A stretch of 64,000 bases of DNA, taken from positions 35,938 to 99,937 of the forward strand of contig CABMCB010000059.1 of NCBI GenBank assembly GCA_902384455.1, written 5' to 3'. The notes below the pieces were generated by a model, which saw nothing but the letters and a program-made list of their open reading frames with translations, made no database searches and was not told where the DNA came from. The position numbers and the translations under genes are program-made. Below, in pieces: positions 1 to 64,000 of this stretch. Source of the DNA: an uncultured archaeon (GTDB taxonomy: Archaea; Altiarchaeota; Altiarchaeia; IMC4; SCGC-AAA252-I15). How positions within the stretch are numbered: position 1 is the first letter of the stretch; each line of letters opens with the position of its first letter.

Positions 1-660
1 GGCAATCTTATCGAACTTGTCGATGTTGCCAAGCTTCCATAGGTCAACGATGCTGTTGTTCACAGTCGTTGCGTTGAAGATGTCGCCAAGAACGTGCGGA
101 GACACAACGCCAGCGAATCGGCCATTGCGGTTTGGCAACACGTTCTTAGAAACAAGCTGCTGCTTCAAAGAACGGATTGTTGCAAGGTCAATCGTGAACG
201 GCGTAGATAGAAGGGCGTTCTGGTTAACCTGAGAGTCAACCGTTGCCGCGCTATCTGCAACCGCGCTGTATAGCTCAGAAATGCTCTGTCCAGCCTGGTA
301 GCCTAGTTCGGCTGCGCTGTTTCCAACCAAGTCGTCAAGGGCGGAAGCCACAACGAACGCTGAGAAGTTCGTGTAGTTGTTCCACTCACCAAGTTGTGCC
401 GGTGCAGAAATCTGCCCGACGAACTCAGGTGAGCCGACAACTCCGTCGCCTGCCTGAGCCGTGTCACCAGTTAGCGTTGAGTACTGGAAGAACTGACGGT
501 TGATACCGCTGTTGTTCGGTTGTACTCGGCGCTCTGCTGCCACGATGAATGCATCAGTTTCACCCTTCAAGTTCGGAATAAGTTCCTTATCGAATAGGAT
601 GCTCTGTGCCGTAAGAATATTTCCTACGTTTGCTACTGTTGGGTTCGGTCCACCAGCCAT
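1..660 (-). CDS. Major capsid protein, N4-gp56-like (5' part; runs off window)
   Basis: Manual translation from ATG at 660: MAGGPNPTVANVGNILTAQSILFDKELIPNLKGETDAF...QLGEWNNYTNFS...ELGYQAGQSISEL...FAGVVSPHVLGDI; lies downstream of terminase-portal-scaffold; GAGG RBS upstream. Confidence 0.8.
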   Translation of the reverse strand, partial: MAGGPNPTVANVGNILTAQSILFDKELIPNLKGETDAFIVAAERRVQPNNSGINRQFFQYSTLTGDTAQAGDGVVGSPEFVGQISAPAQLGEWNNYTNFSAFVVASALDDLVGNSAAELGYQAGQSISELYSAVADSAATVDSQVNQNALLSTPFTIDLATIRSLKQQLVSKNVLPNRNGRFAGVVSPHVLGDIFNATTVNNSIVDLWKLGNIDKFDKIA

Positions 661-708
661 GGTGTGCCTCTGTGTGCACTGAAAGTCAGCTTATAGCGCT
701 GCTTTAGC

Positions 709-1890
709 TTACCGTCCGCGTCGTAGGTTGGCTTCGGTGGTTACGCGAACAATTTCATCGCGTAGCGGAGAACGCATTTTCTCTCGCATCGTTTTGCCAT
801 CCCATGACAGGATTTCTTCTATCGTCAAGCCTTTTTTCGTTGGTGCCGGACGTGAAGCAGATGATGCTCCAGGTACGAGACCGCCGTTGACTCCCGGTCG
901 TGGCTGCGCCGGAGCCGGATTTGCCGGTGGCGCTGCTGGTGCCGTCACAGTCGGAGCCGGTTGCACAACCGGTGCCGCTGCAATCGTTGCTACTGGTGCC
1001 GGTGCCGGAGCCGGATTAGCCGGGGGCGTCGTTACCACTGGCGCTGCAACTGGAGCCAGTTCGTGTTCCAAAGCGTGTAAAGCAATTTCCAAGTTGTCTG
1101 TCGTCCACGCCAGTTGATTGTCCTGGATGTACTGTGCCATCAAAAGCACGTTCGCTTGGCAATTGTTAAAGTCGTGTTGGTGAGCACCAAGAAAATCTTG
1201 GCTCACCTTGTTCTGCCGGTCATACTCTTTCTGCTCGGCATTCTTCGCTTCATACTCAGCGCGGACCTTGGCTTCTTTCGCCGCGTCCATCTTCTTATAT
1301 GCTGCGAGCGCTACGTTCGGGTCATCAGACTTCAGGTCCTTGACCAAAGCTAGCAGTTCGGCGTCAGAGACTTGTCCGGGGACGGGAGCGGGAGCAACGT
1401 TCACTTCTTTCACGCTCTGAACCTTCTGAGCCTTCAGACGGTGGAATGCACGAGTCGCCTGAATGTGCGCTTCCTTCATCTTGTCAATGATTTCTTCTTG
1501 AGAATACGCCTCAAGGTGCGTCGGTCGGCCAATCGGGTTACCTTTTTCATCGGTAGCCTGATACTCGACCACAATCTTTTTCTTGGCGCGTTCTGCTGCG
1601 GCTGCTTCTGCCGAAGCACGTAGCGTTTCCGCTGCTACAGCTTCTGCGGCCAGCCGGTCAGCCTCGGCCTTGGCAGCTAGTTCTTCCGCTGTCGGCTCGA
1701 TGACTGGCTCAACCACTGGTTCTTCCGCCGTCTTTTCCTGTTCAACGGCCAACGCTTGAACTTCTGCGAACGGGCGTGACAGAATGGCCTTGCTGATAGC
1801 TTCCCGGTTTTCGGGAACTGCCATCTGGCGCTTCATTTCCGCGCCGGTCCAGGACTTGATTACATCCCAGGTGATTTCTGCTGCGTTCAT
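709..1890 (-). CDS. Putative capsid scaffolding protein
   Basis: 393 aa, Ala/Glu-rich helical with Pro/Ala-rich linker; between portal and capsid genes. Confidence 0.6.
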   Translation of the reverse strand: MNAAEITWDVIKSWTGAEMKRQMAVPENREAISKAILSRPFAEVQALAVEQEKTAEEPVVEPVIEPTAEELAAKAEADRLAAEAVAAETLRASAEAAAAERAKKKIVVEYQATDEKGNPIGRPTHLEAYSQEEIIDKMKEAHIQATRAFHRLKAQKVQSVKEVNVAPAPVPGQVSDAELLALVKDLKSDDPNVALAAYKKMDAAKEAKVRAEYEAKNAEQKEYDRQNKVSQDFLGAHQHDFNNCQANVLLMAQYIQDNQLAWTTDNLEIALHALEHELAPVAAPVVTTPPANPAPAPAPVATIAAAPVVQPAPTVTAPAAPPANPAPAQPRPGVNGGLVPGASSASRPAPTKKGLTIEEILSWDGKTMREKMRSPLRDEIVRVTTEANLRRGR

Positions 1891-2249
1891 GACTTATTCC
1901 TTTGCACCGTACTCGTGTCGTACAGCGGCTTGATAATTGGATTGACTTTCGGCTTCTCTTCTTTTGCTTCCTCTTCAACCGCTGCCAGCGCTTTCGCGTG
2001 GTAAGCGACTGACATCAGAATCAAGAGAGAAAATTCGTTACGCTCTCGCGAGCGAAGTTGCAGGGCCTTGACCTTCTGGTCGTAGCCCTGCTCTGTGGGG
2101 TCGGCTGCAAGCAGGTCCTTTGTTGCTTGGCTGCATGCTGCCATGTGAAGTTCTTCCACTACGAGCCAACCCGGCATCGCCATCATTGCTGTTAGCGCAG
2201 CCTGCTTCTGTGGAGTTAGTTCATTGTGTAGTAGTGGTTTTGCCTTCAT
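1887..2249 (-). CDS. Hypothetical head-module protein
   Basis: 120 aa ORF, AGGA RBS, 4-nt overlap with next gene. Confidence 0.65.
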   Translation of the reverse strand: MKAKPLLHNELTPQKQAALTAMMAMPGWLVVEELHMAACSQATKDLLAADPTEQGYDQKVKALQLRSRERNEFSLLILMSVAYHAKALAAVEEEAKEEKPKVNPIIKPLYDTSTVQRNKS

Positions 2250-2261
2250 ATTGTTCCTTTC

Positions 2262-4367
2262 TTACGCGGACGTTTGCGAACCGAATCCTTGTTTGGTCGG
2301 TTCGCCCATTTCGCCTGCCAGACTGTGCTCGGTAGCCTGTCGGAGAACTTCCGCTCCGGCCTTGCCAAGCTGCTTCTGGTCTTCTAGTTCTTTGTCCTGC
2401 TGGAACTTCTGCGTCTGCGCTTGCTGCTGAGCCTGTATCTGCTGAGCCTGCAATGCCGCCGGAGAGTTCTGTTCGTAGCGCTGCGCTTCCTGGTCCGTCA
2501 TAGGACGTAGGAAGTCTTGGCTGAACTTCCAGCCTGCGGCGTCCGTAAACGCCTTGAAGATTGCAACCGCGTCGAACTGATAGTGACCGTCGTTCACATT
2601 CTTGACGAAGGTCGGGTTGTTCAAAAGCTGAATGATAATCGGCAACGCTTGCGCCATTTCTTTCTTTGCGCCAAGCTTTGCGCCTGCAAGGACTTCATAC
2701 TCGTATTTCGCGTTGCGAAACTCGATATGGTCGCCCATGTAGGCAGAGCCAAGTTCTTCACCAAGGATGCGGCGAAGGACTGACGTCGGCAACAGTTCGT
2801 TGTTCAACTGGTCCATCTGGTACAGCCACGGTTCGAAGACCTGTCGAACTAGTCTTCCACTCGGGCCGTCGAGTCTCGATGCGTTAGCCTGGACAACAGC
2901 CGCCGCTCCGGTACCTGAACGCATACCGGTAGTCTTAACGCCTGCTGACCCTGCGCCCATCATGACTTGCTCGTTTGCGCCGGATGTCTGTTGTGCCGCC
3001 GCCTGAGCCTGTTGAATGAACTGCCATGCTTCACCAGGGACTGGGGGCATCGTCAAGAACTTGAATGCCTTGTCCACGTCATCATCAACGTCGATGATGC
3101 CGCCCTGCTTCCAACGCGTCATCTGCGTCGGAACGTTGAAGCCCTTCTTTCTAACGGCTGTAGGCTGTAGCCCGTATGCAAGTAGGTCAAGTGCGAGGTT
3201 CGTTACCCCTTGCTCAACGACTTGCTCTGCTCCAATAAGTTGGCCTAGGCCCTGGCCGTAAAAGCTGTCGGGGATGTTTCTCCAGTTTGCACTGAAGAAC
3301 GGCAACTTACCGTACGGGTTCTCTTCGTTACGAATTAGAATGTTTCTGCCGCCGAATGACAGCACGACAATAACCTTGTCGCGGTCCCAACGCTCAAGAA
3401 GTTCCATCGGGTTCTGCAAATGGTCTGCAGTAGAGCGATAGTTTCTCGGCAAAGCCTGTTGTAGGTAGCCGCGCATTCCTTCCGGAATGGTCATCGTCAA
3501 GTTGTCTGGTCCTGACATTTCATTTGCCAGGAAGATTCGCTTCAGTTCATCTTCGTCCGGAATGTTGTAGCCCGGAACTTCGCGTAGCGCGTTCAAATCA
3601 TCGAACGTCACGTAATCACGATAGATGACCCACTTTGCACGGCGAATATCGCCCATGCGGCAACCTGGGTCAACTAGAACTGCGCGAACATCGCAGAACT
3701 TAATCCACGGACGTGAAATCTTGACGCTGTCCACGTATATTTCATACCCGTCAGAGTCAGGAGTGTCAATCGGGTCCGTAGGCATTACGCTGTTAAGAGC
3801 AGCTTGCGCTCGCTCTCGACGGTAACGCTTAATCTTTTCTTCGTGCTCTAGGTATCCCCACTTCCAAACGCCGGTACCCAGTAGGGCCATCTGTTCCAGG
3901 CCGTACGAGATTTCGGTTTCGAAGTGCATGTCCCAAAGCTGTGCTGAAAACAATGCCGTCTTCGCTCGGGTGACTTCTTGCTTCGTGCCCGGACGCGGAC
4001 GTAGAAGGAACGGAGGGTCCTCGTAGAATAGACCCTCCAGAATCTTCGGTACGATGGAGCTAATGTGGTTCGATACGGTGAACTTCGGCACCTGGGCCAT
4101 GAACACGCCGTCGAACGCTGACGCCGACTGCGGACTCTGGTAGATAACCTGAGCCTGCGTCCACTGCGCTGCCCACTGATTGATGTTCATGTAGTTGTCG
4201 GCCAGCGATGCGTCGTCAATTACAAGCTTCAGTGCTGCACCATCGGAATAAAGGTACGTTCCCGTCTCTTTATCCTTCTTCAAATCCGCAGAGGTAATTT
4301 CTGCGACTGGCTTTACTTCTAGTTCTGCCAGTGCGTCTGCCGCTGCCTGATTTAGTGGTTCGCTCAT
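2262..4367 (-). CDS. Portal protein
   Basis: 701 aa directly after terminase; ALLGTGVWKWG, NPYGKLPF, FYGQGLG motifs and Gln-rich C-terminus typical of podovirus-type portals. Confidence 0.8.
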   Translation of the reverse strand: MSEPLNQAAADALAELEVKPVAEITSADLKKDKETGTYLYSDGAALKLVIDDASLADNYMNINQWAAQWTQAQVIYQSPQSASAFDGVFMAQVPKFTVSNHISSIVPKILEGLFYEDPPFLLRPRPGTKQEVTRAKTALFSAQLWDMHFETEISYGLEQMALLGTGVWKWGYLEHEEKIKRYRRERAQAALNSVMPTDPIDTPDSDGYEIYVDSVKISRPWIKFCDVRAVLVDPGCRMGDIRRAKWVIYRDYVTFDDLNALREVPGYNIPDEDELKRIFLANEMSGPDNLTMTIPEGMRGYLQQALPRNYRSTADHLQNPMELLERWDRDKVIVVLSFGGRNILIRNEENPYGKLPFFSANWRNIPDSFYGQGLGQLIGAEQVVEQGVTNLALDLLAYGLQPTAVRKKGFNVPTQMTRWKQGGIIDVDDDVDKAFKFLTMPPVPGEAWQFIQQAQAAAQQTSGANEQVMMGAGSAGVKTTGMRSGTGAAAVVQANASRLDGPSGRLVRQVFEPWLYQMDQLNNELLPTSVLRRILGEELGSAYMGDHIEFRNAKYEYEVLAGAKLGAKKEMAQALPIIIQLLNNPTFVKNVNDGHYQFDAVAIFKAFTDAAGWKFSQDFLRPMTDQEAQRYEQNSPAALQAQQIQAQQQAQTQKFQQDKELEDQKQLGKAGAEVLRQATEHSLAGEMGEPTKQGFGSQTSA

Positions 4368-6649
4368 GCTCTCAGTCCATTACCTCGAAAGAATTTATTT
4401 GCCACTTCACCCATCGGGCTACGCGACTCCTCTCGTGGCTCACTATACGACGGCCACTGCGACGGTTGAGTCGAGTATCCGCCGGTATCGGCTCCGAATA
4501 TGACGCGGTTCATCTCGCGACGTAGCTGTTCCCGGTACTGGGCTTCCTTCTGCGCTGTCTGCTGGTCGAGTTCCTTTTGGGATAGTCGAACCATAGACGG
4601 GATGCGCTTTGCCAGCATCGACAACACGTCCGGAACGTCGTCCTTGAAGTAACGAGTACTCTTCTGGCCCTTGTACTTCTCTAGCTCGCTGAACACTTCT
4701 TCGTTCCAGCTTGCTATCATGAAGTACAAACGTGCTGCACGAAGCAGCAGTTCGACGCCCTTGATGCGATTTTTCTTCGCGCTCTCGGAGTTGTCAGGCG
4801 TTGACCATACAATGTACGGCCAGTGCCCGTATTTGAGTTTCGAAACGTCTATCAATCGTTCTTTGAACGTCAATAGTCCGCCAGTGTCTTCGCCGGACCA
4901 GGACTTCGGTCGCCACTTGTTGTTCATTTCTGTGATTCGGTTGATGGTCTCGTTCTGTGACCACTTCCCGAACTGAACGTCAAGGATGACCATCACCCAC
5001 TTCGCATCCGGTCGCTCCGGAAGGATGCCGTTCTCATCCGGCTGGATGAGAGTCGAACCCTCTTGATAGACCTTGCCTATCGCGAGAGCGGTGTAGTCTG
5101 AAAACTGTTTGTTTTCCTTCGCCATGTCGATAGCGCCGTATACATATCCCGGTGCTGCCAACACTTCGGCCAAGGTCTTGTCTCGACGCTGCTCCAAGAG
5201 TAGTCGGTCAAGACTAATTGAGTTCGCATCGCCCCAAACAGGTTGGTTAAGCTGCTGACATCTGAAACTTTTTTCGTTCTTGCGCAAATCCTTTCGAAGA
5301 CTCTTGAAAGGTTTGTGCTCGGGAAAGGTCAACGTGACCATTTCCTCGGTTAGGTCAAAGAGACTTCTCTCTTCGACGTCCTTGAACTCTTCCTTGACGT
5401 ACCATGCGGCACGCGTGAAGAACTTCAGGTTGTAATCTTCTTCGCTTTCCTTGTTCTGGTCGAGAGAGATTCCGTAGTAGTCGTCCGGAAAGTATCTCGT
5501 GCCAATCATGTCGTGCCAGCCCCAAGGCATCAAAAGGTTGACAGCGCCGTCAGCCTTATCCTTCAAGGCTTGGCGCGTCTCGTCAGTCAGACAGTTATCG
5601 TCTGTGACGATGTCGTCAAACTTCAACACATCGCAGTGGAAACCAGACAGTGACGAACCAATGGACATGATGCCCATCGTCGGGTCCGGTGATTCCAGCT
5701 TGCGGCCTGGGTAGATGTACGGCTCTTTGGAGTCGCCGTCCGCGCTGCGGTCAACGTACTCAGGAAAGAGCAGGTGAAACTTCGTCGGTCGCTGTCCCGG
5801 CGGCAAAAAGAACTTGCCCTTGAACAGTGACAGGAACTGAAGCGTAAGCTTGTACGTTCCTGACATCATCAGGATGCGTACGTCGGGACATGAGATGACC
5901 CACTGCACCGTGTCAAGAATGTCCGTGAAGGTCTTGAAGAACCCGCGAGGGTCCAGAAGAATCATCGTACGTGCTTGGTTGGTGTACTTCTCTGCTTCAA
6001 TCGGGTCCTGAATCCAGGAACCCATGTCGTGAATCTCTGTAGCCGCTGTCGGCAGTGATTCGCCCGGTGTGTACTCTTCTTTCTGAACCCACACGCGGGG
6101 AACTCGGTTCTGCTTGTTGAACGCGGCCTTGACTTCCTTCGTCGTGTATCCTTCTTCGAACACGCCGTCGAAATCTTTCTGCACGAACTGATTCGTGGTC
6201 ACGCGGTGAACGTGCTCGAAGTAGTCCATGTCGAATACTTCTTTGCCGAACCAGAACAGGTCCTTACGGGCCTGGTCGCGTGCGTAAAGCCACTGGTCAA
6301 ACTCAAGATACCCGTTCGCGCCTTCGTGATGCTTCGAACGGAAGTAGAATCGACCTGGTAGCTCGAACGCTCTGCACGGAATGACCGTGTAACCCTTCTT
6401 CGGGTTCTTCGCGGCTTCCTTTCTCGCGTTAATCTTGCCGGTGGAGATTTCAACCTCGGTGGACGTCTCGCGGACGTAGCCTAGGTAGAGATTCCACAAT
6501 TCGGTCAGCGACATAGACTCGCCACGGAATCTCTTGCCGTTGGCGTTTTCATCCCAGGCTTCTACGAAGTCAGGCCAGAACTCAATCTGAGTCTTAATCC
6601 TGTCCGCTAGAAAATTGAGAATGTCTTTGTCTCTTCCGATTGCTGGCAT
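4364..6649 (-). CDS. Terminase large subunit
   Basis: Walker A-like PRGFFKT, Walker B GFHCDVLKFDD, motif C IGTRY, nuclease acidic residues (AIDMA, SDYTA, DDVPD). Confidence 0.88.
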   Translation of the reverse strand: MPAIGRDKDILNFLADRIKTQIEFWPDFVEAWDENANGKRFRGESMSLTELWNLYLGYVRETSTEVEISTGKINARKEAAKNPKKGYTVIPCRAFELPGRFYFRSKHHEGANGYLEFDQWLYARDQARKDLFWFGKEVFDMDYFEHVHRVTTNQFVQKDFDGVFEEGYTTKEVKAAFNKQNRVPRVWVQKEEYTPGESLPTAATEIHDMGSWIQDPIEAEKYTNQARTMILLDPRGFFKTFTDILDTVQWVISCPDVRILMMSGTYKLTLQFLSLFKGKFFLPPGQRPTKFHLLFPEYVDRSADGDSKEPYIYPGRKLESPDPTMGIMSIGSSLSGFHCDVLKFDDIVTDDNCLTDETRQALKDKADGAVNLLMPWGWHDMIGTRYFPDDYYGISLDQNKESEEDYNLKFFTRAAWYVKEEFKDVEERSLFDLTEEMVTLTFPEHKPFKSLRKDLRKNEKSFRCQQLNQPVWGDANSISLDRLLLEQRRDKTLAEVLAAPGYVYGAIDMAKENKQFSDYTALAIGKVYQEGSTLIQPDENGILPERPDAKWVMVILDVQFGKWSQNETINRITEMNNKWRPKSWSGEDTGGLLTFKERLIDVSKLKYGHWPYIVWSTPDNSESAKKNRIKGVELLLRAARLYFMIASWNEEVFSELEKYKGQKSTRYFKDDVPDVLSMLAKRIPSMVRLSQKELDQQTAQKEAQYREQLRREMNRVIFGADTGGYSTQPSQWPSYSEPREESRSPMGEVANKFFRGNGLRA

Positions 6650-6658
6650 TGGGCCTCT

Positions 6659-6904
6659 TTATGGGTTCGCTTTCACGTATTCAGCGATGTTGTCGGCCTT
6701 GGCTTTCAGTCCTGCGGCTTCAGATGCGCCGCCGTCGAATGCGCTCGGCTTGCTCGGTTCTTTTCTTGCTGCTCGTGCTACCGCGTGCGATGCGTTCGAA
6801 TACTCGTGATGCATCGGTCCGCCAGCACTGGCTTGAAACTTGTTCGCGTTGTCTAGAGTCTTATGCGCCGACGCTAGAGCGTTTGAAATGAAACTTCCCA
6901 TCAC
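6659..6904 (-). CDS. Small hypothetical protein
   Basis: 81 aa in tight operon. Confidence 0.55.
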   Translation of the reverse strand: MMGSFISNALASAHKTLDNANKFQASAGGPMHHEYSNASHAVARAARKEPSKPSAFDGGASEAAGLKAKADNIAEYVKANP

Positions 6905-7200
6905 TCCCCCCTAGGGACTGGACCGCTCGGGACATCCTTCGTGTCCTTTGAATCATCTTTCTTATCGAACATCTTCGATGCCCGGTTCACCGCGTAAGGC
7001 GCTGTCGCGAATGCACCCAATCCGGCAGAGGTTCCGCCGTCCGGCCATCCGTGCGTCTTGATTGCGATGTAAACCAACACGAAGCTGGCAACGACGCTGT
7101 GAACGAGGGCGAGCAGCCGAGATGAACTCGGCTCGCCGTTGTCAGAGAACGCCTTGCGTAGATGCTCCGCAATTTTGGCTGAGATGTTCTTTAGGTCCAT
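6901..7200 (-). CDS. Small two-TM membrane protein (holin-like)
   Basis: 99 aa; SDNGEPSSSRLL followed by two hydrophobic segments and charged C-terminus. Confidence 0.5.
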   Translation of the reverse strand: MDLKNISAKIAEHLRKAFSDNGEPSSSRLLALVHSVVASFVLVYIAIKTHGWPDGGTSAGLGAFATAPYAVNRASKMFDKKDDSKDTKDVPSGPVPRGE

Positions 7201-7394
7201 TACTTCTTCTTGAAGCCCTTCATCGTGTGCGCCATGTTAGCCATGTGCGCTACGTGCTCGTTGGGGCTGTTCATTGCTGACTCTAGTCTATCCTGAGGAA
7301 TGTTTTCCTTCATCGGGATGTGTAGAGCTTCGTGCAGTCCGCCCTTGCGCAAATGGCGCATAGCGCGGTACATGCTGGTGTGTTGCTTTTCCAT
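7200..7394 (-). CDS. Small His/Met-rich hypothetical protein
   Basis: 64 aa, KGGLHEALHIP. Confidence 0.55.
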   Translation of the reverse strand: MEKQHTSMYRAMRHLRKGGLHEALHIPMKENIPQDRLESAMNSPNEHVAHMANMAHTMKGFKKK

Positions 7395-7395
7395 G

Positions 7396-7665
7396 TTAGG
7401 CTCCCGGCATTGCTGCAGGAGCAGCCGCTGCTGGCGCTGCTGCTGGTGCGGCTGCGGCCATCGGCTGGTTGTGTTCGTCCATGCCCTCGCCCGGGTTAGC
7501 TGAACCTAGGTGGTCCTGCATGCCGTCGTGAACGTGGTCGAGACTCTGCACAGCGTACTTCTTGTGGCTCTTGCCATCTTCGTGCTCGTGGTGCATGGTG
7601 TGGCTACCATCGGCGTGATGCTCGATGTGCGTGTGCTTGTAGCCGTGTCCTGCGTGCTTCTTCAT
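7396..7665 (-). CDS. His-rich hypothetical protein
   Basis: 89 aa, HTHIEHHADGSHTMHHEH; GAGG RBS. Confidence 0.65.
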   Translation of the reverse strand: MKKHAGHGYKHTHIEHHADGSHTMHHEHEDGKSHKKYAVQSLDHVHDGMQDHLGSANPGEGMDEHNQPMAAAAPAAAPAAAAPAAMPGA

Positions 7666-7674
7666 GATAGCCTC

Positions 7675-8283
7675 TTAACTCACAACATCCGAATCTTTCG
7701 TCTCTTCCTTGAAGAGTGGTTCAGCCGTGTATCCGGTGTTCGTTTCGTAAACGCCGACTACGCCGCCTGGTTTTACCTTGACGTGCTCATGGTCGTGATG
7801 ATACAGAGCGCCCAGTTGGTGAATGATGGAACTGTGCACGAACGCGATTGCGGGAACGCCTGATTCTTTCCCGCGCTTCACGACCGCTTCGATTTCAGGG
7901 TTCACTCGGTCCTGAAAGTCCTTGATGCGCTCGCCGCCGGGAATCTTAGCGTCCGTATTCCTCTGATAGTAACGGATGGCATCGAGATTACTTTCCGTCT
8001 TCAGTTGACCGGCATACTCACCGACGTTCAAAGCGTCCAGGTTCTTCCGCTCCGTGTGACCGATGTCTCGGCCTCTCAGAACGATGTCCGCCATCTGCTT
8101 CGTGCGCTTCTTGCTGCTCGTGAATGCTGATGACAGGCCGCGAGTCCGAATCAAGTCTCGAACTTCTTCGCCCTGCTTCTTTCCGTTCTCATCCAGGTCC
8201 ACGTCTAGAGGACCACGGAACTTTCCGGAATCATTCAGAGTCGTTGAGCCGTGTCGAACGAATAACGCAACCAATCGGTGCAT
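7675..8283 (-). CDS. Histidine phosphatase (phosphoglycerate mutase-like) family protein
   Basis: FVRHGST catalytic motif, G..DVDL, PGGE, FVHS; start reassigned to ATG 8283 (GAGG RBS). Confidence 0.85.
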   Translation of the reverse strand: MHRLVALFVRHGSTTLNDSGKFRGPLDVDLDENGKKQGEEVRDLIRTRGLSSAFTSSKKRTKQMADIVLRGRDIGHTERKNLDALNVGEYAGQLKTESNLDAIRYYQRNTDAKIPGGERIKDFQDRVNPEIEAVVKRGKESGVPAIAFVHSSIIHQLGALYHHDHEHVKVKPGGVVGVYETNTGYTAEPLFKEETKDSDVVS

Positions 8284-8284
8284 G

Positions 8285-8614
8285 TTATTCCTCTTTTTCG
8301 CCGTCCTCATGCCCCTTCTGGTCCACGAACTCACAACATCCTTTCTCGATGTTGATAATGGGCAGAAGGCTTTTGTCCTTCTTCACTTCCTTGTCCGCGA
8401 TTACGACTGGGTGATTACATCGCCCCATGCCGCTTTCGTCCGCGACCGGCTTGCCTTCTTTGTCGCGCTTCAAGAATGTGCAATCTTCACAGTGATACGG
8501 GCCGTCTTCAGCATAGCCGGAAAGCTTGGTGCTCGGCGCAGGCCAGATTGGACCAACATCATCGAGCAATCTGCGTAGCGCGGCAATTTTCTTCAGCCAG
8601 CTTTTCTCAGCCAT
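8285..8614 (-). CDS. Cys-rich hypothetical protein
   Basis: 109 aa; CEDC, CNHP, GCC. Confidence 0.6.
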   Translation of the reverse strand: MAEKSWLKKIAALRRLLDDVGPIWPAPSTKLSGYAEDGPYHCEDCTFLKRDKEGKPVADESGMGRCNHPVVIADKEVKKDKSLLPIINIEKGCCEFVDQKGHEDGEKEE

Positions 8615-8786
8615 CTTTTCTCATCTTTCGAACATGTTCGTACGAAGCATTTGAATGTTCGTGAACATGTTCCGGGAGGTGGTGCATTCCCTTCGTCGCA
8701 GCGTCAAACTCTTTCAAGTTCTCTTTTCCGAACTCTTCAGGATGGGCATGCGCCCAACCTTGTTGCGCTTGCGATACGAACGGCAT
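8607..8786 (-). CDS. Small His-rich protein (59 aa, not in ORF track)
   Basis: Manual translation MPFVSQAQQGWAHAHPEEFGKENLKEFDAATKGMHHLPEHVHEHSNASYEHVRKMRKDG; GGAG RBS. Confidence 0.6.
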   Translation of the reverse strand: MPFVSQAQQGWAHAHPEEFGKENLKEFDAATKGMHHLPEHVHEHSNASYEHVRKMRKDG

Positions 8787-8797
8787 GACTGCTCCGC

Positions 8798-9058
8798 TTA
8801 CAACTCTATCTTTGTCTCCGGTTCGTCATTCTTCAAGTGACTCAAGTGGTTGTTCAGAAGTGCGTCCATGCTTGTCTCCATGACAATCATGTGCTTACGC
8901 GCTTCCGGAAAGAAATCTTTCGCTTCAGAAAATACGTCAATAATTGGTTGGACCCAAGAGCGTCCCTTCCAACCCAATATCACGAGTCCCGTGAAGATAC
9001 TCAAATCCCTGATGAACGAACCGAGTTCTCCCAACGTCACAGCACTCGGATTGAACAT
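8798..9058 (-). CDS. Single-TM hypothetical protein
   Basis: 86 aa with N-terminal hydrophobic helix. Confidence 0.55.
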   Translation of the reverse strand: MFNPSAVTLGELGSFIRDLSIFTGLVILGWKGRSWVQPIIDVFSEAKDFFPEARKHMIVMETSMDALLNNHLSHLKNDEPETKIEL

Positions 9059-9182
9059 AGGTTCCCTTTAGAATATGTGTCGCGGCTATAACGCGGCGTG
9101 CCCTGGTTTTCACAGATGTCGAGAGGAGGGCTGGAATCTTTTTCTCCAGCCCTATCACATCTCGGAGGTTAATCCAGCCAGC

Positions 9183-9836
9183 TTACTCCGCTGAAATCTG
9201 GAACTGGAACAAGCTAGCAGTGTTCGTTGCATCGCTTGTGCCGAACGTTGCGCGAACTAGCAACCCAAACGGGTAGCTGTTCACTGCGGTCGGTGCGAAG
9301 TTGATACCTGCAATCGTGTTCTGTAGGATGACAGATGCTGCGGTGCCAGCCTGGTTCAAGAACGCGCCACCGACCATGCCGGTGTAGTATCCGCTCACAA
9401 GACCGGATGCTGAATCGCCGAATAGAACGGCGTCAAGCAACCAACCTTCTGCGTTCGCGAACTTCGGTGCTGCTGCGCCCAACGAAGCGATGACCACGTA
9501 GGTCGGTGCTGCTTCGGTGTTCGTGTTAGCCACGAGTTCGATGTTCACGGTACCTGACGGGTCTCCCGAGTCAGAACCGTATGTTCCTGCTGCAGTCACG
9601 TAAAACTTCTGTGCGTTCAAGCGGTTTGCGCCTGGAACACGAAGCTGACCAACTGCGCTTGTTGCTGACGGAACCGCGCCCTGTTGTAGGGAATCTGCTG
9701 CCGCGTTCACGCCTGAGTTCGACGATGCCCAACCCGGACGGCCAGGAAGGTCGGAGAAGTACTTCGCTCCGGTTCCGGTTCCGCCGACGGTTGATGGTGC
9801 CGCGCCGTTTACTAGATATTCTGCAATTACACCCAT
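9183..9836 (-). CDS. Putative virion structural protein
   Basis: 217 aa Gly/Ala/Thr/Ser-rich, strong AAGGAG RBS. Confidence 0.55.
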   Translation of the reverse strand: MGVIAEYLVNGAAPSTVGGTGTGAKYFSDLPGRPGWASSNSGVNAAADSLQQGAVPSATSAVGQLRVPGANRLNAQKFYVTAAGTYGSDSGDPSGTVNIELVANTNTEAAPTYVVIASLGAAAPKFANAEGWLLDAVLFGDSASGLVSGYYTGMVGGAFLNQAGTAASVILQNTIAGINFAPTAVNSYPFGLLVRATFGTSDATNTASLFQFQISAE

Positions 9837-10073
9837 TTTGTTTCTCCTTTATGTACGAGATACATACGCTGCCGGTTCAAGCCCGGTATACGTGCCTGCT
9901 CCCGCTTTAATAGATTACGTTTGAGCGCAATCTAAACTTGTTAGGTCCTGCTGTTCTGCGGAGCCTGACCTGTGTCTGTGCCATCTTGAATCACCTTATC
10001 CTAATGGAATCTCAGTCCACAGTAGTGGCGGGGTTTCTGCCTTACGTTTATTAAGAAGTTCTATTGTCATCTT

Positions 10074-11675
10074 TTATCCCAGACAAATCCAAGTGATAAT
10101 TACGGTGTCCGCCACAATGGGCGTTCCTACAAATGTGATAACTAAAGTAGTGGTAGTCGTTGATTCTTCGATTGTTGTCAGGGGTTGTGTTCCACCCTGC
10201 TGTTTAGCAATAGCAAATGGGGCGACAGCGAATGCGCCATTTTTGAAAGTCAACGTAGTCGTTGGATTGGGCGCTGGTGCAGTACCTACGGTAACAGTAA
10301 TCTGCCCACGAGTATCTGTGCTCCCCGAAGTAACTGCAACAGACGCCCCGGTACCCCATCCAGAAAGAACAAAATCACCAGCAACAAGAGACGTACCCTT
10401 TGTCGCCAATATCCGACGAAGCGTACCGTCGTTCAAACTTACATTGAAATTATAAGAAGTCGCATTATTGACATAACGAGCAAAAGAAGCATCGGTGACA
10501 ATTTGTCCTGTACTTGTCGTATCGTTAACAGAATTTACAAAGGTGCCGTTACGGACAGACTCAAGAACAATATTTTTTGAAATACCTGACGCAGTTTCAG
10601 AAATTTTAATAGCGTCCCCGCCGCTTATATTACCACCAAAAGTGACACCTACAATATAAGCACTATTAACATTTATGATATCAATTCCGTCTGTTGTCCC
10701 TGTTTCTGTCCCTACCTTCTGGCCTTCAAAATAAGTATTCAAAATACTGATATTATTCACAGAACCGGGGCCAGACCCGAATCCGGTAGTAGAATCTATG
10801 GAAAGTAATGGTTTTCCACCAGCGGAGTGTTCAATAGCTCCACCAAGAAGAGTTATCTGGCCGCTCGTGCCGTTAATAAGCATTCCGATTGTAGTAAATC
10901 CAGAAACACCTTGTGAGCCAATAATCCAATTATTATCCCACATAAACACACTGCAACCTTCAATATGAACATTAGAAGGCGTGGTCATCGCCGATGAAAA
11001 AACACAATTCCTCACACCACTATTAACAAATACGCGCTTAAAGTGCCCGATAGAATCGGAGCAAACGGCTGTTTGGTTTCCTTGAAAATAACAGTTTTCA
11101 AGAAACATAAATTCTTGTGTACCGTCTTGAGTACCGTTTGCTACAAGGGAACTAACGTTAGCGGAAGGACCAAGATAAAAACCACCAGAAGAAGGTAGTC
11201 CTCCCAAAGACCCGCCCACGCCGCCAACTCCTATAATTGAGCAGGCGTTGAAAACTTGAATAGCATCAACTCCACCAACTACATTCACATTAAAGCGCGT
11301 TCCTCTATCTATTAACAAAGAAACTGCTTTTGTGTTTGTAGTATCTCCGACCCTCAACTGAGATGAGATTGTATGAACATTTGCTCCCAAGCCGCGAGCG
11401 TCAACTATTCCGCCCCCAGATGGTAAGTCAGCTATAGCGGAAGCAATCCACGCACCAGCATCCGCTCCCGACCAGCCAGCGGAATTAAGATTATCTACAA
11501 ATCGAATATTAGAAATGTTTTTTGGAGCAAGCGACGTCCCAAAAGCTAAATTCCCTTGTGGATTTCCGACTGAGTCAATCCACGCAATAGGACCGCCACC
11601 GCGAACCCGGAGTTGAAGAAAATCTTCTCCCGACGATGTTTCCCAATTATTTTGTGTGGTAGCCGCCGAATTCAC
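10074..11675 (-). CDS. Tailspike/tail fibre-like protein, probable beta-helix
   Basis: 533 aa, GADAGAWIASAIADLPSGGGIVDARG pectate-lyase-like start, Asn/Gly/Ile-rich repeats; AT-rich DNA. Confidence 0.65.
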   Translation of the reverse strand: MNSAATTQNNWETSSGEDFLQLRVRGGGPIAWIDSVGNPQGNLAFGTSLAPKNISNIRFVDNLNSAGWSGADAGAWIASAIADLPSGGGIVDARGLGANVHTISSQLRVGDTTNTKAVSLLIDRGTRFNVNVVGGVDAIQVFNACSIIGVGGVGGSLGGLPSSGGFYLGPSANVSSLVANGTQDGTQEFMFLENCYFQGNQTAVCSDSIGHFKRVFVNSGVRNCVFSSAMTTPSNVHIEGCSVFMWDNNWIIGSQGVSGFTTIGMLINGTSGQITLLGGAIEHSAGGKPLLSIDSTTGFGSGPGSVNNISILNTYFEGQKVGTETGTTDGIDIINVNSAYIVGVTFGGNISGGDAIKISETASGISKNIVLESVRNGTFVNSVNDTTSTGQIVTDASFARYVNNATSYNFNVSLNDGTLRRILATKGTSLVAGDFVLSGWGTGASVAVTSGSTDTRGQITVTVGTAPAPNPTTTLTFKNGAFAVAPFAIAKQQGGTQPLTTIEESTTTTTLVITFVGTPIVADTVIITWICLG

Positions 11676-11755
11676 CGCAATCTCCCTTTATAAAGACAAC
11701 CACAGTCACAATGTCGTTTTTAATAGCATCACATATTATTAGCTTATGCAAACTC

Positions 11756-12469
11756 TTAATACTTTACAAATAATCGCGCCACGACAGTTCCAACAGTAGG
11801 TGTTGTGTTTGTCCAACCAAATGCTAGTGCTCTGAGAGGGAAGAAAAGATTATTTATAAGTGTCCCTGATCCTTGTCCACTCAAAGGGCTAGACTCTGAA
11901 CCGAAACGCCAAGACCCCCAAACATTAGCAGGCATACCAGTAGCAAAATTCAACCCGTTTAATAGAGGCGTCGTTCCGTCCTCCGCATATACATATTGAA
12001 GGATATTTGCAGCTTGAGTAGGGTTAGCATAAATTACTGCTTCTTTTGCCCCGCGCATATCTATCGTGTTTGTATTTACAGTGGTACCACTTGCTGGCAG
12101 CGTGATGGCGTTCGCTCCTAATTCAACAGGAGAGTATATTGCCGCAGCGCCAAAAACAGGGGCGTCATAACCAATGACATTAACAGACACAATGCCCGTG
12201 CCGACAAAATTAGTTATATTTACTCTTACCGCAGTTATTGATGAAGATGGGCGAAATACGTAATCAGAAAGCTGAGTGCGTGGCCCAAAAAGACCAGCGG
12301 AAGTCCACGTAGTGCCATCGGTAGAGGTATCCGCTTGAATAGACAATCCTGTCACAGTGGCGGGAGAAATCCATTGAATCTTATAAAACGATACCGCAGC
12401 GGGAACCGGAATTGAGGGATTCGCGCCAACACCAGAAAGACTAACCTGTGAACTAAAAATTTGAGCCAT
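11756..12469 (-). CDS. Putative virion/tail protein
   Basis: 237 aa beta-rich; in AT-rich cassette. Confidence 0.5.
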   Translation of the reverse strand: MAQIFSSQVSLSGVGANPSIPVPAAVSFYKIQWISPATVTGLSIQADTSTDGTTWTSAGLFGPRTQLSDYVFRPSSSITAVRVNITNFVGTGIVSVNVIGYDAPVFGAAAIYSPVELGANAITLPASGTTVNTNTIDMRGAKEAVIYANPTQAANILQYVYAEDGTTPLLNGLNFATGMPANVWGSWRFGSESSPLSGQGSGTLINNLFFPLRALAFGWTNTTPTVGTVVARLFVKY

Positions 12470-12470
12470 C

Positions 12471-12686
12471 TTATCTCCAAACCCATCCGCATCGCGGGCA
12501 CACTACTTCTGTTCCTGTTTTCTTTCTTAAACCAAAACTGTTCTGATTCTTCACGAAGCTGCTGTTGAAATACAGGTTCGCGTCTTTCACTTTCGGCACG
12601 TCATAGATGTTCGTGCCCTGCACCGCTCTCGACGTGTTCGGAGTCGTAGCGGTTATCGTTCTGCTATCAATTACTGACGATGCCAT
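12471..12686 (-). CDS. Small protein with C-terminal CPxCGW motif
   Basis: 71 aa, GGAGG RBS, ends EVVCPRCGWVWR. Confidence 0.5.
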   Translation of the reverse strand: MASSVIDSRTITATTPNTSRAVQGTNIYDVPKVKDANLYFNSSFVKNQNSFGLRKKTGTEVVCPRCGWVWR

Positions 12687-12687
12687 G

Positions 12688-12804
12688 CTACCTCCAAATC
12701 CAGCCGCAGGCCGGACACTTTACTTCGGCCATCGGGTCGCGCTTTTCGAGCGGACGACGACAGCGACCACACAAACGTGTTGCCACAAAACGAAAAAGGC
12801 TCAT
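12688..12804 (-). CDS. 38-aa zinc-ribbon protein (not in ORF track)
   Basis: MSLFRFVATRLCGRCRRPLEKRDPMAEVKCPACGWIWR; GGAGG RBS. Confidence 0.55.
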   Translation of the reverse strand: MSLFRFVATRLCGRCRRPLEKRDPMAEVKCPACGWIWR

Positions 12805-12824
12805 AGAGCCTCCGCAGTTTCGGT

Positions 12825-13196
12825 TTAGCTACCTACTGCGACACCTTGGTAGGTCAAGTTGTAGTGGATGTTTCCGCCAGCGTTGCGCACTTGAAGAATG
12901 TCAAACTGTGACGGATTTGAGAACGCGTCTGCGAAGATTGCAGCGGTCGATGAGGCAGAGGTAAGGCGAGATAGAAATACACCAACGCGGGTTCCGTTTG
13001 TTGCGGACACGGCTGGCTTGTGCACAGCACCGGCGGAGTCAACGTTCACGAGAACGGAACCGCTCTGGCTGATGATTTGTAGAAGGTCGAGGTTCTGAGC
13101 ACCGACTCCCTGCGTAGGAAGCTGCGGCCATGCGGTCGCGACGGTCGAACCGCCCTGTGAACTATTCTGTTCATACAACGCTTGTGATGTAGCCAT
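12825..13196 (-). CDS. Putative virion structural protein
   Basis: Start MATSQALY with AGGAG RBS; internal repeat LDLLQI...VDSAG / FDILQV...LTYQG. Confidence 0.55.
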   Translation of the reverse strand: MATSQALYEQNSSQGGSTVATAWPQLPTQGVGAQNLDLLQIISQSGSVLVNVDSAGAVHKPAVSATNGTRVGVFLSRLTSASSTAAIFADAFSNPSQFDILQVRNAGGNIHYNLTYQGVAVGS

Positions 13197-13210
13197 GTTG
13201 CTCCTGAAAT

Positions 13211-13240
13211 GAAAAAGCCCCACTCGTCTGAGTGAGGCTG
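13211..13240 (-). terminator. Intrinsic terminator at end of RNA island
   Basis: AGCCTCACTC-AGAC-GAGTGGGGCT followed by TTTT on minus strand. Confidence 0.7.
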
Positions 13241-13244
13241 AAAT

Positions 13245-13365
13245 TGGTACGAACTAGTTGCGATGAGAACGCCGTGTATGCTCGGTAGCTCAACGTACGT
13301 GGGCCGCTCCTAGGGTTCGCTCCCGGGTCTCTCCGCGAGACGTGGCGGCACAACTATTCCTTCAT
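13245..13365 (-). ncRNA. Unknown CCA-ended structured RNA
   Basis: Terminal helix ATGAA..TAGTTGTG / CGCAACTA.TTCGT then ACCA; internal hairpins GTCTC/GAGAC and GCCGC/GCGGC; no T or anticodon arm. Confidence 0.45.
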
Positions 13366-13372
13366 GAAATTT

Positions 13373-13450
13373 TGGTCGGAGAAGAAAGATTTGAACTTTC
13401 GTTCTCTGCTTTCCGAAAGCAGCGGGAACTCCAGGCTTCCCCATTCCCCG
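13373..13450 (-). tRNA. tRNA-Pro(CGG)
   Basis: Cloverleaf, CTGCT-TTCGGAA-AGCAG, encoded CCA. Confidence 0.88.
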
Positions 13451-13457
13451 ACTGGTG

Positions 13458-13757
13458 TTACGACAAATTTTTTGTAATCTTCGGCATCAGCGCGGACTGC
13501 TTGAATCTCTGTCCGCCAAAAGAAACGATGTTCATGTCCGGGGTCGGGTCGCTTGCGCCCCAGTTGAAGATGACCACTTCGTGCTGCTTGGCCTTGTCCA
13601 AGAGTTCCGCGAAATCCGCCGGATGAATGTATGTCACTTCACCAGGTAGACCATAGCCTCGGTGAAGCTGAGCAATCACTGCTCTTGCTTCATCGAGTTC
13701 TTTTTTGTACCAGGTCAGTTCTGCTTCTGCTGCCTGGGCCATGCGGACAAGACTCAT
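13458..13757 (-). CDS. Hypothetical protein in tRNA island
   Basis: Start MSLVRMAQ with AAGGA RBS. Confidence 0.55.
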   Translation of the reverse strand: MSLVRMAQAAEAELTWYKKELDEARAVIAQLHRGYGLPGEVTYIHPADFAELLDKAKQHEVVIFNWGASDPTPDMNIVSFGGQRFKQSALMPKITKNLS

Positions 13758-13774
13758 ATTGGTCCTTTTGAAAA

Positions 13775-13848
13775 TGGTCGAGAATGCTGGAATCGAACCA
13801 ACCCCACATGCTCCCAAAGCACGCGTGCGGCCACAACACTTATTCTCG
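13775..13848 (-). tRNA. tRNA-Pro(TGG)
   Basis: CGTGC-TTTGGGA-GCATG, GTTCGATTC, CCA. Confidence 0.88.
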
Positions 13849-13855
13849 ACTAAAC

Positions 13856-14272
13856 TTACGGCAAAATCTTTTTCTCAATCGCTGCAACCGTGATTGCGCG
13901 ATAGTGGTCACCGGATGCGGCCTTCGCACCGTGGTCCGGCTGAATCCATTCCAACCAGCGGTTCATCGCTCTGCCCCACAGATGACCCTTCAGCTTTGCG
14001 CGATACGCGTGTGCTGAAATTGTTTCACCGGGCATGCCGTTGAACGCGAGCACGTTGATGAACTGGTCAAACGCCACTAGCACTCTGTGCAAGTATGACT
14101 CACGCGATGCACGCTGCTCGGCGTGTGCTTCGTCTTCTGCTGTGAATGGCTTCTCAATGTCGAAGTGTCCTTCGACGGCGGCGCGGATAGATGTCATCAC
14201 CAAACCCATTGCAACTAAACCAGCAATAGAACCTGCGATTATCTTTCCTGCTAGAAGCAATCCGTGTAGCAT
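13856..14272 (-). CDS. Membrane-anchored hypothetical protein
   Basis: 138 aa; N-terminal TM, DQFINV..NGMPGETIS motif. Confidence 0.6.
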   Translation of the reverse strand: MLHGLLLAGKIIAGSIAGLVAMGLVMTSIRAAVEGHFDIEKPFTAEDEAHAEQRASRESYLHRVLVAFDQFINVLAFNGMPGETISAHAYRAKLKGHLWGRAMNRWLEWIQPDHGAKAASGDHYRAITVAAIEKKILP

Positions 14273-14286
14273 TGTTCTCCAAAATT

Positions 14287-14361
14287 TGGTTCGGGCGGCA
14301 CGACTCGAACGTGCATTAACTGGGTCAGAGCCAGTGTTCCTGCCAATTGAAAGACATCCGA
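14287..14361 (-). tRNA. tRNA-Gln(CTG)
   Basis: ACTGG-CTCTGAC-CCAGT, CCA. Confidence 0.88.
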
Positions 14362-14431
14362 ACAGGGCCTACAATTCCGGGCCTTACATCAGGTTCTGAG
14401 GCCTAATGCCTGGAAATCTAGGCTTAAAGCT

Positions 14432-14506
14432 TGGTTGGGGCGAGTGGACTCGAACCACTATTAGAAGTTTCAAAGACTTCCTTCCTGCCAATTGAAAGAC
14501 ATCCCA
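14432..14506 (-). tRNA. tRNA-Gln(TTG)
   Basis: GAAGT-CTTTGAA-ACTTC, CCA. Confidence 0.88.
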
Positions 14507-14514
14507 ACGGAAAT

Positions 14515-14730
14515 TTACGGGAGCGGCGACTTCTGTAGATACATCGCCAAACCCAGTATAGCCGACGCGGCGGAGCCGATTGCGGCCATGATGAGAACAT
14601 TATGAATGCCAACACCGGGTCGTAGGTTAAAACTCTGTGGCGCGATTCCTATCGCGGAGAAAGCGTTAATGACACCGCCTGCTGCTCCGCTAATCATCGC
14701 TGCCAACAGTCCCTTGGACCAGGGCTTCAT
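14515..14730 (-). CDS. Small two-TM membrane protein
   Basis: 71 aa hydrophobic, AGGAG RBS. Confidence 0.6.
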   Translation of the reverse strand: MKPWSKGLLAAMISGAAGGVINAFSAIGIAPQSFNLRPGVGIHNVLIMAAIGSAASAILGLAMYLQKSPLP

Positions 14731-14744
14731 AGTGCTCCTAAAAT

Positions 14745-14818
14745 TGGACCGCCCGAGTGGAGTCGAACCACTGGTGCCTCTTTTGCAGAGAGGTAGCTTG
14801 CCGTTTGCCGACGAGCGG
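14745..14818 (-). tRNA. tRNA-Cys(GCA)
   Basis: CCTCT-CTGCAAA-AGAGG, U73, CCA. Confidence 0.88.
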
Positions 14819-14819
14819 T

Positions 14820-14906
14820 TGGCGGATGATGAAGGAATCGAACCCTCTCTACCTTTCAGTAGGCACAGTTTTCAAGACTGCTAGCCCCCATGGACTGCAA
14901 TCATCC
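14820..14906 (-). tRNA. tRNA-Ser(TGA)
   Basis: GCAGT-CTTGAAA-ACTGT, long variable arm, G73, CCA. Confidence 0.85.
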
Positions 14907-14915
14907 GTAAAATTT

Positions 14916-15003
14916 TGGCGGAAGGTAAGTGAATCGAACACTTACAACCTTTCGGTTGACTTAGGTTTAGCAAACCTATACGTTGCCTTTCCGTCAACCT
15001 TCC
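14916..15003 (-). tRNA. tRNA-Ser(GCT)
   Basis: TAGGT-TTGCTAA-ACCTA, long variable arm, CCA. Confidence 0.88.
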
Positions 15004-15006
15004 GCG

Positions 15007-15324
15007 TTACTTCTTGTCTGCGCCGCACTCACCCATCATCACCGTCTTGATTACGTGGTGATTGGCGCAACGAACTACACATTTAGCAATTTCAGCAAGA
15101 ACCGTTTCCCACTTCCGACTTGAACCTGCCGCAATCTTGAACGACTTCGTGCTCGGGTCTACGTGGTCAAACTCCAAGGCAGCTGGATGCCAAACTGTTC
15201 CGGGTGCGCAATCCACGCAACCGCTGGATAGTTTGATGGCATCGACCTTGGCGCGAAACTCAACATACTTCCTGGCCTGATATGACCGTTGTTGTTTCCG
15301 CGATTCTTCTGTTCTGATTCTCAT
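15007..15324 (-). CDS. HNH endonuclease
   Basis: CVDC...ALEFDHVD...EIAKCVVRCANHH. Confidence 0.8.
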   Translation of the reverse strand: MRIRTEESRKQQRSYQARKYVEFRAKVDAIKLSSGCVDCAPGTVWHPAALEFDHVDPSTKSFKIAAGSSRKWETVLAEIAKCVVRCANHHVIKTVMMGECGADKK

Positions 15325-15330
15325 AAATAT

Positions 15331-15616
15331 ATTAGTGAGCGTTAGCCTGGATTCTGTATTCCGGAATACGGAATGACTATCATCCATCTTCGCCTGCTAC
15401 CCGACCTTCATCACGCTCAACCAGCGCTCCGGTCCTATTTGCAGTTGCACCGATGTGGAGTGCCCAGTCTTGAATTAACTACGCTGGCCTTACCCGTACT
15501 CTCGCGAGTCCCGCAACTTCCACGGCATCGAGTTGAGATGTGTCCAGAACTTCCTCGGTCGCGTCGGCAAAGGCCGAAACTTTATAGCGCGGACCGCGAT
15601 AGTCTAGCTCACTAAT
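15331..15616 (-). ncRNA. rnpB: RNase P RNA, reduced form
   Basis: P1 ATTAGTGAGC/GCTCACTAAT; P2 GACTATC/GATAGTC; GAGGAAGTTCTGGA pairs with ACAGAATCCAGGCT forming P4 with bulged U; P6-like CTCAAC/GTTGAG; GCAA..CAAATAG and AGATGGATGA conserved segments. Confidence 0.88.
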
Positions 15617-15935
15617 CTAGTTTAACGTAACCGATGATACACAAAACCGCGACGAATGTCAACATAGAAATTGCGCCTGCGACAATCATCACATCGCCCG
15701 GGCTGTAAAGCCATCCCCGGAAACTGATGTAGTCCGCCAGGTATTTCAGGCTGGCGTCTGATGACATCGTGCAATGGGTCATGTTCGTGACCTGAAACGG
15801 CCAGTCCCATCTGCCGTGATATGCGACCGGCATGAACCCGCCGTTGGCCCACATCACTAGTTTGTTCATCAAGCCGCCGCCGATATAAGAGCCGAGGCCT
15901 GCGAGCGCCCACTTCAAAAAACTTTTGCGCTTCAT
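15612..15935 (-). CDS. DUF5317-like membrane protein
   Basis: ANGGFMPV...LKYLADYI...YSPGDVMI. Confidence 0.65.
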   Translation of the reverse strand: MKRKSFLKWALAGLGSYIGGGLMNKLVMWANGGFMPVAYHGRWDWPFQVTNMTHCTMSSDASLKYLADYISFRGWLYSPGDVMIVAGAISMLTFVAVLCIIGYVKLD

Positions 15936-16699
15936 GACGCCGCTTCGGCCTTCGACACATCCGCTCGGATGTGACTGATAGGCACCGCGATTGTCGGTGT
16001 GGTCGTTCCATCGTAACCGCCGATGACCAACCCGATAATTCTGTGCGTCTTTTCGCTTACGATTGCGCTGCCGGATGCGCCGTGCGAATCAAACTGCTGC
16101 ACGAGCATCATGCCGTGAACCGCTGAGCCAGCCGGAGCGATAACGCTCGCGACACTGCCTCTCGTCATCTGCTTCGTCATCTTCTCACCGAGTGAGAAAT
16201 TGACATCCACAGTTGCGTCACCAACGGCGACATCTGATTCGTCGCCCAGTTCGATGACTGGAATCTTCGCGTCGGTCTTCATGTAGTAGACCGCGTAGTC
16301 TTGGTACTCGACGCCGTCTTCATTCGGCTCAATCACTTCGGCCTTCAGAAGCTTCACGGGCGTCTTCTCCGTGCCGACGTTGTCGGACACCGAGTAAACC
16401 AAACCCTTCGGCAAATCTTCCGGATTGCCCTCGGCGGTGCAGTGCCCTGCACCAATCAATTCGTAACCGCCAGCGACCTTCTTGAACGCGGTGACCGTGC
16501 ACAAGAAGTGCGTCACGTCGTGGTCGTTCTTGATTACGCCGTCGTCCGTCTCTATTTCCGCGCCAGCAGGCAGCGTACCATAGAGCGCCATGCTCGCTTG
16601 GTAAACTTTACCGTCGAAGCCGCGAGGTGTCTTCACATCCGCGAACGCCGACGAACAAACCAAAATCAAAGCCGCTACGAGAGAGAAAATCTTTCTCAT
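15932..16699 (-). CDS. Secreted trypsin-like serine protease
   Basis: Signal peptide; GAGHC (His), QDYA (Asp), HGASGS (Ser). Confidence 0.8.
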   Translation of the reverse strand: MRKIFSLVAALILVCSSAFADVKTPRGFDGKVYQASMALYGTLPAGAEIETDDGVIKNDHDVTHFLCTVTAFKKVAGGYELIGAGHCTAEGNPEDLPKGLVYSVSDNVGTEKTPVKLLKAEVIEPNEDGVEYQDYAVYYMKTDAKIPVIELGDESDVAVGDATVDVNFSLGEKMTKQMTRGSVASVIAPAGSAVHGMMLVQQFDSHGASGSAIVSEKTHRIIGLVIGGYDGTTTPTIAVPISHIRADVSKAEAAS

Positions 16700-16704
16700 C
16701 TACA

Positions 16705-16791
16705 TTTGCCCGTCAGACACGCCTTGGCAGAGCACCGGTGTCAGACATGCGCCGTTCCAATTGGACCCTCTGCTCGGCGAACATCAGCAAA
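16705..16791 (-). ncRNA. Unknown structured RNA
   Basis: Nested pairings TTTGCT/GGCAAA, CGCC/GGCG, GCAGAG/CTCTGC. Confidence 0.3.
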
Positions 16792-16806
16792 TCAGCTATT
16801 AAGTTT

Positions 16807-16881
16807 TGGACGACCCGTCGGGACTTGAACCCGAATCCTCGGTTTAGGAAACCGTAACTCTTTCCATTGAGCTACAGGTCG
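16807..16881 (-). tRNA. tRNA-Arg(CCT)
   Basis: CGGT-TTCCTAA-ACCG, CCA. Confidence 0.88.
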
Positions 16882-16882
16882 T

Positions 16883-16957
16883 TGGTAGGCCGTGGAGGAA
16901 TCGAACCTCCATTCAGCGCTTAGAAGGCGCTAGTCCTGTCCGTTGAACGAACAGCCC
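16883..16957 (-). tRNA. tRNA-Arg(TCT)
   Basis: AGCGC-CTTCTAA-GCGCT, CCA. Confidence 0.9.
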
Positions 16958-16964
16958 ACAGAAA

Positions 16965-17044
16965 AGTTGCCGACCGCCTTGTCCGTCTGGCTCCACAGGT
17001 TTTCAAGACCCGTGCCGGGAGTCGAACCCGGTTTTGTCGGACTT
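16965..17044 (-). ncRNA. Circularly permuted tRNA mimic A (YrlA-like architecture)
   Basis: CCGAC - T arm CCGGG-TTCGACT-CCCGG - closed 7-bp acceptor CACGGGT-CTTGAAA-ACCTGTG - GA - D arm GCC-AGACGGACAA-GGC - G - GTCGG. Confidence 0.75.
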
Positions 17045-17102
17045 GTCGGGCGCGTGGCTGGCCGTGTCACAGCCCTTTGGACTCGCGTTATCCGACTGAA
17101 AT

Positions 17103-17176
17103 TGGCAGGACGCGTAGGAATTGAACCCACTCCGTTCGGGTTGGAGCCGAACATGCTACCGTAACACTTGCGACCT
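17103..17176 (-). tRNA. tRNA-Trp(CCA)
   Basis: TTCGG-CTCCAAC-CCGAA, CCA. Confidence 0.88.
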
Positions 17177-17226
17177 GTAGTGCTCAAGAGCACACTGGGT
17201 GAGTTAGTGTGCCCTTGAGGTAAGAC

Positions 17227-17302
17227 TGGAGCGTGATACCAGATTCGAACTGGTGCGTACTGGGTGGAAGCCAGTCATGCTAGCCGCTAACATCAATCGC
17301 GC
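17227..17302 (-). tRNA. tRNA-Gly(TCC)
   Basis: ACTGG-CTTCCAC-CCAGT, U73, CCA. Confidence 0.88.
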
Positions 17303-17311
17303 TCGAAACTA

Positions 17312-17581
17312 TTAAACTGTTGGTGCCGGAGCAAGTGCTGCTACGACGGTTGCATCTACCGCGTCAACTGCTGCTGCGTCTGCCGCGTCCTTCGCTGCTA
17401 CTGCTGCTGCTACAGCGGTCGGGCCATTTTCAGCAATCAACTTAGCGATGTCTGCTTGCAACTTTGCCATGCTGTCTGCGAATGCCATCATTTCTCTCCG
17501 TAGTGCGTGAAGTAACAACCTGTCTTGATGCGATAGTTCGACTACTAACTTCGGGTTAGGTGATTGGGCTTTTCCAAACAT
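17312..17581 (-). CDS. Ala-rich hypothetical protein
   Basis: ORF between Gly tRNAs; alternative internal start MMAFADS with GGAG RBS. Confidence 0.5.
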   Translation of the reverse strand: MFGKAQSPNPKLVVELSHQDRLLLHALRREMMAFADSMAKLQADIAKLIAENGPTAVAAAVAAKDAADAAAVDAVDATVVAALAPAPTV

Positions 17582-17603
17582 TCGAACCTCGCTTTCAATT
17601 TTT

Positions 17604-17677
17604 TGGAGCGACGTACCAGAATCGAACTGGTGCCCGAACCTTGGCAAGGTTCTGTTCTACCACTATACCAACATCGC
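17604..17677 (-). tRNA. tRNA-Gly(GCC)
   Basis: GAACC-TTGCCAA-GGTTC, CCA. Confidence 0.9.
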
Positions 17678-17680
17678 TCG

Positions 17681-18022
17681 TTACAAACCTCTGAACATCA
17701 CCATGGCCTTTTCGTGGAGCACCAACTGCTCTGGTGTCATCTGGCCCACAACCTTGCGGAAGCGGCCCATCTTTCTGTTCACGTTCGGCCTGGTCGGGAT
17801 GGTCGTCCTTACTGCTAGAGGACCGTCACCGTTCTGTTGCTCAACGAACTGTCTCGCCTGTGCTTCAGAACTAAATCTCTTCTCAACAATTTCTCCGGTG
17901 TTGTTGTCCAACTTCGTCGCGGAGTGTCCGAGCCAGTTCCACTTGTCTCCGTGGTTGCGCTCGTGCGGCAATCTTTTGCGGTCTTCATTTTCATGCTTCG
18001 GACGTTCGATTCGCATAGTCAC
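17681..18022 (-). CDS. Hypothetical protein
   Basis: 113 aa ORF filling gap between tRNAs. Confidence 0.55.
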   Translation of the reverse strand: MTMRIERPKHENEDRKRLPHERNHGDKWNWLGHSATKLDNNTGEIVEKRFSSEAQARQFVEQQNGDGPLAVRTTIPTRPNVNRKMGRFRKVVGQMTPEQLVLHEKAMVMFRGL

Positions 18023-18029
18023 CTTAAAA

Positions 18030-18103
18030 TGGTACCCGTGGTCGGAATCGAACCGACGCTACGTCCGTGAGAGGGACGCGTTCTACCACTAGACTACATG
18101 GGC
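18030..18103 (-). tRNA. tRNA-Glu(CTC)
   Basis: CGTCC-CTCTCAC-GGACG, CCA. Confidence 0.88.
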
Positions 18104-18111
18104 ACAGAAAA

Positions 18112-18186
18112 TGGCGGAGATAGCGGGAATCGAACCCGCACTTTGCCCGTGACAGGGGCATGTCGTTACCAACTGACCCTATCTCC
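18112..18186 (-). tRNA. tRNA-Asp(GTC)
   Basis: TGCCC-CTGTCAC-GGGCA, G73, CCA. Confidence 0.88.
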
Positions 18187-18193
18187 GCGAAAC

Positions 18194-18267
18194 TGGAGCT
18201 TCGTAAAGGAATTGAACCTTTACCTCATCCTTACCAAGGATGCGTTCTGCCGTTGAACTAACAAAGC
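18194..18267 (-). tRNA. tRNA-Thr(GGT)
   Basis: CATCC-TTGGTAA-GGATG, CCA. Confidence 0.9.
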
Positions 18268-18277
18268 GTAAAACTTA

Positions 18278-18356
18278 TCCGGTGTGCTACCGTTACACTA
18301 TAGCAACGAGCGGCTTTACCCGTTCCCGCCTGTGGGATTCGAACCCCTCTACCGGA
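18278..18356 (-). ncRNA. Circularly permuted tRNA mimic B
   Basis: TCCGGT - T arm GGG-TTCGAAT-CCC - imperfect closed stem - TA-GTGT-AACGGTA-GCAC D arm - ACCGGA. Confidence 0.65.
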
Positions 18357-18360
18357 AGAT

Positions 18361-18434
18361 TGGAGCACCGTCGTGGAATCGAACCACGGCTTCTGCGCTA
18401 CGAGGGCAGCTTCATGCCACTAGAACAACAGTGC
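18361..18434 (-). tRNA. tRNA-Thr(CGT)
   Basis: CTGC(C)-CTCGTAG-(C)GCAG with C31:C39 mismatch, CCA. Confidence 0.8.
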
Positions 18435-18442
18435 AAAACTTT

Positions 18443-18548
18443 TGGAGGAAGTCCCTCTCACTTGGCCCATCCGGCGCAGGGCACCCCGAAGGGCTGGAGG
18501 TCCGCTTTCGACTGTGAAGAAGAAGCGTACTTACCGTTGAAGACTTCC
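18443..18548 (-). ncRNA. Unknown CCA-ended structured RNA
   Basis: Terminal helix GGAAGTCTT/GGGACTTCC then TCCA; internal hairpins CGCTT/AAGCG, CCC-TTCG-GGG, GCCC/GGGC. Confidence 0.5.
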
Positions 18549-18570
18549 TTCGCCTTGCGGCGAGTAATCA

Positions 18571-18646
18571 TGGAGCACATCGCTGGATTCGAACCAACGT
18601 GTCGAAGGTACAAGCTTCGCATACTAGACCGCTGTATGAGACGTGC
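18571..18646 (-). tRNA. tRNA-Thr(TGT)
   Basis: CGAAG-CTTGTAC-CTTCG, CCA. Confidence 0.85.
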
Positions 18647-18652
18647 TCGATA

Positions 18653-18728
18653 TGGCGTATCCCCTAGGATTTGAACCTAGGACCCTTCGGTTAACAGCCG
18701 AATGCTCTGGCCGCTGAGCTAGGGATAC
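18653..18728 (-). tRNA. tRNA-Asn(GTT)
   Basis: TTCGG-CTGTTAA-CCGAA, G1:C72, CCA. Confidence 0.9.
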
Positions 18729-18733
18729 AAAGA

Positions 18734-18821
18734 TGGCTGGAGCAGCAGGACTCGAACCTGCAATGTGCTTTCGCACTGCCTGGGTAACAGCCAGGTGCTG
18801 TACCAATTGAGCCACACTCCA
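18734..18821 (-). tRNA. tRNA-Asn(GTT) with long variable arm
   Basis: CCTGG-CTGTTAC-CCAGG, variable hairpin GTGC-GAAA-GCAC, U1:A72, G73, CCA. Confidence 0.8.
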
Positions 18822-18831
18822 GTAGAAATTT

Positions 18832-18906
18832 TGGAGCACCCACTCGGAATCGAACCGAGATAGTCAGTTTCGAAGACTGATGCCCTATCCGTTGGACGAC
18901 AGGTGC
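18832..18906 (-). tRNA. tRNA-Arg(TCG)
   Basis: TCAGT-CTTCGAA-ACTGA, CCA. Confidence 0.88.
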
Positions 18907-19223
18907 TCGTGTGTTCTGATGCGATGACAATTTGCACAAACGACATCGCATTTCGAAATTTCTTCCAGTAACTTCTCCATTGAGGAGTTGTGATAGCCGC
19001 TGGAAATGTTGAACTTCTTTACTCCGCGAACATGGTCAAAATCCATGCACACAGATGGGAACTTGTTCCCGCAATCAGCACACGCGACGTTCTTAGCTGG
19101 CTCGATTATCTCCGCGTACAGTCTTTCTTTCCGTTTCGCGGATTTGTCGATGTAATACTGCTTGTGGTTTTTGTAATGCCTTCGGCCACAAGCTTTAGCC
19201 AGTTCTGAATTAGCGTACGCCAT
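18885..19223 (-). CDS. HNH endonuclease
   Basis: CADCG...CMDFDHVRG...EISKCDVVCANCHRIRT. Confidence 0.85.
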   Translation of the reverse strand: MAYANSELAKACGRRHYKNHKQYYIDKSAKRKERLYAEIIEPAKNVACADCGNKFPSVCMDFDHVRGVKKFNISSGYHNSSMEKLLEEISKCDVVCANCHRIRTHEHLSSNG

Positions 19224-19227
19224 AAAT

Positions 19228-19304
19228 TGGTAGACCGTGGTGGATTTGAACCAACCATTATAGCCTTCGCAGGGCTATGTCCTATCCAGTTGAACGAACA
19301 GTCC
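19228..19304 (-). tRNA. tRNA-Arg(GCG)
   Basis: TAGCC-CTGCGAA-GGCTA, CCA. Confidence 0.82.
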
Positions 19305-19342
19305 ACATTAAATCGTACTTTCGAAAATTTGTCAAGAACTAT

Positions 19343-20017
19343 TTAGTTCAGTACTTCAACAACTGCGGTTCTCATCTGGATAGATGAAAGCGCTGAGCCG
19401 GTCACAGCCTGCAACAGCAGGTTGTTCGTGCTCGCTGCGGTCAAGTTAACCGCTATGCCAGCCGCTACGTTGGTGTCCTGATACTCTGACATCGGAGCGG
19501 TTGCTGAAGCACCAATCAAGATTGCCAAAGCGCCGTGTCCTTCAAGCGTACCGGATGCACCGGTTGAAACTGTGTAAATGTGGCCTTCGAAGTTCCATGG
19601 GAAGTTCGTTTGTGAGGCCGTTGTCGCTTGGCTCGTCGCGGTCAAAACCGTCTGAGTGAAAGCGCCAGAGAAACCTAGCTGAATACCAATCGTCGGCGTC
19701 TGTGCGCCAGCCGTGGTGTAAATGCCCCACATGCGTACGCGAAGAACCTTTCCGGCGACGTTCATGAACGCGGTCGGTAGCGCCAATGTGGCGAACGTTC
19801 CCGTGCCGTTCAATGCCGTCAGTGCAGCCGGAGCCGCGTTGTAAACAATCGCTGCGCCGCCTAGAGCGTAGTTCAAACCGTTCCAGAAGTACTTGCCCGA
19901 CTTCTGCGTCGTATCGTACCAGTAATCTCCGTCAATCGGAGAAGCCGGTGCAACACCGGACGGAATGTTCAAGGGCGCTGCTGCCGCTGTTGAGTTCGGC
20001 AATGTGAGAAATGACAT
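19343..20017 (-). CDS. Putative virion structural protein
   Basis: 224 aa, PSGVAPASPIDGDYWYD fibre-like motif, Ala/Thr/Gly-rich; GAGGAG RBS. Confidence 0.55.
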   Translation of the reverse strand: MSFLTLPNSTAAAAPLNIPSGVAPASPIDGDYWYDTTQKSGKYFWNGLNYALGGAAIVYNAAPAALTALNGTGTFATLALPTAFMNVAGKVLRVRMWGIYTTAGAQTPTIGIQLGFSGAFTQTVLTATSQATTASQTNFPWNFEGHIYTVSTGASGTLEGHGALAILIGASATAPMSEYQDTNVAAGIAVNLTAASTNNLLLQAVTGSALSSIQMRTAVVEVLN

Positions 20018-20100
20018 TTCTCCTCTCTTCGGCTACGCGCCGATATCACTGATGATGCAACTTGTACAAGATGAAAAGACTGATTGCTACACCAAGGACG

Positions 20101-20346
20101 TTACACACTGTTCGGGTCACTGCCAGCGCTAGGTCCAGTCTTTGGTGGTTCATTCTTCTCTTCTTTGCGCTTGGTCCGTTGCTCGTACCATTTGCGCCGT
20201 AAATCCAGATATTCCTTCTGCGCCGCGAGACTTTCCTGACTAACTTTCAGGCTCTCTTCAGCCATGCGCTTCATTGCGTGGTCGTCGATGTAGATTGCGA
20301 CCAGGATGAATATTTCTAAGACAAGAAGTGCATCCTGCCAAGTCAT
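20101..20346 (-). CDS. Single-TM hypothetical protein
   Basis: MTWQDALLVLEIFILVAIYI followed by coiled coil. Confidence 0.55.
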   Translation of the reverse strand: MTWQDALLVLEIFILVAIYIDDHAMKRMAEESLKVSQESLAAQKEYLDLRRKWYEQRTKRKEEKNEPPKTGPSAGSDPNSV

Positions 20347-20361
20347 AGTCACCTTCAAAAT

Positions 20362-20437
20362 TGGTACCCAGTGAGTGAATCGAACACTCCCCACCTCTTT
20401 GTAGGAGAGGCGCATACGACCAGTTTGCTAACCGGGT
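20362..20437 (-). tRNA. tRNA-Val(TAC), C33 variant
   Basis: CCTCT-CCTACAA-AGAGG, A73, CCA. Confidence 0.8.
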
Positions 20438-20745
20438 AATGCCTTAGCGATTTGTTGTTTCTTGATTCTCGCGTAAGGACGAATCTTTTTCAAAAACTCT
20501 CTTGCATTTCTGTTTGACACTATCCATCGCCAAACCTTTTTGTTGGTTCGTTTATCAGATGTGTGAATAGTGCCGAACTTAAAAAGGCGTTGAACGAACT
20601 TCAAAACTTTCACGTCTGTGTTCGTTATCGTTGCAATCGTTCGAAAATAATACTTGCCGTTCTTCGTTGCCTGATATTTCGCGAAACGGCAATGGCCTTC
20701 ACCATCGAACAACCCACTCACATAAGCTAAGTCGATTTTTCTCAC
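20428..20745 (-). CDS. LAGLIDADG homing endonuclease
   Basis: LAYVSGLFDGEG; FLKKIRPY..IKKQQ. Confidence 0.85.
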   Translation of the reverse strand: MRKIDLAYVSGLFDGEGHCRFAKYQATKNGKYYFRTIATITNTDVKVLKFVQRLFKFGTIHTSDKRTNKKVWRWIVSNRNAREFLKKIRPYARIKKQQIAKALPG

Positions 20746-20764
20746 TTAGTGCCTTTCGTAAACT

Positions 20765-20838
20765 TGGTGGACCGCCGGAGAGTCGAACTCCGTCTTGATG
20801 CGTGCAAGGCAACCGTATTCCCGTCCTACTCGCAGCCC
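20765..20838 (-). tRNA. tRNA-Ala(TGC)
   Basis: G3:U70, loop CTTGCAC, A73, CCA. Confidence 0.82.
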
Positions 20839-20846
20839 ACATAAAT

Positions 20847-20920
20847 TGGTTGCGGATGTCGGAGTCGAGCCGACCAGCAGTGCTTATGAGACACCGTACC
20901 TCACCCGAGGTGTACCCGCA
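20847..20920 (-). tRNA. tRNA-Met(CAT), divergent
   Basis: GGTGT-CTCATAA-GCACT; T loop CTCGACT; atypical D arm; CCA. Confidence 0.75.
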
Positions 20921-20929
20921 AAAGAAAAT

Positions 20930-21005
20930 TGGTAGCGTCGGCGGGATTCGAACCCGCGTGAGGACCTTGAAAGGGTCCCATCCTAGGCCACTAGATGACA
21001 TCGCC
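20930..21005 (-). tRNA. tRNA-Glu(TTC)
   Basis: GGACC-CTTTCAA-GGTCC, CCA. Confidence 0.9.
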
Positions 21006-21118
21006 ACAAAAGAAGCTAGAGCATGGCTTCTTTACAACTTCAGCTTACGCAAGGCTCCCGGCTGAAGCGCCCATACAGCGGGTGTTTACCGAGTAAACAA
21101 CCCACATATGGGTTAAAT

Positions 21119-21203
21119 TGGTACCCCGTGAGAGATTTGAACTCCCATGGCTGTTAACCGACGCGTTCTAAGCGCGTTGTGTCTGCCGTTCCACCAACAG
21201 GGC
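21119..21203 (-). tRNA. tRNA-Leu(TAG)
   Basis: ACGCG-CTTAGAA-CGCGT, long variable arm, CCA. Confidence 0.88.
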
Positions 21204-21214
21204 ACTGAAACTTA

Positions 21215-21274
21215 TGGAGCGGTCACTACCTGTGTGACAGGCACCTCCCCGGGCACTGCCCGGGAGCACCGCTC
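21215..21274 (-). ncRNA. Unknown CCA-ended two-hairpin RNA
   Basis: GAGCGGT/ACCGCTC closing TCCCGGG/CCCGGGG and TGCCTGT/ACAGGTA; ends TCCA. Confidence 0.45.
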
Positions 21275-21276
21275 GC

Positions 21277-21459
21277 TTACTTACGCATGTCTCGCACATG
21301 CTGGTAATATGAAAGCTGGTCCACCGGACGGTCGTGGTCATGACGACGGTCTTCGATGTCCGCGCTCATCGGATAATCTTTCGGGACTTGAAATCCCTTT
21401 GACGTATCCTTCGCGTCTCCGACAACTTTCATGCCTAGCTTCGGCTTATCGTCGGGCAT
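21277..21459 (-). CDS. Small hypothetical protein
   Basis: 60 aa, GAGGT RBS. Confidence 0.55.
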   Translation of the reverse strand: MPDDKPKLGMKVVGDAKDTSKGFQVPKDYPMSADIEDRRHDHDRPVDQLSYYQHVRDMRK

Positions 21460-21471
21460 ATTACCTCAAAC

Positions 21472-21546
21472 TGGTAGTCTCTCTGTGACTCGAACACAGG
21501 TCTCTCGCTAATCAGGCAAGCATCCTAGCCGCTGGACGAAAAGACT
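21472..21546 (-). tRNA. tRNA-Ile(GAT), U37 variant
   Basis: CTTGC-CTGATTA-GCGAG, CCA. Confidence 0.82.
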
Positions 21547-21554
21547 ACTGAAAT

Positions 21555-21645
21555 TGGTGGATGCGGAATGATTCGAACATTCTATGTGCCACAAGGACAT
21601 CCTGTTTTACAGACAGGTACGACCCGCCGTCTTCGCCGCACATCC
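21555..21645 (-). tRNA. tRNA-Tyr(GTA)
   Basis: CCTGT-CTGTAAA-ACAGG, long variable arm, A73, CCA. Confidence 0.85.
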
Positions 21646-21656
21646 ACTGAAACTAA

Positions 21657-21743
21657 GGGAACCCACGGGTCACTCACCCGCGCCAATCACGGGTCCGGTA
21701 CCGGATATCCGTAATCGTTCAATCTACCTCGAACTGCGTTCCC
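21657..21743 (-). ncRNA. Unknown four-way-junction RNA
   Basis: GGGAAC/GTTCCC closing GTTCGA/TTGAAC, GATTACGG/CCGTGATT and CGCGGGT/ACCCGTG. Confidence 0.45.
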
Positions 21744-21751
21744 ACGAAACT

Positions 21752-21827
21752 TGGTGGGTCGCCAGCGACTTGAACGCTGAACTTGCTCCTTAAAAGGGAG
21801 AAATGTTGCCGCTAACACCTGCAACCC
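21752..21827 (-). tRNA. tRNA-Lys(TTT)
   Basis: CTCC-CTTTTAA-GGAG, CCA. Confidence 0.85.
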
Positions 21828-21860
21828 ACGATAATCGGTAACGTTCTACCGATTGAAACT

Positions 21861-21935
21861 TGGTGGACTACCAGGGATTCGAACCCTGACCAAACTCGTT
21901 AAGAGCGAGCTATGCAACCGTAACACCTGTGGTCC
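21861..21935 (-). tRNA. tRNA-Lys(CTT)
   Basis: GCTCG-CTCTTAA-CGAGT, CCA. Confidence 0.88.
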
Positions 21936-22083
21936 ACTGAAAAATCTGACAGCTTGTTGTCATGGAACGGACTTTAATCGGAGTTCTACCGATGCTGTCT
22001 ACGCCGTCTCACGTTGTATCCCCGCGTGAAGACTGTGTTCACGCCTCATGTTAAGCGACGACACTGTCTCGTCGCGGGAAGAT

Positions 22084-22172
22084 TGGTACTCGATGAAGGA
22101 ATCGGACCTTCGTGCAAGCGTAATCTACGCCGACTCGTTATAAGCGAGTGCCGCAAACCATCGCAATCGAGT
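22084..22172 (-). tRNA. Atypical tRNA with TAT anticodon and long variable arm
   Basis: Acceptor ACTCGAT/ATCGAGT, D arm GCGA-TGGT-TTGC, ACTCG-CTTATAA-CGAGT, variable hairpin GCGTA/TACGC, T loop TCCGATT, ACCA. Confidence 0.75.
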
Positions 22173-22178
22173 AAAAAG

Positions 22179-22287
22179 TTGTCCGGAGCGTACGCTTTCG
22201 GCGTCTCACCCGCCATCACGAATGCCGCGTCAACGGCACTGACTTCCCCTCGTTAGACTCGGTTGACGCCGGTCGCGAGTCGGACAA
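22179..22287 (-). ncRNA. Unknown structured RNA
   Basis: TTGTCCG/CGGACAA terminal helix, inner GCGTCAAC/GTTGACGC. Confidence 0.4.
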
Positions 22288-22289
22288 AT

Positions 22290-22368
22290 TGGTGCGCCGC
22301 GTGAGATTCGAACTCACATGTGGTCACGTTTTAAGTGTGCCGCGTATGCCGCATTCCGCCAGCAGCGC
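22290..22368 (-). tRNA. tRNA-Leu(TAA) lacking long variable arm
   Basis: Leu-type D arm GGCGGAATGCGGCATACGC, loop CTTAAAA, ~6-nt variable region, A73, CCA. Confidence 0.75.
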
Positions 22369-22595
22369 TAAACTCTTGTGCTCGTCGCGGAAGCTAGCGT
22401 ATCGCTGGTTCCGGGCTGATACGCAACCGTACCTGAAGCACAAACATCGCTAGGGTCAACAACCCATTGCTTCCATGCCAGCCGGGTTGCAACCCGTAGG
22501 CACTTCAGATGTGGACTTCTACCACGCGAAAACTTATGAGACAGCCCTGGCCGAAGCCACTCCGGGTAATACCTTAGTCTTACGTCTCAAACTTT

Positions 22596-22656
22596 TTCGG
22601 TGTGCCCACTACACTACTTCTGGCTAGGCCAGCACGGAGTCGAACCGTCTACCGAA
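22596..22656 (-). ncRNA. Circularly permuted tRNA mimic C
   Basis: TTCGGT - ACGG-TTCGACT-CCGT - CTGGC-CTA-GCCAG - TA-GTGT-AGTGG-GCAC - ACCGAA. Confidence 0.7.
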
Positions 22657-22659
22657 TCT

Positions 22660-22746
22660 TGGTCGCCCACACAGGACTCGAACCTGTACGCTTTTCACGG
22701 CACCGGGTTTTGAATCCGGCATGTCTGCCAGTTCCATCAGCAGGCG
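22660..22746 (-). tRNA. tRNA-Leu(CAA)
   Basis: Loop TTCAAAA, long variable arm, CCA. Confidence 0.88.
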
Positions 22747-22805
22747 AAATTCTCCCGGCAAAGGCCGGGAAGGGGTGGTTACCTCAGCGCTAAGCGCTCC
22801 TAAAT

Positions 22806-22879
22806 TGGTCCCTGCTGTTTGAATCGAACAAACACGACCGGCTTTTCAGACCGGGATGCGACCACTACATCAAACAGGG
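22806..22879 (-). tRNA. tRNA-Phe(GAA)
   Basis: CCGGT-CTGAAAA-GCCGG, CCA. Confidence 0.88.
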
Positions 22880-22880
22880 T

Positions 22881-22955
22881 TGGGGCGAACGTCGGGATTC
22901 GAACCCGAACCGGCGGATTCACAGTCCACCGTGCTGCCGTTACACTACACACGCC
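22881..22955 (-). tRNA. tRNA-His(GTG)
   Basis: GTGGA-CTGTGAA-TCCGC, G-1:C73, CCA. Confidence 0.9.
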
Positions 22956-23041
22956 ACATAAACTTTGGGGCCAGCACACGATTGTCTACGTGCCGCCGTC
23001 TTTACGCTCTTTCGAACGCCCCTCCGAAACTCGACTTGGTG

Positions 23042-23070
23042 ATTCTCTCACAACTTCGAAATCTTGTCAA
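23042..23070 (-). promoter_or_regulatory. Sigma70-type promoter for RNA island
   Basis: TTGACA-N17-GAGAAT upstream of first tRNA. Confidence 0.6.
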
Positions 23071-23077
23071 GCCTTTT

Positions 23078-23212
23078 TTACAGCTTGCTCTCGATTTTCT
23101 TTGCGATGGCCGAACCCTCTGCCACCTTGGCTTCCTTCACGAACAAAGCCTTAATCTTGCGACCGACCGCCGGGGTGAATGCTCCCAGGACATAGCCGAC
23201 TGCCATCAACAT
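23078..23212 (-). CDS. Small hydrophobic protein (possibly leaderless)
   Basis: MLMAVGYVLGAFTPAVGRKIKALF...; TTGACA-N17-TACACT ends 5 nt before ATG. Confidence 0.45.
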   Translation of the reverse strand: MLMAVGYVLGAFTPAVGRKIKALFVKEAKVAEGSAIAKKIESKL

Positions 23213-23253
23213 CAAAGAGTGTAGCATTTTCTGTTTTTCCTGTCAAGGGTTTT

Positions 23254-23568
23254 TTACCAGAGACCCTTGAACGCTCTCATTTTCGCTAGGCGGAGCATTC
23301 CTTTCTCGAACCGTGGACCGTGGTCAACCTTGTACGGCAGGCTGACGTGGACCATCTCGTGCAACAGCGTCATGCGAAATCCGCCGCGCCATGTGCGCAA
23401 CGTGTTTTCAATCAAAATCCGCTTCGGCACCTTGCCTTCGTACTGCGTAATGCCTATAGCGTTGTATTTCTCGACCAATCCCTTTCTGAACAGCACGGGG
23501 ATATTCGGAAGCTTGCCTCGGAAGTACAGCCGGTTATACCTTCGGTACAAGCGCTGCTGCCGGGTCAT
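23254..23568 (-). CDS. SprT-like zinc metalloprotease
   Basis: YNRLYFRGKLP, TLLHEMVH, DHGPRF. Confidence 0.8.
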   Translation of the reverse strand: MTRQQRLYRRYNRLYFRGKLPNIPVLFRKGLVEKYNAIGITQYEGKVPKRILIENTLRTWRGGFRMTLLHEMVHVSLPYKVDHGPRFEKGMLRLAKMRAFKGLW

Positions 23569-23765
23569 TAGACCATCTTTGCTGCTTCGTTCTTCGCTTC
23601 GGAGTCAGTCGGATAACGCTTCGGGTGCTGAACCGGGTCGGTCAACAGCGGCATGCCGTTGCGACCGCACTGAATCTTCACGCACTCGTAAGCCGCCTTC
23701 GCTCGAACCTTGGCTTCACCCTGCTTCGACTTCGGGACTGCTGTACGCTGCGGATATCCTTCCAT
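23568..23765 (-). CDS. Hypothetical protein
   Basis: 65 aa, GGAG RBS. Confidence 0.5.
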   Translation of the reverse strand: MEGYPQRTAVPKSKQGEAKVRAKAAYECVKIQCGRNGMPLLTDPVQHPKRYPTDSEAKNEAAKMV

Positions 23766-23784
23766 GTCAAACTCCGTTACTCGG

Positions 23785-23997
23785 CTATACGCCGTTGTTC
23801 AACTCAATCGCTTCGAACCGGTCGTCGTCCAAAACCATCGACTCACCCGGCTCCAAATAGTGCTGCTTGTCCTCTCGGTCGTAGACCACGACCAGTTTCT
23901 TGCCGACGTTCGCAATCCGGTACCCGTAAGACATCGGGTCCATGTAGACCGTGATTGAGCCGTTGGCCGGGGTGATGTACCTCTGACCCATTGCCAT
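23785..23997 (-). CDS. Hypothetical protein
   Basis: 70 aa in operon. Confidence 0.5.
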   Translation of the reverse strand: MAMGQRYITPANGSITVYMDPMSYGYRIANVGKKLVVVYDREDKQHYLEPGESMVLDDDRFEAIELNNGV

Positions 23998-24497
23998 TAT
24001 GAACCAAAGTGCTTTCGGGTGTCAAGACCCAAATGCTTGAACGCGGCGACGACTTTTTCGCGGAACTCGTCAAACTCTTCCCGGCGGATGCGCGGGTTGC
24101 TGATGTCGAGCGCGGCCAGGAATCCTAGTTCGCTCGCGGCCTGCTCGACCAGGGTGTCGAGAACCTTCTGGCCCTCGGGAGTGTCAAAAATTGTCACATC
24201 GCCGGTTTGCGCTGCGCGGGATGCGCTCGCGGTCGCCGGAGTGAGAAATGGGTTGGGATTGCCCATCGTGTCGGTCTCGGACTTCATGTCGAAGCCTTCG
24301 TGCTTCTGCAGAATGGAGAGGATGGCCTCGGCGTCGGGCTTGGCCGGACTGTATCCGGGGCCTTTATCGAAATCGGTCTGAGATTCGGTCTCAGCGGCCT
24401 TAACTTCTGCGGCTTCAAGTTTTTGGCGCTCGAATGCCTGTCCCGCCGTCTCAGGGACGCGGTTGACTATCGTTTCGGTGCTCATTGTGTCCTTCAC
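23997..24497 (-). CDS. Hypothetical protein
   Basis: 166 aa; probable start MSTETIV with AAGGA RBS. Confidence 0.55.
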   Translation of the reverse strand: MKDTMSTETIVNRVPETAGQAFERQKLEAAEVKAAETESQTDFDKGPGYSPAKPDAEAILSILQKHEGFDMKSETDTMGNPNPFLTPATASASRAAQTGDVTIFDTPEGQKVLDTLVEQAASELGFLAALDISNPRIRREEFDEFREKVVAAFKHLGLDTRKHFGS

Positions 24498-25134
24498 GCT
24501 TCAGCCGAATCAATTCCAAGGCCGGAGCGATTGTGTTCATTTCTTCAAACGTAAATTCTAGCCTACCGCGTAACTCCATGCACCGGATACAAGCCGGAAC
24601 TGAGTTGTATGCTGTAACTACCATCCCTTCGATAAAATCCAGGGATGTTCCTTTCTTGTCCAGGACGGAGCCGCAATAATGGCACTCGTCTTCAGATAGC
24701 AATCCTTCGTAAAAATTGATACTCCATAGGGGGTCAGTCTCCGGCACCCTATGATTTCTCATAACGTCCCTTAGGACGGCATGCTTTGCTCCGAGGCTCC
24801 CGGTTTTCGTTCCGGATAGCTTTTCCCGGGTTCTGATTCTTTTAGCTTTGTCCCGCTCAACCTGTATCGCTTCGTTTCGACGAGTAAGGCGCTCGATGCG
24901 CTCCTCGCGCTGTCGGTCGTTGTTCTCCCTTTGAAGACACCCGCAGCTTTTCTTCCGGCCTAGGAGTAGCTTATCCTCCCGAGCCTCTGTCTCATTCCCG
25001 CAGTCACAAGATGCGACCCAGACTCTTCTTCCCTTCTCAGAATGAGAAAAGTTCTCAATAGTGAGACGTGAGAATTTCATACCCGGCTCTATGGTGAGAC
25101 GGGGGGTCTGATTTGATACCCGGTTAGGTGTCAC
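24451..25134 (-). CDS. HNH-type homing endonuclease-like protein
   Basis: FSRLTI...CDCGN...KSCGC N-terminal module plus CHYCG...SLD...NSVPACIRC. Confidence 0.7.
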   Translation of the reverse strand: MTPNRVSNQTPRLTIEPGMKFSRLTIENFSHSEKGRRVWVASCDCGNETEAREDKLLLGRKKSCGCLQRENNDRQREERIERLTRRNEAIQVERDKAKRIRTREKLSGTKTGSLGAKHAVLRDVMRNHRVPETDPLWSINFYEGLLSEDECHYCGSVLDKKGTSLDFIEGMVVTAYNSVPACIRCMELRGRLEFTFEEMNTIAPALELIRLKREGHNEHRNDSQPRP

Positions 25135-25359
25135 TCCGCCCTAGCCCCTTTCTTTTCTGTAAGATAGAAACGAACGTCCACGTTGGCGGTCACGGCGACC
25201 GGCCTGGGGGCGTCCGCACTCGGCAGGCCCCGCCACCCTCCTGATTCTAAAGGAGATAGCGGAACGGGTCCCATCTCATTCAATCTGAACGAGATAGATA
25301 AGTCCAATCAACTCAACGACATCGAGAACGCCTTGCATGTCGAGGTCCAACCAAATTTG

Positions 25360-25905
25360 TTGCGTTGCAAATCCTTGCAAGTCGTTGCAAAGCTTGCAAA
25401 CCCTTGCGAATCAACGAGTTGCGCTCGCCGTGATTAACAAAGTATTACACTCGAAACCCGGCTCGACGCGGACTGAGGCCTTTTTGGTCGAAAAATGGGC
25501 AAATATGTGCTTTGTTTTCAATTTTTTACGACAAAATCGCTCGAAATGGGTAAAAAATGACAAAAAAGTGAAATTTTCTTGCGAGTTTGGCAATGAAAAT
25601 GCTGCCGAGTGTCGCGTCTCACGTATGTCTCAATCCCTGTAAGCGTGTAAGTCATTGATTTCGCTAGGCTTTCTCAGGTAATCTCACTGTGAAACGTGTC
25701 TCACGATGGGTGTCTCAGGCCTGCGACCGGTCTGGCGAATCGTCTCATCAATCGTCTCATGATGAGACAGTTGAGGATGACGTTCGCGAGTACATCTCTG
25801 GTCATAAGATGCGCCAAACATAACGCCCATTATATTGACCATTCCGTCACCAAATGCTGTCGCCAAATGGTGGCTGCAATTCTGGCAAATAGTGTCGCCA
25901 AATGG
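25360..25905. repeat. Repeat-rich non-coding region (TTGCAA, A-tracts, GTCTCA, CGCCAAA)
   Basis: TTGCAA at 25365/25375/25385/25394; phased A/T tracts ~25480-25580; GTCTCA at 25616/25627/25698/25712/25742/25754; CGCCAAA/CACCAAA x4 in 25810-25905. Confidence 0.6.
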
Positions 25906-26139
25906 CCTGTCTAGGAAGGGAGGAAGATTGACCAAAGAGATAATCCCTCGCGTAACGAGAGGAAGGCGCTTTATATGAATAACATACAGAATGTTATCCG
26001 AAACCGTTTTAATCCTCTGAATACGCTCTCCTGCCCTTACAGAACAGCATCTGGCGACAGAATTAGCCAGAATCCGGGCCAGAATTGTCTTGACAAGCTG
26101 GCTCGGATTGTGTCACACTCGCGAGCGGAGGCAAACGCA

Positions 26140-26400
26140 ATGGCTAAAACGACTGTAGAATTGATTGTGGCATACCTGGCCGCGCATGGCGGACAGTGTC
26201 GAGAGCGGATGTTGGTTCGAAGACTGCAGCGCCGGAAGGATTTTCGCGAGACAATCGCTAGACTTGGAAAGAATGACATCGTCCGGTCTAGCGGAATGGG
26301 AACTAAGACTGACCCAAAGATGCTGACCCTCGCGGCATCGCATAACAAGCTGTGCCCGAACTGCCAAGGTTTAGGATTCGTTCGCGAGGTGACGCTGTGA
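26140..26400 (+). CDS. Small wHTH-like protein with C-terminal CPNC
   Basis: GGAGG RBS; TTGACA promoter candidate at ~26090. Confidence 0.5.
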   Translation: MAKTTVELIVAYLAAHGGQCRERMLVRRLQRRKDFRETIARLGKNDIVRSSGMGTKTDPKMLTLAASHNKLCPNCQGLGFVREVTL

Positions 26401-26765
26401 GACATCTATGCATCACAAGAGAGCAGTTCAAATCACCGTGTGTCTATCAGTTTTTGAACGCGGAGGGAATTGTCATTTATATCGGCAGAGGAAAAGACTG
26501 GTCTCGACCGTTTAGAAAACACGCGACGAAGAACACAGAACCAACTCGTCACGATGTTGAACATGCGTGGCGCGACCCGTACGGACGCAGATACCAGGAC
26601 AAGAGGCCGCAAGCGTTCGCCGAGGCCCACGAGATTCGAATATTCCCATGCGCGACAATCGAGGATGCGACTGCACTGGAACGCCTGCAAATAGGCGAAC
26701 ACAAACCGAAATACAATAAGCACCATAATCCAGACCGATGTGCACATCAAGGGCCAAAGATTTAG
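26397..26765 (+). CDS. GIY-YIG endonuclease
   Basis: CVYQFLN...IYIGRG...ALERLQIGEHKPKYN. Confidence 0.8.
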   Translation: MRHLCITREQFKSPCVYQFLNAEGIVIYIGRGKDWSRPFRKHATKNTEPTRHDVEHAWRDPYGRRYQDKRPQAFAEAHEIRIFPCATIEDATALERLQIGEHKPKYNKHHNPDRCAHQGPKI

Positions 26766-26770
26766 CCAGT

Positions 26771-26806
26771 AGTACTATTGCGCTCTGACCCGGCGCACCG
26801 TATCAT
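26771..26806 (+). promoter_or_regulatory. Early promoter with AGTACTA box
   Basis: AGTACTA-TTGCGC-N17-TATCAT. Confidence 0.55.
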
Positions 26807-26812
26807 TGGCTC

Positions 26813-27115
26813 ATGTCAACCAAAACCATCTTCGAAACCGAAACCTGCGGACGCTGCGGCGGCTCAGGACGTCATTCATACTGCCAGATGTACGGCGACA
26901 CCTGCTTCGGATGCTCCGGCTCAGGCAAGCGGTACTCAAAGCGCGGTCAGGCCGCTGGCGACCGCTGGTACATCGTTCCGTTCCGGCTTTGGAAGTATTG
27001 CGACATCAACATGCGCATGCGCCGCGTTTGGGACTACGACCGCAGCCAAGCCGGTCGGCAGTTCGTCGGCAGCATGATGTTCTACGCTGGCAAGCAATCC
27101 TGGAGGACGATATGA
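26813..27115 (+). CDS. CxxCxGxG zinc-finger protein (possibly leaderless)
   Basis: CGRCGGSG...CFGCSGSG; ATG 6 nt after -10 box. Confidence 0.6.
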   Translation: MSTKTIFETETCGRCGGSGRHSYCQMYGDTCFGCSGSGKRYSKRGQAAGDRWYIVPFRLWKYCDINMRMRRVWDYDRSQAGRQFVGSMMFYAGKQSWRTI

Positions 27116-27550
27116 TGGAACTGCTGTTGTTTGACATCCGAGTGGTCAAGGTTCTCAAGGCCACCAACGCGTGCATGCACTCAGTGATGTGTGCAGAGCG
27201 TGACCGCGATGAACGCGCCGTGCAACTACGCGGCAAGGTCTTTCGGCTCGCGTTCAAAGAACTCCATAATTGGAGCAAAAACTCTCCATTATTGGAGGCA
27301 CGATGAGCAGGCTAACGGTACTCTTCGGTAACTCAATTCCGGACGCGGTAGGCTTCATCGTCGGCGACGCGTGGCTAGCAGTCAGAGGAATCTATGATAC
27401 GTTTAGACAAATCAAAGGACGCACGGCGCAGGGCAAGAAAGCACGCACAAAGGATTGCTGCGTCTGGCGGTATTCAGAGCGTCACGACCCGCGTGCTTGC
27501 GGACAAGCGAACGCGTCTGCTGAACAAGGCGCAGCGCCGCGACGAAAGGA

Positions 27551-27826
27551 TTGACAATGGGTAACCTACAGTATCAGGTATCCCGCAAGGTGTCCTGGAA
27601 GGACCAGGCGAATGCACGAGCAAGGCTCAACGCGTATCTGCGCACCGTGCACATGGACTCGCACGCGGTCAACACGGTCGAGAACATGGAGCGATTCGCG
27701 AGAGAGATTCGAACAGCGTGCGACACCCCGGAGTGCAAAGGGCACGGCATCTACATCTGGCGCGGGAAGCACTATTGCACGAAGCATAAACCAACCATAC
27801 CGTACACCACCAGATACCAGTTCTAG
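27551..27826 (+). CDS. Hypothetical protein with Cys/His motif
   Basis: CDTPEC...YCTKH; probable ATG at 27557. Confidence 0.5.
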   Translation: MTMGNLQYQVSRKVSWKDQANARARLNAYLRTVHMDSHAVNTVENMERFAREIRTACDTPECKGHGIYIWRGKHYCTKHKPTIPYTTRYQF

Positions 27827-27857
27827 TACTCCGGTACCAGTTGAAAATCGGTACTAA

Positions 27858-27893
27858 AGTACCATTGCGTCTTTTCAGCTTCCATGCGAGAAT
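27858..27893 (+). promoter_or_regulatory. Early promoter with AGTACCA box
   Basis: AGTACCA-TTGCGT-N17-GAGAAT. Confidence 0.5.
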
Positions 27894-27899
27894 GTATTC

Positions 27900-28530
27900 A
27901 CGATAGAGATGGCGAGGATAGCAGCCCCTGATGCGGCCCGGTCCTCGCCCCCTCTGGTAGAATCTCTCAGAGCCAAGGCGTTCGAGGCAAAGCACGAAAG
28001 CCTGTCTGACCCGCGAGTAGAGATTCTTTCCGAGGGTAACACCTCTACCAGCCTGCGATAAGTGGCGGCTGGACGTGCCTAGATGAACTCACCAGGCGGC
28101 ACGGTGGATGCGCTGACACCGGGTAATACGGGATGACGACCTTTGCCCGGTGTCGGATTCGAGTTCGTCGCTCGAATGGTTCGAATCCCGCTACTCTCAA
28201 ACCTTTGGGTGTCGTCTGGTAGAACGGCGGCAGTGGCCGTGCAGAAGCCGGACCCTAGTTGGAGCAATTGCTTGGCACCCAGGCATTTTGTGTGGCTAGC
28301 AGTAGCGAGTCCTAACGCCGTGTCCGAGACGTCCCGCTTTGAAACGGGGTAGCGTCGAGGGGAGCATGGTTGCGAGTAGACTTGCAAGCGAAAGCAACGG
28401 GTAGCTCGCTACTGCCAGCCACACTACGATTCGGCGAGAAAGCTAGCAGGTATTTGCAACCGTGAACAGCGGGACTGCTAGACGGCAGACGTGCAAACAT
28501 CCTGTTCGATGCGTTCCGGCTCGCCACTAA
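27900..28530 (+). ncRNA. Large structured non-coding RNA candidate
   Basis: No credible ORF; many long helices (27959-27967/28019-28027; 28113-28126/28143-28156; 28290-28310/28404-28424); GGTTCGAATCC at 28178. Confidence 0.6.
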
Positions 28531-28543
28531 TTCAGGAGGGCAC

Positions 28544-28789
28544 ATGGTCACGAACCTGGAGCAAGCGCATGCACAAAACTTTGACGTAACTATGTTGCCA
28601 GCCCGGGCGACAGAACTCATAGAAACCGTTCGGGCGAATCACGCGGCGACTGAAAGACTGACTGCTGAATTTATACATGAGATAACAGTCGGAGCGCACA
28701 CGTTTCAACTGCACTGCCTGTGCGTCAGCCGGAGACCCGGAGTCATAGCGCCAGTGATGAAAGCGGCAAAGCTGGCGCGTAAACTTTAG
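28544..28789 (+). CDS. Hypothetical protein
   Basis: 81 aa, AGGAGG RBS. Confidence 0.55.
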   Translation: MVTNLEQAHAQNFDVTMLPARATELIETVRANHAATERLTAEFIHEITVGAHTFQLHCLCVSRRPGVIAPVMKAAKLARKL

Positions 28790-28823
28790 TACTATTGCAA
28801 GATTGCAAGGGCAGGCGTACACT
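28788..28823 (+). promoter_or_regulatory. Early promoter with AGTACTA box
   Basis: AGTACTA-TTGCAA-N17-TACACT. Confidence 0.6.
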
Positions 28824-28842
28824 CTTGACAGTGGAGGAAGTC

Positions 28843-29238
28843 ATGAACAAAGCAGAGCAGAACAAGGTTCGAATCATTATGCAAATGGCGGACCTGAAAG
28901 GTCGCGAAGCGGCCCAGGCCTGCACCCCGGTTCCGATGGTCGTGGGTTCGCCGTCTACTCCGTTCGGCAACGACATCGACTACAGCAAGAAAACGTACTT
29001 CGTCGAAGGCGGCGTCTGCGGTTTTGCATGGGTCAGCATCCGACCGGCGACGTCATCGGTCGCACGCTTCGCCAAAAAGGAACTCGGCTGGCGCTACAAC
29101 GATTACGACCGCGCCATGCAGAAGTGGGTTTCCGACTACGGTCAGAGCATGCAACTGAAGGAAGCTTATGCGGACGCGTTCGCTGCCGAACTCCGCGCTC
29201 ACGGTATCCCGGCATCAGCCGGTTCAAGGATGGACTAA
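28843..29238 (+). CDS. Hypothetical phage protein
   Basis: GGAGG RBS; GVCGFAWV...QSMQLKEAYADAFA...SRMD. Confidence 0.7.
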   Translation: MNKAEQNKVRIIMQMADLKGREAAQACTPVPMVVGSPSTPFGNDIDYSKKTYFVEGGVCGFAWVSIRPATSSVARFAKKELGWRYNDYDRAMQKWVSDYGQSMQLKEAYADAFAAELRAHGIPASAGSRMD

Positions 29239-29707
29239 TGACTGCCTTCGTTATACTCGTGCTGTATCTCGCGGTAGACTTCGTACTGTTCTGCATGCTT
29301 CGCGGTTCTAAGAATCGCGAAGTGGCAGAGCGAGAAGCAATCTACAATCACGCGTTCAGGAAGTAAGATGGGATTTTACCCGAGGGGAAGCATGCAACGT
29401 CTACTCGATGCGATAGAGCGCAAAGAAGACCTGGCAAAGCACGTTGCAGCCCTTCGGCGTTCGGTTCTGATGCACACGGTTCGCGCACTTATCCGAATGA
29501 ACATGAGGTGACTATGGACTCAACAGGCTACGAAGCAGTAAAGTGTCAGGTGAGAATTTCTCCGGGATGCAAGAAGAAACAGAACAGCGAAGCAGGATAC
29601 TCCCGGACAGAAAAGTATGCGAGGGTTGGACCATGGCTCGACGCGTGTGAAGAATGCGCGAGAATCCCATATGAACAGCCAGCGCAATTCCAGAAGGGAG
29701 AAAACTG

Positions 29708-29965
29708 ATGTTGCCAGAAAACTACACGTTACCAATCTTTGAAGGCCAGGGCGTCAAGCACGCTCTCGGCTACGGATTAATCTCTCGCGTTCCGTTCATG
29801 CGCGAGAAAGCCAAGCAGGTCACGGTCAAGTTCGAATCCGGCCAGGAATTACTGGTCGCGGTCGAGAACCTGCAACCGGCTCGCATGCCGGAATCCGAAC
29901 TCGAATATCTCCGCGCAAAGCACGGCATCAGCGCTGAGGTAGAAAGCGAGGACGCTGATGCGTAA
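29708..29965 (+). CDS. Hypothetical protein
   Basis: 85 aa, GGGAG RBS. Confidence 0.5.
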   Translation: MLPENYTLPIFEGQGVKHALGYGLISRVPFMREKAKQVTVKFESGQELLVAVENLQPARMPESELEYLRAKHGISAEVESEDADA

Positions 29966-30302
29966 AAAGACCCGGCACCGCAAAGGCTCAGCGAACGACG
30001 GCATCGAAGTGGAATTGATTCAGTTTTTCAAAAAGTTCCCCGAGGGAGCAACGATGCTGGAAGCTTTTCTTGCACGAAACTTCGAAGGCGCGTTTGACTT
30101 CGGCGGATTCGATTTCGATGTCTACTTCAAACAGAAAGGATAAATATGCGACTGCTTGCGTGGTTGTTCGCTTCAGATAAATCCTGGTTGAAAGAAAGCC
30201 TGGCCTATCACGAGCGCAGCAATCGACACATGGACTCGCTCGACCCGAACCACTGGAACTGTGCGGACAGGTCGTCCGCCGGAAACGTACAGGAGAAACC
30301 AG

Positions 30303-30647
30303 TTGAGAAAATCAATCCTCGCCGCACTGTTATGTTTCACGGCGTCGTCAACCCTACGCGCACTGCCAAATCAGAAATTGCCAGACTCAAGGCGGCAGGC
30401 GCAAATACGCACCGCGTTAGCAGCGAATGGGTACAACCCTGGTCGCAACTGGGCTGAGACCTGCATCGTACTCAAACAGATTGCCAAGGTGCATTTCTGG
30501 CAGTCGAATCACGCACCGGACGCACGCGTCCTGATTCTGCTAGGACTGGGAAACAAGCACTCTGACCCCCAGGTCCTGGACGAACCACCGACCAGGTTAG
30601 AACCCGGCGTTCAAGCCGAGTACCGGAGGACCAAAAGCAAACAATAG
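30303..30647 (+). CDS. Secreted protein with peptidoglycan-binding-like domain
   Basis: TTG start, signal peptide RKSILAALLCFTAS; QIRTALAANGY...WQSNHAPDARVLILLGLG. Confidence 0.5.
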   Translation: MRKSILAALLCFTASSTLRALPNQKLPDSRRQAQIRTALAANGYNPGRNWAETCIVLKQIAKVHFWQSNHAPDARVLILLGLGNKHSDPQVLDEPPTRLEPGVQAEYRRTKSKQ

Positions 30648-30652
30648 GCGTT

Positions 30653-31105
30653 ATGTTTGGGGCATCTTATGACCCTATGGACGCGCGGACTCGACTGCTA
30701 AAGGCAGCATTCAATCTAACACCCGGAGACTGGGACGCTATAGACGCGTATCAGTCCCGGGTATGCTTTATTTGCGGCAGGAAGCCCCCAGGACGACGAT
30801 TGGCGACCGACCACTGTCACACGTCAGGATTGGTCAGAGGGCTGCTCTGCAACCGCTGTAACGCGTGGCTAGGTAAGATAGAGAACAACTTCAAGCGGTA
30901 CGGCATCCACAAGACCGGCGTGCCTCTGCTGACGGCGCTCTCCCGCGTGCTCAAGTATCTCAGCAATCCCCCGGCGACTCAGGCGTTAGGCCGAGAGGTC
31001 TATGGATACCCGGGACGCGTCGGCACCAAGGCGTTCAGAAAGTGGGCAAAGAAAAAGGCCGTTATGATACAAAGGACTGATGATGGTAGACACTCCAAAT
31101 CCTAA
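30653..31105 (+). CDS. Recombination endonuclease VII-like protein
   Basis: CFICG...LATDHCHTSGLVRGLLCNRCN. Confidence 0.85.
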   Translation: MFGASYDPMDARTRLLKAAFNLTPGDWDAIDAYQSRVCFICGRKPPGRRLATDHCHTSGLVRGLLCNRCNAWLGKIENNFKRYGIHKTGVPLLTALSRVLKYLSNPPATQALGREVYGYPGRVGTKAFRKWAKKKAVMIQRTDDGRHSKS

Positions 31106-31835
31106 TCTTCACCCCGCGCTGACGCACTACATCGCGTGGATTAAGGCTCACGAAAAGCTTCTCATCATCGTGCTCGCCGCTTTTCTTACGTTCCATTTTT
31201 ACGGCAAGGTTCTCGACCTGTGGGACAAACACGACCAACGTCAAACTGAAATCCAAAAGCAGGTCGCTGACACCGCTGCGAAGAAGGTCGAGGTCGATGC
31301 GACAGCGAACCAACAGTTGCTGTCACAGCTTGCGGACCTAAAGCAGCAGTATGCTCTGACGCAGGCGCAACTGCAGAGCGTGATAAGTCAGCGTACGAAG
31401 GATACGAATGACCAAAAGAAAAAGAATGACGCAAGCACAAGTTCAGAAGTTGCTACTCGAATTATACAATTGCTCCGACTGCAGCCTCAAGACGTCACGG
31501 CTAGCCCAATTGATGGAACCCTGGTGTTCACGCCATCGGCAGGCCATGCAGACGTTAACGCAATCGAAGACGGAGTAAAGGCGCAGGCCGACGTCCTAGA
31601 CTTGAATAAACAGGTCGCGGCGTGCACGACGGTAACGAAGAAACAAGACGAAACAATCTCCGGACTGCAGGTACAAATCACAGACGAAAAGACATCGCAC
31701 ACTGCAGACGTGAAGCTGAAGAACGACGAGATAGCACAACTGAAAGTCGAAAAGAAGAAGGCCTGGATAAGTGGATTCAAGTGGGGTGCAATAGCTGGAT
31801 TCATCGGCGGAGTAGTGACCCTTCACAAGCTATGA
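31080..31835 (+). CDS. Membrane-anchored coiled-coil protein
   Basis: N- and C-terminal hydrophobic segments, Gln-rich coiled coil. Confidence 0.6.
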   Translation: MMVDTPNPNLHPALTHYIAWIKAHEKLLIIVLAAFLTFHFYGKVLDLWDKHDQRQTEIQKQVADTAAKKVEVDATANQQLLSQLADLKQQYALTQAQLQSVISQRTKDTNDQKKKNDASTSSEVATRIIQLLRLQPQDVTASPIDGTLVFTPSAGHADVNAIEDGVKAQADVLDLNKQVAACTTVTKKQDETISGLQVQITDEKTSHTADVKLKNDEIAQLKVEKKKAWISGFKWGAIAGFIGGVVTLHKL

Positions 31836-32218
31836 TTTGCTCTCGATGTAAGAGCGGCGAACCGGCTCCGGGTTTGAAGATATGTCAGAATTGCAGGGAC
31901 TACTTTCAAACGTGGGGGAAGAAGAGAGAAGCAAAGCAGAAAAGAATTTGCATGAATCGGTACGGAAAGGACGACGGATGCGTCTGCTGTGGTGAGAAAC
32001 ACATAAGTTTTTTGACAATCGACCACATCGAGGACGACGGCTACAAAAATAGAGACACGCAAGGTCGCGGGAAACATCTTTACAGATATTTAATCAATCA
32101 GAATTTTCCGCGAGGCTTTCAAACGCTTTGTTTTAACTGCCAGTGGGGTAAGCGACTGAACGGCGGATTTTGCCCTCATCACCCTCACCGAGACTTGAGG
32201 ATAGAACATGCAAGCTAA
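31832..32218 (+). CDS. HNH-like endonuclease
   Basis: CVCCGE...FLTIDHI..DG...FQTLCFNC. Confidence 0.75.
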   Translation: MICSRCKSGEPAPGLKICQNCRDYFQTWGKKREAKQKRICMNRYGKDDGCVCCGEKHISFLTIDHIEDDGYKNRDTQGRGKHLYRYLINQNFPRGFQTLCFNCQWGKRLNGGFCPHHPHRDLRIEHAS

Positions 32219-32954
32219 GATTCTTTTTCTGGATATTGAGACCGCGCCGTCACTAGGATGGGTGTGGGCGAAGTGGGAAACGAATGTCATCGACTTCAAG
32301 CAGGACTGGTACATTCTCTCGTACGCATATAAGTGGGCGGGAGAGGACAAGGTCACGACGGTCGGTCTGCCGGACTTCGGAGCGTACAACCGCAACAAGG
32401 AAGACGACCGACAGCTAACCAAAAGCCTGCGAAAGCTACTAGATGAAGCAGATGTGGTCATCGCGCACAACGGCGACGGGTTTGACTTGCCGAAGATTAA
32501 TACGCGAATGCTCACGCACAAGCTTGCTCCGCCGTCTCCTTATAAGACGGTAGACACTTTGAAGATTGCACGCAAGACTTTCAAGTTCGACAGCAACAAG
32601 CTGGACGACCTGGGCCGGTATCTCGGCATCGGTCGCAAGCTTCCGCACACGGGATTCCATCTGTGGAAGAACTGCATGGACGGAAAACCCGAAGCCTGGA
32701 AGATGATGAAGGAATACAACGGTCACGACGTGGAACTCCTAGAGAAGGTGTACTACATCATGCGACCGTGGACAGGCAACACGCACCCGAACGTCAACCA
32801 GTTCAGTGCGAACCTAGCATGTCCGAAGTGCGGCAACGAACAGGTTCAGCGCAGAGGATACAGCTACACACAATTGAGTCGCAAGCAAAGATTCCAGTGC
32901 ACCGGACCCAAGGGTTGCGGCACCTGGTACGAGGGCAGTGCAAAGAAAGTTTGA
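32208..32954 (+). CDS. RNase H-like (DEDD) exonuclease with C-terminal zinc ribbon
   Basis: FLDIET, AHNGDGFD, YNGHDV, CPKCG. Confidence 0.85.
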   Translation: MQAKILFLDIETAPSLGWVWAKWETNVIDFKQDWYILSYAYKWAGEDKVTTVGLPDFGAYNRNKEDDRQLTKSLRKLLDEADVVIAHNGDGFDLPKINTRMLTHKLAPPSPYKTVDTLKIARKTFKFDSNKLDDLGRYLGIGRKLPHTGFHLWKNCMDGKPEAWKMMKEYNGHDVELLEKVYYIMRPWTGNTHPNVNQFSANLACPKCGNEQVQRRGYSYTQLSRKQRFQCTGPKGCGTWYEGSAKKV

Positions 32955-32957
32955 TGA

Positions 32958-33464
32958 ATGGACCTGACAGACCAATACTGGGAGAAGTACCTGTGGGCCA
33001 AACCCTTCGCTGACGCGGAGGACCTGGACAGCCTGATTCCCTTGGTGCCTTACAAGCAGTACCTGCCGAGCGAACCGACGCATCCCCGGGCGTTCATTCC
33101 GAACTACGTACGATGGGCCAAGAGGAAAGAGCTAGACTTTACCTGCCCCATCACCGGATGGAAAGAGACGGACTTCTTTCACGACATCGCGGGAAACGGA
33201 GCGGTAAGAATGGTAGGACGCTTGACGGTTGACCACATCATCCCGGGCTCTCTCGGCGGCATGACTACCGATGAGAACATTCAGATGATTTCTGAATTCG
33301 CAAACGTCAAGAAGGGAAACCGGCAGATAACGAACCAGGAATTACGTGAGCAGCTTCTCTCGACACATAAGAAAGTGGACGAGCGCTACGACGAACTGCT
33401 TTCTGTGCTTAGAAAATACGAAGTAAATCAATTTAGGATGGGCAGCGCGAGGATGACAAAATGA
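32958..33464 (+). CDS. HNH domain protein
   Basis: LTVDHIIP..GG....NIQMISEFANVKKG. Confidence 0.7.
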   Translation: MDLTDQYWEKYLWAKPFADAEDLDSLIPLVPYKQYLPSEPTHPRAFIPNYVRWAKRKELDFTCPITGWKETDFFHDIAGNGAVRMVGRLTVDHIIPGSLGGMTTDENIQMISEFANVKKGNRQITNQELREQLLSTHKKVDERYDELLSVLRKYEVNQFRMGSARMTK

Positions 33465-33886
33465 AGAAGTGCGTTCGTGCAACTTGTCCCAGAATGCACG
33501 ACACAGGATTCAAGGAATGTCCAAATTGTTTGGAGCGTATTCGACAACATAATCGAAAACTTAGAAATAAGGTAATCGACGAATACGGAGGAAGGTGCGC
33601 TTGCTGCGGAATTACGAGGCGAGAGTTTCTTACTCTCGACCACGAGAAAGGCGACGGAGCAGCGCATCGGAGAAAAATAGGAAATGGAAAGAAGTATTAT
33701 CTTTGGTTGATTAGAAATAATTTCCCAAAGAATTTAGGTTTGCAAGTGTTGTGCCAGAATTGCAATCAATCGTTGGGAAATTACGGCTATTGTCCTCATC
33801 GACCGACGAAGAGAAGAAAAGTTCACAAGGGGAAGTTTAAGACAGATGCTTATATTAGGGTTCGGAAATCGAGCACGCCAAGGTAA
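33461..33886 (+). CDS. HNH-like endonuclease
   Basis: YGGRCACCG...FLTLDH..DG...LQVLCQNCN. Confidence 0.75.
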   Translation: MKKCVRATCPRMHDTGFKECPNCLERIRQHNRKLRNKVIDEYGGRCACCGITRREFLTLDHEKGDGAAHRRKIGNGKKYYLWLIRNNFPKNLGLQVLCQNCNQSLGNYGYCPHRPTKRRKVHKGKFKTDAYIRVRKSSTPR

Positions 33887-34484
33887 GGATAGCGCGGCGG
33901 AAGCAATTAGAGAATTTTACGACAGAAAGAACCACCATTTGTCGAAGCCTATTCGTGTTGGAATTTTTAAGTTCGCCACTGCTTTGTATCAAGAGGTCAA
34001 TGCGGCAATCAAAGCCGACGGCGGAGTCGAGAATACAATCAAAGGCATTCACGAGAATTTCCCAGGTAACGACTGGGTCATCGCAGAGAAAAACCCAGAA
34101 GTTTCCGACCTAGCCCCCTATGGTAAGCATCCTAAGGTTCTTCAATTCTGGGGCACCGAATTTCGACGCAACCAAGACCCGGACTACTGGGTGAAGAAAA
34201 TCTTCGCGAGCATTCCGTCCAATACGGATATCGCGCTGGTTTCCGACGTCCGCTTTCCGAACGAGGCTGCGGCGATTAAACAGCGAGGCGGTTACAACAT
34301 CAACGTGAAACGACTGCGCGATGATGGGACACAATATTTCGCTCCCGACCGCCCCGCTGACCATCCTTCCGAACTGGCTCTCGACGGCTACAACTGGGAC
34401 GCGTACATCGTCACAAAGAACCCAGTGATGACCGGCGAATTGGCCGTAACCATAGCGGAATACTATAGGGGGATAGCAAATTGA
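33846..34484 (+). CDS. Deoxynucleoside monophosphate kinase
   Basis: GNRARQGKD, LQFWGTEFRR, SDVRFPNE, HPSE. Confidence 0.85.
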   Translation: MLILGFGNRARQGKDSAAEAIREFYDRKNHHLSKPIRVGIFKFATALYQEVNAAIKADGGVENTIKGIHENFPGNDWVIAEKNPEVSDLAPYGKHPKVLQFWGTEFRRNQDPDYWVKKIFASIPSNTDIALVSDVRFPNEAAAIKQRGGYNINVKRLRDDGTQYFAPDRPADHPSELALDGYNWDAYIVTKNPVMTGELAVTIAEYYRGIAN

Positions 34485-34646
34485 AGCCACGCAAGGAATC
34501 AACAAGGAAGGCACTACCGGCAGTCACAGGCGCGGTTCTCTGTGGACGCGGTCACCTGAGAGACGTGGTTGACCTGAACGCAGAGCGCAAAGCGGTTCAC
34601 TGCCCGGTATGCGGCGACTACTTTGATATTCGCCAAGGAATACTGA

Positions 34647-35201
34647 ATGCAGAACAAAAGTAAGGCGTACATCGCGACGTTCACCGGCAAGAAGTTTTTC
34701 TTGCTCAAACCGAGGATGGAAGACATCGACATCACCGACATCGCTCACGCGCTGGCGCTGCAATGCCGATGGACGGGGCACTGCAAGTATCACTACTCGG
34801 TCGCGCAGCACAGCTATTACTGCTCTGTGCTCGGACCTGAGGAAGAGGCCCTTGAGAGATTAATGCACGACGGCTCCGAGGCGTATATCTCGGACATGAA
34901 CCGACCACTGAAGCACTACACCGACGCAGGCTCGGCGTACATGAAGGTCGAAAAACCGCTGCAGGACATGATTTACGCGGCGTTCGCGTGCAGGCCGATA
35001 GAACCGGCATCGGTCAAGATTGCGGACAACATGATGTTGTACGCGGAAAAAGCTCAGATTGTCGGCTACAAGTTTGCCGAGCAAGACGAGACGGAAGACA
35101 GCGCCCAGGCTCCGATTCTAATCGAGCAGTGGTCGCCCGAACGTGCAGAGAAAGAGTTCCTGAAAAGATTTCAGGAGCTATACAAAAGGAGAATCAATTG
35201 A
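34647..35201 (+). CDS. HD-domain 5'-deoxynucleotidase (YfbR/YfdR-like)
   Basis: DIAHAL..QCRWTGH...YSVAQHS...MHDGSEAYISD. Confidence 0.85.
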   Translation: MQNKSKAYIATFTGKKFFLLKPRMEDIDITDIAHALALQCRWTGHCKYHYSVAQHSYYCSVLGPEEEALERLMHDGSEAYISDMNRPLKHYTDAGSAYMKVEKPLQDMIYAAFACRPIEPASVKIADNMMLYAEKAQIVGYKFAEQDETEDSAQAPILIEQWSPERAEKEFLKRFQELYKRRIN

Positions 35202-35542
35202 GCGTCGTACAATCTACATTCGTAACGGTCAGTTGTGACGGACCCGATTGCCAGAAGACAATCACGTTCGAGGCAACTGAAAAAGGCAACGCGGAAGCGA
35301 TTCGCGACAATGCCTGGTTGACCACGCATCGCGCCATTCAGACGTCGGACCGCCGGAACCTCGGTTACTGCTCTGATGAGTGCGAGGCAAAAGGACTAGC
35401 AACCGGAGCGCACAACAAGCTGGAACAGCGCATCATCACGGGAGCAAGTTCGCAATCTGTAGACCTGGCTGTACGAGCAGCAGCACAGGCCAAAGCGGCA
35501 ACGGACGCCATCAAGCACGGCGCTCCGGTAACGTTGGGATAA
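35198..35542 (+). CDS. Hypothetical Cys-motif protein
   Basis: TTG start with AGGAG RBS; CDGPDC, YCSDEC. Confidence 0.5.
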   Translation: MSVVQSTFVTVSCDGPDCQKTITFEATEKGNAEAIRDNAWLTTHRAIQTSDRRNLGYCSDECEAKGLATGAHNKLEQRIITGASSQSVDLAVRAAAQAKAATDAIKHGAPVTLG

Positions 35543-35877
35543 TGGGAAGCACACCGGGATTCGGCGGCATCAAAATGGTCACGGACGAGTTCAACGCGAT
35601 GTGCACGTTGGCTCAGGTCGAGGCCAGAGTCCAGCCTATGCCGAATCCTGGCGACCCAATGAACTCGTGCAGACTGATTACCTTCACGAACTTCAGCAAC
35701 AAGGATATGGCAACCGTAATCGAGCAGGGCAGAAAAACGTTCGGCAAAGAGCACATCATCGGACCGGCGTTCACGCTTCAAATAATGATTGGCAGCGGAG
35801 ACCCGTTGCCGATAGTTCTGAAAGGGTCACCAAACGAAAATGCAGGAATACCTAATAGTGTTTCAGGCGCACGTTGA
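35542..35877 (+). CDS. Hypothetical protein
   Basis: ORF coupled to upstream stop. Confidence 0.45.
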   Translation: MGSTPGFGGIKMVTDEFNAMCTLAQVEARVQPMPNPGDPMNSCRLITFTNFSNKDMATVIEQGRKTFGKEHIIGPAFTLQIMIGSGDPLPIVLKGSPNENAGIPNSVSGAR

Positions 35878-36199
35878 CAGACTCCGCAGTCCGGAGAACT
35901 TTCCAACGTCGGTACTCATCAAGGAAACCGTCTTCGCAGAAAGCGAAGAACAGTTGAAGCACATCTATAATGCAAAGTTTTCTCTGCACGTCGCTTCTCC
36001 AGGCCTAGCGGTATGGATTGACCCGGACCGCGTTGACGCAAGCCGCATCACGTTCAATCAGAAAATCTTCGTGCCCTGGCACATGATTACCTACTTCCAC
36101 GGCGACGTTCACCCGATTACTCCCTTGCAGCCGAAGGACAAGAGTCTGACCGGCGAGCCTATGCCGGAAGACAGCAAGAAGAAAGAAACCGTTCAATGA
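35840..36199 (+). CDS. Hypothetical protein
   Basis: 119 aa in operon. Confidence 0.5.
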   Translation: MQEYLIVFQAHVDRLRSPENFPTSVLIKETVFAESEEQLKHIYNAKFSLHVASPGLAVWIDPDRVDASRITFNQKIFVPWHMITYFHGDVHPITPLQPKDKSLTGEPMPEDSKKKETVQ

Positions 36200-36915
36200 T
36201 TTACTGCAGCATCGACTTCGAAACAACCGGCACGCATCTCATCAACGACCGTGGCATCGAGTCCGCTACGGTTTTGTTCAGCACGGCGCACAACCGCATG
36301 CTGGACGTACAGAGCATGCTCATCAAGACTGACAAGCCAGTCACGGCAGAAATCACCGGCATCACCGGCATCATCAAAGCGATGCTCGACCGTTTCGGCT
36401 ACGAGAACCGAGACGTTCTCGAAAGCATCATCGCGACCATCGAACAGAGCGAAGCCGTCATCGGATACAACTCCCGCCGTTTCGACTATCATATCCTAGA
36501 CCAGTGGGCGAAGCGCGAAGGCATGACGCTGCCTGTGCGTCCGTGGATTGATTTCTTCTACGACATGCCGTGGCAGGTGCCGACCGGCAAGCTGACGCAC
36601 GTCATGGCAGACCATGGTTTTCTAAACTACTTTCCACACGCAGCGCTGGCCGATGCACTCGGCGTCGTGCTGCTATCGACCAAGTACAGCCCCGAGCTAA
36701 TGCTCGCGAGGTCACAGAGTCCGGTCGTCGTGCTCCGCAGCCAAGCGGACCGCAGCCAGAACGACCTGGTCAAGAAGGCAAAGTTTCGCTGGAACCCCGG
36801 AGCTAAAATCTGGTGGAAGCCGGTGAAGGCGCAAGACGTTCAAGAAGTAAGTGAGTCACTTCCGTTCGGAGTTTCAATAGATGGAAGGACACAAGAGGAG
36901 CTAGAAGGACAATGA
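36196..36915 (+). CDS. DnaQ-like 3'-5' exonuclease (DEDDh)
   Basis: IDFETTG, GYNSRRFD, HAALADA. Confidence 0.85.
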   Translation: MIYCSIDFETTGTHLINDRGIESATVLFSTAHNRMLDVQSMLIKTDKPVTAEITGITGIIKAMLDRFGYENRDVLESIIATIEQSEAVIGYNSRRFDYHILDQWAKREGMTLPVRPWIDFFYDMPWQVPTGKLTHVMADHGFLNYFPHAALADALGVVLLSTKYSPELMLARSQSPVVVLRSQADRSQNDLVKKAKFRWNPGAKIWWKPVKAQDVQEVSESLPFGVSIDGRTQEELEGQ

Positions 36916-37454
36916 CAAACAGCGGTGGAGACGTCCTAGCACGCGGCGGAGTGAGCGCACAGTTTTCAACCCCGAACGTGTCTCAGGACAAATGGGACGA
37001 AGCAGTAGGCGGTGATAATTCTTTCGAAGAGAGAATGCGCAAGAAGGCTCTCGCGGAAGGCATCACCGAGGAACAGTACGAGGCCCAGGTTGCGGAAGCT
37101 AGCAGGCTAGCATCTGAAATCGAGGCAGCGGACAAGGCTGAGCGCGAAGCGGCGCAGGCCAAAATCAAGATTCGTGCAATCGCGGACCGCGTTATCGTGC
37201 GCCGTGTCGAGGTTGCAGAAAAAGTAGGACGTCTTTTTGTGGCGGACGAATCGAAAGAGAAGCCATACGAAGGCGATGTAGTAGCGGTCGGCCCGGGCCG
37301 GTTTATCGAAGGCAAATACCAACCCACCTCCATTGCAGTCGGAGAGCGGGTTGTCTTCGGGAAATATTCGGGCGCGGAAGTACGGATAGGATTCGAAACC
37401 CTGCTCGTGCTACGCGAAGAAGACATCTTTCTCGTTAAGGAACAAGGAGACTAA
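36912..37454 (+). CDS. groES: GroES co-chaperonin with N-terminal extension
   Basis: IRAIADRVIVRR...KEKP..GDVVAVGPG...VGERVVFGKYSG.EV...LREEDI. Confidence 0.85.
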   Translation: MTNSGGDVLARGGVSAQFSTPNVSQDKWDEAVGGDNSFEERMRKKALAEGITEEQYEAQVAEASRLASEIEAADKAEREAAQAKIKIRAIADRVIVRRVEVAEKVGRLFVADESKEKPYEGDVVAVGPGRFIEGKYQPTSIAVGERVVFGKYSGAEVRIGFETLLVLREEDIFLVKEQGD

Positions 37455-37459
37455 CAGTC

Positions 37460-38110
37460 ATGTCAACATTTCAGTTTACAACTCGCAGCGGTAAAGAATT
37501 TGAGAAGCCTGAGTCCGGCCAGTATCTGGCTATTCTCGCGGACATCGTTGACCTAGGAATCATCAAGACTTCCTACAACAACGTTGAAAAGAGTCAGCCT
37601 ATGACTCGTTTCGTTTGGCTTCTGGAAGTCAACGGCAAAGACGGCAAGCCTCTGCAGGTCCAGGCTCGCTACAACAACAACCTGTACAGCGCAAAGGGCA
37701 AGGAATCAAACCTGTACAAAGCAATCAAACAGATTCTAGGGACGGCACCACCGGTCACGCTCGACCCGGAAACGCTAATCGGCTCAGTTCGCAAGCTGTT
37801 CGTCATTCGCGAAGTGTCCGAGAAGGGGGACTTCGCTAACATCATGGGCATCACGCCTGCTGAAGCTGGCAAGACGGTTGCAATTCCGACTGACTTCGTT
37901 CGCGACAAGAACAAGCCGGTGGAACAACAGGCCAAGAACAAAAAGCCGTTCGTTCCCGGACAACAGGGACAACAGGCAGCAGCACCGGCTCAGACGGCTC
38001 CGGCACCCGCAGCACAGGACCCGGCGGCACTCATCGCAGCGCTACAGGCTCAGCTTGCAGCGGCTCAAAAGGCAGCGGCTCCGACGCAGGGCGCTGACGT
38101 AAAGTTCTAA
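37460..38110 (+). CDS. Putative single-stranded DNA-binding/replication protein
   Basis: PESGQYLA...IVDLG; flexible tail ending DVKF; precedes primase. Confidence 0.5.
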   Translation: MSTFQFTTRSGKEFEKPESGQYLAILADIVDLGIIKTSYNNVEKSQPMTRFVWLLEVNGKDGKPLQVQARYNNNLYSAKGKESNLYKAIKQILGTAPPVTLDPETLIGSVRKLFVIREVSEKGDFANIMGITPAEAGKTVAIPTDFVRDKNKPVEQQAKNKKPFVPGQQGQQAAAPAQTAPAPAAQDPAALIAALQAQLAAAQKAAAPTQGADVKF

Positions 38111-38184
38111 TCCGACCAGGTGCGTACCGAAAGCCGGGAACTAGGCTTGACAGCAGGAGAGACTGCAAACTATACTAGGTGACT

Positions 38185-40206
38185 ATGGGAATCTTTCAAG
38201 AAGTCGCGGTGTCTCTCGCTGGTCGTGGCGTGCCCATAATCCCACTCCGACCACGAACGAAGATTGCTTTCATGAATAACTGGCCGGAAATTGCGACTAC
38301 CGACCTGGCGAAGCTTGTTCAGTGGGACCAAGATTTTCTCGACGCCAACGCGGCGTCTGTTGCGTTTGCACGTCCTGACGGCGTGTGGTTTCTCGAAATT
38401 GACAAGCCTGGATACCAGGAAGAAATTGAACGTCAGACAGGGCACAAGATTCCGCCGACTCTGATGGTGCGCTCGTCTCCCGGGCGTGGGCATTTCTATT
38501 TCAAGCAGACTCCGGCCAGCATTGCCATGGGCAACGTGCAGGCCAAGGACGAACAGGGCAAAGAACTCTGGTCTGCTCGCGTTGACAACCGCTATGTTGT
38601 CGCTCCCGGCAGCATTCACCCCACAACACAGCTACGCTACGAATTTCTGCGCGATGCTCCCATTCTTGAAGCACCGGACTGGCTCGTGCAATGGTGCAAG
38701 TCTTCGAACAAGCCTGCGCCGAAGACCGGCGTCAGCGAACTAGACAGCACCGAGCCTATCATCGAGGGCGGACGCAACAATGCGCTGACCTCTATTCTCG
38801 GCAAGGCGCGTCAAGTTCTGTCCATGGACCGAGAGCAACTGTTTCAGTACGGTCTATCCGTCAACGAAAAGCGCTGCCAGCCGCCGCTGACAGAAAATGA
38901 AGTGCGAACTATCGCGACGTCAGTCTCGAACTACAAGGTTGTAGAGACCGGCGGACTCGTGTTCGCGCAGCCTGAACCAACACCCGAGCCTGAAGGCCTG
39001 AGATTCCAGCCAGTCGCATATCCGAAGTTTCCGCGTTGGGTCATCAACGGCACGAGCATCGGCGAAGGCCTGGTGCTACCAATCTGCAAGGTTAACTCTC
39101 GCTATCCTGAGTTCATGTTCATGCCTGCAATGGCGCTGATGCTGAACTACATCGCGACCAAGGTCAAGATTGTCGGAAAAGAGAATCTTATTCCGTCGTT
39201 CTTCATGGTGAACATCGGACGCAAGGGACGCGTCATCAAATCATCATCGGTCAACGACGCAATCGCGTATCTAGCGACTGCAGGCGTGGTCAAGTATGCT
39301 GGCGGCGTGAAGAACGCTGAGGGCAAAACGCTGGTGTGGACTGCGGGTTCCGCCGAAGGTCTAGGCCTGGAAATGACCAGGACGAACTGCAAGAATGCCG
39401 TTCTGTTCTACGACGAACTGGGCACGCTTACCAGCAAGGCGATGATTAAAGAAAGCAGCCTGAAGACGAACCTGCTCCAGATGTACGAGTCCGGTATCTT
39501 CGCGAACACGATTAAGAGCAGAAAGGAAACGTTCAGCTTCGAACCGCGAACGTACTGCACAAGTCTAATCGCGAACACTACGGACAAAAACTTTCACTCA
39601 CTGTGGAGCAAGATGTCCGGCGAGTCTTCCGGTATGGACGAACGCTTTTTCTTTTTGTACCAACCGGAAATCCTGGACGAACTAAAGCCGTACAAAGAAA
39701 TCAACACCGTCGAGGGTTCTGCGGTCACGCGTAAGCTTATCGAGAAAGCCATCCTGCAGCAGTGGTATCACATCGTGGACGACACGCCGCTGGAGCGCGA
39801 AATCAACACTCTCGGCAACCGTACGATGTCCCGCGTAGAAAAGATGGCGCTGTATTTTGCTATCGACCTGGGCAAGGATGAAATCGACGAAGAGTGCATC
39901 GAGCGTGCGCTGGCAATCGCGAAGTACGAAGTTGCGGTTAAGGCGTATCTCACCGTGTTCGAGAGCACGACGGTAGAAGGCGCACTACAGGGCGAAATCA
40001 TTCAGCTACTGCAGCGCAACGGCGGAGCGGTTACAACCCGCGAACTGGCACGAGCGCTTCACCCGGAGCGTCACGGCACGTACCTCTGGAACAGAGTCTA
40101 CGGCGGACTGATTCAGGCCGGATGGATTGCGGAGTCAGGCAACGGAACCAAGGGCGAGCCAAGACAGGTCATTCTGATGCGGCTACCAGAAAAGGACGAC
40201 GAATGA
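38185..40206 (+). CDS. Bifunctional primase-polymerase with PriCT and helicase-like domain
   Basis: IIPLRPRTK, GRGHFYF, YVVAPGSIH, EGGRNNAL (PriCT), LFYDEL; TTGACA-N18-TATACT promoter upstream. Confidence 0.85.
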   Translation: MGIFQEVAVSLAGRGVPIIPLRPRTKIAFMNNWPEIATTDLAKLVQWDQDFLDANAASVAFARPDGVWFLEIDKPGYQEEIERQTGHKIPPTLMVRSSPGRGHFYFKQTPASIAMGNVQAKDEQGKELWSARVDNRYVVAPGSIHPTTQLRYEFLRDAPILEAPDWLVQWCKSSNKPAPKTGVSELDSTEPIIEGGRNNALTSILGKARQVLSMDREQLFQYGLSVNEKRCQPPLTENEVRTIATSVSNYKVVETGGLVFAQPEPTPEPEGLRFQPVAYPKFPRWVINGTSIGEGLVLPICKVNSRYPEFMFMPAMALMLNYIATKVKIVGKENLIPSFFMVNIGRKGRVIKSSSVNDAIAYLATAGVVKYAGGVKNAEGKTLVWTAGSAEGLGLEMTRTNCKNAVLFYDELGTLTSKAMIKESSLKTNLLQMYESGIFANTIKSRKETFSFEPRTYCTSLIANTTDKNFHSLWSKMSGESSGMDERFFFLYQPEILDELKPYKEINTVEGSAVTRKLIEKAILQQWYHIVDDTPLEREINTLGNRTMSRVEKMALYFAIDLGKDEIDEECIERALAIAKYEVAVKAYLTVFESTTVEGALQGEIIQLLQRNGGAVTTRELARALHPERHGTYLWNRVYGGLIQAGWIAESGNGTKGEPRQVILMRLPEKDDE

Positions 40207-40889
40207 AGATTATCGAGCCTAGTTTCAGGCTGAGCATGCTGCACACCGCCGGAATGGGATACAACGACGGCGTAAAGATGCTCCGCTACATCGAGGAACA
40301 GGGGCGCATCAGCCATAGGTCAGAGGACAAGCAGAGCCTGGACTCTTGGCAGAAGTTCATCCCGGCGGTCGTCATGGGACACGGCGACTGGTCAATCACC
40401 GAGCACGTCTCAGTGACAGCGACCATCCGCGCCAGCCGTGGCGTCCTGAACGAACTGGTCAGGCACCGTCTCGCCAGCTACACGCAGGAGAGCACGCGTT
40501 TCGTGCGCTATGATTCGTTTGACCATTCCAGGCAGCAGTTCGAGTTCATCATGCCGGAGCGGTTGAAGGAAGACTACAGGTCCATTTTCTTTTTCGAGGA
40601 ACACTGCAAGGCTTCCGAGGCGGCGTACAACGCTCTGATTGACCGTGGCAGTCGGCCCCAGGAAGCACGCGACGTTCTGCCGCTGTCCTTCGCTTCGACT
40701 ATCGCAATGACCACGAATCTTCGCAACTGGCGGCTGTTCTTCCTGATGCGAACCACAAAAGAGACGCTGCCGGAGTTCAAGCGGATATCAGTTCCGATGC
40801 TGCGAGAATTTCAGCGCGTCATTCCGTTTCTGTATGATGACATCACACCTGACGCACGTCAGGTAGAAAACTTGGGGAAAGCACGATGA
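40203..40889 (+). CDS. thyX: Flavin-dependent thymidylate synthase
   Basis: ELVRHRLASYTQESTRFV, EARDVLP, NLRNW. Confidence 0.9.
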   Translation: MKIIEPSFRLSMLHTAGMGYNDGVKMLRYIEEQGRISHRSEDKQSLDSWQKFIPAVVMGHGDWSITEHVSVTATIRASRGVLNELVRHRLASYTQESTRFVRYDSFDHSRQQFEFIMPERLKEDYRSIFFFEEHCKASEAAYNALIDRGSRPQEARDVLPLSFASTIAMTTNLRNWRLFFLMRTTKETLPEFKRISVPMLREFQRVIPFLYDDITPDARQVENLGKAR

Positions 40890-41080
40890 CACAACGCTAC
40901 AAAATCTGCGGAGATAACAGCGGCCACGAGTATTACATCAAGACCCAAGACGTAGAGAAGTTTTACGAGTGGGTTGAGTCAACTGAAGACGAAGACAAAG
41001 CCGAAATGTACACCGGCCCGGACTTCGATGAATTTCGAATCGACGGAAACTTCACATTTACAGACCCGAGGATAGACTGA
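40886..41080 (+). CDS. Small acidic hypothetical protein
   Basis: 64 aa in operon. Confidence 0.5.
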   Translation: MTQRYKICGDNSGHEYYIKTQDVEKFYEWVESTEDEDKAEMYTGPDFDEFRIDGNFTFTDPRID

Positions 41081-42717
41081 TGAGCATGAGTAAGTTCGCT
41101 TCTGACATTATGCGCCAGAAGTATTCGCACAAGAACAAGGAAGGTGAGGTAGAGTCGTGGGAGAACATCGCGTACCGCGTCAGCAAGAAGGTGCTGCAGT
41201 CGGTTCACGCTCCGGCAAGTCAAATCGAGGCGACTCGAAAGATGATAGCAGAGCGCAAGTTTCTTCCTGGTGGTCGCTACCTTGCGGCAACTGGGAGATT
41301 GTATCATCAGGTGAACAACTGTTTCTTGTTCCGCGCCGAGGACTCAAGAGAAGGCTGGTCAGACATGATGCAGAAGGCCACGCTTTCGCTTATGACCGGT
41401 GGAGGTATTGGGTGCGACTATTCGGACGTCCGGGAGAAGGGCCGTTTAATCCGGAAGACTGGCGGCGAAGCTACAGGACCGATTGCACTGATGCAGATGG
41501 TGAATGAATCCGGTCGGTACATCATGCAAGGCGGCTCACGCCGGTCTGCAATTTGGGCCGGACTGCGTTGGGACCATCCGGACATTCAGGAGTTCATCCG
41601 CCTGAAGGACTGGTCACCAGAAGTGAAAGCGATGAAAGAGAGGGACTTCAATTTTCCTGCAGCGATGGACATGACGAACATTTCCGTGCTGCTGAACGAC
41701 GAATTTTTTGAGGCGTACAACGATGACAAACACGAACAGCACACTCTGTCACAATCCGTCTATTGGTCTACTGTGTGTCACATGCTGGAGACGGGAGAAC
41801 CAGGTCTTTCGATTGACACGGGGAAGAACTCCCGTGAGACTCTACGGAACGCCTGCACCGAGGTTACCAGCGCAGATGACTCAGACGTTTGCAATCTCGG
41901 CTCCGTCAACATGGCTCGAATCGAAAGTTTGGAGGAGATGGCCCTCGTGGTTGAACTGGGCACCGCCTTCCTACTGGCTGGAACGGTATACTCAGATATT
42001 CCCTTCGCCGGAGTGGACAAAGTTAGAAATAAGAATCGCCGACTGGGACTGGGCCTTATGGGACTACACGAGTGGTTGCTCATCCACGGAAAAAAGTACG
42101 GAGCAGACGAAGAACTCGGAAAGTATCTCGAAATCTACGCAAGAAGTGGAACTCTGGTGCGGCCCTACGCGAAGAAGTGGGAACTCTCCAATCCGATTAA
42201 GACCCGGGCAATCGCTCCGAATGGCACTATCGGAATTGTCGCCGAAACTACAACGGGAGTTGAACCAATCTTCTGCGCGGCCTACAAGCGCAGATATCTC
42301 AAGGGACAAGTCTGGAACTTCCAATACGTCGTGGACCCGACAGCCAAGCGACTGCTGGATTCTGGTGTCCCGCTGGAGCTAATCGAAGATGCTTATGACC
42401 TTGCCAACGACGTTGAGCGTCGTGTATCGTTTCAAACTTGGGTCCAACAGTATGTTGACCATAGCATCAGTAGTACAATCAACCTACCGAGATGGGGCAG
42501 TGAACTCAATAACGAATCGCGTGTCCGAGATTTCGGTAACATGCTCATTCGGTACCTTCCGAAGCTGCGTGGTATTACCGTTTATCCTGACGGCGCTAGG
42601 GCTGGACAGCCTCTTAATCCGGTGTCTCTGCAAGAGGCTCTGAAGCAAGAGGGGCATGTGTTCGAGGAATCAGGCACGACAGTTTGCGACATCACAAAGG
42701 GAGGCGTCTGCGGATGA
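41080..42717 (+). CDS. nrdJ: Ribonucleotide reductase, class II (B12-dependent)
   Basis: FLPGGR, NNCF, GGSRRSA, NACTE, CNLGS, IAPNGT, C-terminal CxxxxGGxC; no small subunit nearby. Confidence 0.85.
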   Translation: MSMSKFASDIMRQKYSHKNKEGEVESWENIAYRVSKKVLQSVHAPASQIEATRKMIAERKFLPGGRYLAATGRLYHQVNNCFLFRAEDSREGWSDMMQKATLSLMTGGGIGCDYSDVREKGRLIRKTGGEATGPIALMQMVNESGRYIMQGGSRRSAIWAGLRWDHPDIQEFIRLKDWSPEVKAMKERDFNFPAAMDMTNISVLLNDEFFEAYNDDKHEQHTLSQSVYWSTVCHMLETGEPGLSIDTGKNSRETLRNACTEVTSADDSDVCNLGSVNMARIESLEEMALVVELGTAFLLAGTVYSDIPFAGVDKVRNKNRRLGLGLMGLHEWLLIHGKKYGADEELGKYLEIYARSGTLVRPYAKKWELSNPIKTRAIAPNGTIGIVAETTTGVEPIFCAAYKRRYLKGQVWNFQYVVDPTAKRLLDSGVPLELIEDAYDLANDVERRVSFQTWVQQYVDHSISSTINLPRWGSELNNESRVRDFGNMLIRYLPKLRGITVYPDGARAGQPLNPVSLQEALKQEGHVFEESGTTVCDITKGGVCG

Positions 42718-43100
42718 CCATCGAACGGAAGTTTCTCATCTATGCGAGCGACATGATTAACCAGGAATGCGAACGCGTTCACAAGGCGAACGAAAAGTGG
42801 TGGACTGACATCCACACCGGAGAACGCCTGAACCGGAGCGTTCCTGAAATGCTCTGCTTGGTGCACAGCGAAATCAGCGAAGCGCTGGAAGGACACCGCA
42901 AGAACCTGAAGGATGACAAGCTGCCGCACAGGCCGATGATTGAAGTCGAACTGGCGGACGCCATCATTCGAATCTTCGACATCGCCGCCGGACTGAAGCT
43001 GGATTTAGGCGGTGCATACGAAGAGAAAATGGCGTATAATGCTGTACGGGCGGACCACAAGATTGAAAACCGCCTAAAGGAAAATGGGAAGAAATATTAA
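42714..43100 (+). CDS. MazG-like nucleotide pyrophosphohydrolase
   Basis: LVHSEISEALEGHRK...EVELADAIIRIFD...KMAYN. Confidence 0.8.
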   Translation: MTIERKFLIYASDMINQECERVHKANEKWWTDIHTGERLNRSVPEMLCLVHSEISEALEGHRKNLKDDKLPHRPMIEVELADAIIRIFDIAAGLKLDLGGAYEEKMAYNAVRADHKIENRLKENGKKY

Positions 43101-43450
43101 TGACAAGAAATCGTGTCAAATACATCAAACTATGGAAGCTGAACGGCGGCGCTGCTTACCTTAGAAAATGGGCTAATTCATACAACCGTAAATTGAAATT
43201 TTTGGTGTTTTCTAAATACGGCAAAGACGGAAAGCCGCTATGTCGCTGGAGAGGTTGCAAAATTTCAGACATTGACATGCTGACGCTAGACCACATTTTG
43301 AATGACGGTGCTAGGCACAGGTCAAGAGGATTCAAAAGCGGTGTCAACGGATATCATCAAATTAAGAATTTGAATTTTCCAAAAGGTTTTCAAGTGCTGT
43401 GCTGGAATCATCAATGGAAAAAGCAAATCCAGAAACTAAAAAGGAAATAA
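43100..43450 (+). CDS. HNH-like endonuclease
   Basis: LTLDHILNDG...NFPKGFQVLCWNH. Confidence 0.7.
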   Translation: MTRNRVKYIKLWKLNGGAAYLRKWANSYNRKLKFLVFSKYGKDGKPLCRWRGCKISDIDMLTLDHILNDGARHRSRGFKSGVNGYHQIKNLNFPKGFQVLCWNHQWKKQIQKLKRK

Positions 43451-43452
43451 AG

Positions 43453-45717
43453 ATGTTCCTTGTAGTTGACTTCGAAACGAGTAGTGAAGCCGAAATCACA
43501 GAAGTCGGCCTTCACAACTACGCAATCCACCCGAGCACGAAAGCGCTCATGCTGTCCTACGCGTTCGTCAAGACGCTGTTCGATAAGCCGGTGGTGAAGC
43601 GGTGGGAACTGCACGCTGGTGCAATGCCTGCCGACCTGGAAGCCGGACTAGACAATCCAAGCATCGACCTCATCGCGCACAACTCCGCGTTCGAGAGAAA
43701 AATCTTCAAGCACGTTCTGAAGCGAGACATTCCTGCAAGCCGCTTTCAGGACACCCAGGCCAGCGCTCGCTATCTGTCCATGCCTAGCAGGCTGAAAGAA
43801 GTCTGCAAGGTTCTGAACCTACCGGCGGAGCTACGCAAGGACGACGCTGGCGAAGACCTTATCAACGTATTCTCCAAGCCGAAGACATACTCCAAAAAGA
43901 CCCTGAAGGCCAACCCAACCCTCGACCCTATATACTTCAACGACCGGTTCACGCATCCCGAAGAGTGGAGAGCGTTCGGCGAATACTGCGACCAGGACGT
44001 GCGTGCCGAGCTAGAAGTCGCTCGCCGCGAACACCTGCTTGGCGCGTTTCCTCTGCCCGAACGCGAGAGACGCATCTGGCTGTTCGACCAGATGGTCAAC
44101 GAACGCGGCGTTCCAACCGACCGGCAGTTCGTCGTCAACCTATTCTCAATCGCGGACAAGAACAAAGAGAGTCTGGTCGCTGCGCAAGACAAGGCGACCG
44201 GCTTGGAAAATTCAAACTCGCAGGCTCAGCTACTGCCCTGGCTGCAGGAGCGCGGCTATCCGCTGAGCAACATCCGCAAGGAAAACATTCAGAAGGTTCT
44301 CAAGGACCCCGAGGTCAAGCTGACTCCGGAGTGCCGAGACGTTCTTGAAGCACGCATGGAAGCTAGTTCTACCTCTTACAAGAAGCTGAACACAATCATG
44401 CGGTCTCTGAATCCGGATAACGTCATCCGAGAAATGTTCGTCTACATGGGCAGCGCTCGCTGCGGACGCTGGTCAGGCGCAGGCGTTCAGCCGCACAACT
44501 TCGCACGTCCGGACGGCACGTTCGAAGACATGGAGAACGTTCAGAAGGCTCGCGAGGCGGTCTACCGAAACGACTACGATGCTCTACTCAAGATGTTTTG
44601 GGATGAGAAGAAAAAGAAGTTCTACGCTCCGCTCATCATCGCGAAGAATATCATCCGCACCGTGTTCGTCGCTCCACCAGGAAAGCGCTTCAACGTCTGC
44701 GACCTGAACGCAATCGAGACTCGTGTGGCTGCGTGGGTTGCGCAGTGCCACTCGCTGCTGGAAGTCTTCCGCGAGGGCAAGGACCCGTACATCGCGTTCG
44801 CTGTAAAGATGTACGGCATCCCTTATGAAAAGATTCTCTACGACCTGAAGAAAAACATTGACAAGGTTGCCAAGGCCGCTGCTAAGCTTATGCGGCAGAT
44901 GGCAAAGCCGGGTGTGCTTGGCGCTGTGTACCGCTTGGGTGCAGGCGGATGGGGCAAGGACAAGAACGGCGACACGATTAAGACAGGCCTATGGGGCTAC
45001 GCCGAAAACATGGGCGTGGAAATGACCCAGGAACAGTCCAAGATTATCGTGGACACGTTCCGCAATTCTTATCCGGAAATCTGCGCTCCGCCGAATCACG
45101 CGGCAGGCGACCCGGGCGGCATCTGGTACATTCTAGAGAACGCCGTCAAGGATGTTCTAGAAGGCGAGCGTACGGTTCGCCGTGTCGGTCCTCGTGGCTG
45201 CATCGTCATCGACAAACTGACCATCGACGGTCGCAAGCCGATTCTGCGAATCAAGCTTCCGTCTGGCCGGTACCTGCACTACGTTGACGCCGCTATGGAG
45301 CTGGCGACGATGCCGTGGAAGCAGAAGAAAGAAGTCGCGGTCGAGTTCGATGAAGACGGCGAGGGCACCAAGTTTGAAATGCAAGAAGTGGACGTGGAGA
45401 AGCCGTGCTTCACGTACTACGGACTGAACCAGAACACGAAGCAGTGGAATCGAATCGTTTCACACGGCGGCAAGATATTTGAAAACATCGTTCAAGCGAT
45501 TGCTCGTGACGTTCTAGCGGACAAGCTGCTGGAGTTCGAGGCCGCAGGCCTGCTGGTCGTGCTGCACGTTCACGACGAAGGCGTATGCGTGTCCGACGAT
45601 GACCCGTTCGCACCCGGCAAGCTGGAGATGGAAAAAATAATGAATCAACCCGTATCTTGGGCGTTGGATTTGCCCCTAGGCTCAGACGGTTTCGAGGACT
45701 TTTTCTACCATAAATAA
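43453..45717 (+). CDS. DNA polymerase, family A
   Basis: Exo VDFET, AHNSAFE; GRWSG..QPHN; motif A DLNAIETR; motif B RQMAK..VLGAVY; motif C HVHDE. Confidence 0.92.
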   Translation: MFLVVDFETSSEAEITEVGLHNYAIHPSTKALMLSYAFVKTLFDKPVVKRWELHAGAMPADLEAGLDNPSIDLIAHNSAFERKIFKHVLKRDIPASRFQDTQASARYLSMPSRLKEVCKVLNLPAELRKDDAGEDLINVFSKPKTYSKKTLKANPTLDPIYFNDRFTHPEEWRAFGEYCDQDVRAELEVARREHLLGAFPLPERERRIWLFDQMVNERGVPTDRQFVVNLFSIADKNKESLVAAQDKATGLENSNSQAQLLPWLQERGYPLSNIRKENIQKVLKDPEVKLTPECRDVLEARMEASSTSYKKLNTIMRSLNPDNVIREMFVYMGSARCGRWSGAGVQPHNFARPDGTFEDMENVQKAREAVYRNDYDALLKMFWDEKKKKFYAPLIIAKNIIRTVFVAPPGKRFNVCDLNAIETRVAAWVAQCHSLLEVFREGKDPYIAFAVKMYGIPYEKILYDLKKNIDKVAKAAAKLMRQMAKPGVLGAVYRLGAGGWGKDKNGDTIKTGLWGYAENMGVEMTQEQSKIIVDTFRNSYPEICAPPNHAAGDPGGIWYILENAVKDVLEGERTVRRVGPRGCIVIDKLTIDGRKPILRIKLPSGRYLHYVDAAMELATMPWKQKKEVAVEFDEDGEGTKFEMQEVDVEKPCFTYYGLNQNTKQWNRIVSHGGKIFENIVQAIARDVLADKLLEFEAAGLLVVLHVHDEGVCVSDDDPFAPGKLEMEKIMNQPVSWALDLPLGSDGFEDFFYHK

Positions 45718-45720
45718 GGC

Positions 45721-45752
45721 TTGACAAGGGTACCAAACTAAAGTACTATTGC
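45721..45752 (+). promoter_or_regulatory. Sigma70-type promoter
   Basis: TTGACA-N17-TACTAT, overlapping AGTACTATTGC motif. Confidence 0.6.
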
Positions 45753-45768
45753 ATTTGGGTCGGAGAAT

Positions 45769-46080
45769 ATGAACTGGGATTGGATAGCAGGTTTTTACGA
45801 AGGTGAAGGTTATATCGGCGAAAACGTTCACGTAAGCGACAGTGGGCAAAGCCGATTAGTACATCTATCTATTTCACAAACAGAGAAGCATGTTCTCGAA
45901 TGCATTCGCAAGTTTGTAGGATTCGGAAAGGTGTATCCTGTCACACAGAAAAACAAGAAGCACAGGAAGTCTTGGGTTTATCAACTATACGGAGCCAAGG
46001 CTATCAAGTTCGCCAAAAAGATTTTGCCGAAAATGAAATCCAAAAGAAAAACAAAGCAACTCAGGAGTGTGATAGCATGA
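45769..46080 (+). CDS. LAGLIDADG homing endonuclease
   Basis: WIAGFYEGEG; ISQTE; GFGKVY. Confidence 0.82.
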   Translation: MNWDWIAGFYEGEGYIGENVHVSDSGQSRLVHLSISQTEKHVLECIRKFVGFGKVYPVTQKNKKHRKSWVYQLYGAKAIKFAKKILPKMKSKRKTKQLRSVIA

Positions 46081-47204
46081 GCAAATTTATACCGATTTAT
46101 GACTTGGAGTCGATGACAGAGGACCAGCGGCAGGATTACGTTCGCGCACTATGCGAACACATCGGCGTTCCGCCTGAATTGAACCTGGTCATGCTGGCAT
46201 ACCTGGACGAACGTGACGGACCGTCCAGACTGGTCGGATACATCAAGCGCGGCGGCACAGAAATCATCCGCAACAATCGTGGAATCTCCACCAGAATTAT
46301 CAGCGAGGGCAAGGAAGGCGGCAGCTATAAGGTTGTGGCCGAAGCCGTGGAACGAGAAACAGGACGCATCGAGCAGGCCATCGGAGCGAAGTGGATAGAC
46401 GGCCTGACCGGCGTTGCACACGCTGACGGAATCATGACGGCGCAGACTCGCGCCATGCGACGTGCCACGTTACAGTTCGTTGGCGCAGGCGTGCTAGATG
46501 AAAGCGAAGTCAACCCGAACCGCACAATTCAAACCACACAAAAGTTTGTAATCGCTCCCGCGCCGCAACCGACTGTTGCACCAGTGTCGGCACCCGGCCA
46601 GGATGTGACGCCGGTCGCCACCACCACAATCGAGCACAAGGACGACGCTCCTGCAGAAGTGAAGCACGAAACTGTCGCAGAAGAAACCGATAGACTTCGC
46701 GCTGAAACAATCGCGAACCTGAACGCTGCAGTCGAACCGAAGGCCGAGCCGAAGAAACGCGCCAAGCGCAAGCCGATTGACCTAGGCCCCGGACCGGCAG
46801 CACCGACCGGCACGTCTACGGTTATCGCAGGGCCTGTTTCAAACGTTGTTCCTGCTCCGCCGCAACTACCTACGATGACCGCGACAGCGCCAGCATTAGG
46901 CGCACAGGCCGTGGCTCCGCCGCCGGTGACCGGCACACCTGCCGAACTGGTAAAGCCGTTCCGCACCCGCATGTTCAACCTGAATCAAAAACTTGAGACC
47001 GAAGGAAACTTTCAGCCGAAGGAAGGCATGGGCAACCAGGCCAAGCTTCAGCAGTTCGCGAGCATCATGTTCCCCGAAGTCACAAGCTTCAAGTTCATGA
47101 CCGTCGAACAGTGGGAGAAATTCATGTCCACGCTTGAAGCCAAGCTTGCAGCGGTCGGTCCGGTCGAGACAGCGAAATATATCGACGACACAGTTGGCGC
47201 ATGA
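46077..47204 (+). CDS. Putative ssDNA-annealing/recombination protein
   Basis: IMTAQTRAMRRATL..G.LDESEV, Pro/Ala linker; adjacent to helicase and nuclease. Confidence 0.5.
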   Translation: MSKFIPIYDLESMTEDQRQDYVRALCEHIGVPPELNLVMLAYLDERDGPSRLVGYIKRGGTEIIRNNRGISTRIISEGKEGGSYKVVAEAVERETGRIEQAIGAKWIDGLTGVAHADGIMTAQTRAMRRATLQFVGAGVLDESEVNPNRTIQTTQKFVIAPAPQPTVAPVSAPGQDVTPVATTTIEHKDDAPAEVKHETVAEETDRLRAETIANLNAAVEPKAEPKKRAKRKPIDLGPGPAAPTGTSTVIAGPVSNVVPAPPQLPTMTATAPALGAQAVAPPPVTGTPAELVKPFRTRMFNLNQKLETEGNFQPKEGMGNQAKLQQFASIMFPEVTSFKFMTVEQWEKFMSTLEAKLAAVGPVETAKYIDDTVGA

Positions 47205-48826
47205 GCGACTTCAAACTCAACGCGAATCAAGCTGAAGCGGTCAACGCCATCGAAGGCGTGAACGTGGTCATCGCCGGTCCAGGCTCCGGCAAGACTCGCG
47301 TGCTCGTCGAGCGCTTCGTGAACATGCTGATGAAGGGTATCTCTCAGAAGGATATCCTGAATCTGACGTTTACGAACGCGGCGGCGACAGAAATGGTGCA
47401 GCGCGTCGGACTGATGAACGCCGAGCAGGTGTTCAGAACGTTCCACAGCTTCGCCTTGGACCTGCTGAAGCGCGAACGCCGGTTCGTTCCGTTCGAGCTA
47501 TGCGACACGGTCATCCCGGTTCGCGGCGAGGACTATCAGTTGCTGTTCGAACTGGTAGACATTTATCGTTCTTCGGGCATCACCAACTTCAGGACGCTGC
47601 AGGGAAAGCTTTCCGAGTGGAAGCGTTCTAACATCGAGCCTGAGCAGGCGATGCAGGAATCAGTCGGAGCAGAATACTATTACGCACTGGCGTATGAAGA
47701 CTACGAGCGCAAGTCAAGAGAACGCGGCTGGCTAGACTTCGATTCGCTGATGCGGGAGACAGTCAAACTTTTGGAGGGCAATGAGGATGTTCGAGAAAGA
47801 AACAAAAGGAAGTACATCTCCGTTGACGAATGCCAGGACACCGACGTCACACAGTTCCGTATGCTACAACTTCTCTATGGGGGTAATATCTTCGTCGTTG
47901 GAGATGAAAATCAACTCATTTACGAATGGCGCTCCGCGCAGCCTGGAAATCTTAGTAACTTTGAACGGGTGTTCCCCGGAGCTAGAAAGATTTATCTCGG
48001 ACAAAATTACCGAAGCAGTAAAAAGCTTGTTGGATTCTTCAAGGATATCCTGCCTGTAGACAACGGGCTGGCATCACACATGATTACCGAGAACTCTGAC
48101 GGCGAGGACCCGGTGCTCATGCAGTACCTGGACACCGACTGGGAAGTTCGCGACGTCCTGGACAAGGCCGCTAAGGACCCGGAGAACTCTGTCATCATCG
48201 CGAGAACGAACCGGCAACTGTTCGACGTTCAGCGCTTGGCAACAGGCAAGAACATGAAGTACAAGAACCTCGGAAAGAAAGATTACTGGGAGCAGAACGA
48301 AGTCAAGGCTCTGTTGAATCTGGCGAAGGACGTCACACAGCATCAGCCAGCATCGCAGGGACTTCGGGACATCATCACCGAGCACAATCTGTACAACCGG
48401 TATCGCAACAGCGGCGACCCGATGAACTCCGACCCGATTGAGAACATGAACAACGTGGTCAAGCTGGCGGCGAGCAAGAACATGAGCATGGCGGAGTTCT
48501 TAGTTTACGTTCGCAAGCTGACCTACGCACGCAAGAGCAGGAAGGAAAAAGACCTGACTCTCGCGACCGTGCACCAGGCCAAGGGCAGAGAGTGGGACCA
48601 TGTCTATGTAATAGGGGCTGAACAAGGTGTGATGCCGCACAAAAACGGTGAGCTAGACGAAGAGAAGAGAATATTCTTTGTGGCGTGCTCTCGTGCGGCG
48701 AAGAGTCTTCACGTCAGTTGGTCCGGGCCTAAGACGATGTTTCTCGAAGGCCACGAGTATGAAATCCACCAACCCGAAAACCTGGAGTTATTCGAGGAAG
48801 GAGGGGGCAATGATGTACGACAGTGA
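47201..48826 (+). CDS. UvrD/PcrA-like SF1 helicase
   Basis: AGPGSGKT, TFTNAAA, VDECQD, GDENQLIY, NYRS, TVHQAKGRE. Confidence 0.92.
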   Translation: MSDFKLNANQAEAVNAIEGVNVVIAGPGSGKTRVLVERFVNMLMKGISQKDILNLTFTNAAATEMVQRVGLMNAEQVFRTFHSFALDLLKRERRFVPFELCDTVIPVRGEDYQLLFELVDIYRSSGITNFRTLQGKLSEWKRSNIEPEQAMQESVGAEYYYALAYEDYERKSRERGWLDFDSLMRETVKLLEGNEDVRERNKRKYISVDECQDTDVTQFRMLQLLYGGNIFVVGDENQLIYEWRSAQPGNLSNFERVFPGARKIYLGQNYRSSKKLVGFFKDILPVDNGLASHMITENSDGEDPVLMQYLDTDWEVRDVLDKAAKDPENSVIIARTNRQLFDVQRLATGKNMKYKNLGKKDYWEQNEVKALLNLAKDVTQHQPASQGLRDIITEHNLYNRYRNSGDPMNSDPIENMNNVVKLAASKNMSMAEFLVYVRKLTYARKSRKEKDLTLATVHQAKGREWDHVYVIGAEQGVMPHKNGELDEEKRIFFVACSRAAKSLHVSWSGPKTMFLEGHEYEIHQPENLELFEEGGGNDVRQ

Positions 48827-49499
48827 GCGCCGAGCGGCGGTGAGATTAGGTAAGTCAGTCAATCATTGGACGAAGGAGGAAGACACGCGTCTTCTGGAAT
48901 TTCTACAACAAAGGAAAACGGTTGGAGAAATCTCAAAACTTCTAAACAGGTCGGAATACACAATCCAACAACGGGCGAGCGGGACGCATAAGACCACAGT
49001 TGGTGTGTACCAACGAGCGGGGGAATTTTTTGAGTTTACTTGTGGCTGTTCCGGCATTCTCAAAAAAGAACAAACTAAACTGGCGATTTATTTTACTCAG
49101 CCGCCCCGAGGGCAAGGTTTGAAAATTAGGATAGCCACAGGCGATAGATGGAGATGCCGTGTTGCTCAAATCATATCATCGACCATCCACAACATGAAGC
49201 AATGCAGAGAAGGCGGATTACCCATAATATGCGATGACCATCAAGTTATCAGAAAATTGATGGAGAATCCCGTTTGCGCTGCACCTAAGTGTGGGAAGCC
49301 TCTTGAGTGGATTTTCGGAGAGGGTACAACACCGCATTTAGACCACGACCACGAGACCGGCAGACCGATGGGGTTTACTCATCCCGGATGCAATCGTAAC
49401 AAAAGGGATGTCGGCGAACACGCAGCAGTTCAGATGTTAATCGAACTCGGATATTTAGTTATCCGGAGAGAGGATGTGAATGGCATACTTATACGTTAA
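48810..49499 (+). CDS. Endonuclease VII/HNH-like protein with N-terminal HTH
   Basis: WTKEED..L, HLDHDHETG..GFTHPGCN. Confidence 0.65.
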   Translation: MMYDSERRAAVRLGKSVNHWTKEEDTRLLEFLQQRKTVGEISKLLNRSEYTIQQRASGTHKTTVGVYQRAGEFFEFTCGCSGILKKEQTKLAIYFTQPPRGQGLKIRIATGDRWRCRVAQIISSTIHNMKQCREGGLPIICDDHQVIRKLMENPVCAAPKCGKPLEWIFGEGTTPHLDHDHETGRPMGFTHPGCNRNKRDVGEHAAVQMLIELGYLVIRREDVNGILIR

Positions 49500-50673
49500 T
49501 GCAAAGGGACGTCCGTGGAGGAAGCATTCATACAGTGCCGGTAATGTTTTTGACCAATCCCCCATGAAGTACTACTATCAGAAGGTCCTGGGCTGGAAAG
49601 AGTTCGACAACAAGGCAAGCTTCTTCTTCGGCAGAGCACTGGAAGAGAGCATTCAGTTCCACCACGAACACGGCGGACAGGGCGCTGTAGAAGATTTCAA
49701 GAGACGTTGGGCTGCGCACAAGGACCGCGAGAACGTGCGCTACACCGACAAAGAAAAGAACTGGGCGACCTGTTTGCAGATGGGACAGGAAATGCTCAAG
49801 CTGTACATAGTAGTGCAGCCGTCTCTTCCGATTCCGTTAGGCGGCGGAGCGGTATTTCAGAGAGAATATTCGAAGGAGGTTTTTCCAAATGACCCAAACT
49901 ACGGAGGAATTGAAGACGCAGGAAAGCTGGACATCATCGCGTATGCTGATGCAAATCACGAGCGACTGGCGAAGGTCGATATCAGACAGTTCACCGGAGG
50001 GATACGTCCTGTCATTATCGACATCAAAACCGGCCAAGTGGACTTCCCCGAACAGCAGGGAATGGCTGCTTTCGACGGCCAACTACGACGTTACTCCTGG
50101 CTGTCAGGAATACGGGACGTTGCTTTTCTGTGGTTCAAGAAGTCAGGTCTCGGATATAAGAAAGGCTATTCTGCAACTGTTATCGAAACAGTCGGAAGCT
50201 TCCAAGCCGGACAAGAGTGCGTAATCGCGAGGGTTGACGAGAACCACGCGTGGATTGTCTACAACGATTTCATGGTTGAGGAAATGGAGCGTGCTCAGGG
50301 CAAGAAGGGCAACAAGCTGGACACGACCAACGCAGCAGAAGAACGAGTCATGAACTGGCTTCACCAGCGCGGAACGTACACGCCACTTGACAGACTGACC
50401 AGGCAGCGTCTACAATTCAATGCAGGATATGTAACTCCGAAGTCAGCAGAAGATGCCGGAACGAATGCGGCGAGACAGATTGTTTCCATCGTCAACGCGT
50501 GGAACACGAAGTCTTGGCCGAACAATTTCGGCGTAAGATACCCTCGCGACGATAGAAACGACGCCTACTTTCGAGCGTTCGTCCTGGGCGATGAGACGTA
50601 CAAGCAGCAAAACTTTACCAAGTCAGACGAAGATGCATTCGATGACTTATTCCGAGAGGACGACGAACAATGA
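49480..50673 (+). CDS. PD-(D/E)xK (RecB/Cas4-like) exonuclease
   Basis: SYS....SP..YYY, GKLDI, IIDIKTG, QLRRY. Confidence 0.8.
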   Translation: MAYLYVNAKGRPWRKHSYSAGNVFDQSPMKYYYQKVLGWKEFDNKASFFFGRALEESIQFHHEHGGQGAVEDFKRRWAAHKDRENVRYTDKEKNWATCLQMGQEMLKLYIVVQPSLPIPLGGGAVFQREYSKEVFPNDPNYGGIEDAGKLDIIAYADANHERLAKVDIRQFTGGIRPVIIDIKTGQVDFPEQQGMAAFDGQLRRYSWLSGIRDVAFLWFKKSGLGYKKGYSATVIETVGSFQAGQECVIARVDENHAWIVYNDFMVEEMERAQGKKGNKLDTTNAAEERVMNWLHQRGTYTPLDRLTRQRLQFNAGYVTPKSAEDAGTNAARQIVSIVNAWNTKSWPNNFGVRYPRDDRNDAYFRAFVLGDETYKQQNFTKSDEDAFDDLFREDDEQ

Positions 50674-50960
50674 AGATGAACATATTCGCGGCGAACGACA
50701 TAGCGGACACAGATGCGTTTCGCGGCAGAGCGGCGAGGGGCAACAGAGCAATAAGCCTGATTGACCCCGAGGCCGACCTGATTGCGGCGATTGACGAAGA
50801 AACGATGTCGCTAGACGAGATACTTGTAACGCGGTTCACGGAATTTTTAGGCAACAACCGCCTGACCCTGGACACGTTCGAGCAGCAATCCGAAGACGAG
50901 CAAGAACGCCTTCGCAAAGAGTTCAAAGAGATTAACTGGGACCTAGAAGAACTACAATAG
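50670..50960 (+). CDS. Acidic hypothetical protein
   Basis: 96 aa. Confidence 0.5.
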   Translation: MKMNIFAANDIADTDAFRGRAARGNRAISLIDPEADLIAAIDEETMSLDEILVTRFTEFLGNNRLTLDTFEQQSEDEQERLRKEFKEINWDLEELQ

Positions 50961-50963
50961 CCT

Positions 50964-51398
50964 ATGGCTGAATCAGCATTCTCGACGCTACGCACCAAGG
51001 TAGACGGCAGCGACAACTTCGTAATCGGCAGCAGGGTTATGAAGACCGCAGGGGCTACCAGGCATGCCGAACGCATGCGTACGGTACCCGTGTGGGCGCT
51101 CGATGATGAGAAGATTAAGGCATACGTTCAGCACAGGTTCCCGAATATGTCTTCGGACAAGGACCAGCAGCAGCTAGCGGCCAGGACCGTCCGTGCAATT
51201 TACCTCTACTACCGCAGCGGACTGACCGAGGGGCAGGTCGCGCACGAACTAGGAACGTCAGTCAGCGCGGCTAGACAACTGCTTTACCGCATCCGCAAGG
51301 GCATGGCGGTGCCTTTGAAGAAGGTTGGGCGTCCTAAAAAGGGCGTTATGATACCCGCCACTGATGGGAGAGGCGACGACAGCCATATTACCCTTTGA
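50964..51398 (+). CDS. Sigma region-4-like HTH DNA-binding protein
   Basis: LYYRSGLTEGQVAHELGTSVSAARQLLYRIR. Confidence 0.65.
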   Translation: MAESAFSTLRTKVDGSDNFVIGSRVMKTAGATRHAERMRTVPVWALDDEKIKAYVQHRFPNMSSDKDQQQLAARTVRAIYLYYRSGLTEGQVAHELGTSVSAARQLLYRIRKGMAVPLKKVGRPKKGVMIPATDGRGDDSHITL

Positions 51399-51428
51399 GA
51401 TGGATACCCGAGAAACAAAAGGAAAGGA

Positions 51429-52043
51429 ATGGAAATTAGGAAAGTCCTGGAGCACACATGCTTCCAGGCCACGGGCAAAGGCCCGTTCTCCCCGAGTAAG
51501 TGCCGTTGCCGTAAGTATGTGAGCATGGATGAAGCCAGAACGAAGGTCGCTCTAGGCGTTTCGCAGTATGTTCACGTCGGAAACAAGAGGCTCGTGTCAG
51601 AGGAAGTCTGCGAGCACTGCACAGAAGAAACAAAGAAGTCTTGCGATGTCTGCAAGGGAACCAAGGCGTACGAGCGGATTTACGTTCTGCCGATTTACGG
51701 TGATGACATCATATCGACCGTGACGACGAGCGGAATGCGCAACCTGACCGTCAAGGTCAAGAAGTCGCCGACGATTGAAAGCAAGCACGTCCTTCGCGGG
51801 ATTGAAGACAGTCCTCGCGGCCAAGCAGCACGAGACCGATGGGACGAATATCACTTGCTGACCATGAAGCAGCGTGTTAGACTACTGCTTCAGAACACGG
51901 TCACGGCACCAGAGTTCGACGCGGTATGGAACGCGTGGATTCTCGACATGAGTAAGCCGTTTCCGCTAGAGTTTAGACGTGAACCGGTGGATGACCGACG
52001 CACGGGAGAGGGAAGGCTTTATGACTATGGAAGACACGTCTGA
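51429..52043 (+). CDS. Hypothetical protein with CxxC motifs
   Basis: CEHC, CDVCKG. Confidence 0.55.
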   Translation: MEIRKVLEHTCFQATGKGPFSPSKCRCRKYVSMDEARTKVALGVSQYVHVGNKRLVSEEVCEHCTEETKKSCDVCKGTKAYERIYVLPIYGDDIISTVTTSGMRNLTVKVKKSPTIESKHVLRGIEDSPRGQAARDRWDEYHLLTMKQRVRLLLQNTVTAPEFDAVWNAWILDMSKPFPLEFRREPVDDRRTGEGRLYDYGRHV

Positions 52044-52653
52044 CATGACACTGGACCGGTTTTCAACCGAGCCGCATCCCGAGCTAGTTGAAGCCGTCGA
52101 GGTCATCAAGTCACAACTGTCTCAGGCTCCGCCGCCAGAAATGGAAGCCAAGCCGACAGAGGAAGGCGTAGCAGCGTCAATCGAGGCCCTGGCCGAGATT
52201 CGCAGCCGTTCTTTCTCAGGCCGCAACCTGCACCTGGGCAAGATGGTCAAGTGCCATGTGTGCGGACAACGCGGCAGAGAGACCGACCACAAGCACGAGC
52301 AGAAGTTTGCCAAGCGCTGGATTGTCGTGAACGGCAAGAAGGTCTACACCGAAGAGGAACTGATTGCAGGCCGCACCGTGGAAACTCACGCCGTGATGCC
52401 TACGATGCGAAACATTCTAGGCGCGTCCAGGTTCAAGGGCAAGCGAAAGAAGCCGCGCCCGACCTGGCGACAGAATGAAATGATTCAACTGGTTCGCTCC
52501 CTGGTTCCCGACGAGTTCACTCCGGAAGAACTGGAAGCTGCCAAGAAAAAGGCTCGCCGGATGCTGGCGAAGAAGTACGGACGTCACGGATATCTGCCGC
52601 CGAAGTGGCACGCACTAAAGGCCGAGCGGCTGAAGAAAGAGGTGAAAGCGTGA
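52021..52653 (+). CDS. Hypothetical basic protein
   Basis: CHVCG, Lys/Arg-rich C-terminus. Confidence 0.55.
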   Translation: MTMEDTSDMTLDRFSTEPHPELVEAVEVIKSQLSQAPPPEMEAKPTEEGVAASIEALAEIRSRSFSGRNLHLGKMVKCHVCGQRGRETDHKHEQKFAKRWIVVNGKKVYTEEELIAGRTVETHAVMPTMRNILGASRFKGKRKKPRPTWRQNEMIQLVRSLVPDEFTPEELEAAKKKARRMLAKKYGRHGYLPPKWHALKAERLKKEVKA

Positions 52654-52931
52654 ACATGATTCTGTTCTTCGCTCTCTACGCACTCAGCCTGCTGATTGTG
52701 TACCTGGTGGGCGGACGTCGAGGCTACAGTCTCGGAGCACACCGCATCGTTGAGGTGGAATACAAAAACCTTTTGGCGAGCGGACTGAGCGAACGAGAGG
52801 CCATGTCGTTCTTAGCGGCGGCGCTGAATCATCCCGGTACTACGATTCGAAAAGCGACCGTTCCTTTGGTGCCTGTGACCGAAGAAAAGAAAGACGAAAA
52901 AGTAGTTGACACAAAAGACGAATCAGAGTAG
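52650..52931 (+). CDS. Single-TM hypothetical protein
   Basis: N-terminal hydrophobic helix. Confidence 0.5.
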   Translation: MNMILFFALYALSLLIVYLVGGRRGYSLGAHRIVEVEYKNLLASGLSEREAMSFLAAALNHPGTTIRKATVPLVPVTEEKKDEKVVDTKDESE

Positions 52932-52934
52932 ACT
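52906..52934 (+). promoter_or_regulatory. Sigma70-type promoter
   Basis: TTGACA-N17-TAGACT; predicted +1 near 52941, the first base of hairpin RNA 1. Confidence 0.7.
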
Positions 52935-52940
52935 CAAAAC

Positions 52941-53012
52941 GTGGCTGGCTATGGGAAGGCTTCCTTCTAAACCTTTCATTGAGAAAAAATAGCTCTCTCG
53001 CTTCCCGGCCAC
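52941..53012 (+). ncRNA. Structured RNA motif, copy 1
   Basis: GTGGCTGG/CCGGCCAC, internal loop CTAT/GCTTC, GGGAAGGCT/AGCTCTCTC, TTCT/AGAA. Confidence 0.7.
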
Positions 53013-53056
53013 ATTTGCATCACCTAAGACGAACGTAGTGCCTATAGTTAAAAAAC

Positions 53057-53129
53057 CCGGACGGCTATGTGGAGGCTTCCTTCTAAACTCTACTGCCAAC
53101 AGAAAATAGCTTTCGCGCTTTCCGTCCGG
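53057..53129 (+). ncRNA. Structured RNA motif, copy 2
   Basis: CCGGACGG/CCGTCCGG, CTAT/GCTTT, GTGGAGGCT/AGCTTTCGC, TTCT/AGAA; covaries with copy 1. Confidence 0.7.
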
Positions 53130-53150
53130 AATCTTCTGAAAGGAAACACA

Positions 53151-55355
53151 ATGTTGAACGAAGAAATCTTGCTACGCCGAAAGAATCTAATCACCATTCC
53201 GGACTCAGCAGGCCGCACGAACGTCGGCGTCATCGCGGCTGCTAACCTGAACCTTCAGGAATACGGCTACACTCTGTCAGCCGAAGCCATCCGCACGTTC
53301 ATCAACACGAACTATCTCGTGTCCTCAGCCATTCTGTCTCAGGTCCAGCAGTTCGCACGCAAGGCCAAGGGCCTAGGCGACGGGCTGGCTCACCCGATGT
53401 ATCCCAACTTTCCACAGCAGGTCGCAGAGGCCGCATGGTCAGAGCTATACATCAACGCCATTCTGCACTACTTCACCGTGTTCGTTGCTGATGTCACTGG
53501 CGCGTCGAACGTGGTTTACATGCCGCGCTACGTCAAGAACTATCGCGGACCGTTGACGAAGTCGAACGATGTTCCGCTGACCGTTCTGAACGTCATCGCG
53601 GCTCGTGAAATCGGTCCGATTATGCGCAAGCTTCAGACACAGCTTGTGACGTCGAACACGTCCGTGTCCGCACAGGACAAGGCCGACATCCGCGAACTAG
53701 TAGACATGGGATTCCTGATTGACCGAACTGTTGAAATCCCGAACAAGGAAAACCGTGCGGTCTACGCGGGTGCGCTCGTTTCTCACCGCGATGCAATTTT
53801 GGAAGACTGGTTCAAGACCGGCACCGACGTGCTACGTCTAGCGACCGCCATGTCTGACGGCGACGTCTCGCTGGCGGAGAACACGAAGTTTCGCTCGTTC
53901 AAGCGGTTCGAGCGTCGTCTGCTGATGGGCCTGCTTCGCCGGGACAAGAACATTCAGGAATCATTCGCACGCGACCGTGAGCGGTTCAAGCGGTTGGCGG
54001 AGCGTCTGCACCCGAACGAGTTCAAGGGCATGGAGTGCCGCAACCTTCGAAACGCGTTCAAGATTCTAAAGGCTGGCGCACGTCTGGAAACGTTCGCTGG
54101 CACCGTTGAAGGATTGCTGTCAACCGGACAGGTGGCTAACGCTGCCGGTCTGTTGACGACCCGACCGGGTGAGTTCGCTCGCCGGTTGGACCATCTGCTT
54201 CGCGCAGTCATCGGGCAGTCCAACAACGCTTTCGAGCGTAAGGACTACACGCAGGAAATCATCGACCTGTTTCTGAACGTCGTGGACAAGGTTTCCACGC
54301 CTGTGCTGCTGCAGGTGTTGACGCACTTCAAGAACCGCAACAAGGACTCGATGCGCGTCGTGATGCCGAAGGGCGAGGTTTCGAAGATTTATGTTCTGGA
54401 CGACGAACGCGGCGGAATTAGCTCGTCTCTGTTGACCGATTTGATTCTCGGCATCGAGGCATCGCTGGTCTCTCGCTTCTCAAACCTTGACGATTTGGGC
54501 AAGGTCTACATCGACCCGAAGCTGAAGAACTATCTGGTGCCGTTCAGCCAGCGTTCTGCATCGGCTTCTCTTCGAACGATTACCCGTGGTTCAAAGGTTC
54601 CGTTCGCAACCGATAAGGACACGATTCGTTTCTTCATTCACTGGAAGAACACCGACGCTAAGAACGATTACAACCGTGGCCGCGTTGACCTGGACCTGTC
54701 TGCAGTGATGTACTCTGCCGACTGGAAGAACCAGGGCAATGTGTCCTACTTCAATCTGCGCCGTGGCGAGTATTCAAGCTACTACGGCAAGCCGACGTAC
54801 ACGGCGGTTCACTCCGGTGACATTACCGACGCACCTCGCGGCGCGGCGGAGTTCATCGACGTGGACATCCCGAGCATGCTTCGCACTGGCGTTCGCTACA
54901 TCGCGATGTCCGTGAACATGTTCGCCGGTCCGGAAGGACTGCACCAGGTTCCGGAGTGCTTCGCAGGCTGGATGCTCCGCAACGAACCGCAGTCTGGCGA
55001 AGTCTTCGAACCGAAGACGGTAGCGGACCGCATCGACATCACCTCGCAGGCATCGAAGATGGTCGTTCCGATGGTCATCGACCTTCAGAACCGGGAAATG
55101 ATTTGGGTTGACTCGGAAGTTTCGGGTGTGCCCCGCTTCGGTTCTAACGTCGCCAACCAGGCGGACAAGCTTGCAACCGTGGCGCAGGCGTTCACGCGCA
55201 TCAGCAAGACGAATCTCTACGACCTGTTGAATCTTCACGCACAGGGTCGCGGAGTGTTGGTGCACAGCGAGCGCAACGCTGACACGGTGTTCTCAACCGA
55301 GAAAGGATTCCAGTTCGATTTGGCAACAATCGCTTCAGAGTACCTAGGCGACTAA
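53151..55355 (+). CDS. Large helical protein with C-terminal TerD-like domain
   Basis: Start ATG 53151 (AAGGA RBS); YPNFP, TDVLRLA..MSDGD, RPGEFARRLD; TerD-like VDLDLSA...HSGDITDAPRGAAEFIDVD. Confidence 0.75.
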   Translation: MLNEEILLRRKNLITIPDSAGRTNVGVIAAANLNLQEYGYTLSAEAIRTFINTNYLVSSAILSQVQQFARKAKGLGDGLAHPMYPNFPQQVAEAAWSELYINAILHYFTVFVADVTGASNVVYMPRYVKNYRGPLTKSNDVPLTVLNVIAAREIGPIMRKLQTQLVTSNTSVSAQDKADIRELVDMGFLIDRTVEIPNKENRAVYAGALVSHRDAILEDWFKTGTDVLRLATAMSDGDVSLAENTKFRSFKRFERRLLMGLLRRDKNIQESFARDRERFKRLAERLHPNEFKGMECRNLRNAFKILKAGARLETFAGTVEGLLSTGQVANAAGLLTTRPGEFARRLDHLLRAVIGQSNNAFERKDYTQEIIDLFLNVVDKVSTPVLLQVLTHFKNRNKDSMRVVMPKGEVSKIYVLDDERGGISSSLLTDLILGIEASLVSRFSNLDDLGKVYIDPKLKNYLVPFSQRSASASLRTITRGSKVPFATDKDTIRFFIHWKNTDAKNDYNRGRVDLDLSAVMYSADWKNQGNVSYFNLRRGEYSSYYGKPTYTAVHSGDITDAPRGAAEFIDVDIPSMLRTGVRYIAMSVNMFAGPEGLHQVPECFAGWMLRNEPQSGEVFEPKTVADRIDITSQASKMVVPMVIDLQNREMIWVDSEVSGVPRFGSNVANQADKLATVAQAFTRISKTNLYDLLNLHAQGRGVLVHSERNADTVFSTEKGFQFDLATIASEYLGD

Positions 55356-55357
55356 CA

Positions 55358-56038
55358 GTGTCATTACTCATCGGAGTCAAAAGCTGTCAGAGAGACCGCA
55401 CCGAAGGCTTCCACCAAGCAATACGGGAAACCTGGGGTCGCGGTCTTTCCAATTTACGATTCTTTTTCGGCGGAGCACCCATGGGAGTTTCCACCGACGA
55501 AGTTCTGCTGAACTGCAAGGACGACTACGAAAGCCTGCCGTACAAAACGAAGGCGATGCTTGAGTGGTTTCTGAACTGCACAACCGAGCAGTTCATTTTC
55601 CTTTGCGACAACGACACGTACGTGAACTACCGGAAGCTGTCCGAACTGCCGTACGCGAAGTACGACTACAGCGGCAAGTCTTCTCTCTGGCCCCCGAACT
55701 CCAAGCTAGGCGTTACGTTTCAGTACAAGGACGGACGCGGCAACACGATTGAAAACTGTCACCCATGGGCGTCAGGCGGCTACGGATATTTTCTTTCACG
55801 CAAGGCGGCGGAGATTATCGTCACGTCCGGCGAGCCTACGTCGTGGGCTGAAGACCTGTGGGTCGGCCAAGTCCTAGGCCCTAGAATGGACATCCTGAAA
55901 TACGACTATCCCGAGTATCACAACAACGTCACCTGGCACTGGTGGAAGCCGGTCGGCGGCAAGATTACACCGTATGAATTGCTGGAAGTCTACCGCAACG
56001 GCGGCGTTCCACAGGGCAAGAAATGGTACATGCGATGA
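55358..56038 (+). CDS. Glycosyltransferase, GT31-like
   Basis: AIRETW, DDYESLPYKT, CDNDTYV, ASGGYGYFLSR, EDLWVG. Confidence 0.8.
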   Translation: MSLLIGVKSCQRDRTEGFHQAIRETWGRGLSNLRFFFGGAPMGVSTDEVLLNCKDDYESLPYKTKAMLEWFLNCTTEQFIFLCDNDTYVNYRKLSELPYAKYDYSGKSSLWPPNSKLGVTFQYKDGRGNTIENCHPWASGGYGYFLSRKAAEIIVTSGEPTSWAEDLWVGQVLGPRMDILKYDYPEYHNNVTWHWWKPVGGKITPYELLEVYRNGGVPQGKKWYMR

Positions 56039-56718
56039 AGATTGCACTCGTCACAATCGCGACCGGCAAGGTCTACCAGGAATATGCACAGCAGATGTTC
56101 AACTCTGCTCGGAAGTTTTTTCCGAAGCATGACCAGTTCGTCTTCACGGACAACGTCGAGAGCATGACCATTACGTGGGGCGACCAGAGTCGCGGCGCTT
56201 TCAAGACTGAAGACCTAGGCTACCCGAGAGCCACGCTGATGCGCTATCACCAGATTATACGCGGCGCATGGCGGTTCAAAGAATACGACCAGATGTTCTA
56301 CTGTGACGCCGACATGGAGTTCGTCGCGCCGGTCGGAAATATTTTCTCTGACGGTCTCGTGGCAACGCTTCACCCGGGATTCGTCGGCACGAAGGGTTCG
56401 CCGGAGACACGCATAACGTCCACGGCGTACTGCCGGGACAATCTGGCATATTACTGCGGCGGCTTTCAAGGCGGCGATGCTAGAACATATCTGGACGCAG
56501 CAACGCAGATGGCCTTCAACATCGACCAGGATGAAAAGAACGGCGTCATGGCGGTGTGGCACGACGAGTCACACTGGAACAAATATCTCTCGGACAACTG
56601 TCCGGGCAAAGTTTTAACGCCGAGCTACTGCTTTCCGGAAGATTCAAACATTCCGTACAAACCAATTTTGGTCGCGCTAGATAAGAGGAAGCGCGGCAAT
56701 CACCCGAGGTACAAATGA
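56035..56718 (+). CDS. Glycosyltransferase family 6 (alpha-1,3-Gal/GalNAc transferase)
   Basis: IATGKVY, FVFTD, CDADM, YYCGGFQGG, AVWHDESHWNKY. Confidence 0.88.
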   Translation: MKIALVTIATGKVYQEYAQQMFNSARKFFPKHDQFVFTDNVESMTITWGDQSRGAFKTEDLGYPRATLMRYHQIIRGAWRFKEYDQMFYCDADMEFVAPVGNIFSDGLVATLHPGFVGTKGSPETRITSTAYCRDNLAYYCGGFQGGDARTYLDAATQMAFNIDQDEKNGVMAVWHDESHWNKYLSDNCPGKVLTPSYCFPEDSNIPYKPILVALDKRKRGNHPRYK

Positions 56719-56972
56719 ATCGAAGAAACTTTCTAGGACTGCTAGGCGGCGGAGTCGCGGCGGCTATCGCGGTGCCGTTCCTTCCGAAGCTGAAGACAGT
56801 CGGCTATCGCACGTACATAATGGGCAAGGATTCCGTCATCGACATGGCCGTCGAGAATCCGAACACGCCTCTCGTCTTCACAGACATCAGCAACTGGAAG
56901 TCGCACAAGGTTAAATACACCGTGACGCTACCGCCGAAGACGAAGTATCGCCTGAGGTACATCGACGTATGA
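56715..56972 (+). CDS. Small protein with twin-arginine signal
   Basis: MNRRNFLGLLGGGVAAA. Confidence 0.6.
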   Translation: MNRRNFLGLLGGGVAAAIAVPFLPKLKTVGYRTYIMGKDSVIDMAVENPNTPLVFTDISNWKSHKVKYTVTLPPKTKYRLRYIDV

Positions 56973-57808
56973 TAACCGTGATGCTGATGGGCGGCATGGG
57001 CAATCAGCTATTTCAGTGGGTCATGGGCCTGGAACATTCAAGACGCTTCAACACGGAACTGGTCCTGGATACCACGCACCTACGCGGCAAGCGGAGCTAT
57101 GCTCTCGACCAGTGGGAAGGAATCAACGAGAGAACGGTGACCGGAAGCCAGCGCTCGGTGACAGAGCAGACTCTGCCGTACAGTCAGCACACCGTGAACC
57201 AGATTTCAGACGGCAGCGTGCTGCAAGGATACTGGCAGAGCGAGAAATATTTCACGAGCGTTCAGAATGACTTCAGACATCTGCTGGTGCCGAGAGACAA
57301 GTCGTTCATGAACATGGACGTGTTCAACGCCATCGTGAAAGAACCGCTGTCGGTTTCTGTGCACGTTCGCCGAGGCGACTATCTGGTCAGTCCGCACAGA
57401 GAGTTCCACGGCGTGCTCGACATGGACTATTACACCAGGTCGATGAACCTGATGAAGAACAAGCTGACCCGAATTGAAACGCGGCGGACCGGACTATTGC
57501 AGGAGAAGGTCACAGAAGAGACAGTCGCACCGAAGTTCTTCGTGTTTTCCGATGACCCCGAGTGGACACGCAGCAACTTCACCGGCAAGGACATCGTGCA
57601 CGTTCAACCGAGCACAGAATCCATCGACATCTATCTGATGGGCATGTGCAAGAATGCAATCGTCGCAAACAGTTCGTTCAGTTGGTGGGGAGCGCAGCTA
57701 GCCAAGAACGACGGACAGATGGTAGTCGCGCCGTACAAGTGGTTCGGTAAGCCGGAAGACAGAGGAAACGCCCGGGACATCGTTCCGGAAAGGTGGTTTA
57801 GACAGTGA
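56969..57808 (+). CDS. Alpha-1,2-fucosyltransferase (GT11)
   Basis: GGMGNQLFQ, GYWQSEKYF, VHVRRGDY, FSDD, NSSFSWW. Confidence 0.9.
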   Translation: MITVMLMGGMGNQLFQWVMGLEHSRRFNTELVLDTTHLRGKRSYALDQWEGINERTVTGSQRSVTEQTLPYSQHTVNQISDGSVLQGYWQSEKYFTSVQNDFRHLLVPRDKSFMNMDVFNAIVKEPLSVSVHVRRGDYLVSPHREFHGVLDMDYYTRSMNLMKNKLTRIETRRTGLLQEKVTEETVAPKFFVFSDDPEWTRSNFTGKDIVHVQPSTESIDIYLMGMCKNAIVANSSFSWWGAQLAKNDGQMVVAPYKWFGKPEDRGNARDIVPERWFRQ

Positions 57809-58719
57809 GCTATCAGAAAGTAGTGATGTGGGGATTTCACCCGCAGCACCAGTACGACACGTACTCGCACATCCTGGAAGGCTTCTACCGGGCCTACAAG
57901 CACATGGGCAAGGAAGTGGAGTGGCTGGACCGGCAGAGCAACATCGAGGGAAGAAAGTTTGAAAACACTCTCTTCATTTCTGAGCACCAGGTCGCGAACA
58001 CGATGCCGCTGCACTCTTCGAACTTCTATGCGGTGCACAACATGTTCGGCGGTAAGAAGGAAACCCTCGACCACCTGAATGGCATGAACGTTCTGCACTA
58101 CGGCGTGTACACGATGAACCACTACAAGGACCACGGCGAGGTTCGCTGGCTGGACCAGTTCAGTCCGTTCTATCCGGAGAAGCGCGTCATCGAGATTTTG
58201 TGGGCGACCGATTTGCTGCCACACGAGATTGAAGCCAACAAGGCTCAGGCCAAGGTGTTCAACGCGAGCAGCCGAGAGATTAACTGGGTCGGCTCAGGCC
58301 GTCGCACGCTGGACGCGTTCGGCAGAGCGGTGAGAGAAGCAGGCATGCAGTTCAACGTTCGCGGTTCGTTCGGCGGTCCGGTCAGTATCGAGGACAACGT
58401 TCTGCAGATACAGCGGTCCAGATTCTCGCCGGTTATGGTGGACGACTATCAGATGACGCACCCGTACATCCCGTGCCGACTGTTCAAGAACATCAGCTAC
58501 GGCGTGTTTCCCGTGACCAATTCGAAGTGCGTGCACGACTACATGGGCAAGGCTACCGTCTTCGAAGAGAACGGGTACAACCTGTTTCACAAGGCGGAGC
58601 GAGAACTGCCCGGAAAGAACATTCACGAACTGTACGGCATGATGGACATGGTTGGCAGATTGCACACCTACATCAACCGTGCACAAGTGATGCTAGAGGC
58701 GGCTGAATACTATGGATAA
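57805..58719 (+). CDS. Putative glycosyltransferase
   Basis: YIPCRLFKNISYG, HTYINR GT-B-like C-terminus; cluster context. Confidence 0.55.
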   Translation: MSYQKVVMWGFHPQHQYDTYSHILEGFYRAYKHMGKEVEWLDRQSNIEGRKFENTLFISEHQVANTMPLHSSNFYAVHNMFGGKKETLDHLNGMNVLHYGVYTMNHYKDHGEVRWLDQFSPFYPEKRVIEILWATDLLPHEIEANKAQAKVFNASSREINWVGSGRRTLDAFGRAVREAGMQFNVRGSFGGPVSIEDNVLQIQRSRFSPVMVDDYQMTHPYIPCRLFKNISYGVFPVTNSKCVHDYMGKATVFEENGYNLFHKAERELPGKNIHELYGMMDMVGRLHTYINRAQVMLEAAEYYG

Positions 58720-59527
58720 GGTCATCGTTCTCGGCGACACCGGCATGCTCGGGCACAAGATGGTTCAGATTCTGAGCCAGAAGTATATGGTTCCCATCAT
58801 TGGCAAGGCTCAGTTCAATCCGCTGCGTGGCGATTCCATTCTGCCGTTTCTCGAATACTACCAGCCTCGTGCGGTCGTGAACTGCATCGGCGCAATCAAG
58901 CAGCGCTCTTACGCCGAGAATGAGTTCGTCACACTCAACGCACTGCTTCCTCACAATCTGCATATCCAGTGTGAGAAAACCGGAGCACACCTGATTCACT
59001 TCAGCAGCGACTGCGTGTTCTCTGGAGAGAACGGGCCTTACAAAGAAACTGCTGAGTCTGACGCCAAGGACATCTACGGCAAGACGAAGTACCTCGGCGA
59101 GGTCGGCCACACGACGGCGCTGACTCTTCGAACGTCAATCATTGGCCGCGAGCTATACAGCACCAACGGTCTGCTGGAATGGTTCCTGAACGAACGGGAC
59201 ACGGTGAACGGATACGTCAAATCGTTTTTCTCCGGTGTCACAACGAACTGGCTGGCGCACGCGGTCAGTCATCTGATTTCTCAGCCGAAGATTCTAGCAG
59301 GTATATACCAGGTTGCGTCTGACCCGACTTCAAAGGATGCGCTGCTGAGAAAGATTCGAACCATCTACGGCAAAGAGAACGCAATAATCCCCAACGAGTA
59401 TCCGAGGTGTAACCGGGTTCTCGATGGAACGAGATTCGAAAAAGAAACAGGCATCGTGGTCCCGGGTTGGGGCGACATGCTGCTACACCAATTCCAGGAA
59501 GACAAGAGGCTATATGCTGGACGGTAA
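58712..59527 (+). CDS. RmlD-like NAD(P)-dependent sugar-nucleotide reductase
   Basis: GDTGMLG, HFSSDCVFSG, YGKTK, RTSIIG. Confidence 0.85.
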   Translation: MDKVIVLGDTGMLGHKMVQILSQKYMVPIIGKAQFNPLRGDSILPFLEYYQPRAVVNCIGAIKQRSYAENEFVTLNALLPHNLHIQCEKTGAHLIHFSSDCVFSGENGPYKETAESDAKDIYGKTKYLGEVGHTTALTLRTSIIGRELYSTNGLLEWFLNERDTVNGYVKSFFSGVTTNWLAHAVSHLISQPKILAGIYQVASDPTSKDALLRKIRTIYGKENAIIPNEYPRCNRVLDGTRFEKETGIVVPGWGDMLLHQFQEDKRLYAGR

Positions 59528-60521
59528 GATTCTCATCACAGGCGGCACCGGCTCACTCGGCAAGGTGGTTCTGCGCAGACTACTCAAGCGCAGCCTACCG
59601 CCGTACCGCATCGTGGTCTTCTCCCGCGACGAGGCGAAGCATTCCGACCTTCGTGCGCTGTACTCCATGGACAAGGAACTGAAAGAGCTATTCGAGTCCG
59701 TGGTTCGCTTTCAGGTTGGAGACGTTCGCGACCAGGACGCGGTCTTCTCCGCGACCGCTGGTGTGGATACCATCATCCATGCTGCAGCGCTCAAGCAGGT
59801 TCCTAGCTGCGAGTACTCTCCGTACGAAGCGGTCGAGACGAACATCATGGGAGCGGAGAACATCATCCGCGCCGTTGAGAAACGGAAGTACGTCACCGAG
59901 GTCATCGGCATTTCTACTGACAAGGCGTGCAAGCCTGTGAACGTCATGGGCATGACAAAAGCCATTCAGGAACGTCTGTTGCTCGGCGCTAGCGAACGCT
60001 GCCCGAACACGCACTTCAAGTGCGTACGCTACGGCAACGTGCTCGCATCACGCGGCTCCGTGATTCCTCTGTTCCAGGAACAGATTAAGAACGGCGGACC
60101 CGTGACCATCACGACATCCGACATGACCAGGTTCCTGCTGTCTCTAGACCAGGCCGTGGACACTGTGTTCGATGCACACGAGTACGGACGACCGGGAGAG
60201 ACGTTCATTCCTAGAATCCCGTCTGCGAGAATCATAGACGTGGCGGAAGCCATGACCGGTACCGTTCTCGGAGTGTGCAAGAAAAATATACCGATTCACA
60301 TCACCGGCATCCGGCCCGGAGAAAAGATTCACGAGATTCTGGTCAGCGAGGAAGAGGCATCCAGAACCTATCCGACCGGGAAGTACTTCGTGATTAAGTC
60401 CGTGCTCAATCCGGGCACGACCAAGGAATGCCTGACCAAAGAGTTCAGTTCTGAAGACTGCGTCATGTCGTACGAGGCAGTCGTTGACCTACTCAAGGAA
60501 CACGGATTCATCAATGATTAA
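59514..60521 (+). CDS. UDP-GlcNAc 4,6-dehydratase (FnlA/CapD-like)
   Basis: ITGGTGSLG, FSRDEAK, HAAALKQVPSCE, STDKACKPVNVMG, RYGNVLASRGSV, RPGEKIHE. Confidence 0.88.
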   Translation: MLDGKILITGGTGSLGKVVLRRLLKRSLPPYRIVVFSRDEAKHSDLRALYSMDKELKELFESVVRFQVGDVRDQDAVFSATAGVDTIIHAAALKQVPSCEYSPYEAVETNIMGAENIIRAVEKRKYVTEVIGISTDKACKPVNVMGMTKAIQERLLLGASERCPNTHFKCVRYGNVLASRGSVIPLFQEQIKNGGPVTITTSDMTRFLLSLDQAVDTVFDAHEYGRPGETFIPRIPSARIIDVAEAMTGTVLGVCKKNIPIHITGIRPGEKIHEILVSEEEASRTYPTGKYFVIKSVLNPGTTKECLTKEFSSEDCVMSYEAVVDLLKEHGFIND

Positions 60522-61314
60522 GATTTACACGTTCGCGTCGAACAGGCCGGATTTTATTCCGCTGCAGATGCGCTCGTTCTTAAAGCACTCGCAGGAGAGC
60601 ATCGAGTTCACCGTGTTCAACAACGCTCGGTTCGATTGCTCTGAAGGCGCTGACTACCACGCAATCAGAGAAGCCTGCAGCGCTGCCGGTGTCGGCATGA
60701 TTGACATTCAGAAGGACCCGAGCCTGATTGCAAGATGTCAGTCAATCGAAGTAAGCTGTCCGCTGTTCAATCATCGCGGCATCTACTCGAACGCCAACGT
60801 GGCGCACGCGTACGCGTTGCGGTGGGCGTGGGAGAACGTCATCTCGAAAGAGCGCTGCAACGTCGCGCTGTTCGACTCTGACGTGTTCCTGGTCGAGACA
60901 ATCAAGTTGTCTACCCTGTTGGAAGAGTACGTGATGTGCAACATCCCGGACGGCAAGCCGCATCCTGACGGCGAACTGATGTACATGTGGCCGACGTTCG
61001 TGTTGATGAACCTGGCGACGATGCCGGAGCCTGAGACTTTGAACTGGTGGTGTGGTAGAATAAAGGGTGTGCCGGTGGACGTGGGCGGACAGACTTATCA
61101 CTACTTCCAGGCGCATCCAGATTTGAAAATCTACAACGTGCCGAGAAAGCACTTCTCAGACAACCCGGACGTAAACTTTAGGCCGTCGAACTACGACGAG
61201 TTCTATCTGGCCGGACAGACCGTACTGCACTATCGCAGCGGTTCGAACTGGGACCACAAGGCTCCGGAGTACCACATGCAAAAACTGAAGTGGCTGAGAG
61301 GAAGAATCGGTTGA
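60514..61314 (+). CDS. Putative glycosyltransferase (GT-A)
   Basis: FDSDVF DxD motif, DVGG, LHYRSGSNW; cluster context. Confidence 0.55.
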   Translation: MIKIYTFASNRPDFIPLQMRSFLKHSQESIEFTVFNNARFDCSEGADYHAIREACSAAGVGMIDIQKDPSLIARCQSIEVSCPLFNHRGIYSNANVAHAYALRWAWENVISKERCNVALFDSDVFLVETIKLSTLLEEYVMCNIPDGKPHPDGELMYMWPTFVLMNLATMPEPETLNWWCGRIKGVPVDVGGQTYHYFQAHPDLKIYNVPRKHFSDNPDVNFRPSNYDEFYLAGQTVLHYRSGSNWDHKAPEYHMQKLKWLRGRIG

Positions 61315-62006
61315 ACCCAATTATTCTAGTGAGTTCTTGCAAGCGAGACCGAGAGAACGGTTGCCACGAGGCGCAACGGAATACAAGCTTTTCCGATTCA
61401 AGAATCTCTTATCGCTTCGTTTTGGGTATCGGCAACAGCAATCCGGACAGCGATGAAATTGTGCTAGACGTTCCGGATGACTACGCGGGACTTCCGTGGA
61501 AGACGCGAGAGGGACATCGGTGGGCACTGAACAACGGGTTCGATTATATCTTCCAGTGCTTCGCAGATACCTATTGCAACACCGAGCGATTGCTGGCATC
61601 CGGTTTTGAGAAGAGAGACTACACAGGAAGCTTCGTGTCTTTGGATTATCTGCCGCACGACGTACCGCAGTTCGGAGCAACAAGGCCTGACCAGTATGCC
61701 TCAGGCGGTCCGGGATATTGGCTCAGCCCTCGATGTTCCAGGCTGATTGTCGAAGCGGAAGTCAAGCATCCCGAAGAAGATTCGTGGATGAACAGAGTCA
61801 TCGCAGCCGGAGCAGAAGACCTATGGGTCGGCAACGTTGTGAGCAGAGCGGGGATTCAAGGAACGCACGACAACCGCTATTGGTCGGACGGCGGACAGAT
61901 GCTGGCGAGCAACGACGTGATTGCGATGCATATCGGCAAAGGTCCGGGGAAATATAGTCCAGAAGTTTTTTACGAGCAACACAGAATCTTTAAGGAGTCA
62001 CAATGA
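61311..62006 (+). CDS. Glycosyltransferase, GT31-like
   Basis: [32 protein letters not shown]; paralog of 55358 gene. Confidence 0.78.
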
Positions 62007-62956
62007 AGAGAGCACTAATCACCGGCATCACCGGACAAGACGGCAGCTACCTCGCGGAACTGCTGCTAGAAAAAGGCTACGAAGTTTGGGGCGCGATGCG
62101 CCGCAGTTCCAGCTTCAACACCGGACGCATTGACCACATCTTCGATGACCTGCATCTGGTCTACGCGGACCTGATGGACTCGAACAGCCTGATTCGCGCC
62201 GTGGAAGAGTCCAAGCCGGATGAAGTCTACAACCTTGGAGCACAGTCGCACGTCCAGGCCAGCTTCCAGATTCCGCAGTACTCAGCCAACGCGGACGCGG
62301 TCGGAGTTTTAAGACTGCTTGAAGCTATTAAAGGGAAGGACATCAAGTTTTACCAAGCGTCGAGCAGCGAAATGTTCGGCTCTAGTCCTGCACCACAGAC
62401 CGAGAACACCCCGTTCCATCCTCGCAGCCCGTACGGTGTGAGCAAGGTCGCTGCATACTGGTACGGCGTGAACTACCGCGAGTCATACGGCATGCACATC
62501 TCAAACGGGATTCTGTTCAACCACGAGTCTCCACGTCGCGGCGAGACGTTCCTGACCAGGAAGGTCACGAGAGCGGTCGCGAGAATCGTCAAAGGCCTGC
62601 AGCCGAATCTGATTCTCGGCAACATGGACGCAAAGCGCGACTGGGGCTACGCGAAGGAATACGTCGAAGGCATGTGGCGAATGCTGCAGCAGCCGACCGG
62701 CGACGACTACGTGCTGGCGACCGGCGAGACGCACACGGTCCAAGAATGGGTCGAGGCCGCGTTCGGCTATGTCGAACTCGATTGGCGGAACTACGTCAAG
62801 ACTGACCCGCGCTATCTGCGACCGGCAGAGGTCAACGTCCTGCAGGGCGACTACACCAAGGCCAATCTGGTCCTGGGTTGGAAGCCAGAAACGAAGTTCA
62901 AGGAACTGGTCAAGCTGATGGTTGAGTCTGATTTGAGAGCGGAGGACCTTGTATGA
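62003..62956 (+). CDS. gmd: GDP-mannose 4,6-dehydratase
   Basis: [50 protein letters not shown]. Confidence 0.95.
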
Positions 62957-63885
62957 ACAAAGACACCTGCATTCTCGTTACCGGCGGCACCGGCTTCCTG
63001 GGTCAGCACGTAGTTCGCGAATTGCGAAGTCAGGGTTACACCGACATCGAAGCAGTCGGTTCTAACAAATACGATCTGACGCTGCAGCACGACGTTGCTG
63101 AAATGTTCTACCGCATCGCGCCAGAGGTCGTGATTCACCTCGCGGCCAACGTCGGCGGCATCGGAGCGAACCAGAAACATCCCGGAAGCTTTCTCTACGA
63201 CAACGCCATCATGGGGCTGAATGTCATGCACATGGCGCGTAACTGGAGCGTGAAGAAGTTCGTCCAGGTCGGCACCGTCTGCAGCTATCCGAAGCACGCC
63301 GAGGTTCCGTTCAAGGAAGATGACATCTGGAACGGCTACCCGGAAGAGACCAACGCGCCTTATGGTATCGCGAAGAAGATGCTGATGACCATGGCACAGG
63401 CCTACCGGCAGGAGTATGGATTCAACGCAATCAATCTCATCCCGGTCAACCTGTACGGACCCGGAGACAACTTCAACCCGGAGAGTTCGCACGTCATTCC
63501 GGCGCTCATCAAAAAGATTTACGAAGCATCGCTGAGCACCGGCAACGTGGAGATTTGGGGAACCGGCAGAGCATCGAGAGAATTTCTCTACGTGGAAGAC
63601 TGCGCAAGGGGAATCGTCAAGGCCATGGAACTGTACAACGGTTCTGAGCCTGTGAACCTCGGAACCGGCAGCGAGATTACCATCGGCGAACTTGTGACGA
63701 TGATTGCCGAACTGCTCGGCGCGAAGAACGGCATCACGTTCGACACCAGCAAGCCAGACGGTCAACCGCGCCGATGCTTGGACACGACCAGGGCAGAAAA
63801 ATACTTCGGCTTCAAGGCGGTGACGCCTCTGCGCGAAGGATTGAAGAGGACAATAAAATGGTACATCAGTCAGCCGTCGATTTGA
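62953..63885 (+). CDS. fcl: GDP-L-fucose synthase
   Basis: [53 protein letters not shown]. Confidence 0.92.
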
Positions 63886-64000
63886 GCGACGTCACAATCG
63901 GCGTCACAGCATTCCTGCGGTATCCGAGACTCGTGCAAGCGCTGAAAGGCATCGCACACTTCTTTCCGGAGTGCCAATCCATCGTTGCCTCAGACGGCAA
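63882..64000 (+). CDS. Glycosyltransferase family 2, N-terminus (partial)
   Basis: [24 protein letters not shown]...SIVASDG. Confidence 0.6.
   Translation, partial: MSDVTIGVTAFLRYPRLVQALKGIAHFFPECQSIVASDG

Follow-up and report, generated by a model that had tools for sequence, protein, structure and literature searches.

The window, a 64,000-nt stretch of DNA, carries a 290-nt gene for an RNase P RNA (positions 15327..15616, on the minus strand like every feature named below) that is a reduced derivative of the bacterial type-A form. The gene is embedded in a tRNA array (13373..22954) that comprises 34 tRNAs identified by ARAGORN and one more at 20768-20838, all of them encoding the 3'-CCA and presumed to be substrates of the enzyme. 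An HNH homing-endonuclease ORF (15007..15324; phrog_2255, 1.3e-21) abuts the 3' end of the RNA; the longest ORF begins at 15387, and an in-frame ATG at 15324, read from the sequence, avoids overlap with the RNA. At the other end, the stop codon of a DUF5317-like ORF (15612..15935; PF17248, 4.7e-11) overlaps the first bases of helix P1. A candidate sigma-70-like promoter, TTGACA-17-TATCAT (15634..15662), agrees with the consensus at 11 of 12 positions, and about 17 nt separate the end of its -10 hexamer from the downstream RNA 5' end; this promoter is a consensus match only, in a region without overall enrichment of such matches (11 found versus 7.4 +/- 2.8 in shuffles).

The contig that contains the window (C59) closes on itself through a 127-nt overlap, giving a 99.8-kb circular genome that encodes a portal protein, TerL, a DNA polymerase, a primase, an RNR and other phage genes. 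It is a phage genome mis-binned into an archaeal MAG, and its closure, together with the portal, TerL and DNA polymerase genes, bears out the initial annotation in calling the RNA phage-encoded. A PG_binding_3 lysin domain, a GroES homologue and the sigma-70-type promoter point to a bacterial host. The nearest cultured relative by TerL is Tunturiibacter phage Tunturi_3; because this relationship is distant (25.5% identity) and the phage has no RF00010 match, it provides neither a model nor a host. Searching the entire bin in six frames for rnpA (PF00825), the closed phage contig included, found none, in agreement with the earlier remark that no rnpA-like gene is visible, and six related or analogous phage records were likewise without it. 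Contig C4, the third contig in the bin with a tRNA array, contains no RNase P RNA detectable with Rfam or with the family profile.

In E-value mode, the window RNA spans the bacterial covariance model RF00010 from end to end (model positions 1-367) with 79.8 bits and an E-value of 2.6e-24, and it scores 216.5 bits against an nhmmer profile of its family. This score lies under the RF00010 gathering threshold of 100 bits, and Rfam run at gathering threshold reports only 27 tRNAs, with no match at the RNase P RNA locus. Family members score between 72 and 131.8 bits on the same model. The full-span alignment on the minus strand confirms the RNase P RNA gene that the initial annotation had proposed, and it displays all the elements listed there, namely P1, P2, P3, P4 with its bulged U, P6, P15-P17 with GGU, and P19 (6 bp), in addition to P5. 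The start originally given, 15331, is indeed the last base of P1, but the Rfam alignment extends the gene by four unpaired nucleotides to 15327. Minimum free energy (MFE) folding of the window RNA did not recover the RNase P core, and its stability (z = -1.76) was equalled by 12 of 200 shuffles. Thermodynamic folding by itself is weak evidence; the covariance model and the covariation described below carry the support.

Placement of the contig in a 91.9%-complete archaeal MAG of similar GC might suggest a cellular RNA, either the RNase P RNA of the binned archaeon or one from a virus that infects the archaeon and uses archaeal RNase P proteins. The absence of P13, P14 and P18 also resembles the archaeal type-A pattern, which is without the same three helices. 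We nevertheless regard this origin as extremely unlikely: the archaeon's own RNase P RNA sits on another contig, C2 (71.6 bits on the archaeal model RF00373), whereas the window RNA attains 40 bits on that model, whose cut-off is 84 bits, compared with its 79.8 bits on the bacterial one. Moreover, the contig represents the closed genome of a phage that encodes a peptidoglycan-binding lysin domain as well as a GroES homologue, and the 3'-CCA is encoded by 34 of its 34 tRNA genes, as opposed to 12 of 42 in the rest of the bin.

Homologues of the RNA were found at 22 IMG/VR loci and at 79 of 79 metagenome loci, all near tRNAs, with 6-32 tRNAs per locus in IMG/VR and at least three in 78 of the 79 metagenome loci. 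A 16-mer search of IMG/VR contributed 19 true homologues out of 59 matched loci, the other 40 being chance matches, and a core pattern independent of P8 added three further homologues among 10 new loci. Four of these 10 loci contain no RNase P; the other three were set aside as ordinary full-size bacterial RNase P RNAs in host-like DNA within viral contigs. The family amounts to 62 unique RNAs of 267-383 nt. Each of five viral records that CheckV rates 100% complete holds one copy of the RNA; four of them (G001, G003, G006 and G008) have direct terminal repeats, and the fifth is linear in IMG/VR, where it is rated 99-100%. The viral-metagenome search proposed by the initial annotation, which had made its reading depend on conservation in relatives, thus uncovered a family in which the RNA is conserved. 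In a 16-mer scan of a genome collection, the loci listed (at least 120) included no family member and none with at least three tRNAs, so these matches are due to chance and offer no clue to the host. A blastn search with the window RNA and the RNA of locus L069 returned no match among 50,697 GenBank phage records. The RNase P RNA of Microcystis phage MaAM05 (251.8 bits) was rejected as a phage example; it sits among fabI, engB, mtgA and glyS.

An alignment of 18 family sequences allowed us to assess the catalytic domain element by element. The 5' strand of P1 (15606..15616) pairs perfectly with 15331-15342 in the window RNA, although the P1 columns are badly aligned across the 18 sequences (55.6% paired). 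CR I (GAGGAAGUUCUGGA, 15543..15556) includes the 5' strand of P4 with its bulged U, which pairs with 15344-15351; the 3' strand of P4 and J2/4 form CR V (ACAGAAUCCAGGCUA, 15343..15357), where A260, C261, A262, A264, A265, C267, C268 and G270 are invariant and which covaries with the 5' strand. P4 comprises 8 bp plus the bulged U in the window RNA; it is 99.3% paired in the alignment, with double changes at four of its eight pairs, one of which varies three ways (CG in eight sequences, AU in six, UA in four). Similarly, the P6 pseudoknot between CAAC in J5/7 (15532..15535) and GUUG in L17 (15418-15421) is 95.8% paired and all four of its pairs covary. P15-P16-P17 (15394..15444; 100%, 95.8% and 95.1% paired, respectively) enclose the CCA-binding loop L15, CGGGU, with GGU at 15399-15401; its columns C214, G215, G216, G217 and T218 are invariant. 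From the 3' end of P15 the RNA continues into J18/2 (CR IV, GAAGAUGGAUGA, 15382..15393), with invariant columns G229, A230, G232, A234, T235 and G236. P18, described at the outset as reduced, is wholly absent here (24 model positions correspond to 0 nt), and only 3 of 21 family members possess a P18-type hairpin at the J18/2 site. A P19 hairpin, AUUCCG/CGGAAU (15358..15374), was read from the sequence and is found in 13 of the 21. Further invariant blocks across the 18 sequences are the GCAA of J5/15 (G169, C170, A171, A172), GAGGAA and ACA-AA (ACAGAA).

Over the whole alignment, 90.8% of the cells are paired, a value reached by none of 500 shuffles (74.7% paired), and slid controls are 33-41% paired; 47 of 75 pairs show changes on both sides. 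The shuffles ignore relatedness and the structure itself was derived from the same 18 sequences, but double-sided changes are still numerous. Computation thus shows that the catalytic domain (P1-P5, the P4 and P6 pseudoknots, CR I, IV and V, GCAA and GGU) is complete and that selection acts strongly on its structure. These observations bear directly on the notion of a decaying passenger, in which a fragment of host rnpB, captured along with tRNA genes, is gradually being lost. Such a history could account for an RNA smaller than cellular type-A RNAs and under the Rfam threshold, in an array where homing endonucleases and rearrangements are abundant. Yet the fold is kept with compensatory changes in 62 unique sequences, exactly one copy occurs in each complete phage genome, and the host-like full-size RNAs in viral contigs are different (229-328 bits, no tRNA array). 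Countered by the covariation, decay is largely refuted, and we give it hardly any credence.

The same conserved blocks speak to a second possibility, namely that the RNA is a non-catalytic decoy or regulator that sequesters host RnpA or binds pre-tRNA, shutting down or redirecting host tRNA maturation. Because the phage lacks rnpA, its RNA has to compete for the protein of the host, and the reduced specificity domain (S-domain) might lower its activity. A protein sponge, however, would need only the RnpA-binding surface, while all blocks for catalysis and substrate positioning (P4 with its bulged U, GAGGAA, J18/2, ACAGAA, GCAA and GGU) are invariant in the 18 sequences, and at every locus examined the position within a tRNA array speaks for processing of the array tRNAs. 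We therefore judge a decoy role very unlikely.

The S-domain (15451..15530) is reduced rather than absent: P7, P8, P9 with a GNRA loop (GCGA), P10 (GGG/UCC) and P11 with a 16-nt loop remain, whereas P12, P13, P14 and the J11/12 junction are missing, 90 model positions being represented by 20 nt in the RF00010 alignment. The loss of P12-P14 thus agrees with the initial annotation, which had nonetheless overstated the deletion, because P7-P11, half of the S-domain, are retained; the Infernal alignment that it suggested recovers P10 and P11 and lacks P12-P14. Specifically, the string of about 30 nt that it took for the entire P10-P14 region is the 28 nt at 15462..15489, which form the P11 stem (GGCCAG/CUGGGC, with one G.G mismatch) and a loop containing GUA...AUUCAAG, with a T-loop-like UUCAA, at the position occupied by P12 in relatives. 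P8-P11 are strongly conserved or covarying in the 18 sequences, with P9 100% and P11 97.1% paired and both showing covariation; P8 and P10 are invariant and hence uninformative either way, P8 being in addition partly fixed by the search pattern. P12 is absent from 8 of the 62 unique RNAs (the window RNA and seven others) and of variable length in the rest, and no member has room for P13 and P14, except in the form of a long single P12 region. The P12-less lineages are only 66-80% identical to one another and show compensatory changes in P11. A T-loop-like motif at the tip of P11, AUUCRAG or AUUGGAG (pentamer UUCRA or UUGGA), is kept in 59 of the 62 members, which argues for a selected function of the S-domain.

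In bacterial RNase P RNA, two interdigitated T-loops dock the tRNA elbow (PMC4919913). The window RNA has a single T-loop-like pentamer left, and its J11/12 side (the CR II junction) has shrunk to GUA. We take the two T-loops of the bacterial RNA to be those of CR II and CR III; with the second (CR II) missing, the phage enzyme may not match cellular ones in efficiency or substrate range.

The extent of this reduction underlies a third possibility, a minimal ribozyme whose recognition is confined to the acceptor stem and CCA, independent of the elbow, and which so would tolerate divergent tRNAs and CCA-ended non-tRNA hairpins. The missing P12-P14 and J11/12 junction fit this proposal, as does the still smaller version in Microbacterium phages, which has almost no S-domain. 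CCA recognition itself, part of the initial annotation, is consistent with the CCA encoded by every ARAGORN tRNA of the phage and with the invariant L15. Rfam misses five of the ARAGORN tRNAs, which are too divergent even at an E-value of 0.1; of the CCA-ended non-tRNA RNAs supposed earlier, a single candidate hairpin, ending at 13245, was found. Nevertheless, 33 of the 34 tRNAs carry a canonical GTTCRANYC T-loop, which leaves no substrate-side reason to drop elbow recognition. On the enzyme side, P7-P11 are retained, conserved or covarying, and the P11-tip motif persists even in the diverged P12-less lineages. An enzyme that ignores the elbow to accommodate divergent tRNAs, as first envisaged, is therefore unsupported, and we consider it unlikely.

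We think it likely, from these comparisons of sequence and structure, that the phage encodes, in the window RNA, a functional catalytic subunit of RNase P, derived from the bacterial type-A form and belonging to a widespread family of phage RNAs embedded in tRNA arrays. The tRNA genes of the phage fit this role as substrates: all encode CCA, 33 of 34 have canonical T-loops, and in tRNA-His both G-1 and C73 are encoded. Transcription of the RNA would take place as part of the tRNA operon or next to it, possibly driven by a sigma-70-type promoter of its own, and, since the phage encodes no RnpA, we infer that the RNA assembles with the RnpA of the bacterial host. The resulting enzyme would cleave the 5' leaders off the 35 tightly spaced pre-tRNAs of the phage, probably docking them through L15-CCA pairing and a simplified elbow contact made by the P9-P11 stack and its single UUCRA motif. 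In this way, the phage would gain its own capacity for tRNA maturation during infection.

RNase P RNA counts as a housekeeping ribozyme of all cells, and the translation-related functions already known in phages include tRNAs, tmRNA and ribosomal proteins. An RNase P RNA that is carried by viruses, covaries and is evidently under selection widens this list and raises the questions of why host RNase P would be limiting or unsuitable in infection and whose protein subunit serves the phage RNA. If such RNAs free the phage tRNA supply from host RNase P RNA, this could be useful, for example, during shut-off or degradation of host RNA, or in the face of tRNA-targeting immunity that demands replacement tRNAs en masse. 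The family also constitutes a natural deletion series, in which P12 measures between 0 and about 80 nt, P18 or P19 may be present or absent, and total lengths are 267-383 nt; together with a 221-nt version in Microbacterium phages, the series bears on the long-standing question of the minimal S-domain for tRNA elbow recognition. On the reading of an independent tRNA supply, these reductions would be experiments by nature on the least S-domain of a working RNase P, possibly with one T-loop elbow dock or none. There is a practical aspect as well: the presence of RNase P RNA is used as a marker of genome completeness (PMC8172020). Phage RNase P RNA genes, which score under the Rfam threshold and lack annotation in the phage records of GenBank, can mislead completeness and contamination checks of MAGs, as with the archaeal bin here.

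The literature searched, which covers few subscription journals, yielded no description of an RNase P RNA encoded by a phage or other virus, and an earlier report is possible. Like bacterial type-A RNAs (RF00010; E. coli M1 RNA, T. maritima RNA), the window RNA has P1-P11, P15-P17, P19 and the P4 and P6 pseudoknots, and it keeps CR I, IV and V, the GCAA of J5/15, the L15 GGU for the 3'-CCA and a GNRA loop in L9. Unlike them, it measures 290 nt against a 367-position model, is without P12, P13, P14 and P18, scores under the gathering threshold, and is encoded by a phage, within a tRNA array and in a genome with no rnpA. The RNase P RNA of Mycoplasma fermentans, of type-B architecture and encoded in a cellular genome, is similarly small. 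It is also, like the window RNA, a bacterial RNA without P12 (PMC8172020).

The RNase P RNAs of two CPR genomes, found at sub-threshold Infernal scores, are without P12, P13, P14 and P18, and loss of P13, P14 and P18 is called not uncommon but that of P12 highly unusual by Lui et al. 2021 (PMC8172020). As described there, the CPR RNAs are also without the CCA-binding motif and are the only RNase P RNA of the cell, whereas the window RNA has retained GGU and is an additional copy carried by a virus. The type T RNA of Thermoproteaceae, for which PMC7191817 and PMC12974513 cite Lai et al. 2010, is likewise naturally size-reduced with a truncated S-domain. It is archaeal, however, and has lost nearly the whole S-domain, including P11, J11/12, J12/11 and P12 (PMC7191817), while the window RNA is of bacterial type and keeps P7-P11; the analogy with type T drawn in the initial annotation therefore does not hold.

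A further parallel comes from this analysis itself. Microbacterium phages A3Wally, Zooman and Big4 and one further record contain an unannotated 221-nt RNase P-like RNA that matches RF00010 over its full span (72 bits, E 1.7e-20) and exactly fills the gap between two tRNA genes in an array rich in HNH endonucleases; rnpA is absent from the 194.7-kb genome. These phages are an unrelated group with an Actinobacteria host and genomes of ~193 kb, and their RNA has no detectable blastn similarity to the window RNA. It is plausible, although we put it forward tentatively, that at least two unrelated phage groups, the uncultured one of ~70-119 kb and that of Microbacterium, have each acquired a bacterial RNase P RNA independently, reduced its size and placed it in their tRNA arrays, making phage tRNA supply independent of host RNase P RNA. 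Both RNAs are without P18 and the Microbacterium phage RNA keeps the L15 GGGU, but its S-domain is far smaller than that of the window RNA, with about 55 nt in place of 140 model positions.

At Rfam curated thresholds, 27 tRNAs are the sole matches in the window and no RNase P RNA is detected. A sensitive scan of positions 15000-16000 identified a match to RF00010, the bacterial class A RNase P RNA model, at 15327-15616 on the minus strand (79.8 bits, E-value 2.6e-24; below the model's gathering score of 100). The alignment spans model positions 1-367, and the archaeal model RF00373 scores the same RNA at 40 bits. Reading the minus strand directly, we found P1 (10 bp plus 1), P2 (7 bp), an extended P3, conserved region I (CR I) with an 8-bp P4 bearing a bulged U, P5, the P6 pseudoknot (CAAC/GUUG), P7, P8, P9 with a GCGA loop, P10 (GGG/UCC), a 5-bp P11 that contains a G.G mismatch and ends in a 16-nt loop, P15-P17 including the CGGGU loop, J18/2, P19 (6 bp) and J2/4. 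This reading and the RF00010 alignment bear out the retained helices listed in the initial annotation, as well as the loss of P18, whose 24 model positions correspond to 0 nt. That observation was mostly right but overstated the loss of the specificity domain (S-domain): the 28 nt quoted as a ~30-nt P10-P14 region are P11 and its loop, P7-P11 are present, and the missing parts are P12-P14 and the J11/12 junction, with 90 model positions between the P11 strands reduced to 20 nt. The minimum free energy fold (z = -1.76) was equaled by 12 of 200 shuffles and did not recover the core, so thermodynamics alone cannot support the RNase P call.

Covariation was evaluated in an alignment of 18 sequences, comprising the window RNA, its relative on contig C38 of the same bin, and 16 of 19 IMG/VR homologues (loci L063, L056 and L012 were left out as duplicates), with the structure, including the P4 and P6 pseudoknots, scored explicitly. 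Standard pairs occupy 90.8% of cells versus 74.7 ± 0.7% after shuffling (0 of 500 shuffles as high), both sides change in 47 of 75 pairs, the covariation score is 0.459 versus 0.155 shuffled, and slid-partner controls are 33-41% paired, values that are to be read knowing that the shuffle control ignores relatedness and that the structure derives from the same 18 sequences. Both pseudoknots covary: P4 is 99.3% paired, with one pair seen as C-G (8), A-U (6) and U-A (4), and P6 covaries at all four pairs. P9, P11, P15 and P17 covary at 4-5 pairs apiece, the poorly aligned P1 columns are 55.6% paired, and P8 and P10 are uninformative since they never vary, P8 being set by the search pattern. Invariant columns comprise GAGGAA (CR I), GCAA (J5/15), CGGGU (L15), the J18/2 block and ACA-AA (J2/4), blocks linked in type-A RNAs to catalysis and to positioning of the substrate. 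Next to the marginal fold stand this covarying core and its invariant nucleotides, and the readings of the RNA as a pseudogene or as a non-catalytic decoy are weak. The RNA is real and under selection, a variant of an established ribozyme carried where none was expected.

The second type-A RNA, which C38 carries between its tRNA-Lys and tRNA-Cys genes (338 nt, 95 bits), has the same P7/P8 stretch as the window RNA. This shared 16-mer matched 59 IMG/VR loci; an nhmmer profile identified 19 of these as true homologues, and all 19 lie within dense arrays of 6-32 tRNAs per locus. A P8-independent core pattern returned 25 loci, of which 15 were already known; of the 10 new loci, three are further array-embedded reduced RNAs, including L069 (263 nt, 131.8 bits), three were set aside as ordinary full-size bacterial RNase P RNAs (229-328 bits, 0-1 tRNA nearby), and four hold no RNase P RNA. 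A 38-nt pattern spanning P8-P9-P10, in which 25 bases were fixed, matched 79 metagenome contigs, all of which fit the family profile (68 full-length), with at least one tRNA nearby in 79/79 and at least three in 78/79. The suggestion that homologues be sought in viral data was thus answered by 22 IMG/VR and 79 metagenome loci, and after de-duplication the family numbers 62 unique RNAs, 267-383 nt long with a median of 309.5. RF00010 matches exactly once in each of nine viral records searched over their full length; four of the records have direct terminal repeats and a CheckV completeness of 100% (118.8, 105.1, 70.8 and 101.7 kb), and three others are rated 97-99% complete. The rnpA gene, encoding the bacterial RNase P protein, is absent from all five family-carrying viral records checked. 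Separately, a 251.8-bit full-size RNase P RNA in Microcystis phage MaAM05 (MW495066.1, 111-120 kb, L280) was rejected; it lies among fabI, engB, mtgA and glyS, in what looks like bacterial chromosomal DNA.

P13 and P14 occur in no family member. P11 has the consensus GGCUUCG/CGAAGGC and a mismatch, G.G or C.A, that is conserved. Beyond it come GUA, a P12 hairpin that differs in length between members, and a conserved AUUCGAG, AUUCAAG or AUUGGAG, a motif present in 59 of 62 members (two unparsed, one without it). The P10-to-P10' segment is between 36 and 123 nt long. Eight unique members, including the window RNA, have a P12-less 41-nt form; their lineages are merely 66-80% identical overall, the loop is conserved and P11 shows compensatory changes (GGCCAG/CUGGGC, GGCCGA/UCGGGC, GGCCCA/UGGGGA), which argues that P12 loss is a maintained state rather than decay. 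P18-type hairpins occur in 3 of 21 members (GNRA loop in two) and P19 in 13 of 21.

The window covers the final 64 kb of its contig (C59, 99,937 bp). An identical 127-nt sequence stands at both ends of C59, as is usual for a closed assembly. C59 encodes an SU10-like portal, a large terminase, a family-A DNA polymerase, an exonuclease, a prim-pol, a UvrD-like helicase, ribonucleotide reductase, a dNMP kinase and endonuclease VII; its ends and its portal, terminase and polymerase genes agree with the initial annotation that the RNA is phage-encoded. A bacterial host is suggested by a PG_binding_3 domain protein (1.3e-10), a GroES homologue (PF00166, 5.7e-20) and a sigma-70 promoter close to consensus. 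The bin holding C59 (2.41 Mb, 103 contigs, 91.9% complete) is archaeal, as its contig C2 carries the end of an archaeal 23S rRNA (95.2 bits) and an archaeal RNase P RNA (RF00373, 71.6 bits). The closed ends, phage genes and signs of a bacterial host therefore indicate that C59 is mis-binned, and a cellular origin of the RNA, which membership of this bin might suggest, is a weak reading. A six-frame search of the entire bin for RnpA (PF00825) gave no match at E ≤ 1, so the apparent lack of an rnpA-like gene stands.

Several other features of this bin deserve mention. Its own archaeal RNase P RNA (C2:1-561, locus L003) falls short of the GA (84 bits), begins 127 nt past the 23S rRNA 3' end and has a nearly deleted P15-P16 region (34 model positions reduced to 2 nt). 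Three phage-like contigs carry large tRNA arrays: C4 (25 tRNAs), C38 (30) and C59 (34). C38 and C59 have common segments 69-89% identical, and C4 has no DNA in common with C59 and no RNase P RNA. Their presence in an archaeal MAG is likely mis-binning, which would distort its tRNA counts and ncRNA-based quality checks. The nearest cultured phage to C59 by TerL, an Acidobacteriota phage with just 25.5% identity, contains no RNase P RNA. At window positions 55358-63885 (plus strand), genes for three glycosyltransferases cluster with those for a polysaccharide-biosynthesis protein, an epimerase and GDP-mannose 4,6-dehydratase, a sugar-nucleotide pathway of the phage that could act in modifying DNA or surface glycans.

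The RNA gene occupies a 1.8-kb gap of the tRNA array, which comprises 34 ARAGORN tRNAs and one that ARAGORN missed (20768-20838, Rfam 39.6 bits, CCA end at 20765), all on the minus strand with spacers down to 1 nt. HNH and LAGLIDADG homing endonucleases are dispersed across the array; homing-type nucleases (HNH, LAGLIDADG, endonuclease VII) lie in or around it at 15007-15387, 18885-19223, 20428-20745, 24451-25134 and 30653-31105, and a Microbacterium phage array is likewise interspersed with them. Upstream of the RNA are a trypsin-like ORF and then a DUF5317 ORF that reaches into P1 with its stop codon, and an HNH endonuclease gene has an in-frame ATG 3 nt past the RNA 3' end. A promoter match, TTGACA-17-TATCAT (11/12), ends ~17 nt upstream; it is a consensus match only, the region overall not being enriched in such matches. 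In about 7 of 18 family members (L045, L023, L027, L030, L026, L032 and C38), a conserved AACGAAA/AACATAG-type motif precedes the RNA, 12-25 nt from its 5' end, and could be a promoter or processing element; the window copy lacks this motif and has the sigma-70-like match instead.

The 3'-CCA is encoded in 34/34 tRNA genes of C59, 30/30 of C38 and 24/25 of C4, versus 12/42 elsewhere in the bin, and it matches the GGU of the CGGGU loop. In most tRNAs of all three arrays, the encoded CCA is followed by a strongly biased A/G and then TTT (CCA-ATTT, CCA-AGTTT), which may be a 3'-processing or spacer signal. The tRNA-His of C59 has an encoded G-1 and C73. Five ARAGORN tRNAs (Val-tac, Met-cat, Tyr-gta, Lys-ttt and Ile-tat) have no Rfam match even at E 0.1, so the divergence noted initially holds for some tRNAs, though not in the elbow, since a canonical GTTCRANYC T-loop is present in 33 of 34, the exception being tRNA-Met. 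For the proposed CCA-ended non-tRNA RNAs, the sole candidate seen is a ~80-nt unit at ~13245-13325 (minus strand) with a long-range acceptor-like stem and an ACCA end, which is no tRNA by ARAGORN or Rfam and lies past the last tRNA, directly ahead of a terminator-like hairpin (13216-13239, minus strand).

Computation establishes the homology of the RNA, its viral setting and its conservation, the covarying core with both pseudoknots, the invariant core nucleotides, the lack of rnpA and the CCA/GGU match; catalysis, a partnership with RnpA, a gain for the phage and a remaining elbow contact are inferred. The most economical reading of the RNA is as a working RNase P catalytic subunit carried by the phage, which would process the phage's own CCA-bearing pre-tRNAs, to the phage's probable benefit, and would borrow host RnpA as protein partner. 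Recognition by acceptor helix and CCA alone, the mechanism first proposed, is less likely: P12-P14 are gone, yet P7-P11 are kept and T-loops are canonical in nearly all the tRNAs. The UUCRA/UUGGA pentamer of the family matches the U...A pattern of T-loops. Cellular RNase P docks the tRNA elbow through two interdigitated T-loops (PMC4919913), and the family RNAs retain one candidate; a residual elbow contact through this lone T-loop-like motif may accompany the catalytic role favored here.

A counterpart exists in four cultured Microbacterium phages (A3Wally, Zooman, Big4 and one further record; ~192-195 kb genomes; host Microbacterium foliorum), in which an unannotated ~221-nt element matches RF00010 over its full span (72 bits, E 1.7e-20; MZ150783.1 93852-94072, equivalent to L281:3817-4037, also OK040793.1, ON637770.1 and the further record). 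It fits exactly into the space separating two tRNA genes in an array rich in HNH endonucleases, its S-domain is almost gone (~55 nt) and P18 is lacking; rnpA was not found in the carrying genome. This points to a second, unrelated phage lineage with the same solution, and these phages offer a culturable test system for phage RNase P RNA.

The full-text literature searched, whose coverage is incomplete, describes no RNase P RNA encoded by a phage or other virus, and a term search of the main text of a survey from 2026 (PMC12974513; 298 archaeal and 337 bacterial RNAs) gave no mention of phages or viruses. The analogy with type T RNAs drawn initially does not hold, as these are without P11 and the junctions (PMC7191817), and P11 is present here. 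Loss of P12 is called "highly unusual" in PMC8172020, which names M. fermentans and Thermoproteaceae and presents two CPR bacterial RNAs without P12, P13, P14 and P18. These two RNAs are the nearest published architecture to the window RNA, which, unlike them, keeps the CCA-binding GGU.

What the first reader, a model, noticed from the sequence alone, without database searches (positions are those of the whole stretch)
16965..22656. Three circularly permuted tRNA mimics (YrlA-like) inside the tRNA array
Seen: elements at 16965-17044, 18278-18356 and 22596-22656 read 5' stem - T arm (GGTTCGA.TCC) - closed acceptor-like hairpin - D arm - 3' stem. Each is a tRNA opened at the anticodon and sealed at the acceptor end, with no anticodon loop and no CCA. 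B and C share CGGTAGA and TAGTGTA..GG..GCACACCG and begin 3-4 nt after the CCA of the upstream tRNA. Established: this arm order is that of bacterial YrlA Y RNAs, normally found next to ro60 genes. No canonical Ro60 gene is in the window. Inference: they could be partners of the 53151 protein, tRNA-elbow decoys for defence or modification enzymes, or permuted tRNA precursors.
Basis: partly seen in the sequence, partly recalled or inferred. Interest (0 to 1): 0.85.

Follow-up and report, generated by a model that had tools for sequence, protein, structure and literature searches.

The report
Permuted tRNA-shaped RNAs in phage array
A phage carries three small RNA genes among its tRNA genes that are shaped like a tRNA with the anticodon removed and the amino-acid end sealed, so they probably imitate tRNA to bind a tRNA-recognising factor rather than to decode.

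Summary
The three elements exist as described, on the minus strand of a 34-tRNA phage array. A (17040-16970) is a textbook circular permutation of a tRNA. It recurs in 5 phage contigs, with 11 of 20 base pairs changed on both sides. It is fused 3' of a roughly 50-nt pseudoknot motif found in 39 distinct places and absent from Rfam. C is a compact version. B is degenerate, and neither has an orthologue.

They are not YrlA members. The Rfam YrlA model gives A 13 bits against a threshold of 69. There is no Ro-binding stem, and no TROVE gene in the assembly or in a 97%-complete relative. They cannot mature into tRNAs either: there is no U33/R37 loop and no CCA.

The same module, capped by UUCG, GAAA or CUA loops, recurs in other phage arrays (35 strict hits, against 0 and 2 in two controls).

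The protein has a C-terminal TerD domain and a helical domain whose three best structural matches are Ro60. Its gene is flanked by its own Y-like scaffold RNAs. In other phages some of these scaffolds carry this tRNA-like module as an insert.

Best reading: portable, non-decoding tRNA-body mimics that act in trans. The partner is unknown.

The parts
16970..17040 (-). Element A: circularly permuted tRNA-shaped module. It has a 5-bp closing stem, a T arm, a 7-bp capped acceptor-like stem with the loop CUUGAAA, and a D arm.
   Evidence: Sequence. The fold is the MFE. Model R1 scores 87.7 bits here and 70-83 bits in 4 homologues. In alignment A5, 93.9% of cells are paired, 11 of 20 pairs change on both sides, and 0 of 500 shuffles reach this.
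17046..17095 (-). Pseudoknot-type motif fused 5' of A. It has a variable closing helix around the core AGUCCAAAGGGCUGUGACACGGCCAGCCA (17083-17055).
   Evidence: 39 distinct instances. Flank pairs 1-3 are paired in 39 of 39, with covariation. Core positions 14 and 24 are G:C in 36 and A:U in 3. Of 29 16-mer hits, 26 carry the rest of the core. No Rfam match at E<=10.
18278..18356 (-). Element B: degenerate permuted tRNA-shaped module between tRNA-Thr(cgt) and tRNA-Thr(ggt).
   Evidence: Sequence. The tRNA-type fold is -19.1 against an MFE of -25.5 kcal/mol. It shares its D arm and 5' string with C, with C38:26828-26922 and with L088:1123-1188.
22596..22656 (-). Element C: compact permuted tRNA-shaped module, 3 nt after the CCA of tRNA-Leu(caa). 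Its 5-bp acceptor-like stem is capped by CUA.
   Evidence: Sequence. The fold is within 0.1 kcal/mol of the MFE. R1 scores 15.7 bits, E 0.13.
52941..53129 (+). Context only; the link to A, B and C is inferred. Two Y-like scaffold RNAs (52941-53012 and 53057-53129) lie just upstream of the TerD-domain protein gene. Neither has a tRNA-like insert.
   Evidence: Sequence. They are the only two good matches to CATCCTTCTA in the window (1 mismatch each). The scaffold regex gives 76 hits in 36 homologue loci and 0 in 2.07 Mb of control loci. The stems covary.
53151..55355 (+). Context only; the link to A, B and C is inferred. Gene of a 734-aa protein with a Ro60-like helical domain and a C-terminal TerD domain.

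Best explanation
A, B and C are non-decoding tRNA-body mimics. Each is a separate unit of the phage's polycistronic tRNA/small-RNA array.

The predicted fold is a tRNA-like cloverleaf. By analogy with tRNA it should present a T-loop/D-loop elbow and a T arm stacked on a capped acceptor-like helix. The two functional ends of a tRNA are missing: there is no anticodon loop and no CCA.

I infer that they are cut out of the array transcript at the A/U-rich spacers, like the neighbouring tRNAs. I further infer that they act in trans by occupying a factor that recognises tRNA shape, as a decoy, sponge or tether. Candidates are RNase P, T- or D-loop modification enzymes, or a tRNA-targeting host defence nuclease.

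The module appears to be a portable domain. The same design occurs free-standing (B, C and modules in other phages), fused to a pseudoknot motif (A), inside scaffold RNAs that flank homologues of the window's TerD/Ro60-like protein, and in Ro60-linked Y-like RNAs.

Shown: the anatomy, conservation with covariation for A, recurrence of the design, and the lack of decoding features.
Inferred: expression, excision, the three-dimensional L shape, action in trans, and the identity of the partner.
For: - A has exact tRNA junction geometry, and that fold is its MFE.
- The five A homologues keep all four helices through changes on both sides: 11 of 20 pairs, 93.9% of cells paired, 0 of 500 shuffles, and 29-47% paired when the partners are slid.
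- All three have the T-loop consensus TTCGANT and GG in the D loop.
- A strict descriptor found 35 distinct permuted cloverleaves in 2.05 Mb of fetched loci. 21 of them do not overlap an ARAGORN tRNA. Block-shuffled loci gave 0 and reversed loci 2.
- Several caps are stable designed-looking loops: UUCG (L088, L107), GAAA (L086:781-850) and CUA (L067, window C). A leftover inter-tRNA spacer would not give these.
- In loci holding homologues of the 53151 protein, 7 of 11 distinct tRNA-free modules start 10-14 nt after the scaffold motif, so they are inserts of a larger RNA.
- One module (L074) lies about 0.7-1 kb upstream of a TROVE gene on the same strand.
- YrlA's tRNA-like domain has the same arm order. 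[quoted passage not shown]
Against: - No RNA data: no RNA run holds the region, so expression and ends are unknown.
- B and C have no orthologues in the 60 related genomes searched or among phage records.
- B folds poorly as a tRNA.
- Single-sequence folding z-scores are unremarkable.
- No partner is identified.
- A, B and C lack the scaffold that flanks the 53151 protein.
- The loci used for the descriptor count were fetched partly with a T-arm-containing pattern, so the frequency of the design cannot be generalised.
Confidence: 0.45

Rival explanations
1. They are cis-acting punctuation. As tRNA-shaped folds in the array transcript they guide or block RNase P, RNase E or 3' exonucleases, so that neighbouring tRNAs are released with correct ends. 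They would have no function once excised.
For: - Modules sit 0-7 nt after an upstream tRNA's CCA in the window. The same holds in L086, L088, L064 and L126.
- This phage lineage carries its own RNase P RNA-like gene in the array: C59, C38, G061, G062, G063 and G071.
- A has a 7-bp acceptor-like stem. The passages I read of PMC4201824 say this feature makes M. smegmatis YrlA an RNase P substrate.
Against: - RNase P would be expected to cut in the cap loop, not at the module's 5' boundary. That would not free the upstream tRNA (inference).
- Most tRNAs of the array manage without such a neighbour.
- The same module also occurs as an insert in scaffold RNAs outside tRNA slots.
Confidence: 0.2
2. 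They are remnants of tRNA gene rearrangement, for example a junction between tandem tRNAs trimmed on both sides, with no function of their own.
For: - B is degenerate.
- B and C have no orthologues.
- The D arm of B and C resembles that of array tRNAs such as tRNA-Gln of C38.
- Junctions of adjacent tRNAs score with both the YrlA model and R1.
- Homing endonuclease ORFs lie in the array, for example a LAGLIDADG ORF at 20431-20745.
Against: - A keeps its pairing by compensatory change across 5 contigs.
- The caps are remodelled to 3-7 nt loops with no CCA or spacer.
- Two independent deletions would be needed for each element (inference).
Confidence: 0.12
3. They are true YrlA Y RNAs that work with a canonical Ro60, either host-encoded or on an unassembled part of the phage.
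For: The arm order is the same as in the YrlA consensus. Some phages do encode Ro60 with Y-like RNAs beside it, namely G065 and G066.
Against: - TROVE gave 0 hits in G000, which is 92% complete, and 0 hits in G063.
- A scores 13.2 bits against 69.
- There is no outer stem and no GNCGAAN0-1G motif next to the modules (read; the motif is as quoted in PMC4201824).
Confidence: 0.03
4. They are circularly permuted pre-tRNAs that are ligated at the open end and opened at the cap to give functional tRNAs.
For: The 3' half precedes the 5' half, as in the permuted tRNA genes of algae and archaea (PMC3978253 and PMC3218864; I saw only the search listing and abstract starts).
Against: - No split of the flanking bases gives a loop with U33 and a purine at 37 (read).
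- The caps are 3-12 nt with no CCA.
- The acceptor-like stems of B and C have 5 bp.
Confidence: 0.03

Closest known systems
YrlA (bacterial and phage Y RNA, Rfam RF02553), tRNA-like domain
   Same: The order is identical: closing stem, T arm, capped acceptor-like stem, 2-nt linker, D arm (alignment). It is non-decoding and has no CCA. It occurs in phages (PMC4201824, passages).
   Different: A, B and C have no outer Ro-binding stems, no adjacent or genomic TROVE gene and no GNCGAAN0-1G motif. They sit as units of a tRNA array, and A is fused to an unrelated pseudoknot motif.
M. smegmatis YrlA with a 7-bp acceptor stem
   Same: A also has a 7-bp capped acceptor-like stem stacked on a T arm. In M. 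smegmatis this makes the RNA an RNase P substrate, followed by CCA addition (PMC4201824, passages).
   Different: Cleavage of A is untested. B and C have only 5-bp stems with 3-12 nt loops.
Circularly permuted tRNA genes (Cyanidioschyzon merolae, some archaea)
   Same: The 3' half is encoded before the 5' half of a tRNA.
   Different: Those mature into decoding tRNAs. Here no anticodon loop can be rebuilt and no CCA or trailer is present. How those genes mature is from recall; I saw only the listing and abstract starts of PMC3978253 and PMC3218864.
Junctions of adjacent tRNA genes (dimeric tRNAs)
   Same: The T arm of one tRNA followed by the D arm of the next gives the same arm order. Such junctions score with both the YrlA model and R1. 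PMC4201824 mentions them as possible false positives.
   Different: A, B and C overlap no tRNA. Their closing stems pair, and their caps are short loops rather than CCA plus spacer.
Two-piece (permuted) tmRNA
   Same: It is a permuted tRNA-like domain joined to pseudoknot RNA (recalled).
   Different: ARAGORN called no tmRNA in the window. There is no tag reading frame and no CCA end.

Membership tests
YrlA / Y RNA (RF02553) | Scores at or above the Rfam gathering score (69 bits) | tested here: not met
   A scores 13.2 bits. B and C gave no hit at E<=10. Caveat: RNAs next to a phage TROVE gene (G065) also reach only 42 and 35 bits, so this criterion alone is weak.
YrlA / Y RNA (RF02553) | Encoded next to, or in a genome with, a Ro60 (TROVE) gene | tested here: not met
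   PF05731 gave 0 hits in G000, which is 92% complete, and 0 hits in G061, G062 and G063; G063 is 97% complete.
YrlA / Y RNA (RF02553) | Outer Ro-binding stem with the 5'-strand motif GNCGAAN0-1G | tested here: not met
   The flanks of A, B and C are tRNAs, short spacers or the pseudoknot motif. I found no complementary outer strands and no such motif when reading. The motif is as quoted in PMC4201824.
YrlA / Y RNA (RF02553) | tRNA-like domain in the order T arm, capped acceptor stem, D arm, closed by a stem | tested here: met
   Alignment to the YrlA consensus structure; folds.
YrlA / Y RNA (RF02553) | tRNA-type modifications and binding by Ro60 in vivo | not testable with these tools
   No RNA run holds the region.
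Circularly permuted tRNA gene | 3' half encoded upstream of the 5' half | tested here: met
Circularly permuted tRNA gene | The termini rebuild a 7-nt anticodon loop (U33, R37), and the acceptor end carries or can receive CCA after removal of an intervening segment | tested here: not met
   I enumerated the flanking bases by eye and found no U33/R37 combination. The caps are 3-12 nt with no CCA.
Canonical tRNA | Called by ARAGORN or by Rfam RF00005 | tested here: not met
   No call overlaps A, B or C.
tmRNA, one-piece or permuted | tRNA-like domain with a CCA end plus a tag reading frame | tested here: not met
   ARAGORN found no tmRNA in the window. Rfam gave no tmRNA hit in 13000-23500.
Ro60 / TROVE (for the 53151 protein) | Sequence match to the TROVE profile | tested here: not met
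   No Pfam hit at E<=5. hhalign of the 24-sequence family against 21 Ro60 sequences gave probability 0.1%.
Ro60 / TROVE (for the 53151 protein) | TROVE helical-repeat fold | tested here: inconclusive
Ro60 / TROVE (for the 53151 protein) | Gene flanked by Y-like RNAs | tested here: met
   Two scaffold RNAs lie upstream in the window. The scaffold regex gave 76 hits in 36 homologue loci against 0 in controls. The Rfam YrlA model reaches 35-44 bits on some of them.

The most novel reading that the evidence does not exclude
Phages use a portable, circularly permuted tRNA-body domain as a plug-in effector module on at least three unrelated RNA scaffolds. The scaffolds are canonical Ro60 Y RNAs, a new family of Y-like RNAs that flank a TerD-fused protein with a Ro60-like fold (the window's 53151 protein), and a widespread pseudoknot motif absent from Rfam (element A). 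In this phage the module has also been set free as stand-alone array units (B and C). The same unknown tRNA-shape reader would then be recruited or titrated in each case, and the 53151 protein with its RNAs would be a previously undescribed Ro60-like ribonucleoprotein.
Probability: 0.3. Interest if true: 0.9.

Novelty: new variant of a known kind. Interest (0 to 1): 0.8.

Why it matters
Phage tRNA arrays are usually read as codon supply or as spare parts against tRNA-cleaving defences. Conserved array units that copy the tRNA body but cannot decode point to a second use: manipulating whatever reads tRNA shape.

The work also makes two leads testable.
- A compact pseudoknot motif occurs in phage-type contexts in genome bins from many bacterial phyla. 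It has no Rfam family.
- A protein with a TerD domain and a Ro60-like helical domain has its own flanking Y-like RNAs. This could extend the Ro60/Y RNA principle to a second protein family, and it could give the function of YrlA's tRNA-like domain a tractable phage model.

Tried and rejected
- RNA evidence: the look-up of sequencing runs listed no RNA holder, only 3 DNA runs of one study with small shares. I did not lay reads.
- Close relatives: megablast of 16500-23200 against phage records found nothing. Distant blastn hit only tRNA-Gly. The C region was not found in the 60 related genomes searched. The search for related loci with the array ORF 19346-20017 found no relative.
- Pseudoknot motif as an HDV-like theta ribozyme: I threaded the HDV topology by eye and it does not fit. 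The passages I read of PMC10879173 gave no consensus to compare with.
- Sequence strings of the motif: the two longer strings occurred in none of the held papers. The 315 papers returned held only the 9-letter string.
- Literature: I found nothing in the held library on permuted tRNA units in phage arrays or on a phage-encoded RNase P RNA. These are limited word searches, not proof of absence.
- The supplementary tables of PMC4201824, which list phage YrlA RNAs, were not seen. They may already include modules of this kind.
- Composite pattern for A: a scan of viral contigs gave 77 stretches, of which only the 3 already known carry the composite.
- My first permissive descriptor gave 79 mostly spurious hits in G000. 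I replaced it with the strict one.
- MAFFT alignment of the B/C-type modules was not structural, so I built no model from it.
- RtcB is present only on contig C11, not on the phage contigs.
- Foldseek found no significant match for the helical domain of the 53151 protein.

Full report
**Setting.** The window is G000:C59:35938-99937, in a bin of 103 contigs. It is phage DNA: it encodes a portal, a terminase, DNA polymerase A, ribonucleotide reductase, ThyX and a primase-polymerase. ARAGORN finds 34 tRNAs at 13373-22954, all on the minus strand. Two other contigs of the bin also carry tRNA arrays: C38 with 30 tRNAs and C4 with 25.

**Observation.** On the minus strand, all three elements read closing stem, T arm, capped hairpin, D arm, closing stem.
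- A (17040-16970) has the exact junction geometry of a tRNA cut in the anticodon loop. Its linkers are 4, 0, 2 and 1 nt, its closing stem has 5 bp and its capped stem 7 bp. This fold is its MFE.
- C (22656-22596) is a reduced version whose fold is essentially the MFE.
- B (18356-18278) is degenerate. Its tRNA-type fold lies 6.4 kcal/mol above the MFE.
- Folding z-scores alone are weak.

**Conservation of A.** A has a 75-79% identical copy in C38. Three viral contigs also carry it: L022, L027 and L032.
- A covariance model built from the five scores them at 70-88 bits.
- On the model-fitted alignment, 93.9% of cells pair and 11 of 20 pairs change on both sides. No shuffle out of 500 reaches this, and sliding the partners drops pairing to 29-47%.
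- The alignment is fitted to the model. However, I had seen the same compensatory changes by eye in the unaligned sequences.

**A is a composite.** Immediately 5' of A (17095-17046) lies a motif with a variable closing helix around the core AGUCCAAAGGGCU[R]UGACAYGGC[Y]AGCCA.
- A 16-mer from it hit 29 viral contigs, and 26 of them carry the rest of the core.
- A degenerate core pattern hit contigs of 16 species genomes from many phyla. The neighbouring genes are phage-type in several, such as terminase, DnaB and capsid.
- Over 39 distinct instances, the three closing pairs are always paired and covary, and core positions 14 and 24 switch together from G:C to A:U.
- The core's invariance is partly by construction, because the patterns fixed it.
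- Rfam has no match.
- The motif stands alone in most contigs. In L017 it sits between the same tRNAs without A.

**Not YrlA and not a pre-tRNA.**
- The YrlA model aligns A arm for arm, but at 13.2 bits against a gathering score of 69.
- Its other sub-threshold hits in the bin are junctions of neighbouring tRNAs (sequences checked).
- TROVE is absent from G000 and from G061, G062 and G063; G063 is 97% complete.
- No outer stem exists around the modules.
- The flanks cannot rebuild an anticodon loop, and the caps hold no CCA.

**The design recurs.** A strict descriptor found 35 distinct hits in 2.05 Mb of fetched loci, and 21 of them are free of ARAGORN tRNAs. Block-shuffled loci gave 0 and reversed loci 2.
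- Caps include UUCG, GAAA and CUA.
- Many of these loci were fetched with a pattern containing a T arm, so frequencies cannot be generalised.
- R1 hits below the five homologues are mostly tRNA-tRNA junctions.
- L074's module lies upstream of a TROVE gene, and G065 has a bona fide Ro60. The class therefore includes true Y RNAs.
- G067 is 100% complete. It has three modules and no TROVE gene.

**The 53151 protein.**
- Its homologue in G067 (33% identity, E 2e-32) ends about 140 nt upstream of one such module.
- In 36 viral loci holding homologues, a scaffold pattern occurs 76 times. Every hit is on the gene's strand, and the hits cluster at the two ends of the gene. There were 0 hits in 2.07 Mb of control loci and 5 loose hits elsewhere in G000.
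- Of 70 distinct units, 45 have full inner and outer stem partners in a fixed geometry with widely varying stem sequences, against 7 of 70 after shuffling.
- Seven of 11 distinct tRNA-free modules in these loci start 10-14 nt after the scaffold motif.
- The Rfam YrlA model reaches 35-44 bits on some of these RNAs.
- In the window, two such units (52941-53012 and 53057-53129) lie just upstream of the ATG at 53151. Neither has a tRNA-like insert.
- The protein has a C-terminal TerD domain.
- Its helical domain, modelled alone at pLDDT 85, has Ro60 as the top three of 48,161 chains by VIA-align. Foldseek and hhalign see nothing.
- The protein is absent from G063, G071, G061 and G062, and from every contig of the bin except C59. 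A therefore does not depend on it.

**Reading.** The evidence best fits portable, non-decoding tRNA-body mimics. Expression, excision, action in trans and the partner are all inferred. The rivals are cis-acting processing signals, rearrangement remnants (most plausible for B), canonical YrlA and permuted pre-tRNAs.

**Literature.**
- For PMC4201824, PMC10879173, PMC10690425 and PMC7824862 I saw passages through the find mode.
- For PMC3978253 and PMC3218864 I saw only the search listing and abstract starts.

Noticed in passing
window 15327-15616 (-): An RNase P RNA-like gene (bacterial type A model, 79.8 bits against a gathering score of 100, full model span, only 290 nt) lies inside the tRNA array. 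Similar genes are in C38 (95 bits) and in 4 of the 5 related viral records searched: G061, G062, G063 and G071 at 85-95 bits, but not G067. The bin's other contigs gave no type-A RNase P RNA above 26 bits. A word search of the held papers found nothing on a phage-encoded RNase P RNA.
   Followed up: partly
window 17046-17095 (-): A compact pseudoknot-type motif with an almost invariant 29-nt core and a covarying closing helix. It has 39 distinct instances, in viral contigs and in contigs of 16 species genomes from many phyla. It has no Rfam family and its function is unknown. Part of the core, GAGUCCAAAGG, resembles from memory the conserved GGUCCGAAGG of metazoan Y RNAs. I did not test this.
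   Followed up: partly
window 52941-53012, 53057-53129 and 53151-55355 (+): A TerD-domain protein with a Ro60-like helical domain is flanked by its own family of Y-like scaffold RNAs. Each has an outer stem, a CUAUN loop, a covarying inner stem, the motif CWUCCUUCUA, a variable insert and a 6-nt 3' loop. The family is seen in 24 of 36 viral loci with homologues, and some inserts are permuted tRNA modules. The longest ORF starts at 53067, but the conserved N-terminus and the upstream RNAs point to a start at 53151.
   Followed up: partly
window 17177-17226, 18435-18570, 21006-21118, 21646-21751, 21936-22083, 22173-22289, 22369-22595, 22747-22805 (-): The array holds further non-tRNA units with strongly predicted structure (for example -45 kcal/mol over 117 nt). 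Most are set off by spacers such as AUUU or AGUUU, like the tRNAs. None matches Rfam at E<=10.
   Followed up: no
window 20768-20838 (-): Rfam's tRNA model scores 39.6 bits here, but ARAGORN made no call. This is a likely 35th tRNA.
   Followed up: no
window 20431-20745 (-), 26352-26762 (+), 32958-33461 (+): ORFs resembling homing endonucleases. A LAGLIDADG ORF lies inside the tRNA array. A weak, sub-threshold GIY-YIG match and an HNH ORF lie elsewhere in the window.
   Followed up: no
window 17001-17007 (-); L067:9700-9706; L086 just 3' of 781-850 (-): The 7-nt string CUUGAAA, which has the form of an anticodon loop (C32, U33, A37, A38), is the cap loop of A. It is also the 3' flank directly after the closing stem of two modules in other phages. 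This is unexplained.
   Followed up: no
L223 (G065:89480-89790, minus strand): A complete 173-kb phage record encodes a bona fide Ro60 (TROVE plus Ro60 vWA domains). Two Y-like RNAs lie 0.5-0.8 kb upstream of it. They score only 42 and 35 bits with the YrlA model, so the Rfam threshold misses phage Y RNAs.
   Followed up: partly

Follow-up and report, generated by a model that had tools for sequence, protein, structure and literature searches.

What is made from a stretch of some 640 nt that lies directly behind an early promoter in a tightly packed phage genome and holds no credible gene? The window referred to throughout is the whole stretch of DNA that was analysed, 64,000 nt in length, and corresponds to bases 35938-99937 of the 99,937-bp contig C59, which is binned into a 2.4-Mb metagenome-assembled genome. 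C59 is a phage contig of ~100 kb that carries 34 tRNAs. It has no close isolate among 50,697 phage records, in which helicase identity reaches at most 29.5%. In window positions, its genes are laid out as follows:

Below 13 kb, minus strand: portal, large terminase and other structural genes.
13373-22954, minus strand: 34 tRNA genes (ARAGORN).
From ~25.3 kb, plus strand: early/replication arm.

The early/replication arm encodes endonuclease VII, a split DNA polymerase, a primase-polymerase, a helicase and a ribonucleotide reductase. Within this arm, a gap of 717 nt (27827-28543) separates the ORF at 27551-27826 from the ORF at 28544-28789. The reading that we favour, with a probability of roughly 0.4, is that the interval forms the folded non-coding first ~640 nt of an early transcript (about 27900-28540, plus strand) and gives rise to a stable trans-acting RNA. 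We infer that the element acts as RNA, not as DNA or protein; the transcript, its ends and its stability are likewise deduced from sequence.

The case for a transcript begins with the elements found at the upstream edge of the gap:

27828-27864, plus strand: run of GTAC(T/C) half-sites, including the perfect palindrome GGTACTAAAGTACC (27850-27863).
27865-27893, plus strand: sigma-70-like promoter, with the -35 TTGCGT (27865-27870), a 17-nt spacer and the -10 GAGAAT (27888-27893); its predicted start is at about A27900.

TTGCGT-17-GAGAAT agrees with the consensus at 8 of 12 positions and is missed by a generic promoter scan. Weak as it is by consensus, the promoter proposed at 27865-27893 in the preliminary description is nevertheless real, being a member of a conserved early class. 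Indeed, the 19-mer GGTACTAAAGTACCATTGC, which consists of the palindrome and ATTGC, recurs with one or two mismatches at C38:31042, C38:31646 and C10:840, on two further contigs of the same bin, and the pattern GGTACTAAAGTACYATTG finds an exact match in 11 IMG/VR contigs, many of them 75-100 kb long. The layout GTACYATTGN, 17 nt and a TAnAcT-like -10 is also seen at window positions 26772 and 28789 and at C10:849. Altogether, sites of the class lie at window positions 26772, 27859 and 28789, at C38:31051, 31655 and 32616, at C10:849 and in the 11 IMG/VR contigs. In their architecture, GTAC(T/C) half-sites or the palindrome GGTACTAAAGTACY are fused to the -35 (ATTGNN), followed by 17 nt and the TAnAcT-like -10. 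The run at 27828-27864 is likely the operator or UP region of this class, and the class itself, as read from sequence, suggests that a group of uncultivated phages of ~95-100 kb have a regulator in common. As measured crudely by a script, class promoters are mostly followed by an ORF with a ribosome site at 2-155 nt, and here the distance is 646 nt. A variant of the early promoter is used by contigs C25 and C40, pieces of a possible third phage in the bin.

The gap ends at the following elements, in the order in which they are met:

28534-28539, plus strand: ribosome site AGGAGG.
28544-28789, plus strand: 81-aa ORF, at whose stop codon the next early promoter starts.

The absence of a credible ORF after the promoter, noted at the outset, is borne out. 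The longest plus-strand ORFs within the gap measure 69, 50, 49, 32 and 31 aa, no ribosome site is seen ahead of any of the plus-strand gap ORFs, and the minus strand holds ORFs of 108, 102 and 102 aa. All gap ORFs on both strands receive a negative score (-4.8 to -47 bits) from a codon-phase Markov model for which 60 long ORFs of C59 served as the training set, and no 120-nt window between 27780 and 28800 rises above +2.1 bits in any frame. This model is weak, since several presumed neighbouring early genes likewise score negative. The 81-aa ORF itself scores -11.7 bits; its ribosome site is strong, and a search of 5.8 billion proteins returns no relative but itself. A six-frame comparison (tblastx) with the corresponding region of C10 finds no conserved reading frame.

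The predicted folding of the gap is far from that of random sequence. The plus strand reaches -275.9 kcal/mol, compared with -235.3 +/- 6.3 in 20 dinucleotide shuffles (z -6.43), and 55 shuffles of 27900-28533 give z -5.06; the dense base-pairing first noticed is upheld by the shuffling check proposed for it. For each third of the region, all 200 shuffles fold less well (z -3.24, -2.79 and -3.63). Among 199 windows of 641 nt in the genome, the two over this region take ranks 2 and 3 and, after regression on G+C, lie 42-44 kcal/mol (-3.4 and -3.3 sd) below expectation. The flanking ORFs are shuffle-like (upstream 27551-27826, z +0.77; downstream 28544-28789, z -0.14), as is the ORF downstream of the C10 stretch (z +0.63), and therefore the folding excess ends at the edges of the gap. 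All eight complementarities listed in the preliminary description are present in the sequence. Four of them appear in the full-length minimum free energy (MFE) structure at probabilities of 0.99-1.0, whereas the other four compete with alternatives. The MFE helices in this probability range are GGCGAGGAU/GUCCUCGCC, AGAAUCUC/GAGAUUCU, a 12-14-bp hairpin at 28115-28154 and the 21-bp helix 28290-28310/28404-28424. The long-range pairing proposed between 27905-14 and 28189-97 amounts to just 4+3 pairs and is absent from the MFE structure. Downstream of a short 5′ module described below, the region can be laid out as follows:

28052-28533, plus strand: folded body, fast-evolving (pairing predictions and shuffle tests).
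28115-28154, plus strand: predicted body hairpin of 12 bp.
28155-28188, plus strand: predicted body hairpin of 13 bp, holding GGTTCGAATCC.
28210-22/28475-87, plus strand: predicted body helix.
28269-28295, plus strand: terminator-like hairpin UGCUUGG-CAC-CCAGGCA followed by UUUUGUGUGG, inside the body.
28290-28310/28404-28424, plus strand: predicted three-way body domain closed by the 21-bp helix.

Terminator-like hairpins of this kind occur 5 times in 6 kb, where shuffles predict 6.9, so that the one at 28269-28295 does not exceed chance expectation. It has no plus-strand counterpart in C10, and the two phages have no conserved terminator in common. One of the forms first imagined for this region, an array of small RNAs, finds no backing either in repeated units, of which none is found, or in such a terminator.

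Folding statistics do not fix the strand in this phage: a first estimate gave z -4.74 for the minus strand against -6.43 for the plus strand, and 55 shuffles give -5.41 against -5.06. The plus strand is pointed to by the promoter, by G-U pairs in several long helices and by C10, where the plus strand folds better (z -4.04 against -2.11; with 55 shuffles, -4.37 against -2.67). The same figures bear on the proposal that the inverted repeats work at the level of DNA, perhaps as a replication origin at which the promoter would supply a primer or R-loop transcript, as RNA II does in ColE1. Equal folding of both strands above shuffles in C59 is what such an element would show, the region lies within the early/replication arm, and the transcript would be slightly G-rich (G 31%, C 27%). 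Yet the gap has a G+C content of 56-58% and is not AT-rich, and no iterons are present. Moreover, several long helices rely on G-U pairs, which become A-C on the other strand, and the plus strand is clearly the better folder in C10. A better origin candidate exists at 25643-25974, where repeats and a GC-skew minimum are found. We therefore regard a DNA-level element as improbable.

The most informative comparison is offered by a second, related phage in the same bin, ~94 kb in size and split over contigs C38 (30 tRNAs) and C10. Between C59 and C38/C10, 61 tblastn matches of C59 ORFs are found, at 27-75% identity. Also listed beside C38/C10 are the bin contigs C25, C40, C54, C58 and C63. At C10:849, the promoter TTGACG-17-CATACT is followed by ~680 nt taken as ORF-free, then by GGAGGGC and a GTG start at 1573. 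The locus is syntenic, standing 1.3 kb upstream of the endonuclease VII gene, compared with 2.1 kb in C59, and the C10 stretch is over-folded as well, as the plus-strand values given above indicate. The proteins that flank the element are non-homologous between the two phages, and the RNA element is therefore better kept than its neighbours. What is kept is concentrated in two helices:

27911-27949, plus strand: hairpin H1, a 9-bp stem (27911-19/27941-49) with the 21-nt loop AGCAGCCCCUGAUGCGGCCCG (27920-27940); pairing probability 0.99.
27954-28051, plus strand: helix P2 (27954-61/28044-51), CUGGUAGA/UCUACCAG (model R3).

The H1 loop is identical to C10:906-926 at 20 of 21 positions. Consistently, blastn between the two RNA regions returns two significant segments, namely the promoter and a 21-nt block that is the H1 loop, and a covariance model built from H1 of this phage alone finds its C10 match with 24.6 bits. 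P2 encloses an 82-nt subdomain with the conserved block GGCAAAGCAC (27986-27995). Model R3, made of H1 and P2 from this phage only, aligns to C10:883-1044 end to end (19.3 bits, E ~1e-3, with 7.5-13 kb searched). In this alignment, 33 of 34 cells pair, and 7 of 17 pairs have changed on both sides and still pair, a covariation that comes from two sequences in an alignment fitted to the tested structure. The compensatory changes fall on 4 of the 9 pairs of H1 and 3 of the 8 pairs of P2, and all 8 P2 pairs form in both phages. One in 500 column shuffles equals the observed pairing, and slid registers give 0 compensatory pairs. RNAalifold re-predicts H1 and P2 from the same alignment. In energy terms, forming P2 carries a penalty of 4.9 kcal/mol with respect to the MFE of the 5′ domain.

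A syntenic geneless stretch of ~650 nt, a folding excess that ends at ORF borders and a nearly invariant loop carried on covarying stems together make up the signature of a functional RNA. The idea that the early promoter is followed by a large non-coding element with dense folding accordingly stands, as the element recurs in C10 with compensatory changes in its 5′ helices. It and its C10 counterpart are best read as the two members of a new family of structured non-coding RNAs made early by phages, newness being judged against the Rfam copy used.

The body behaves differently from the 5′ module. A global alignment of the C59 and C10 bodies gives z -0.47, with 138 of 200 shuffles scoring as high, and three collinear thirds aligned between the two give z +0.27, -0.73 and -0.30. 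The predicted architectures also differ, being nested in C59 and arranged as three tandem domains in C10. Such divergence is what one would expect if the 5′ module alone were functional and the ~500-nt body were decaying or neutral, for instance the remains of lost early genes. A neutral body, however, should fold like shuffled sequence, and the middle and 3′ thirds depart from it (z -2.8 and -3.6), as does the C10 counterpart, which is mostly body and reaches z -4.0 and -4.4 as a whole. The end of the folding excess at the ORF borders also speaks against it, as does the retention of length (~640 nt in C59, ~680 nt in C10) in otherwise tightly packed genomes. A neutral body is thus unlikely, and we keep to the reading in which the whole ~640 nt serves as a folded RNA.

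Comparison with known RNA classes places the element outside all those for which models exist in the Rfam copy used. With gathering thresholds, cmscan of the whole window returns tRNAs only (27 hits), all outside the gap; at E<=10, 27700-28700 yields two unrelated weak matches and the C10 homologue none. Group I and II introns, RNase P, 6S, SRP and riboswitches are set aside, with no Rfam match at E<=10. A CsrB-like sponge is likewise rejected, as GGA motifs number 10 against 13.7 expected. The assignment to a GOLLD- or ROOL-like class made in the preliminary description does not hold as a family relationship, with no match to an Rfam model at E<=10 in either phage; the likeness lies in size, phage origin and unassigned function. 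As described in PMC12286853 and PMC5737381, ROOL has a mean length of 581 nt and GOLLD is often longer than 800 nt, and both are encoded by phages or prophages, often near tRNA islands, with no function assigned in these accounts. The present element shares their size class and phage origin and belongs to a phage with 34 tRNAs, 5 kb from the tRNA array. It differs in lying on the strand opposite the tRNAs, with ~10 genes between, and in that GOLLD and ROOL cores are kept across phyla, whereas the body here is unconserved even between two related phages. A narrower likeness concerns the H1 loop, which contains a GGCC palindrome: OLE RNA has a GGCC-type palindrome in an intermolecular kissing loop, and GOLLD a shorter GC/CG one, as reported in PMC12286853. 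Conserved multistem junctions, pseudoknots and a homo-oligomeric cage are among the features that define GOLLD and ROOL; multimers are, in the present case, a possibility read from sequence. The cabRNA of staphylococcal phages, as presented in PMC10686824, is a structured phage RNA that meets host immunity; the likeness goes as far as being a structured phage RNA, and the element differs from cabRNA, within the scope of that account, in being a dedicated ORF-free early unit with no known CBASS link.

Another candidate is a degenerate or permuted tmRNA, or another tRNA-like RNA, of this tRNA-rich phage. The T-loop motif GGTTCGAATCC reported earlier at 28178-28188 is present, and ARAGORN at thresholds of 80-85% calls a permuted tmRNA at 28110-28443 with the tag ASPNAVSETSRFETG, in which the acceptor-like pairing would carry a G-U at the third position. 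To this extent there is a likeness to the two-piece (permuted) tmRNAs. The motif, however, fails as a T-loop: its T-stem (around 28180-86) has 2 pairs, and it is predicted to form the 3′ strand of the 13-bp hairpin. A tRNA is rejected as well, ARAGORN placing all 34 tRNAs at 13373-22954. As for the permuted tmRNA, ARAGORN stays silent with its thresholds at default, 95% or 90% and does not identify the tag, no Rfam tmRNA family matches at E<=10, and the segment is unconserved in C10. Chance readily produces such sub-threshold calls, the 2.4-Mb bin giving 672 at 80% and 96 at 85%, such that ~0.28 and 0.04 are expected per kb. With nothing found at 90% and hundreds of calls in the bin under relaxed settings, the permuted tmRNA at 28110-28443 is rejected, and a tmRNA-like or tRNA-like origin appears very improbable.

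A more serious alternative is that of a cis-acting leader, in which the 5′ module would act on the transcribing polymerase or on downstream translation, in the manner of put, an antitermination RNA that renders RNA polymerase resistant to terminators, with the long fold serving as leader or timer. The model for such an arrangement is putL of phage HK022, which according to PMC9378689 is ~70 nt long and forms two stem-loops right after PL. The H1/P2 module resembles it in that two helices stand immediately 3′ of an early promoter, beginning ~12 nt past the predicted start. The resemblance is one of position and shape only, no sequence likeness being seen, and the module here, at ~150 nt against ~70 nt for put, leads into a further ~500 nt of folded RNA. 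Both RNAs end directly at the ribosome site GGAGGGC, which in C10 is sequestered by CCCUCC at 1538-43 with a pairing probability of 0.98-1.0. No conserved terminator stands between the RNA and the next ORF, which is equally compatible with a leader and with a free RNA. The ribosome site in C59, by contrast, is not stably sequestered by upstream sequence and pairs mainly with the downstream coding sequence (0.7). In addition, the downstream ORFs are unrelated between the phages, the 81-aa ORF here being without relatives, and no Rfam cis-regulatory family matches. Finally, ~500 nt of over-folded, ORF-free sequence far exceeds what known put- or riboswitch-type leaders need. A cis-acting leader is on balance somewhat unlikely, and we prefer a scaffold or decoy that acts in trans and exposes the H1 loop.

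The trans-acting RNA might then work as follows. The early-class promoter would drive a transcript starting near A27900. Its conserved ~150-nt 5′ module would use H1 to display the almost invariant 21-nt loop and P2 to close the small subdomain, and the ~500-nt body would stay ORF-free and over-folded in both phages while its sequence drifts freely. The H1 loop would contact a partner from the host or the phage, either a protein or, through the GGCC palindrome, another RNA. The body, made nuclease-resistant by its folding, would provide a scaffold or act as a decoy; the anti-defence role first suggested for such decoys is conjectural. A bolder version, which we consider speculative and unlikely, sees here a new modular class of large phage RNA, in which the 5′ handle (H1 loop and P2) docks on a host machine and the body is a decoy or a self-assembling scaffold. 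In that case, the machine could be RNA polymerase, as for put, or a protein of immunity or RNA decay, and the body would possibly self-pair via the GGCC loop palindrome.

Were the bolder version true, the RNA would be made in the first minutes of infection and would take part in host takeover. To our knowledge, only a small number of large structured RNAs are known from phages, GOLLD and ROOL among them, and their functions have yet to be found; one more case without relation to these would enlarge the set. The element would also make a tractable test case, with a defined early promoter, a short conserved bait module and a natural pair of diverged copies. It further shows that such RNAs can be recognised by strong folding restricted to a gap without ORFs, even with two copies and a silent Rfam.

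Searches for additional members of the family were extended well beyond the bin. With both RNAs as query, blastn finds no homologue in the 50,697 phage records, BLAST finds none in 21 genomes of the family, and a search for the loop pattern finds no copy in 61 genomes of the phylum. BLAST and model R2 return no copy from 10 related IMG/VR records, and the positive control in the own bin recovered both copies. In sets of 26, 8 and 80 related loci, blastn and nhmmer detect no homologue, and model R2 finds no further copy over 128 related loci (48 + 80 sources). Four loop-pattern matches in IMG/VR are rejected, as they have neither the stem nor the promoter and their flanks look, by eye, like one conserved coding sequence. 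A transposon-like element is likewise discarded, no other copies being found in the bin by BLAST.

Neighbouring genes were also used as anchors. The 81-aa ORF leads to no loci in IMG/VR or metagenomes, and the 131-aa ORF to 6 viral and 2 genome loci with no upstream RNA. The polymerase exonuclease leads to 25 viral and 80 metagenome loci, among which the closest metagenome contigs (exonuclease identity 81% and 79%) are too short to span the region. An apparent gap in one locus, L059, proves to be filled by small overlapping genes (z -2.0) and is set aside. In the closest full relative found, G022 (exonuclease identity 69%), early genes are tightly packed at the syntenic place, with no comparable gap. 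Two long 'leaders' flagged there by a script are doubtful, the one inspected sitting inside a gene. As for possible targets, 12-mers complementary to the H1 loop give chance-level matches in the bin, and no complementary segment common to both RNAs is found within them. Among public sequencing runs, the stretch occurs in three DNA runs of one study, as short identical pieces at low depth, and no RNA run is listed.

Several other features of the phage genome deserve mention. In the tRNA array, 27 of the 34 ARAGORN genes reach the Rfam tRNA threshold; among the 7 below it are odd genes, for example Ile(tat) at 22084-22172 and Phe(aaa) at 22290-22368. The Asn(gtt) tRNA at 18734-18821 is, with 88 nt, unusually long among the 34. 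The DNA polymerase is encoded in separate pieces, comprising an exonuclease (32208-32954), an exonuclease-like ORF (36196-36915) and the polymerase (43399-45717). An HNH endonuclease ORF (32958-33464) lies directly 3′ of the first of these pieces, a further HNH match is found at 24451-25134, and a weak GIY-YIG match at 26352-26765. A GroES-like domain makes up the C-terminal half of a 180-aa protein (36912-37454), and a glycosyltransferase block occupies 55358-63885 together with three nucleotide-sugar epimerase-like genes.

The interval 25643-25974 is a candidate origin or regulatory DNA in its own right. It corresponds to the most over-folded 641-nt window in the 64 kb (residual -46.9 kcal/mol), and its two strands fold alike (z -2.8 and -2.6). 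It contains several GTCTCA repeats, five by eye, and two 20-nt direct repeats resembling CAAATGCTGTCGCCAAATGG, 35 nt apart, and it sits at the minimum of the cumulative GC skew, near the point where leftward and rightward genes diverge.
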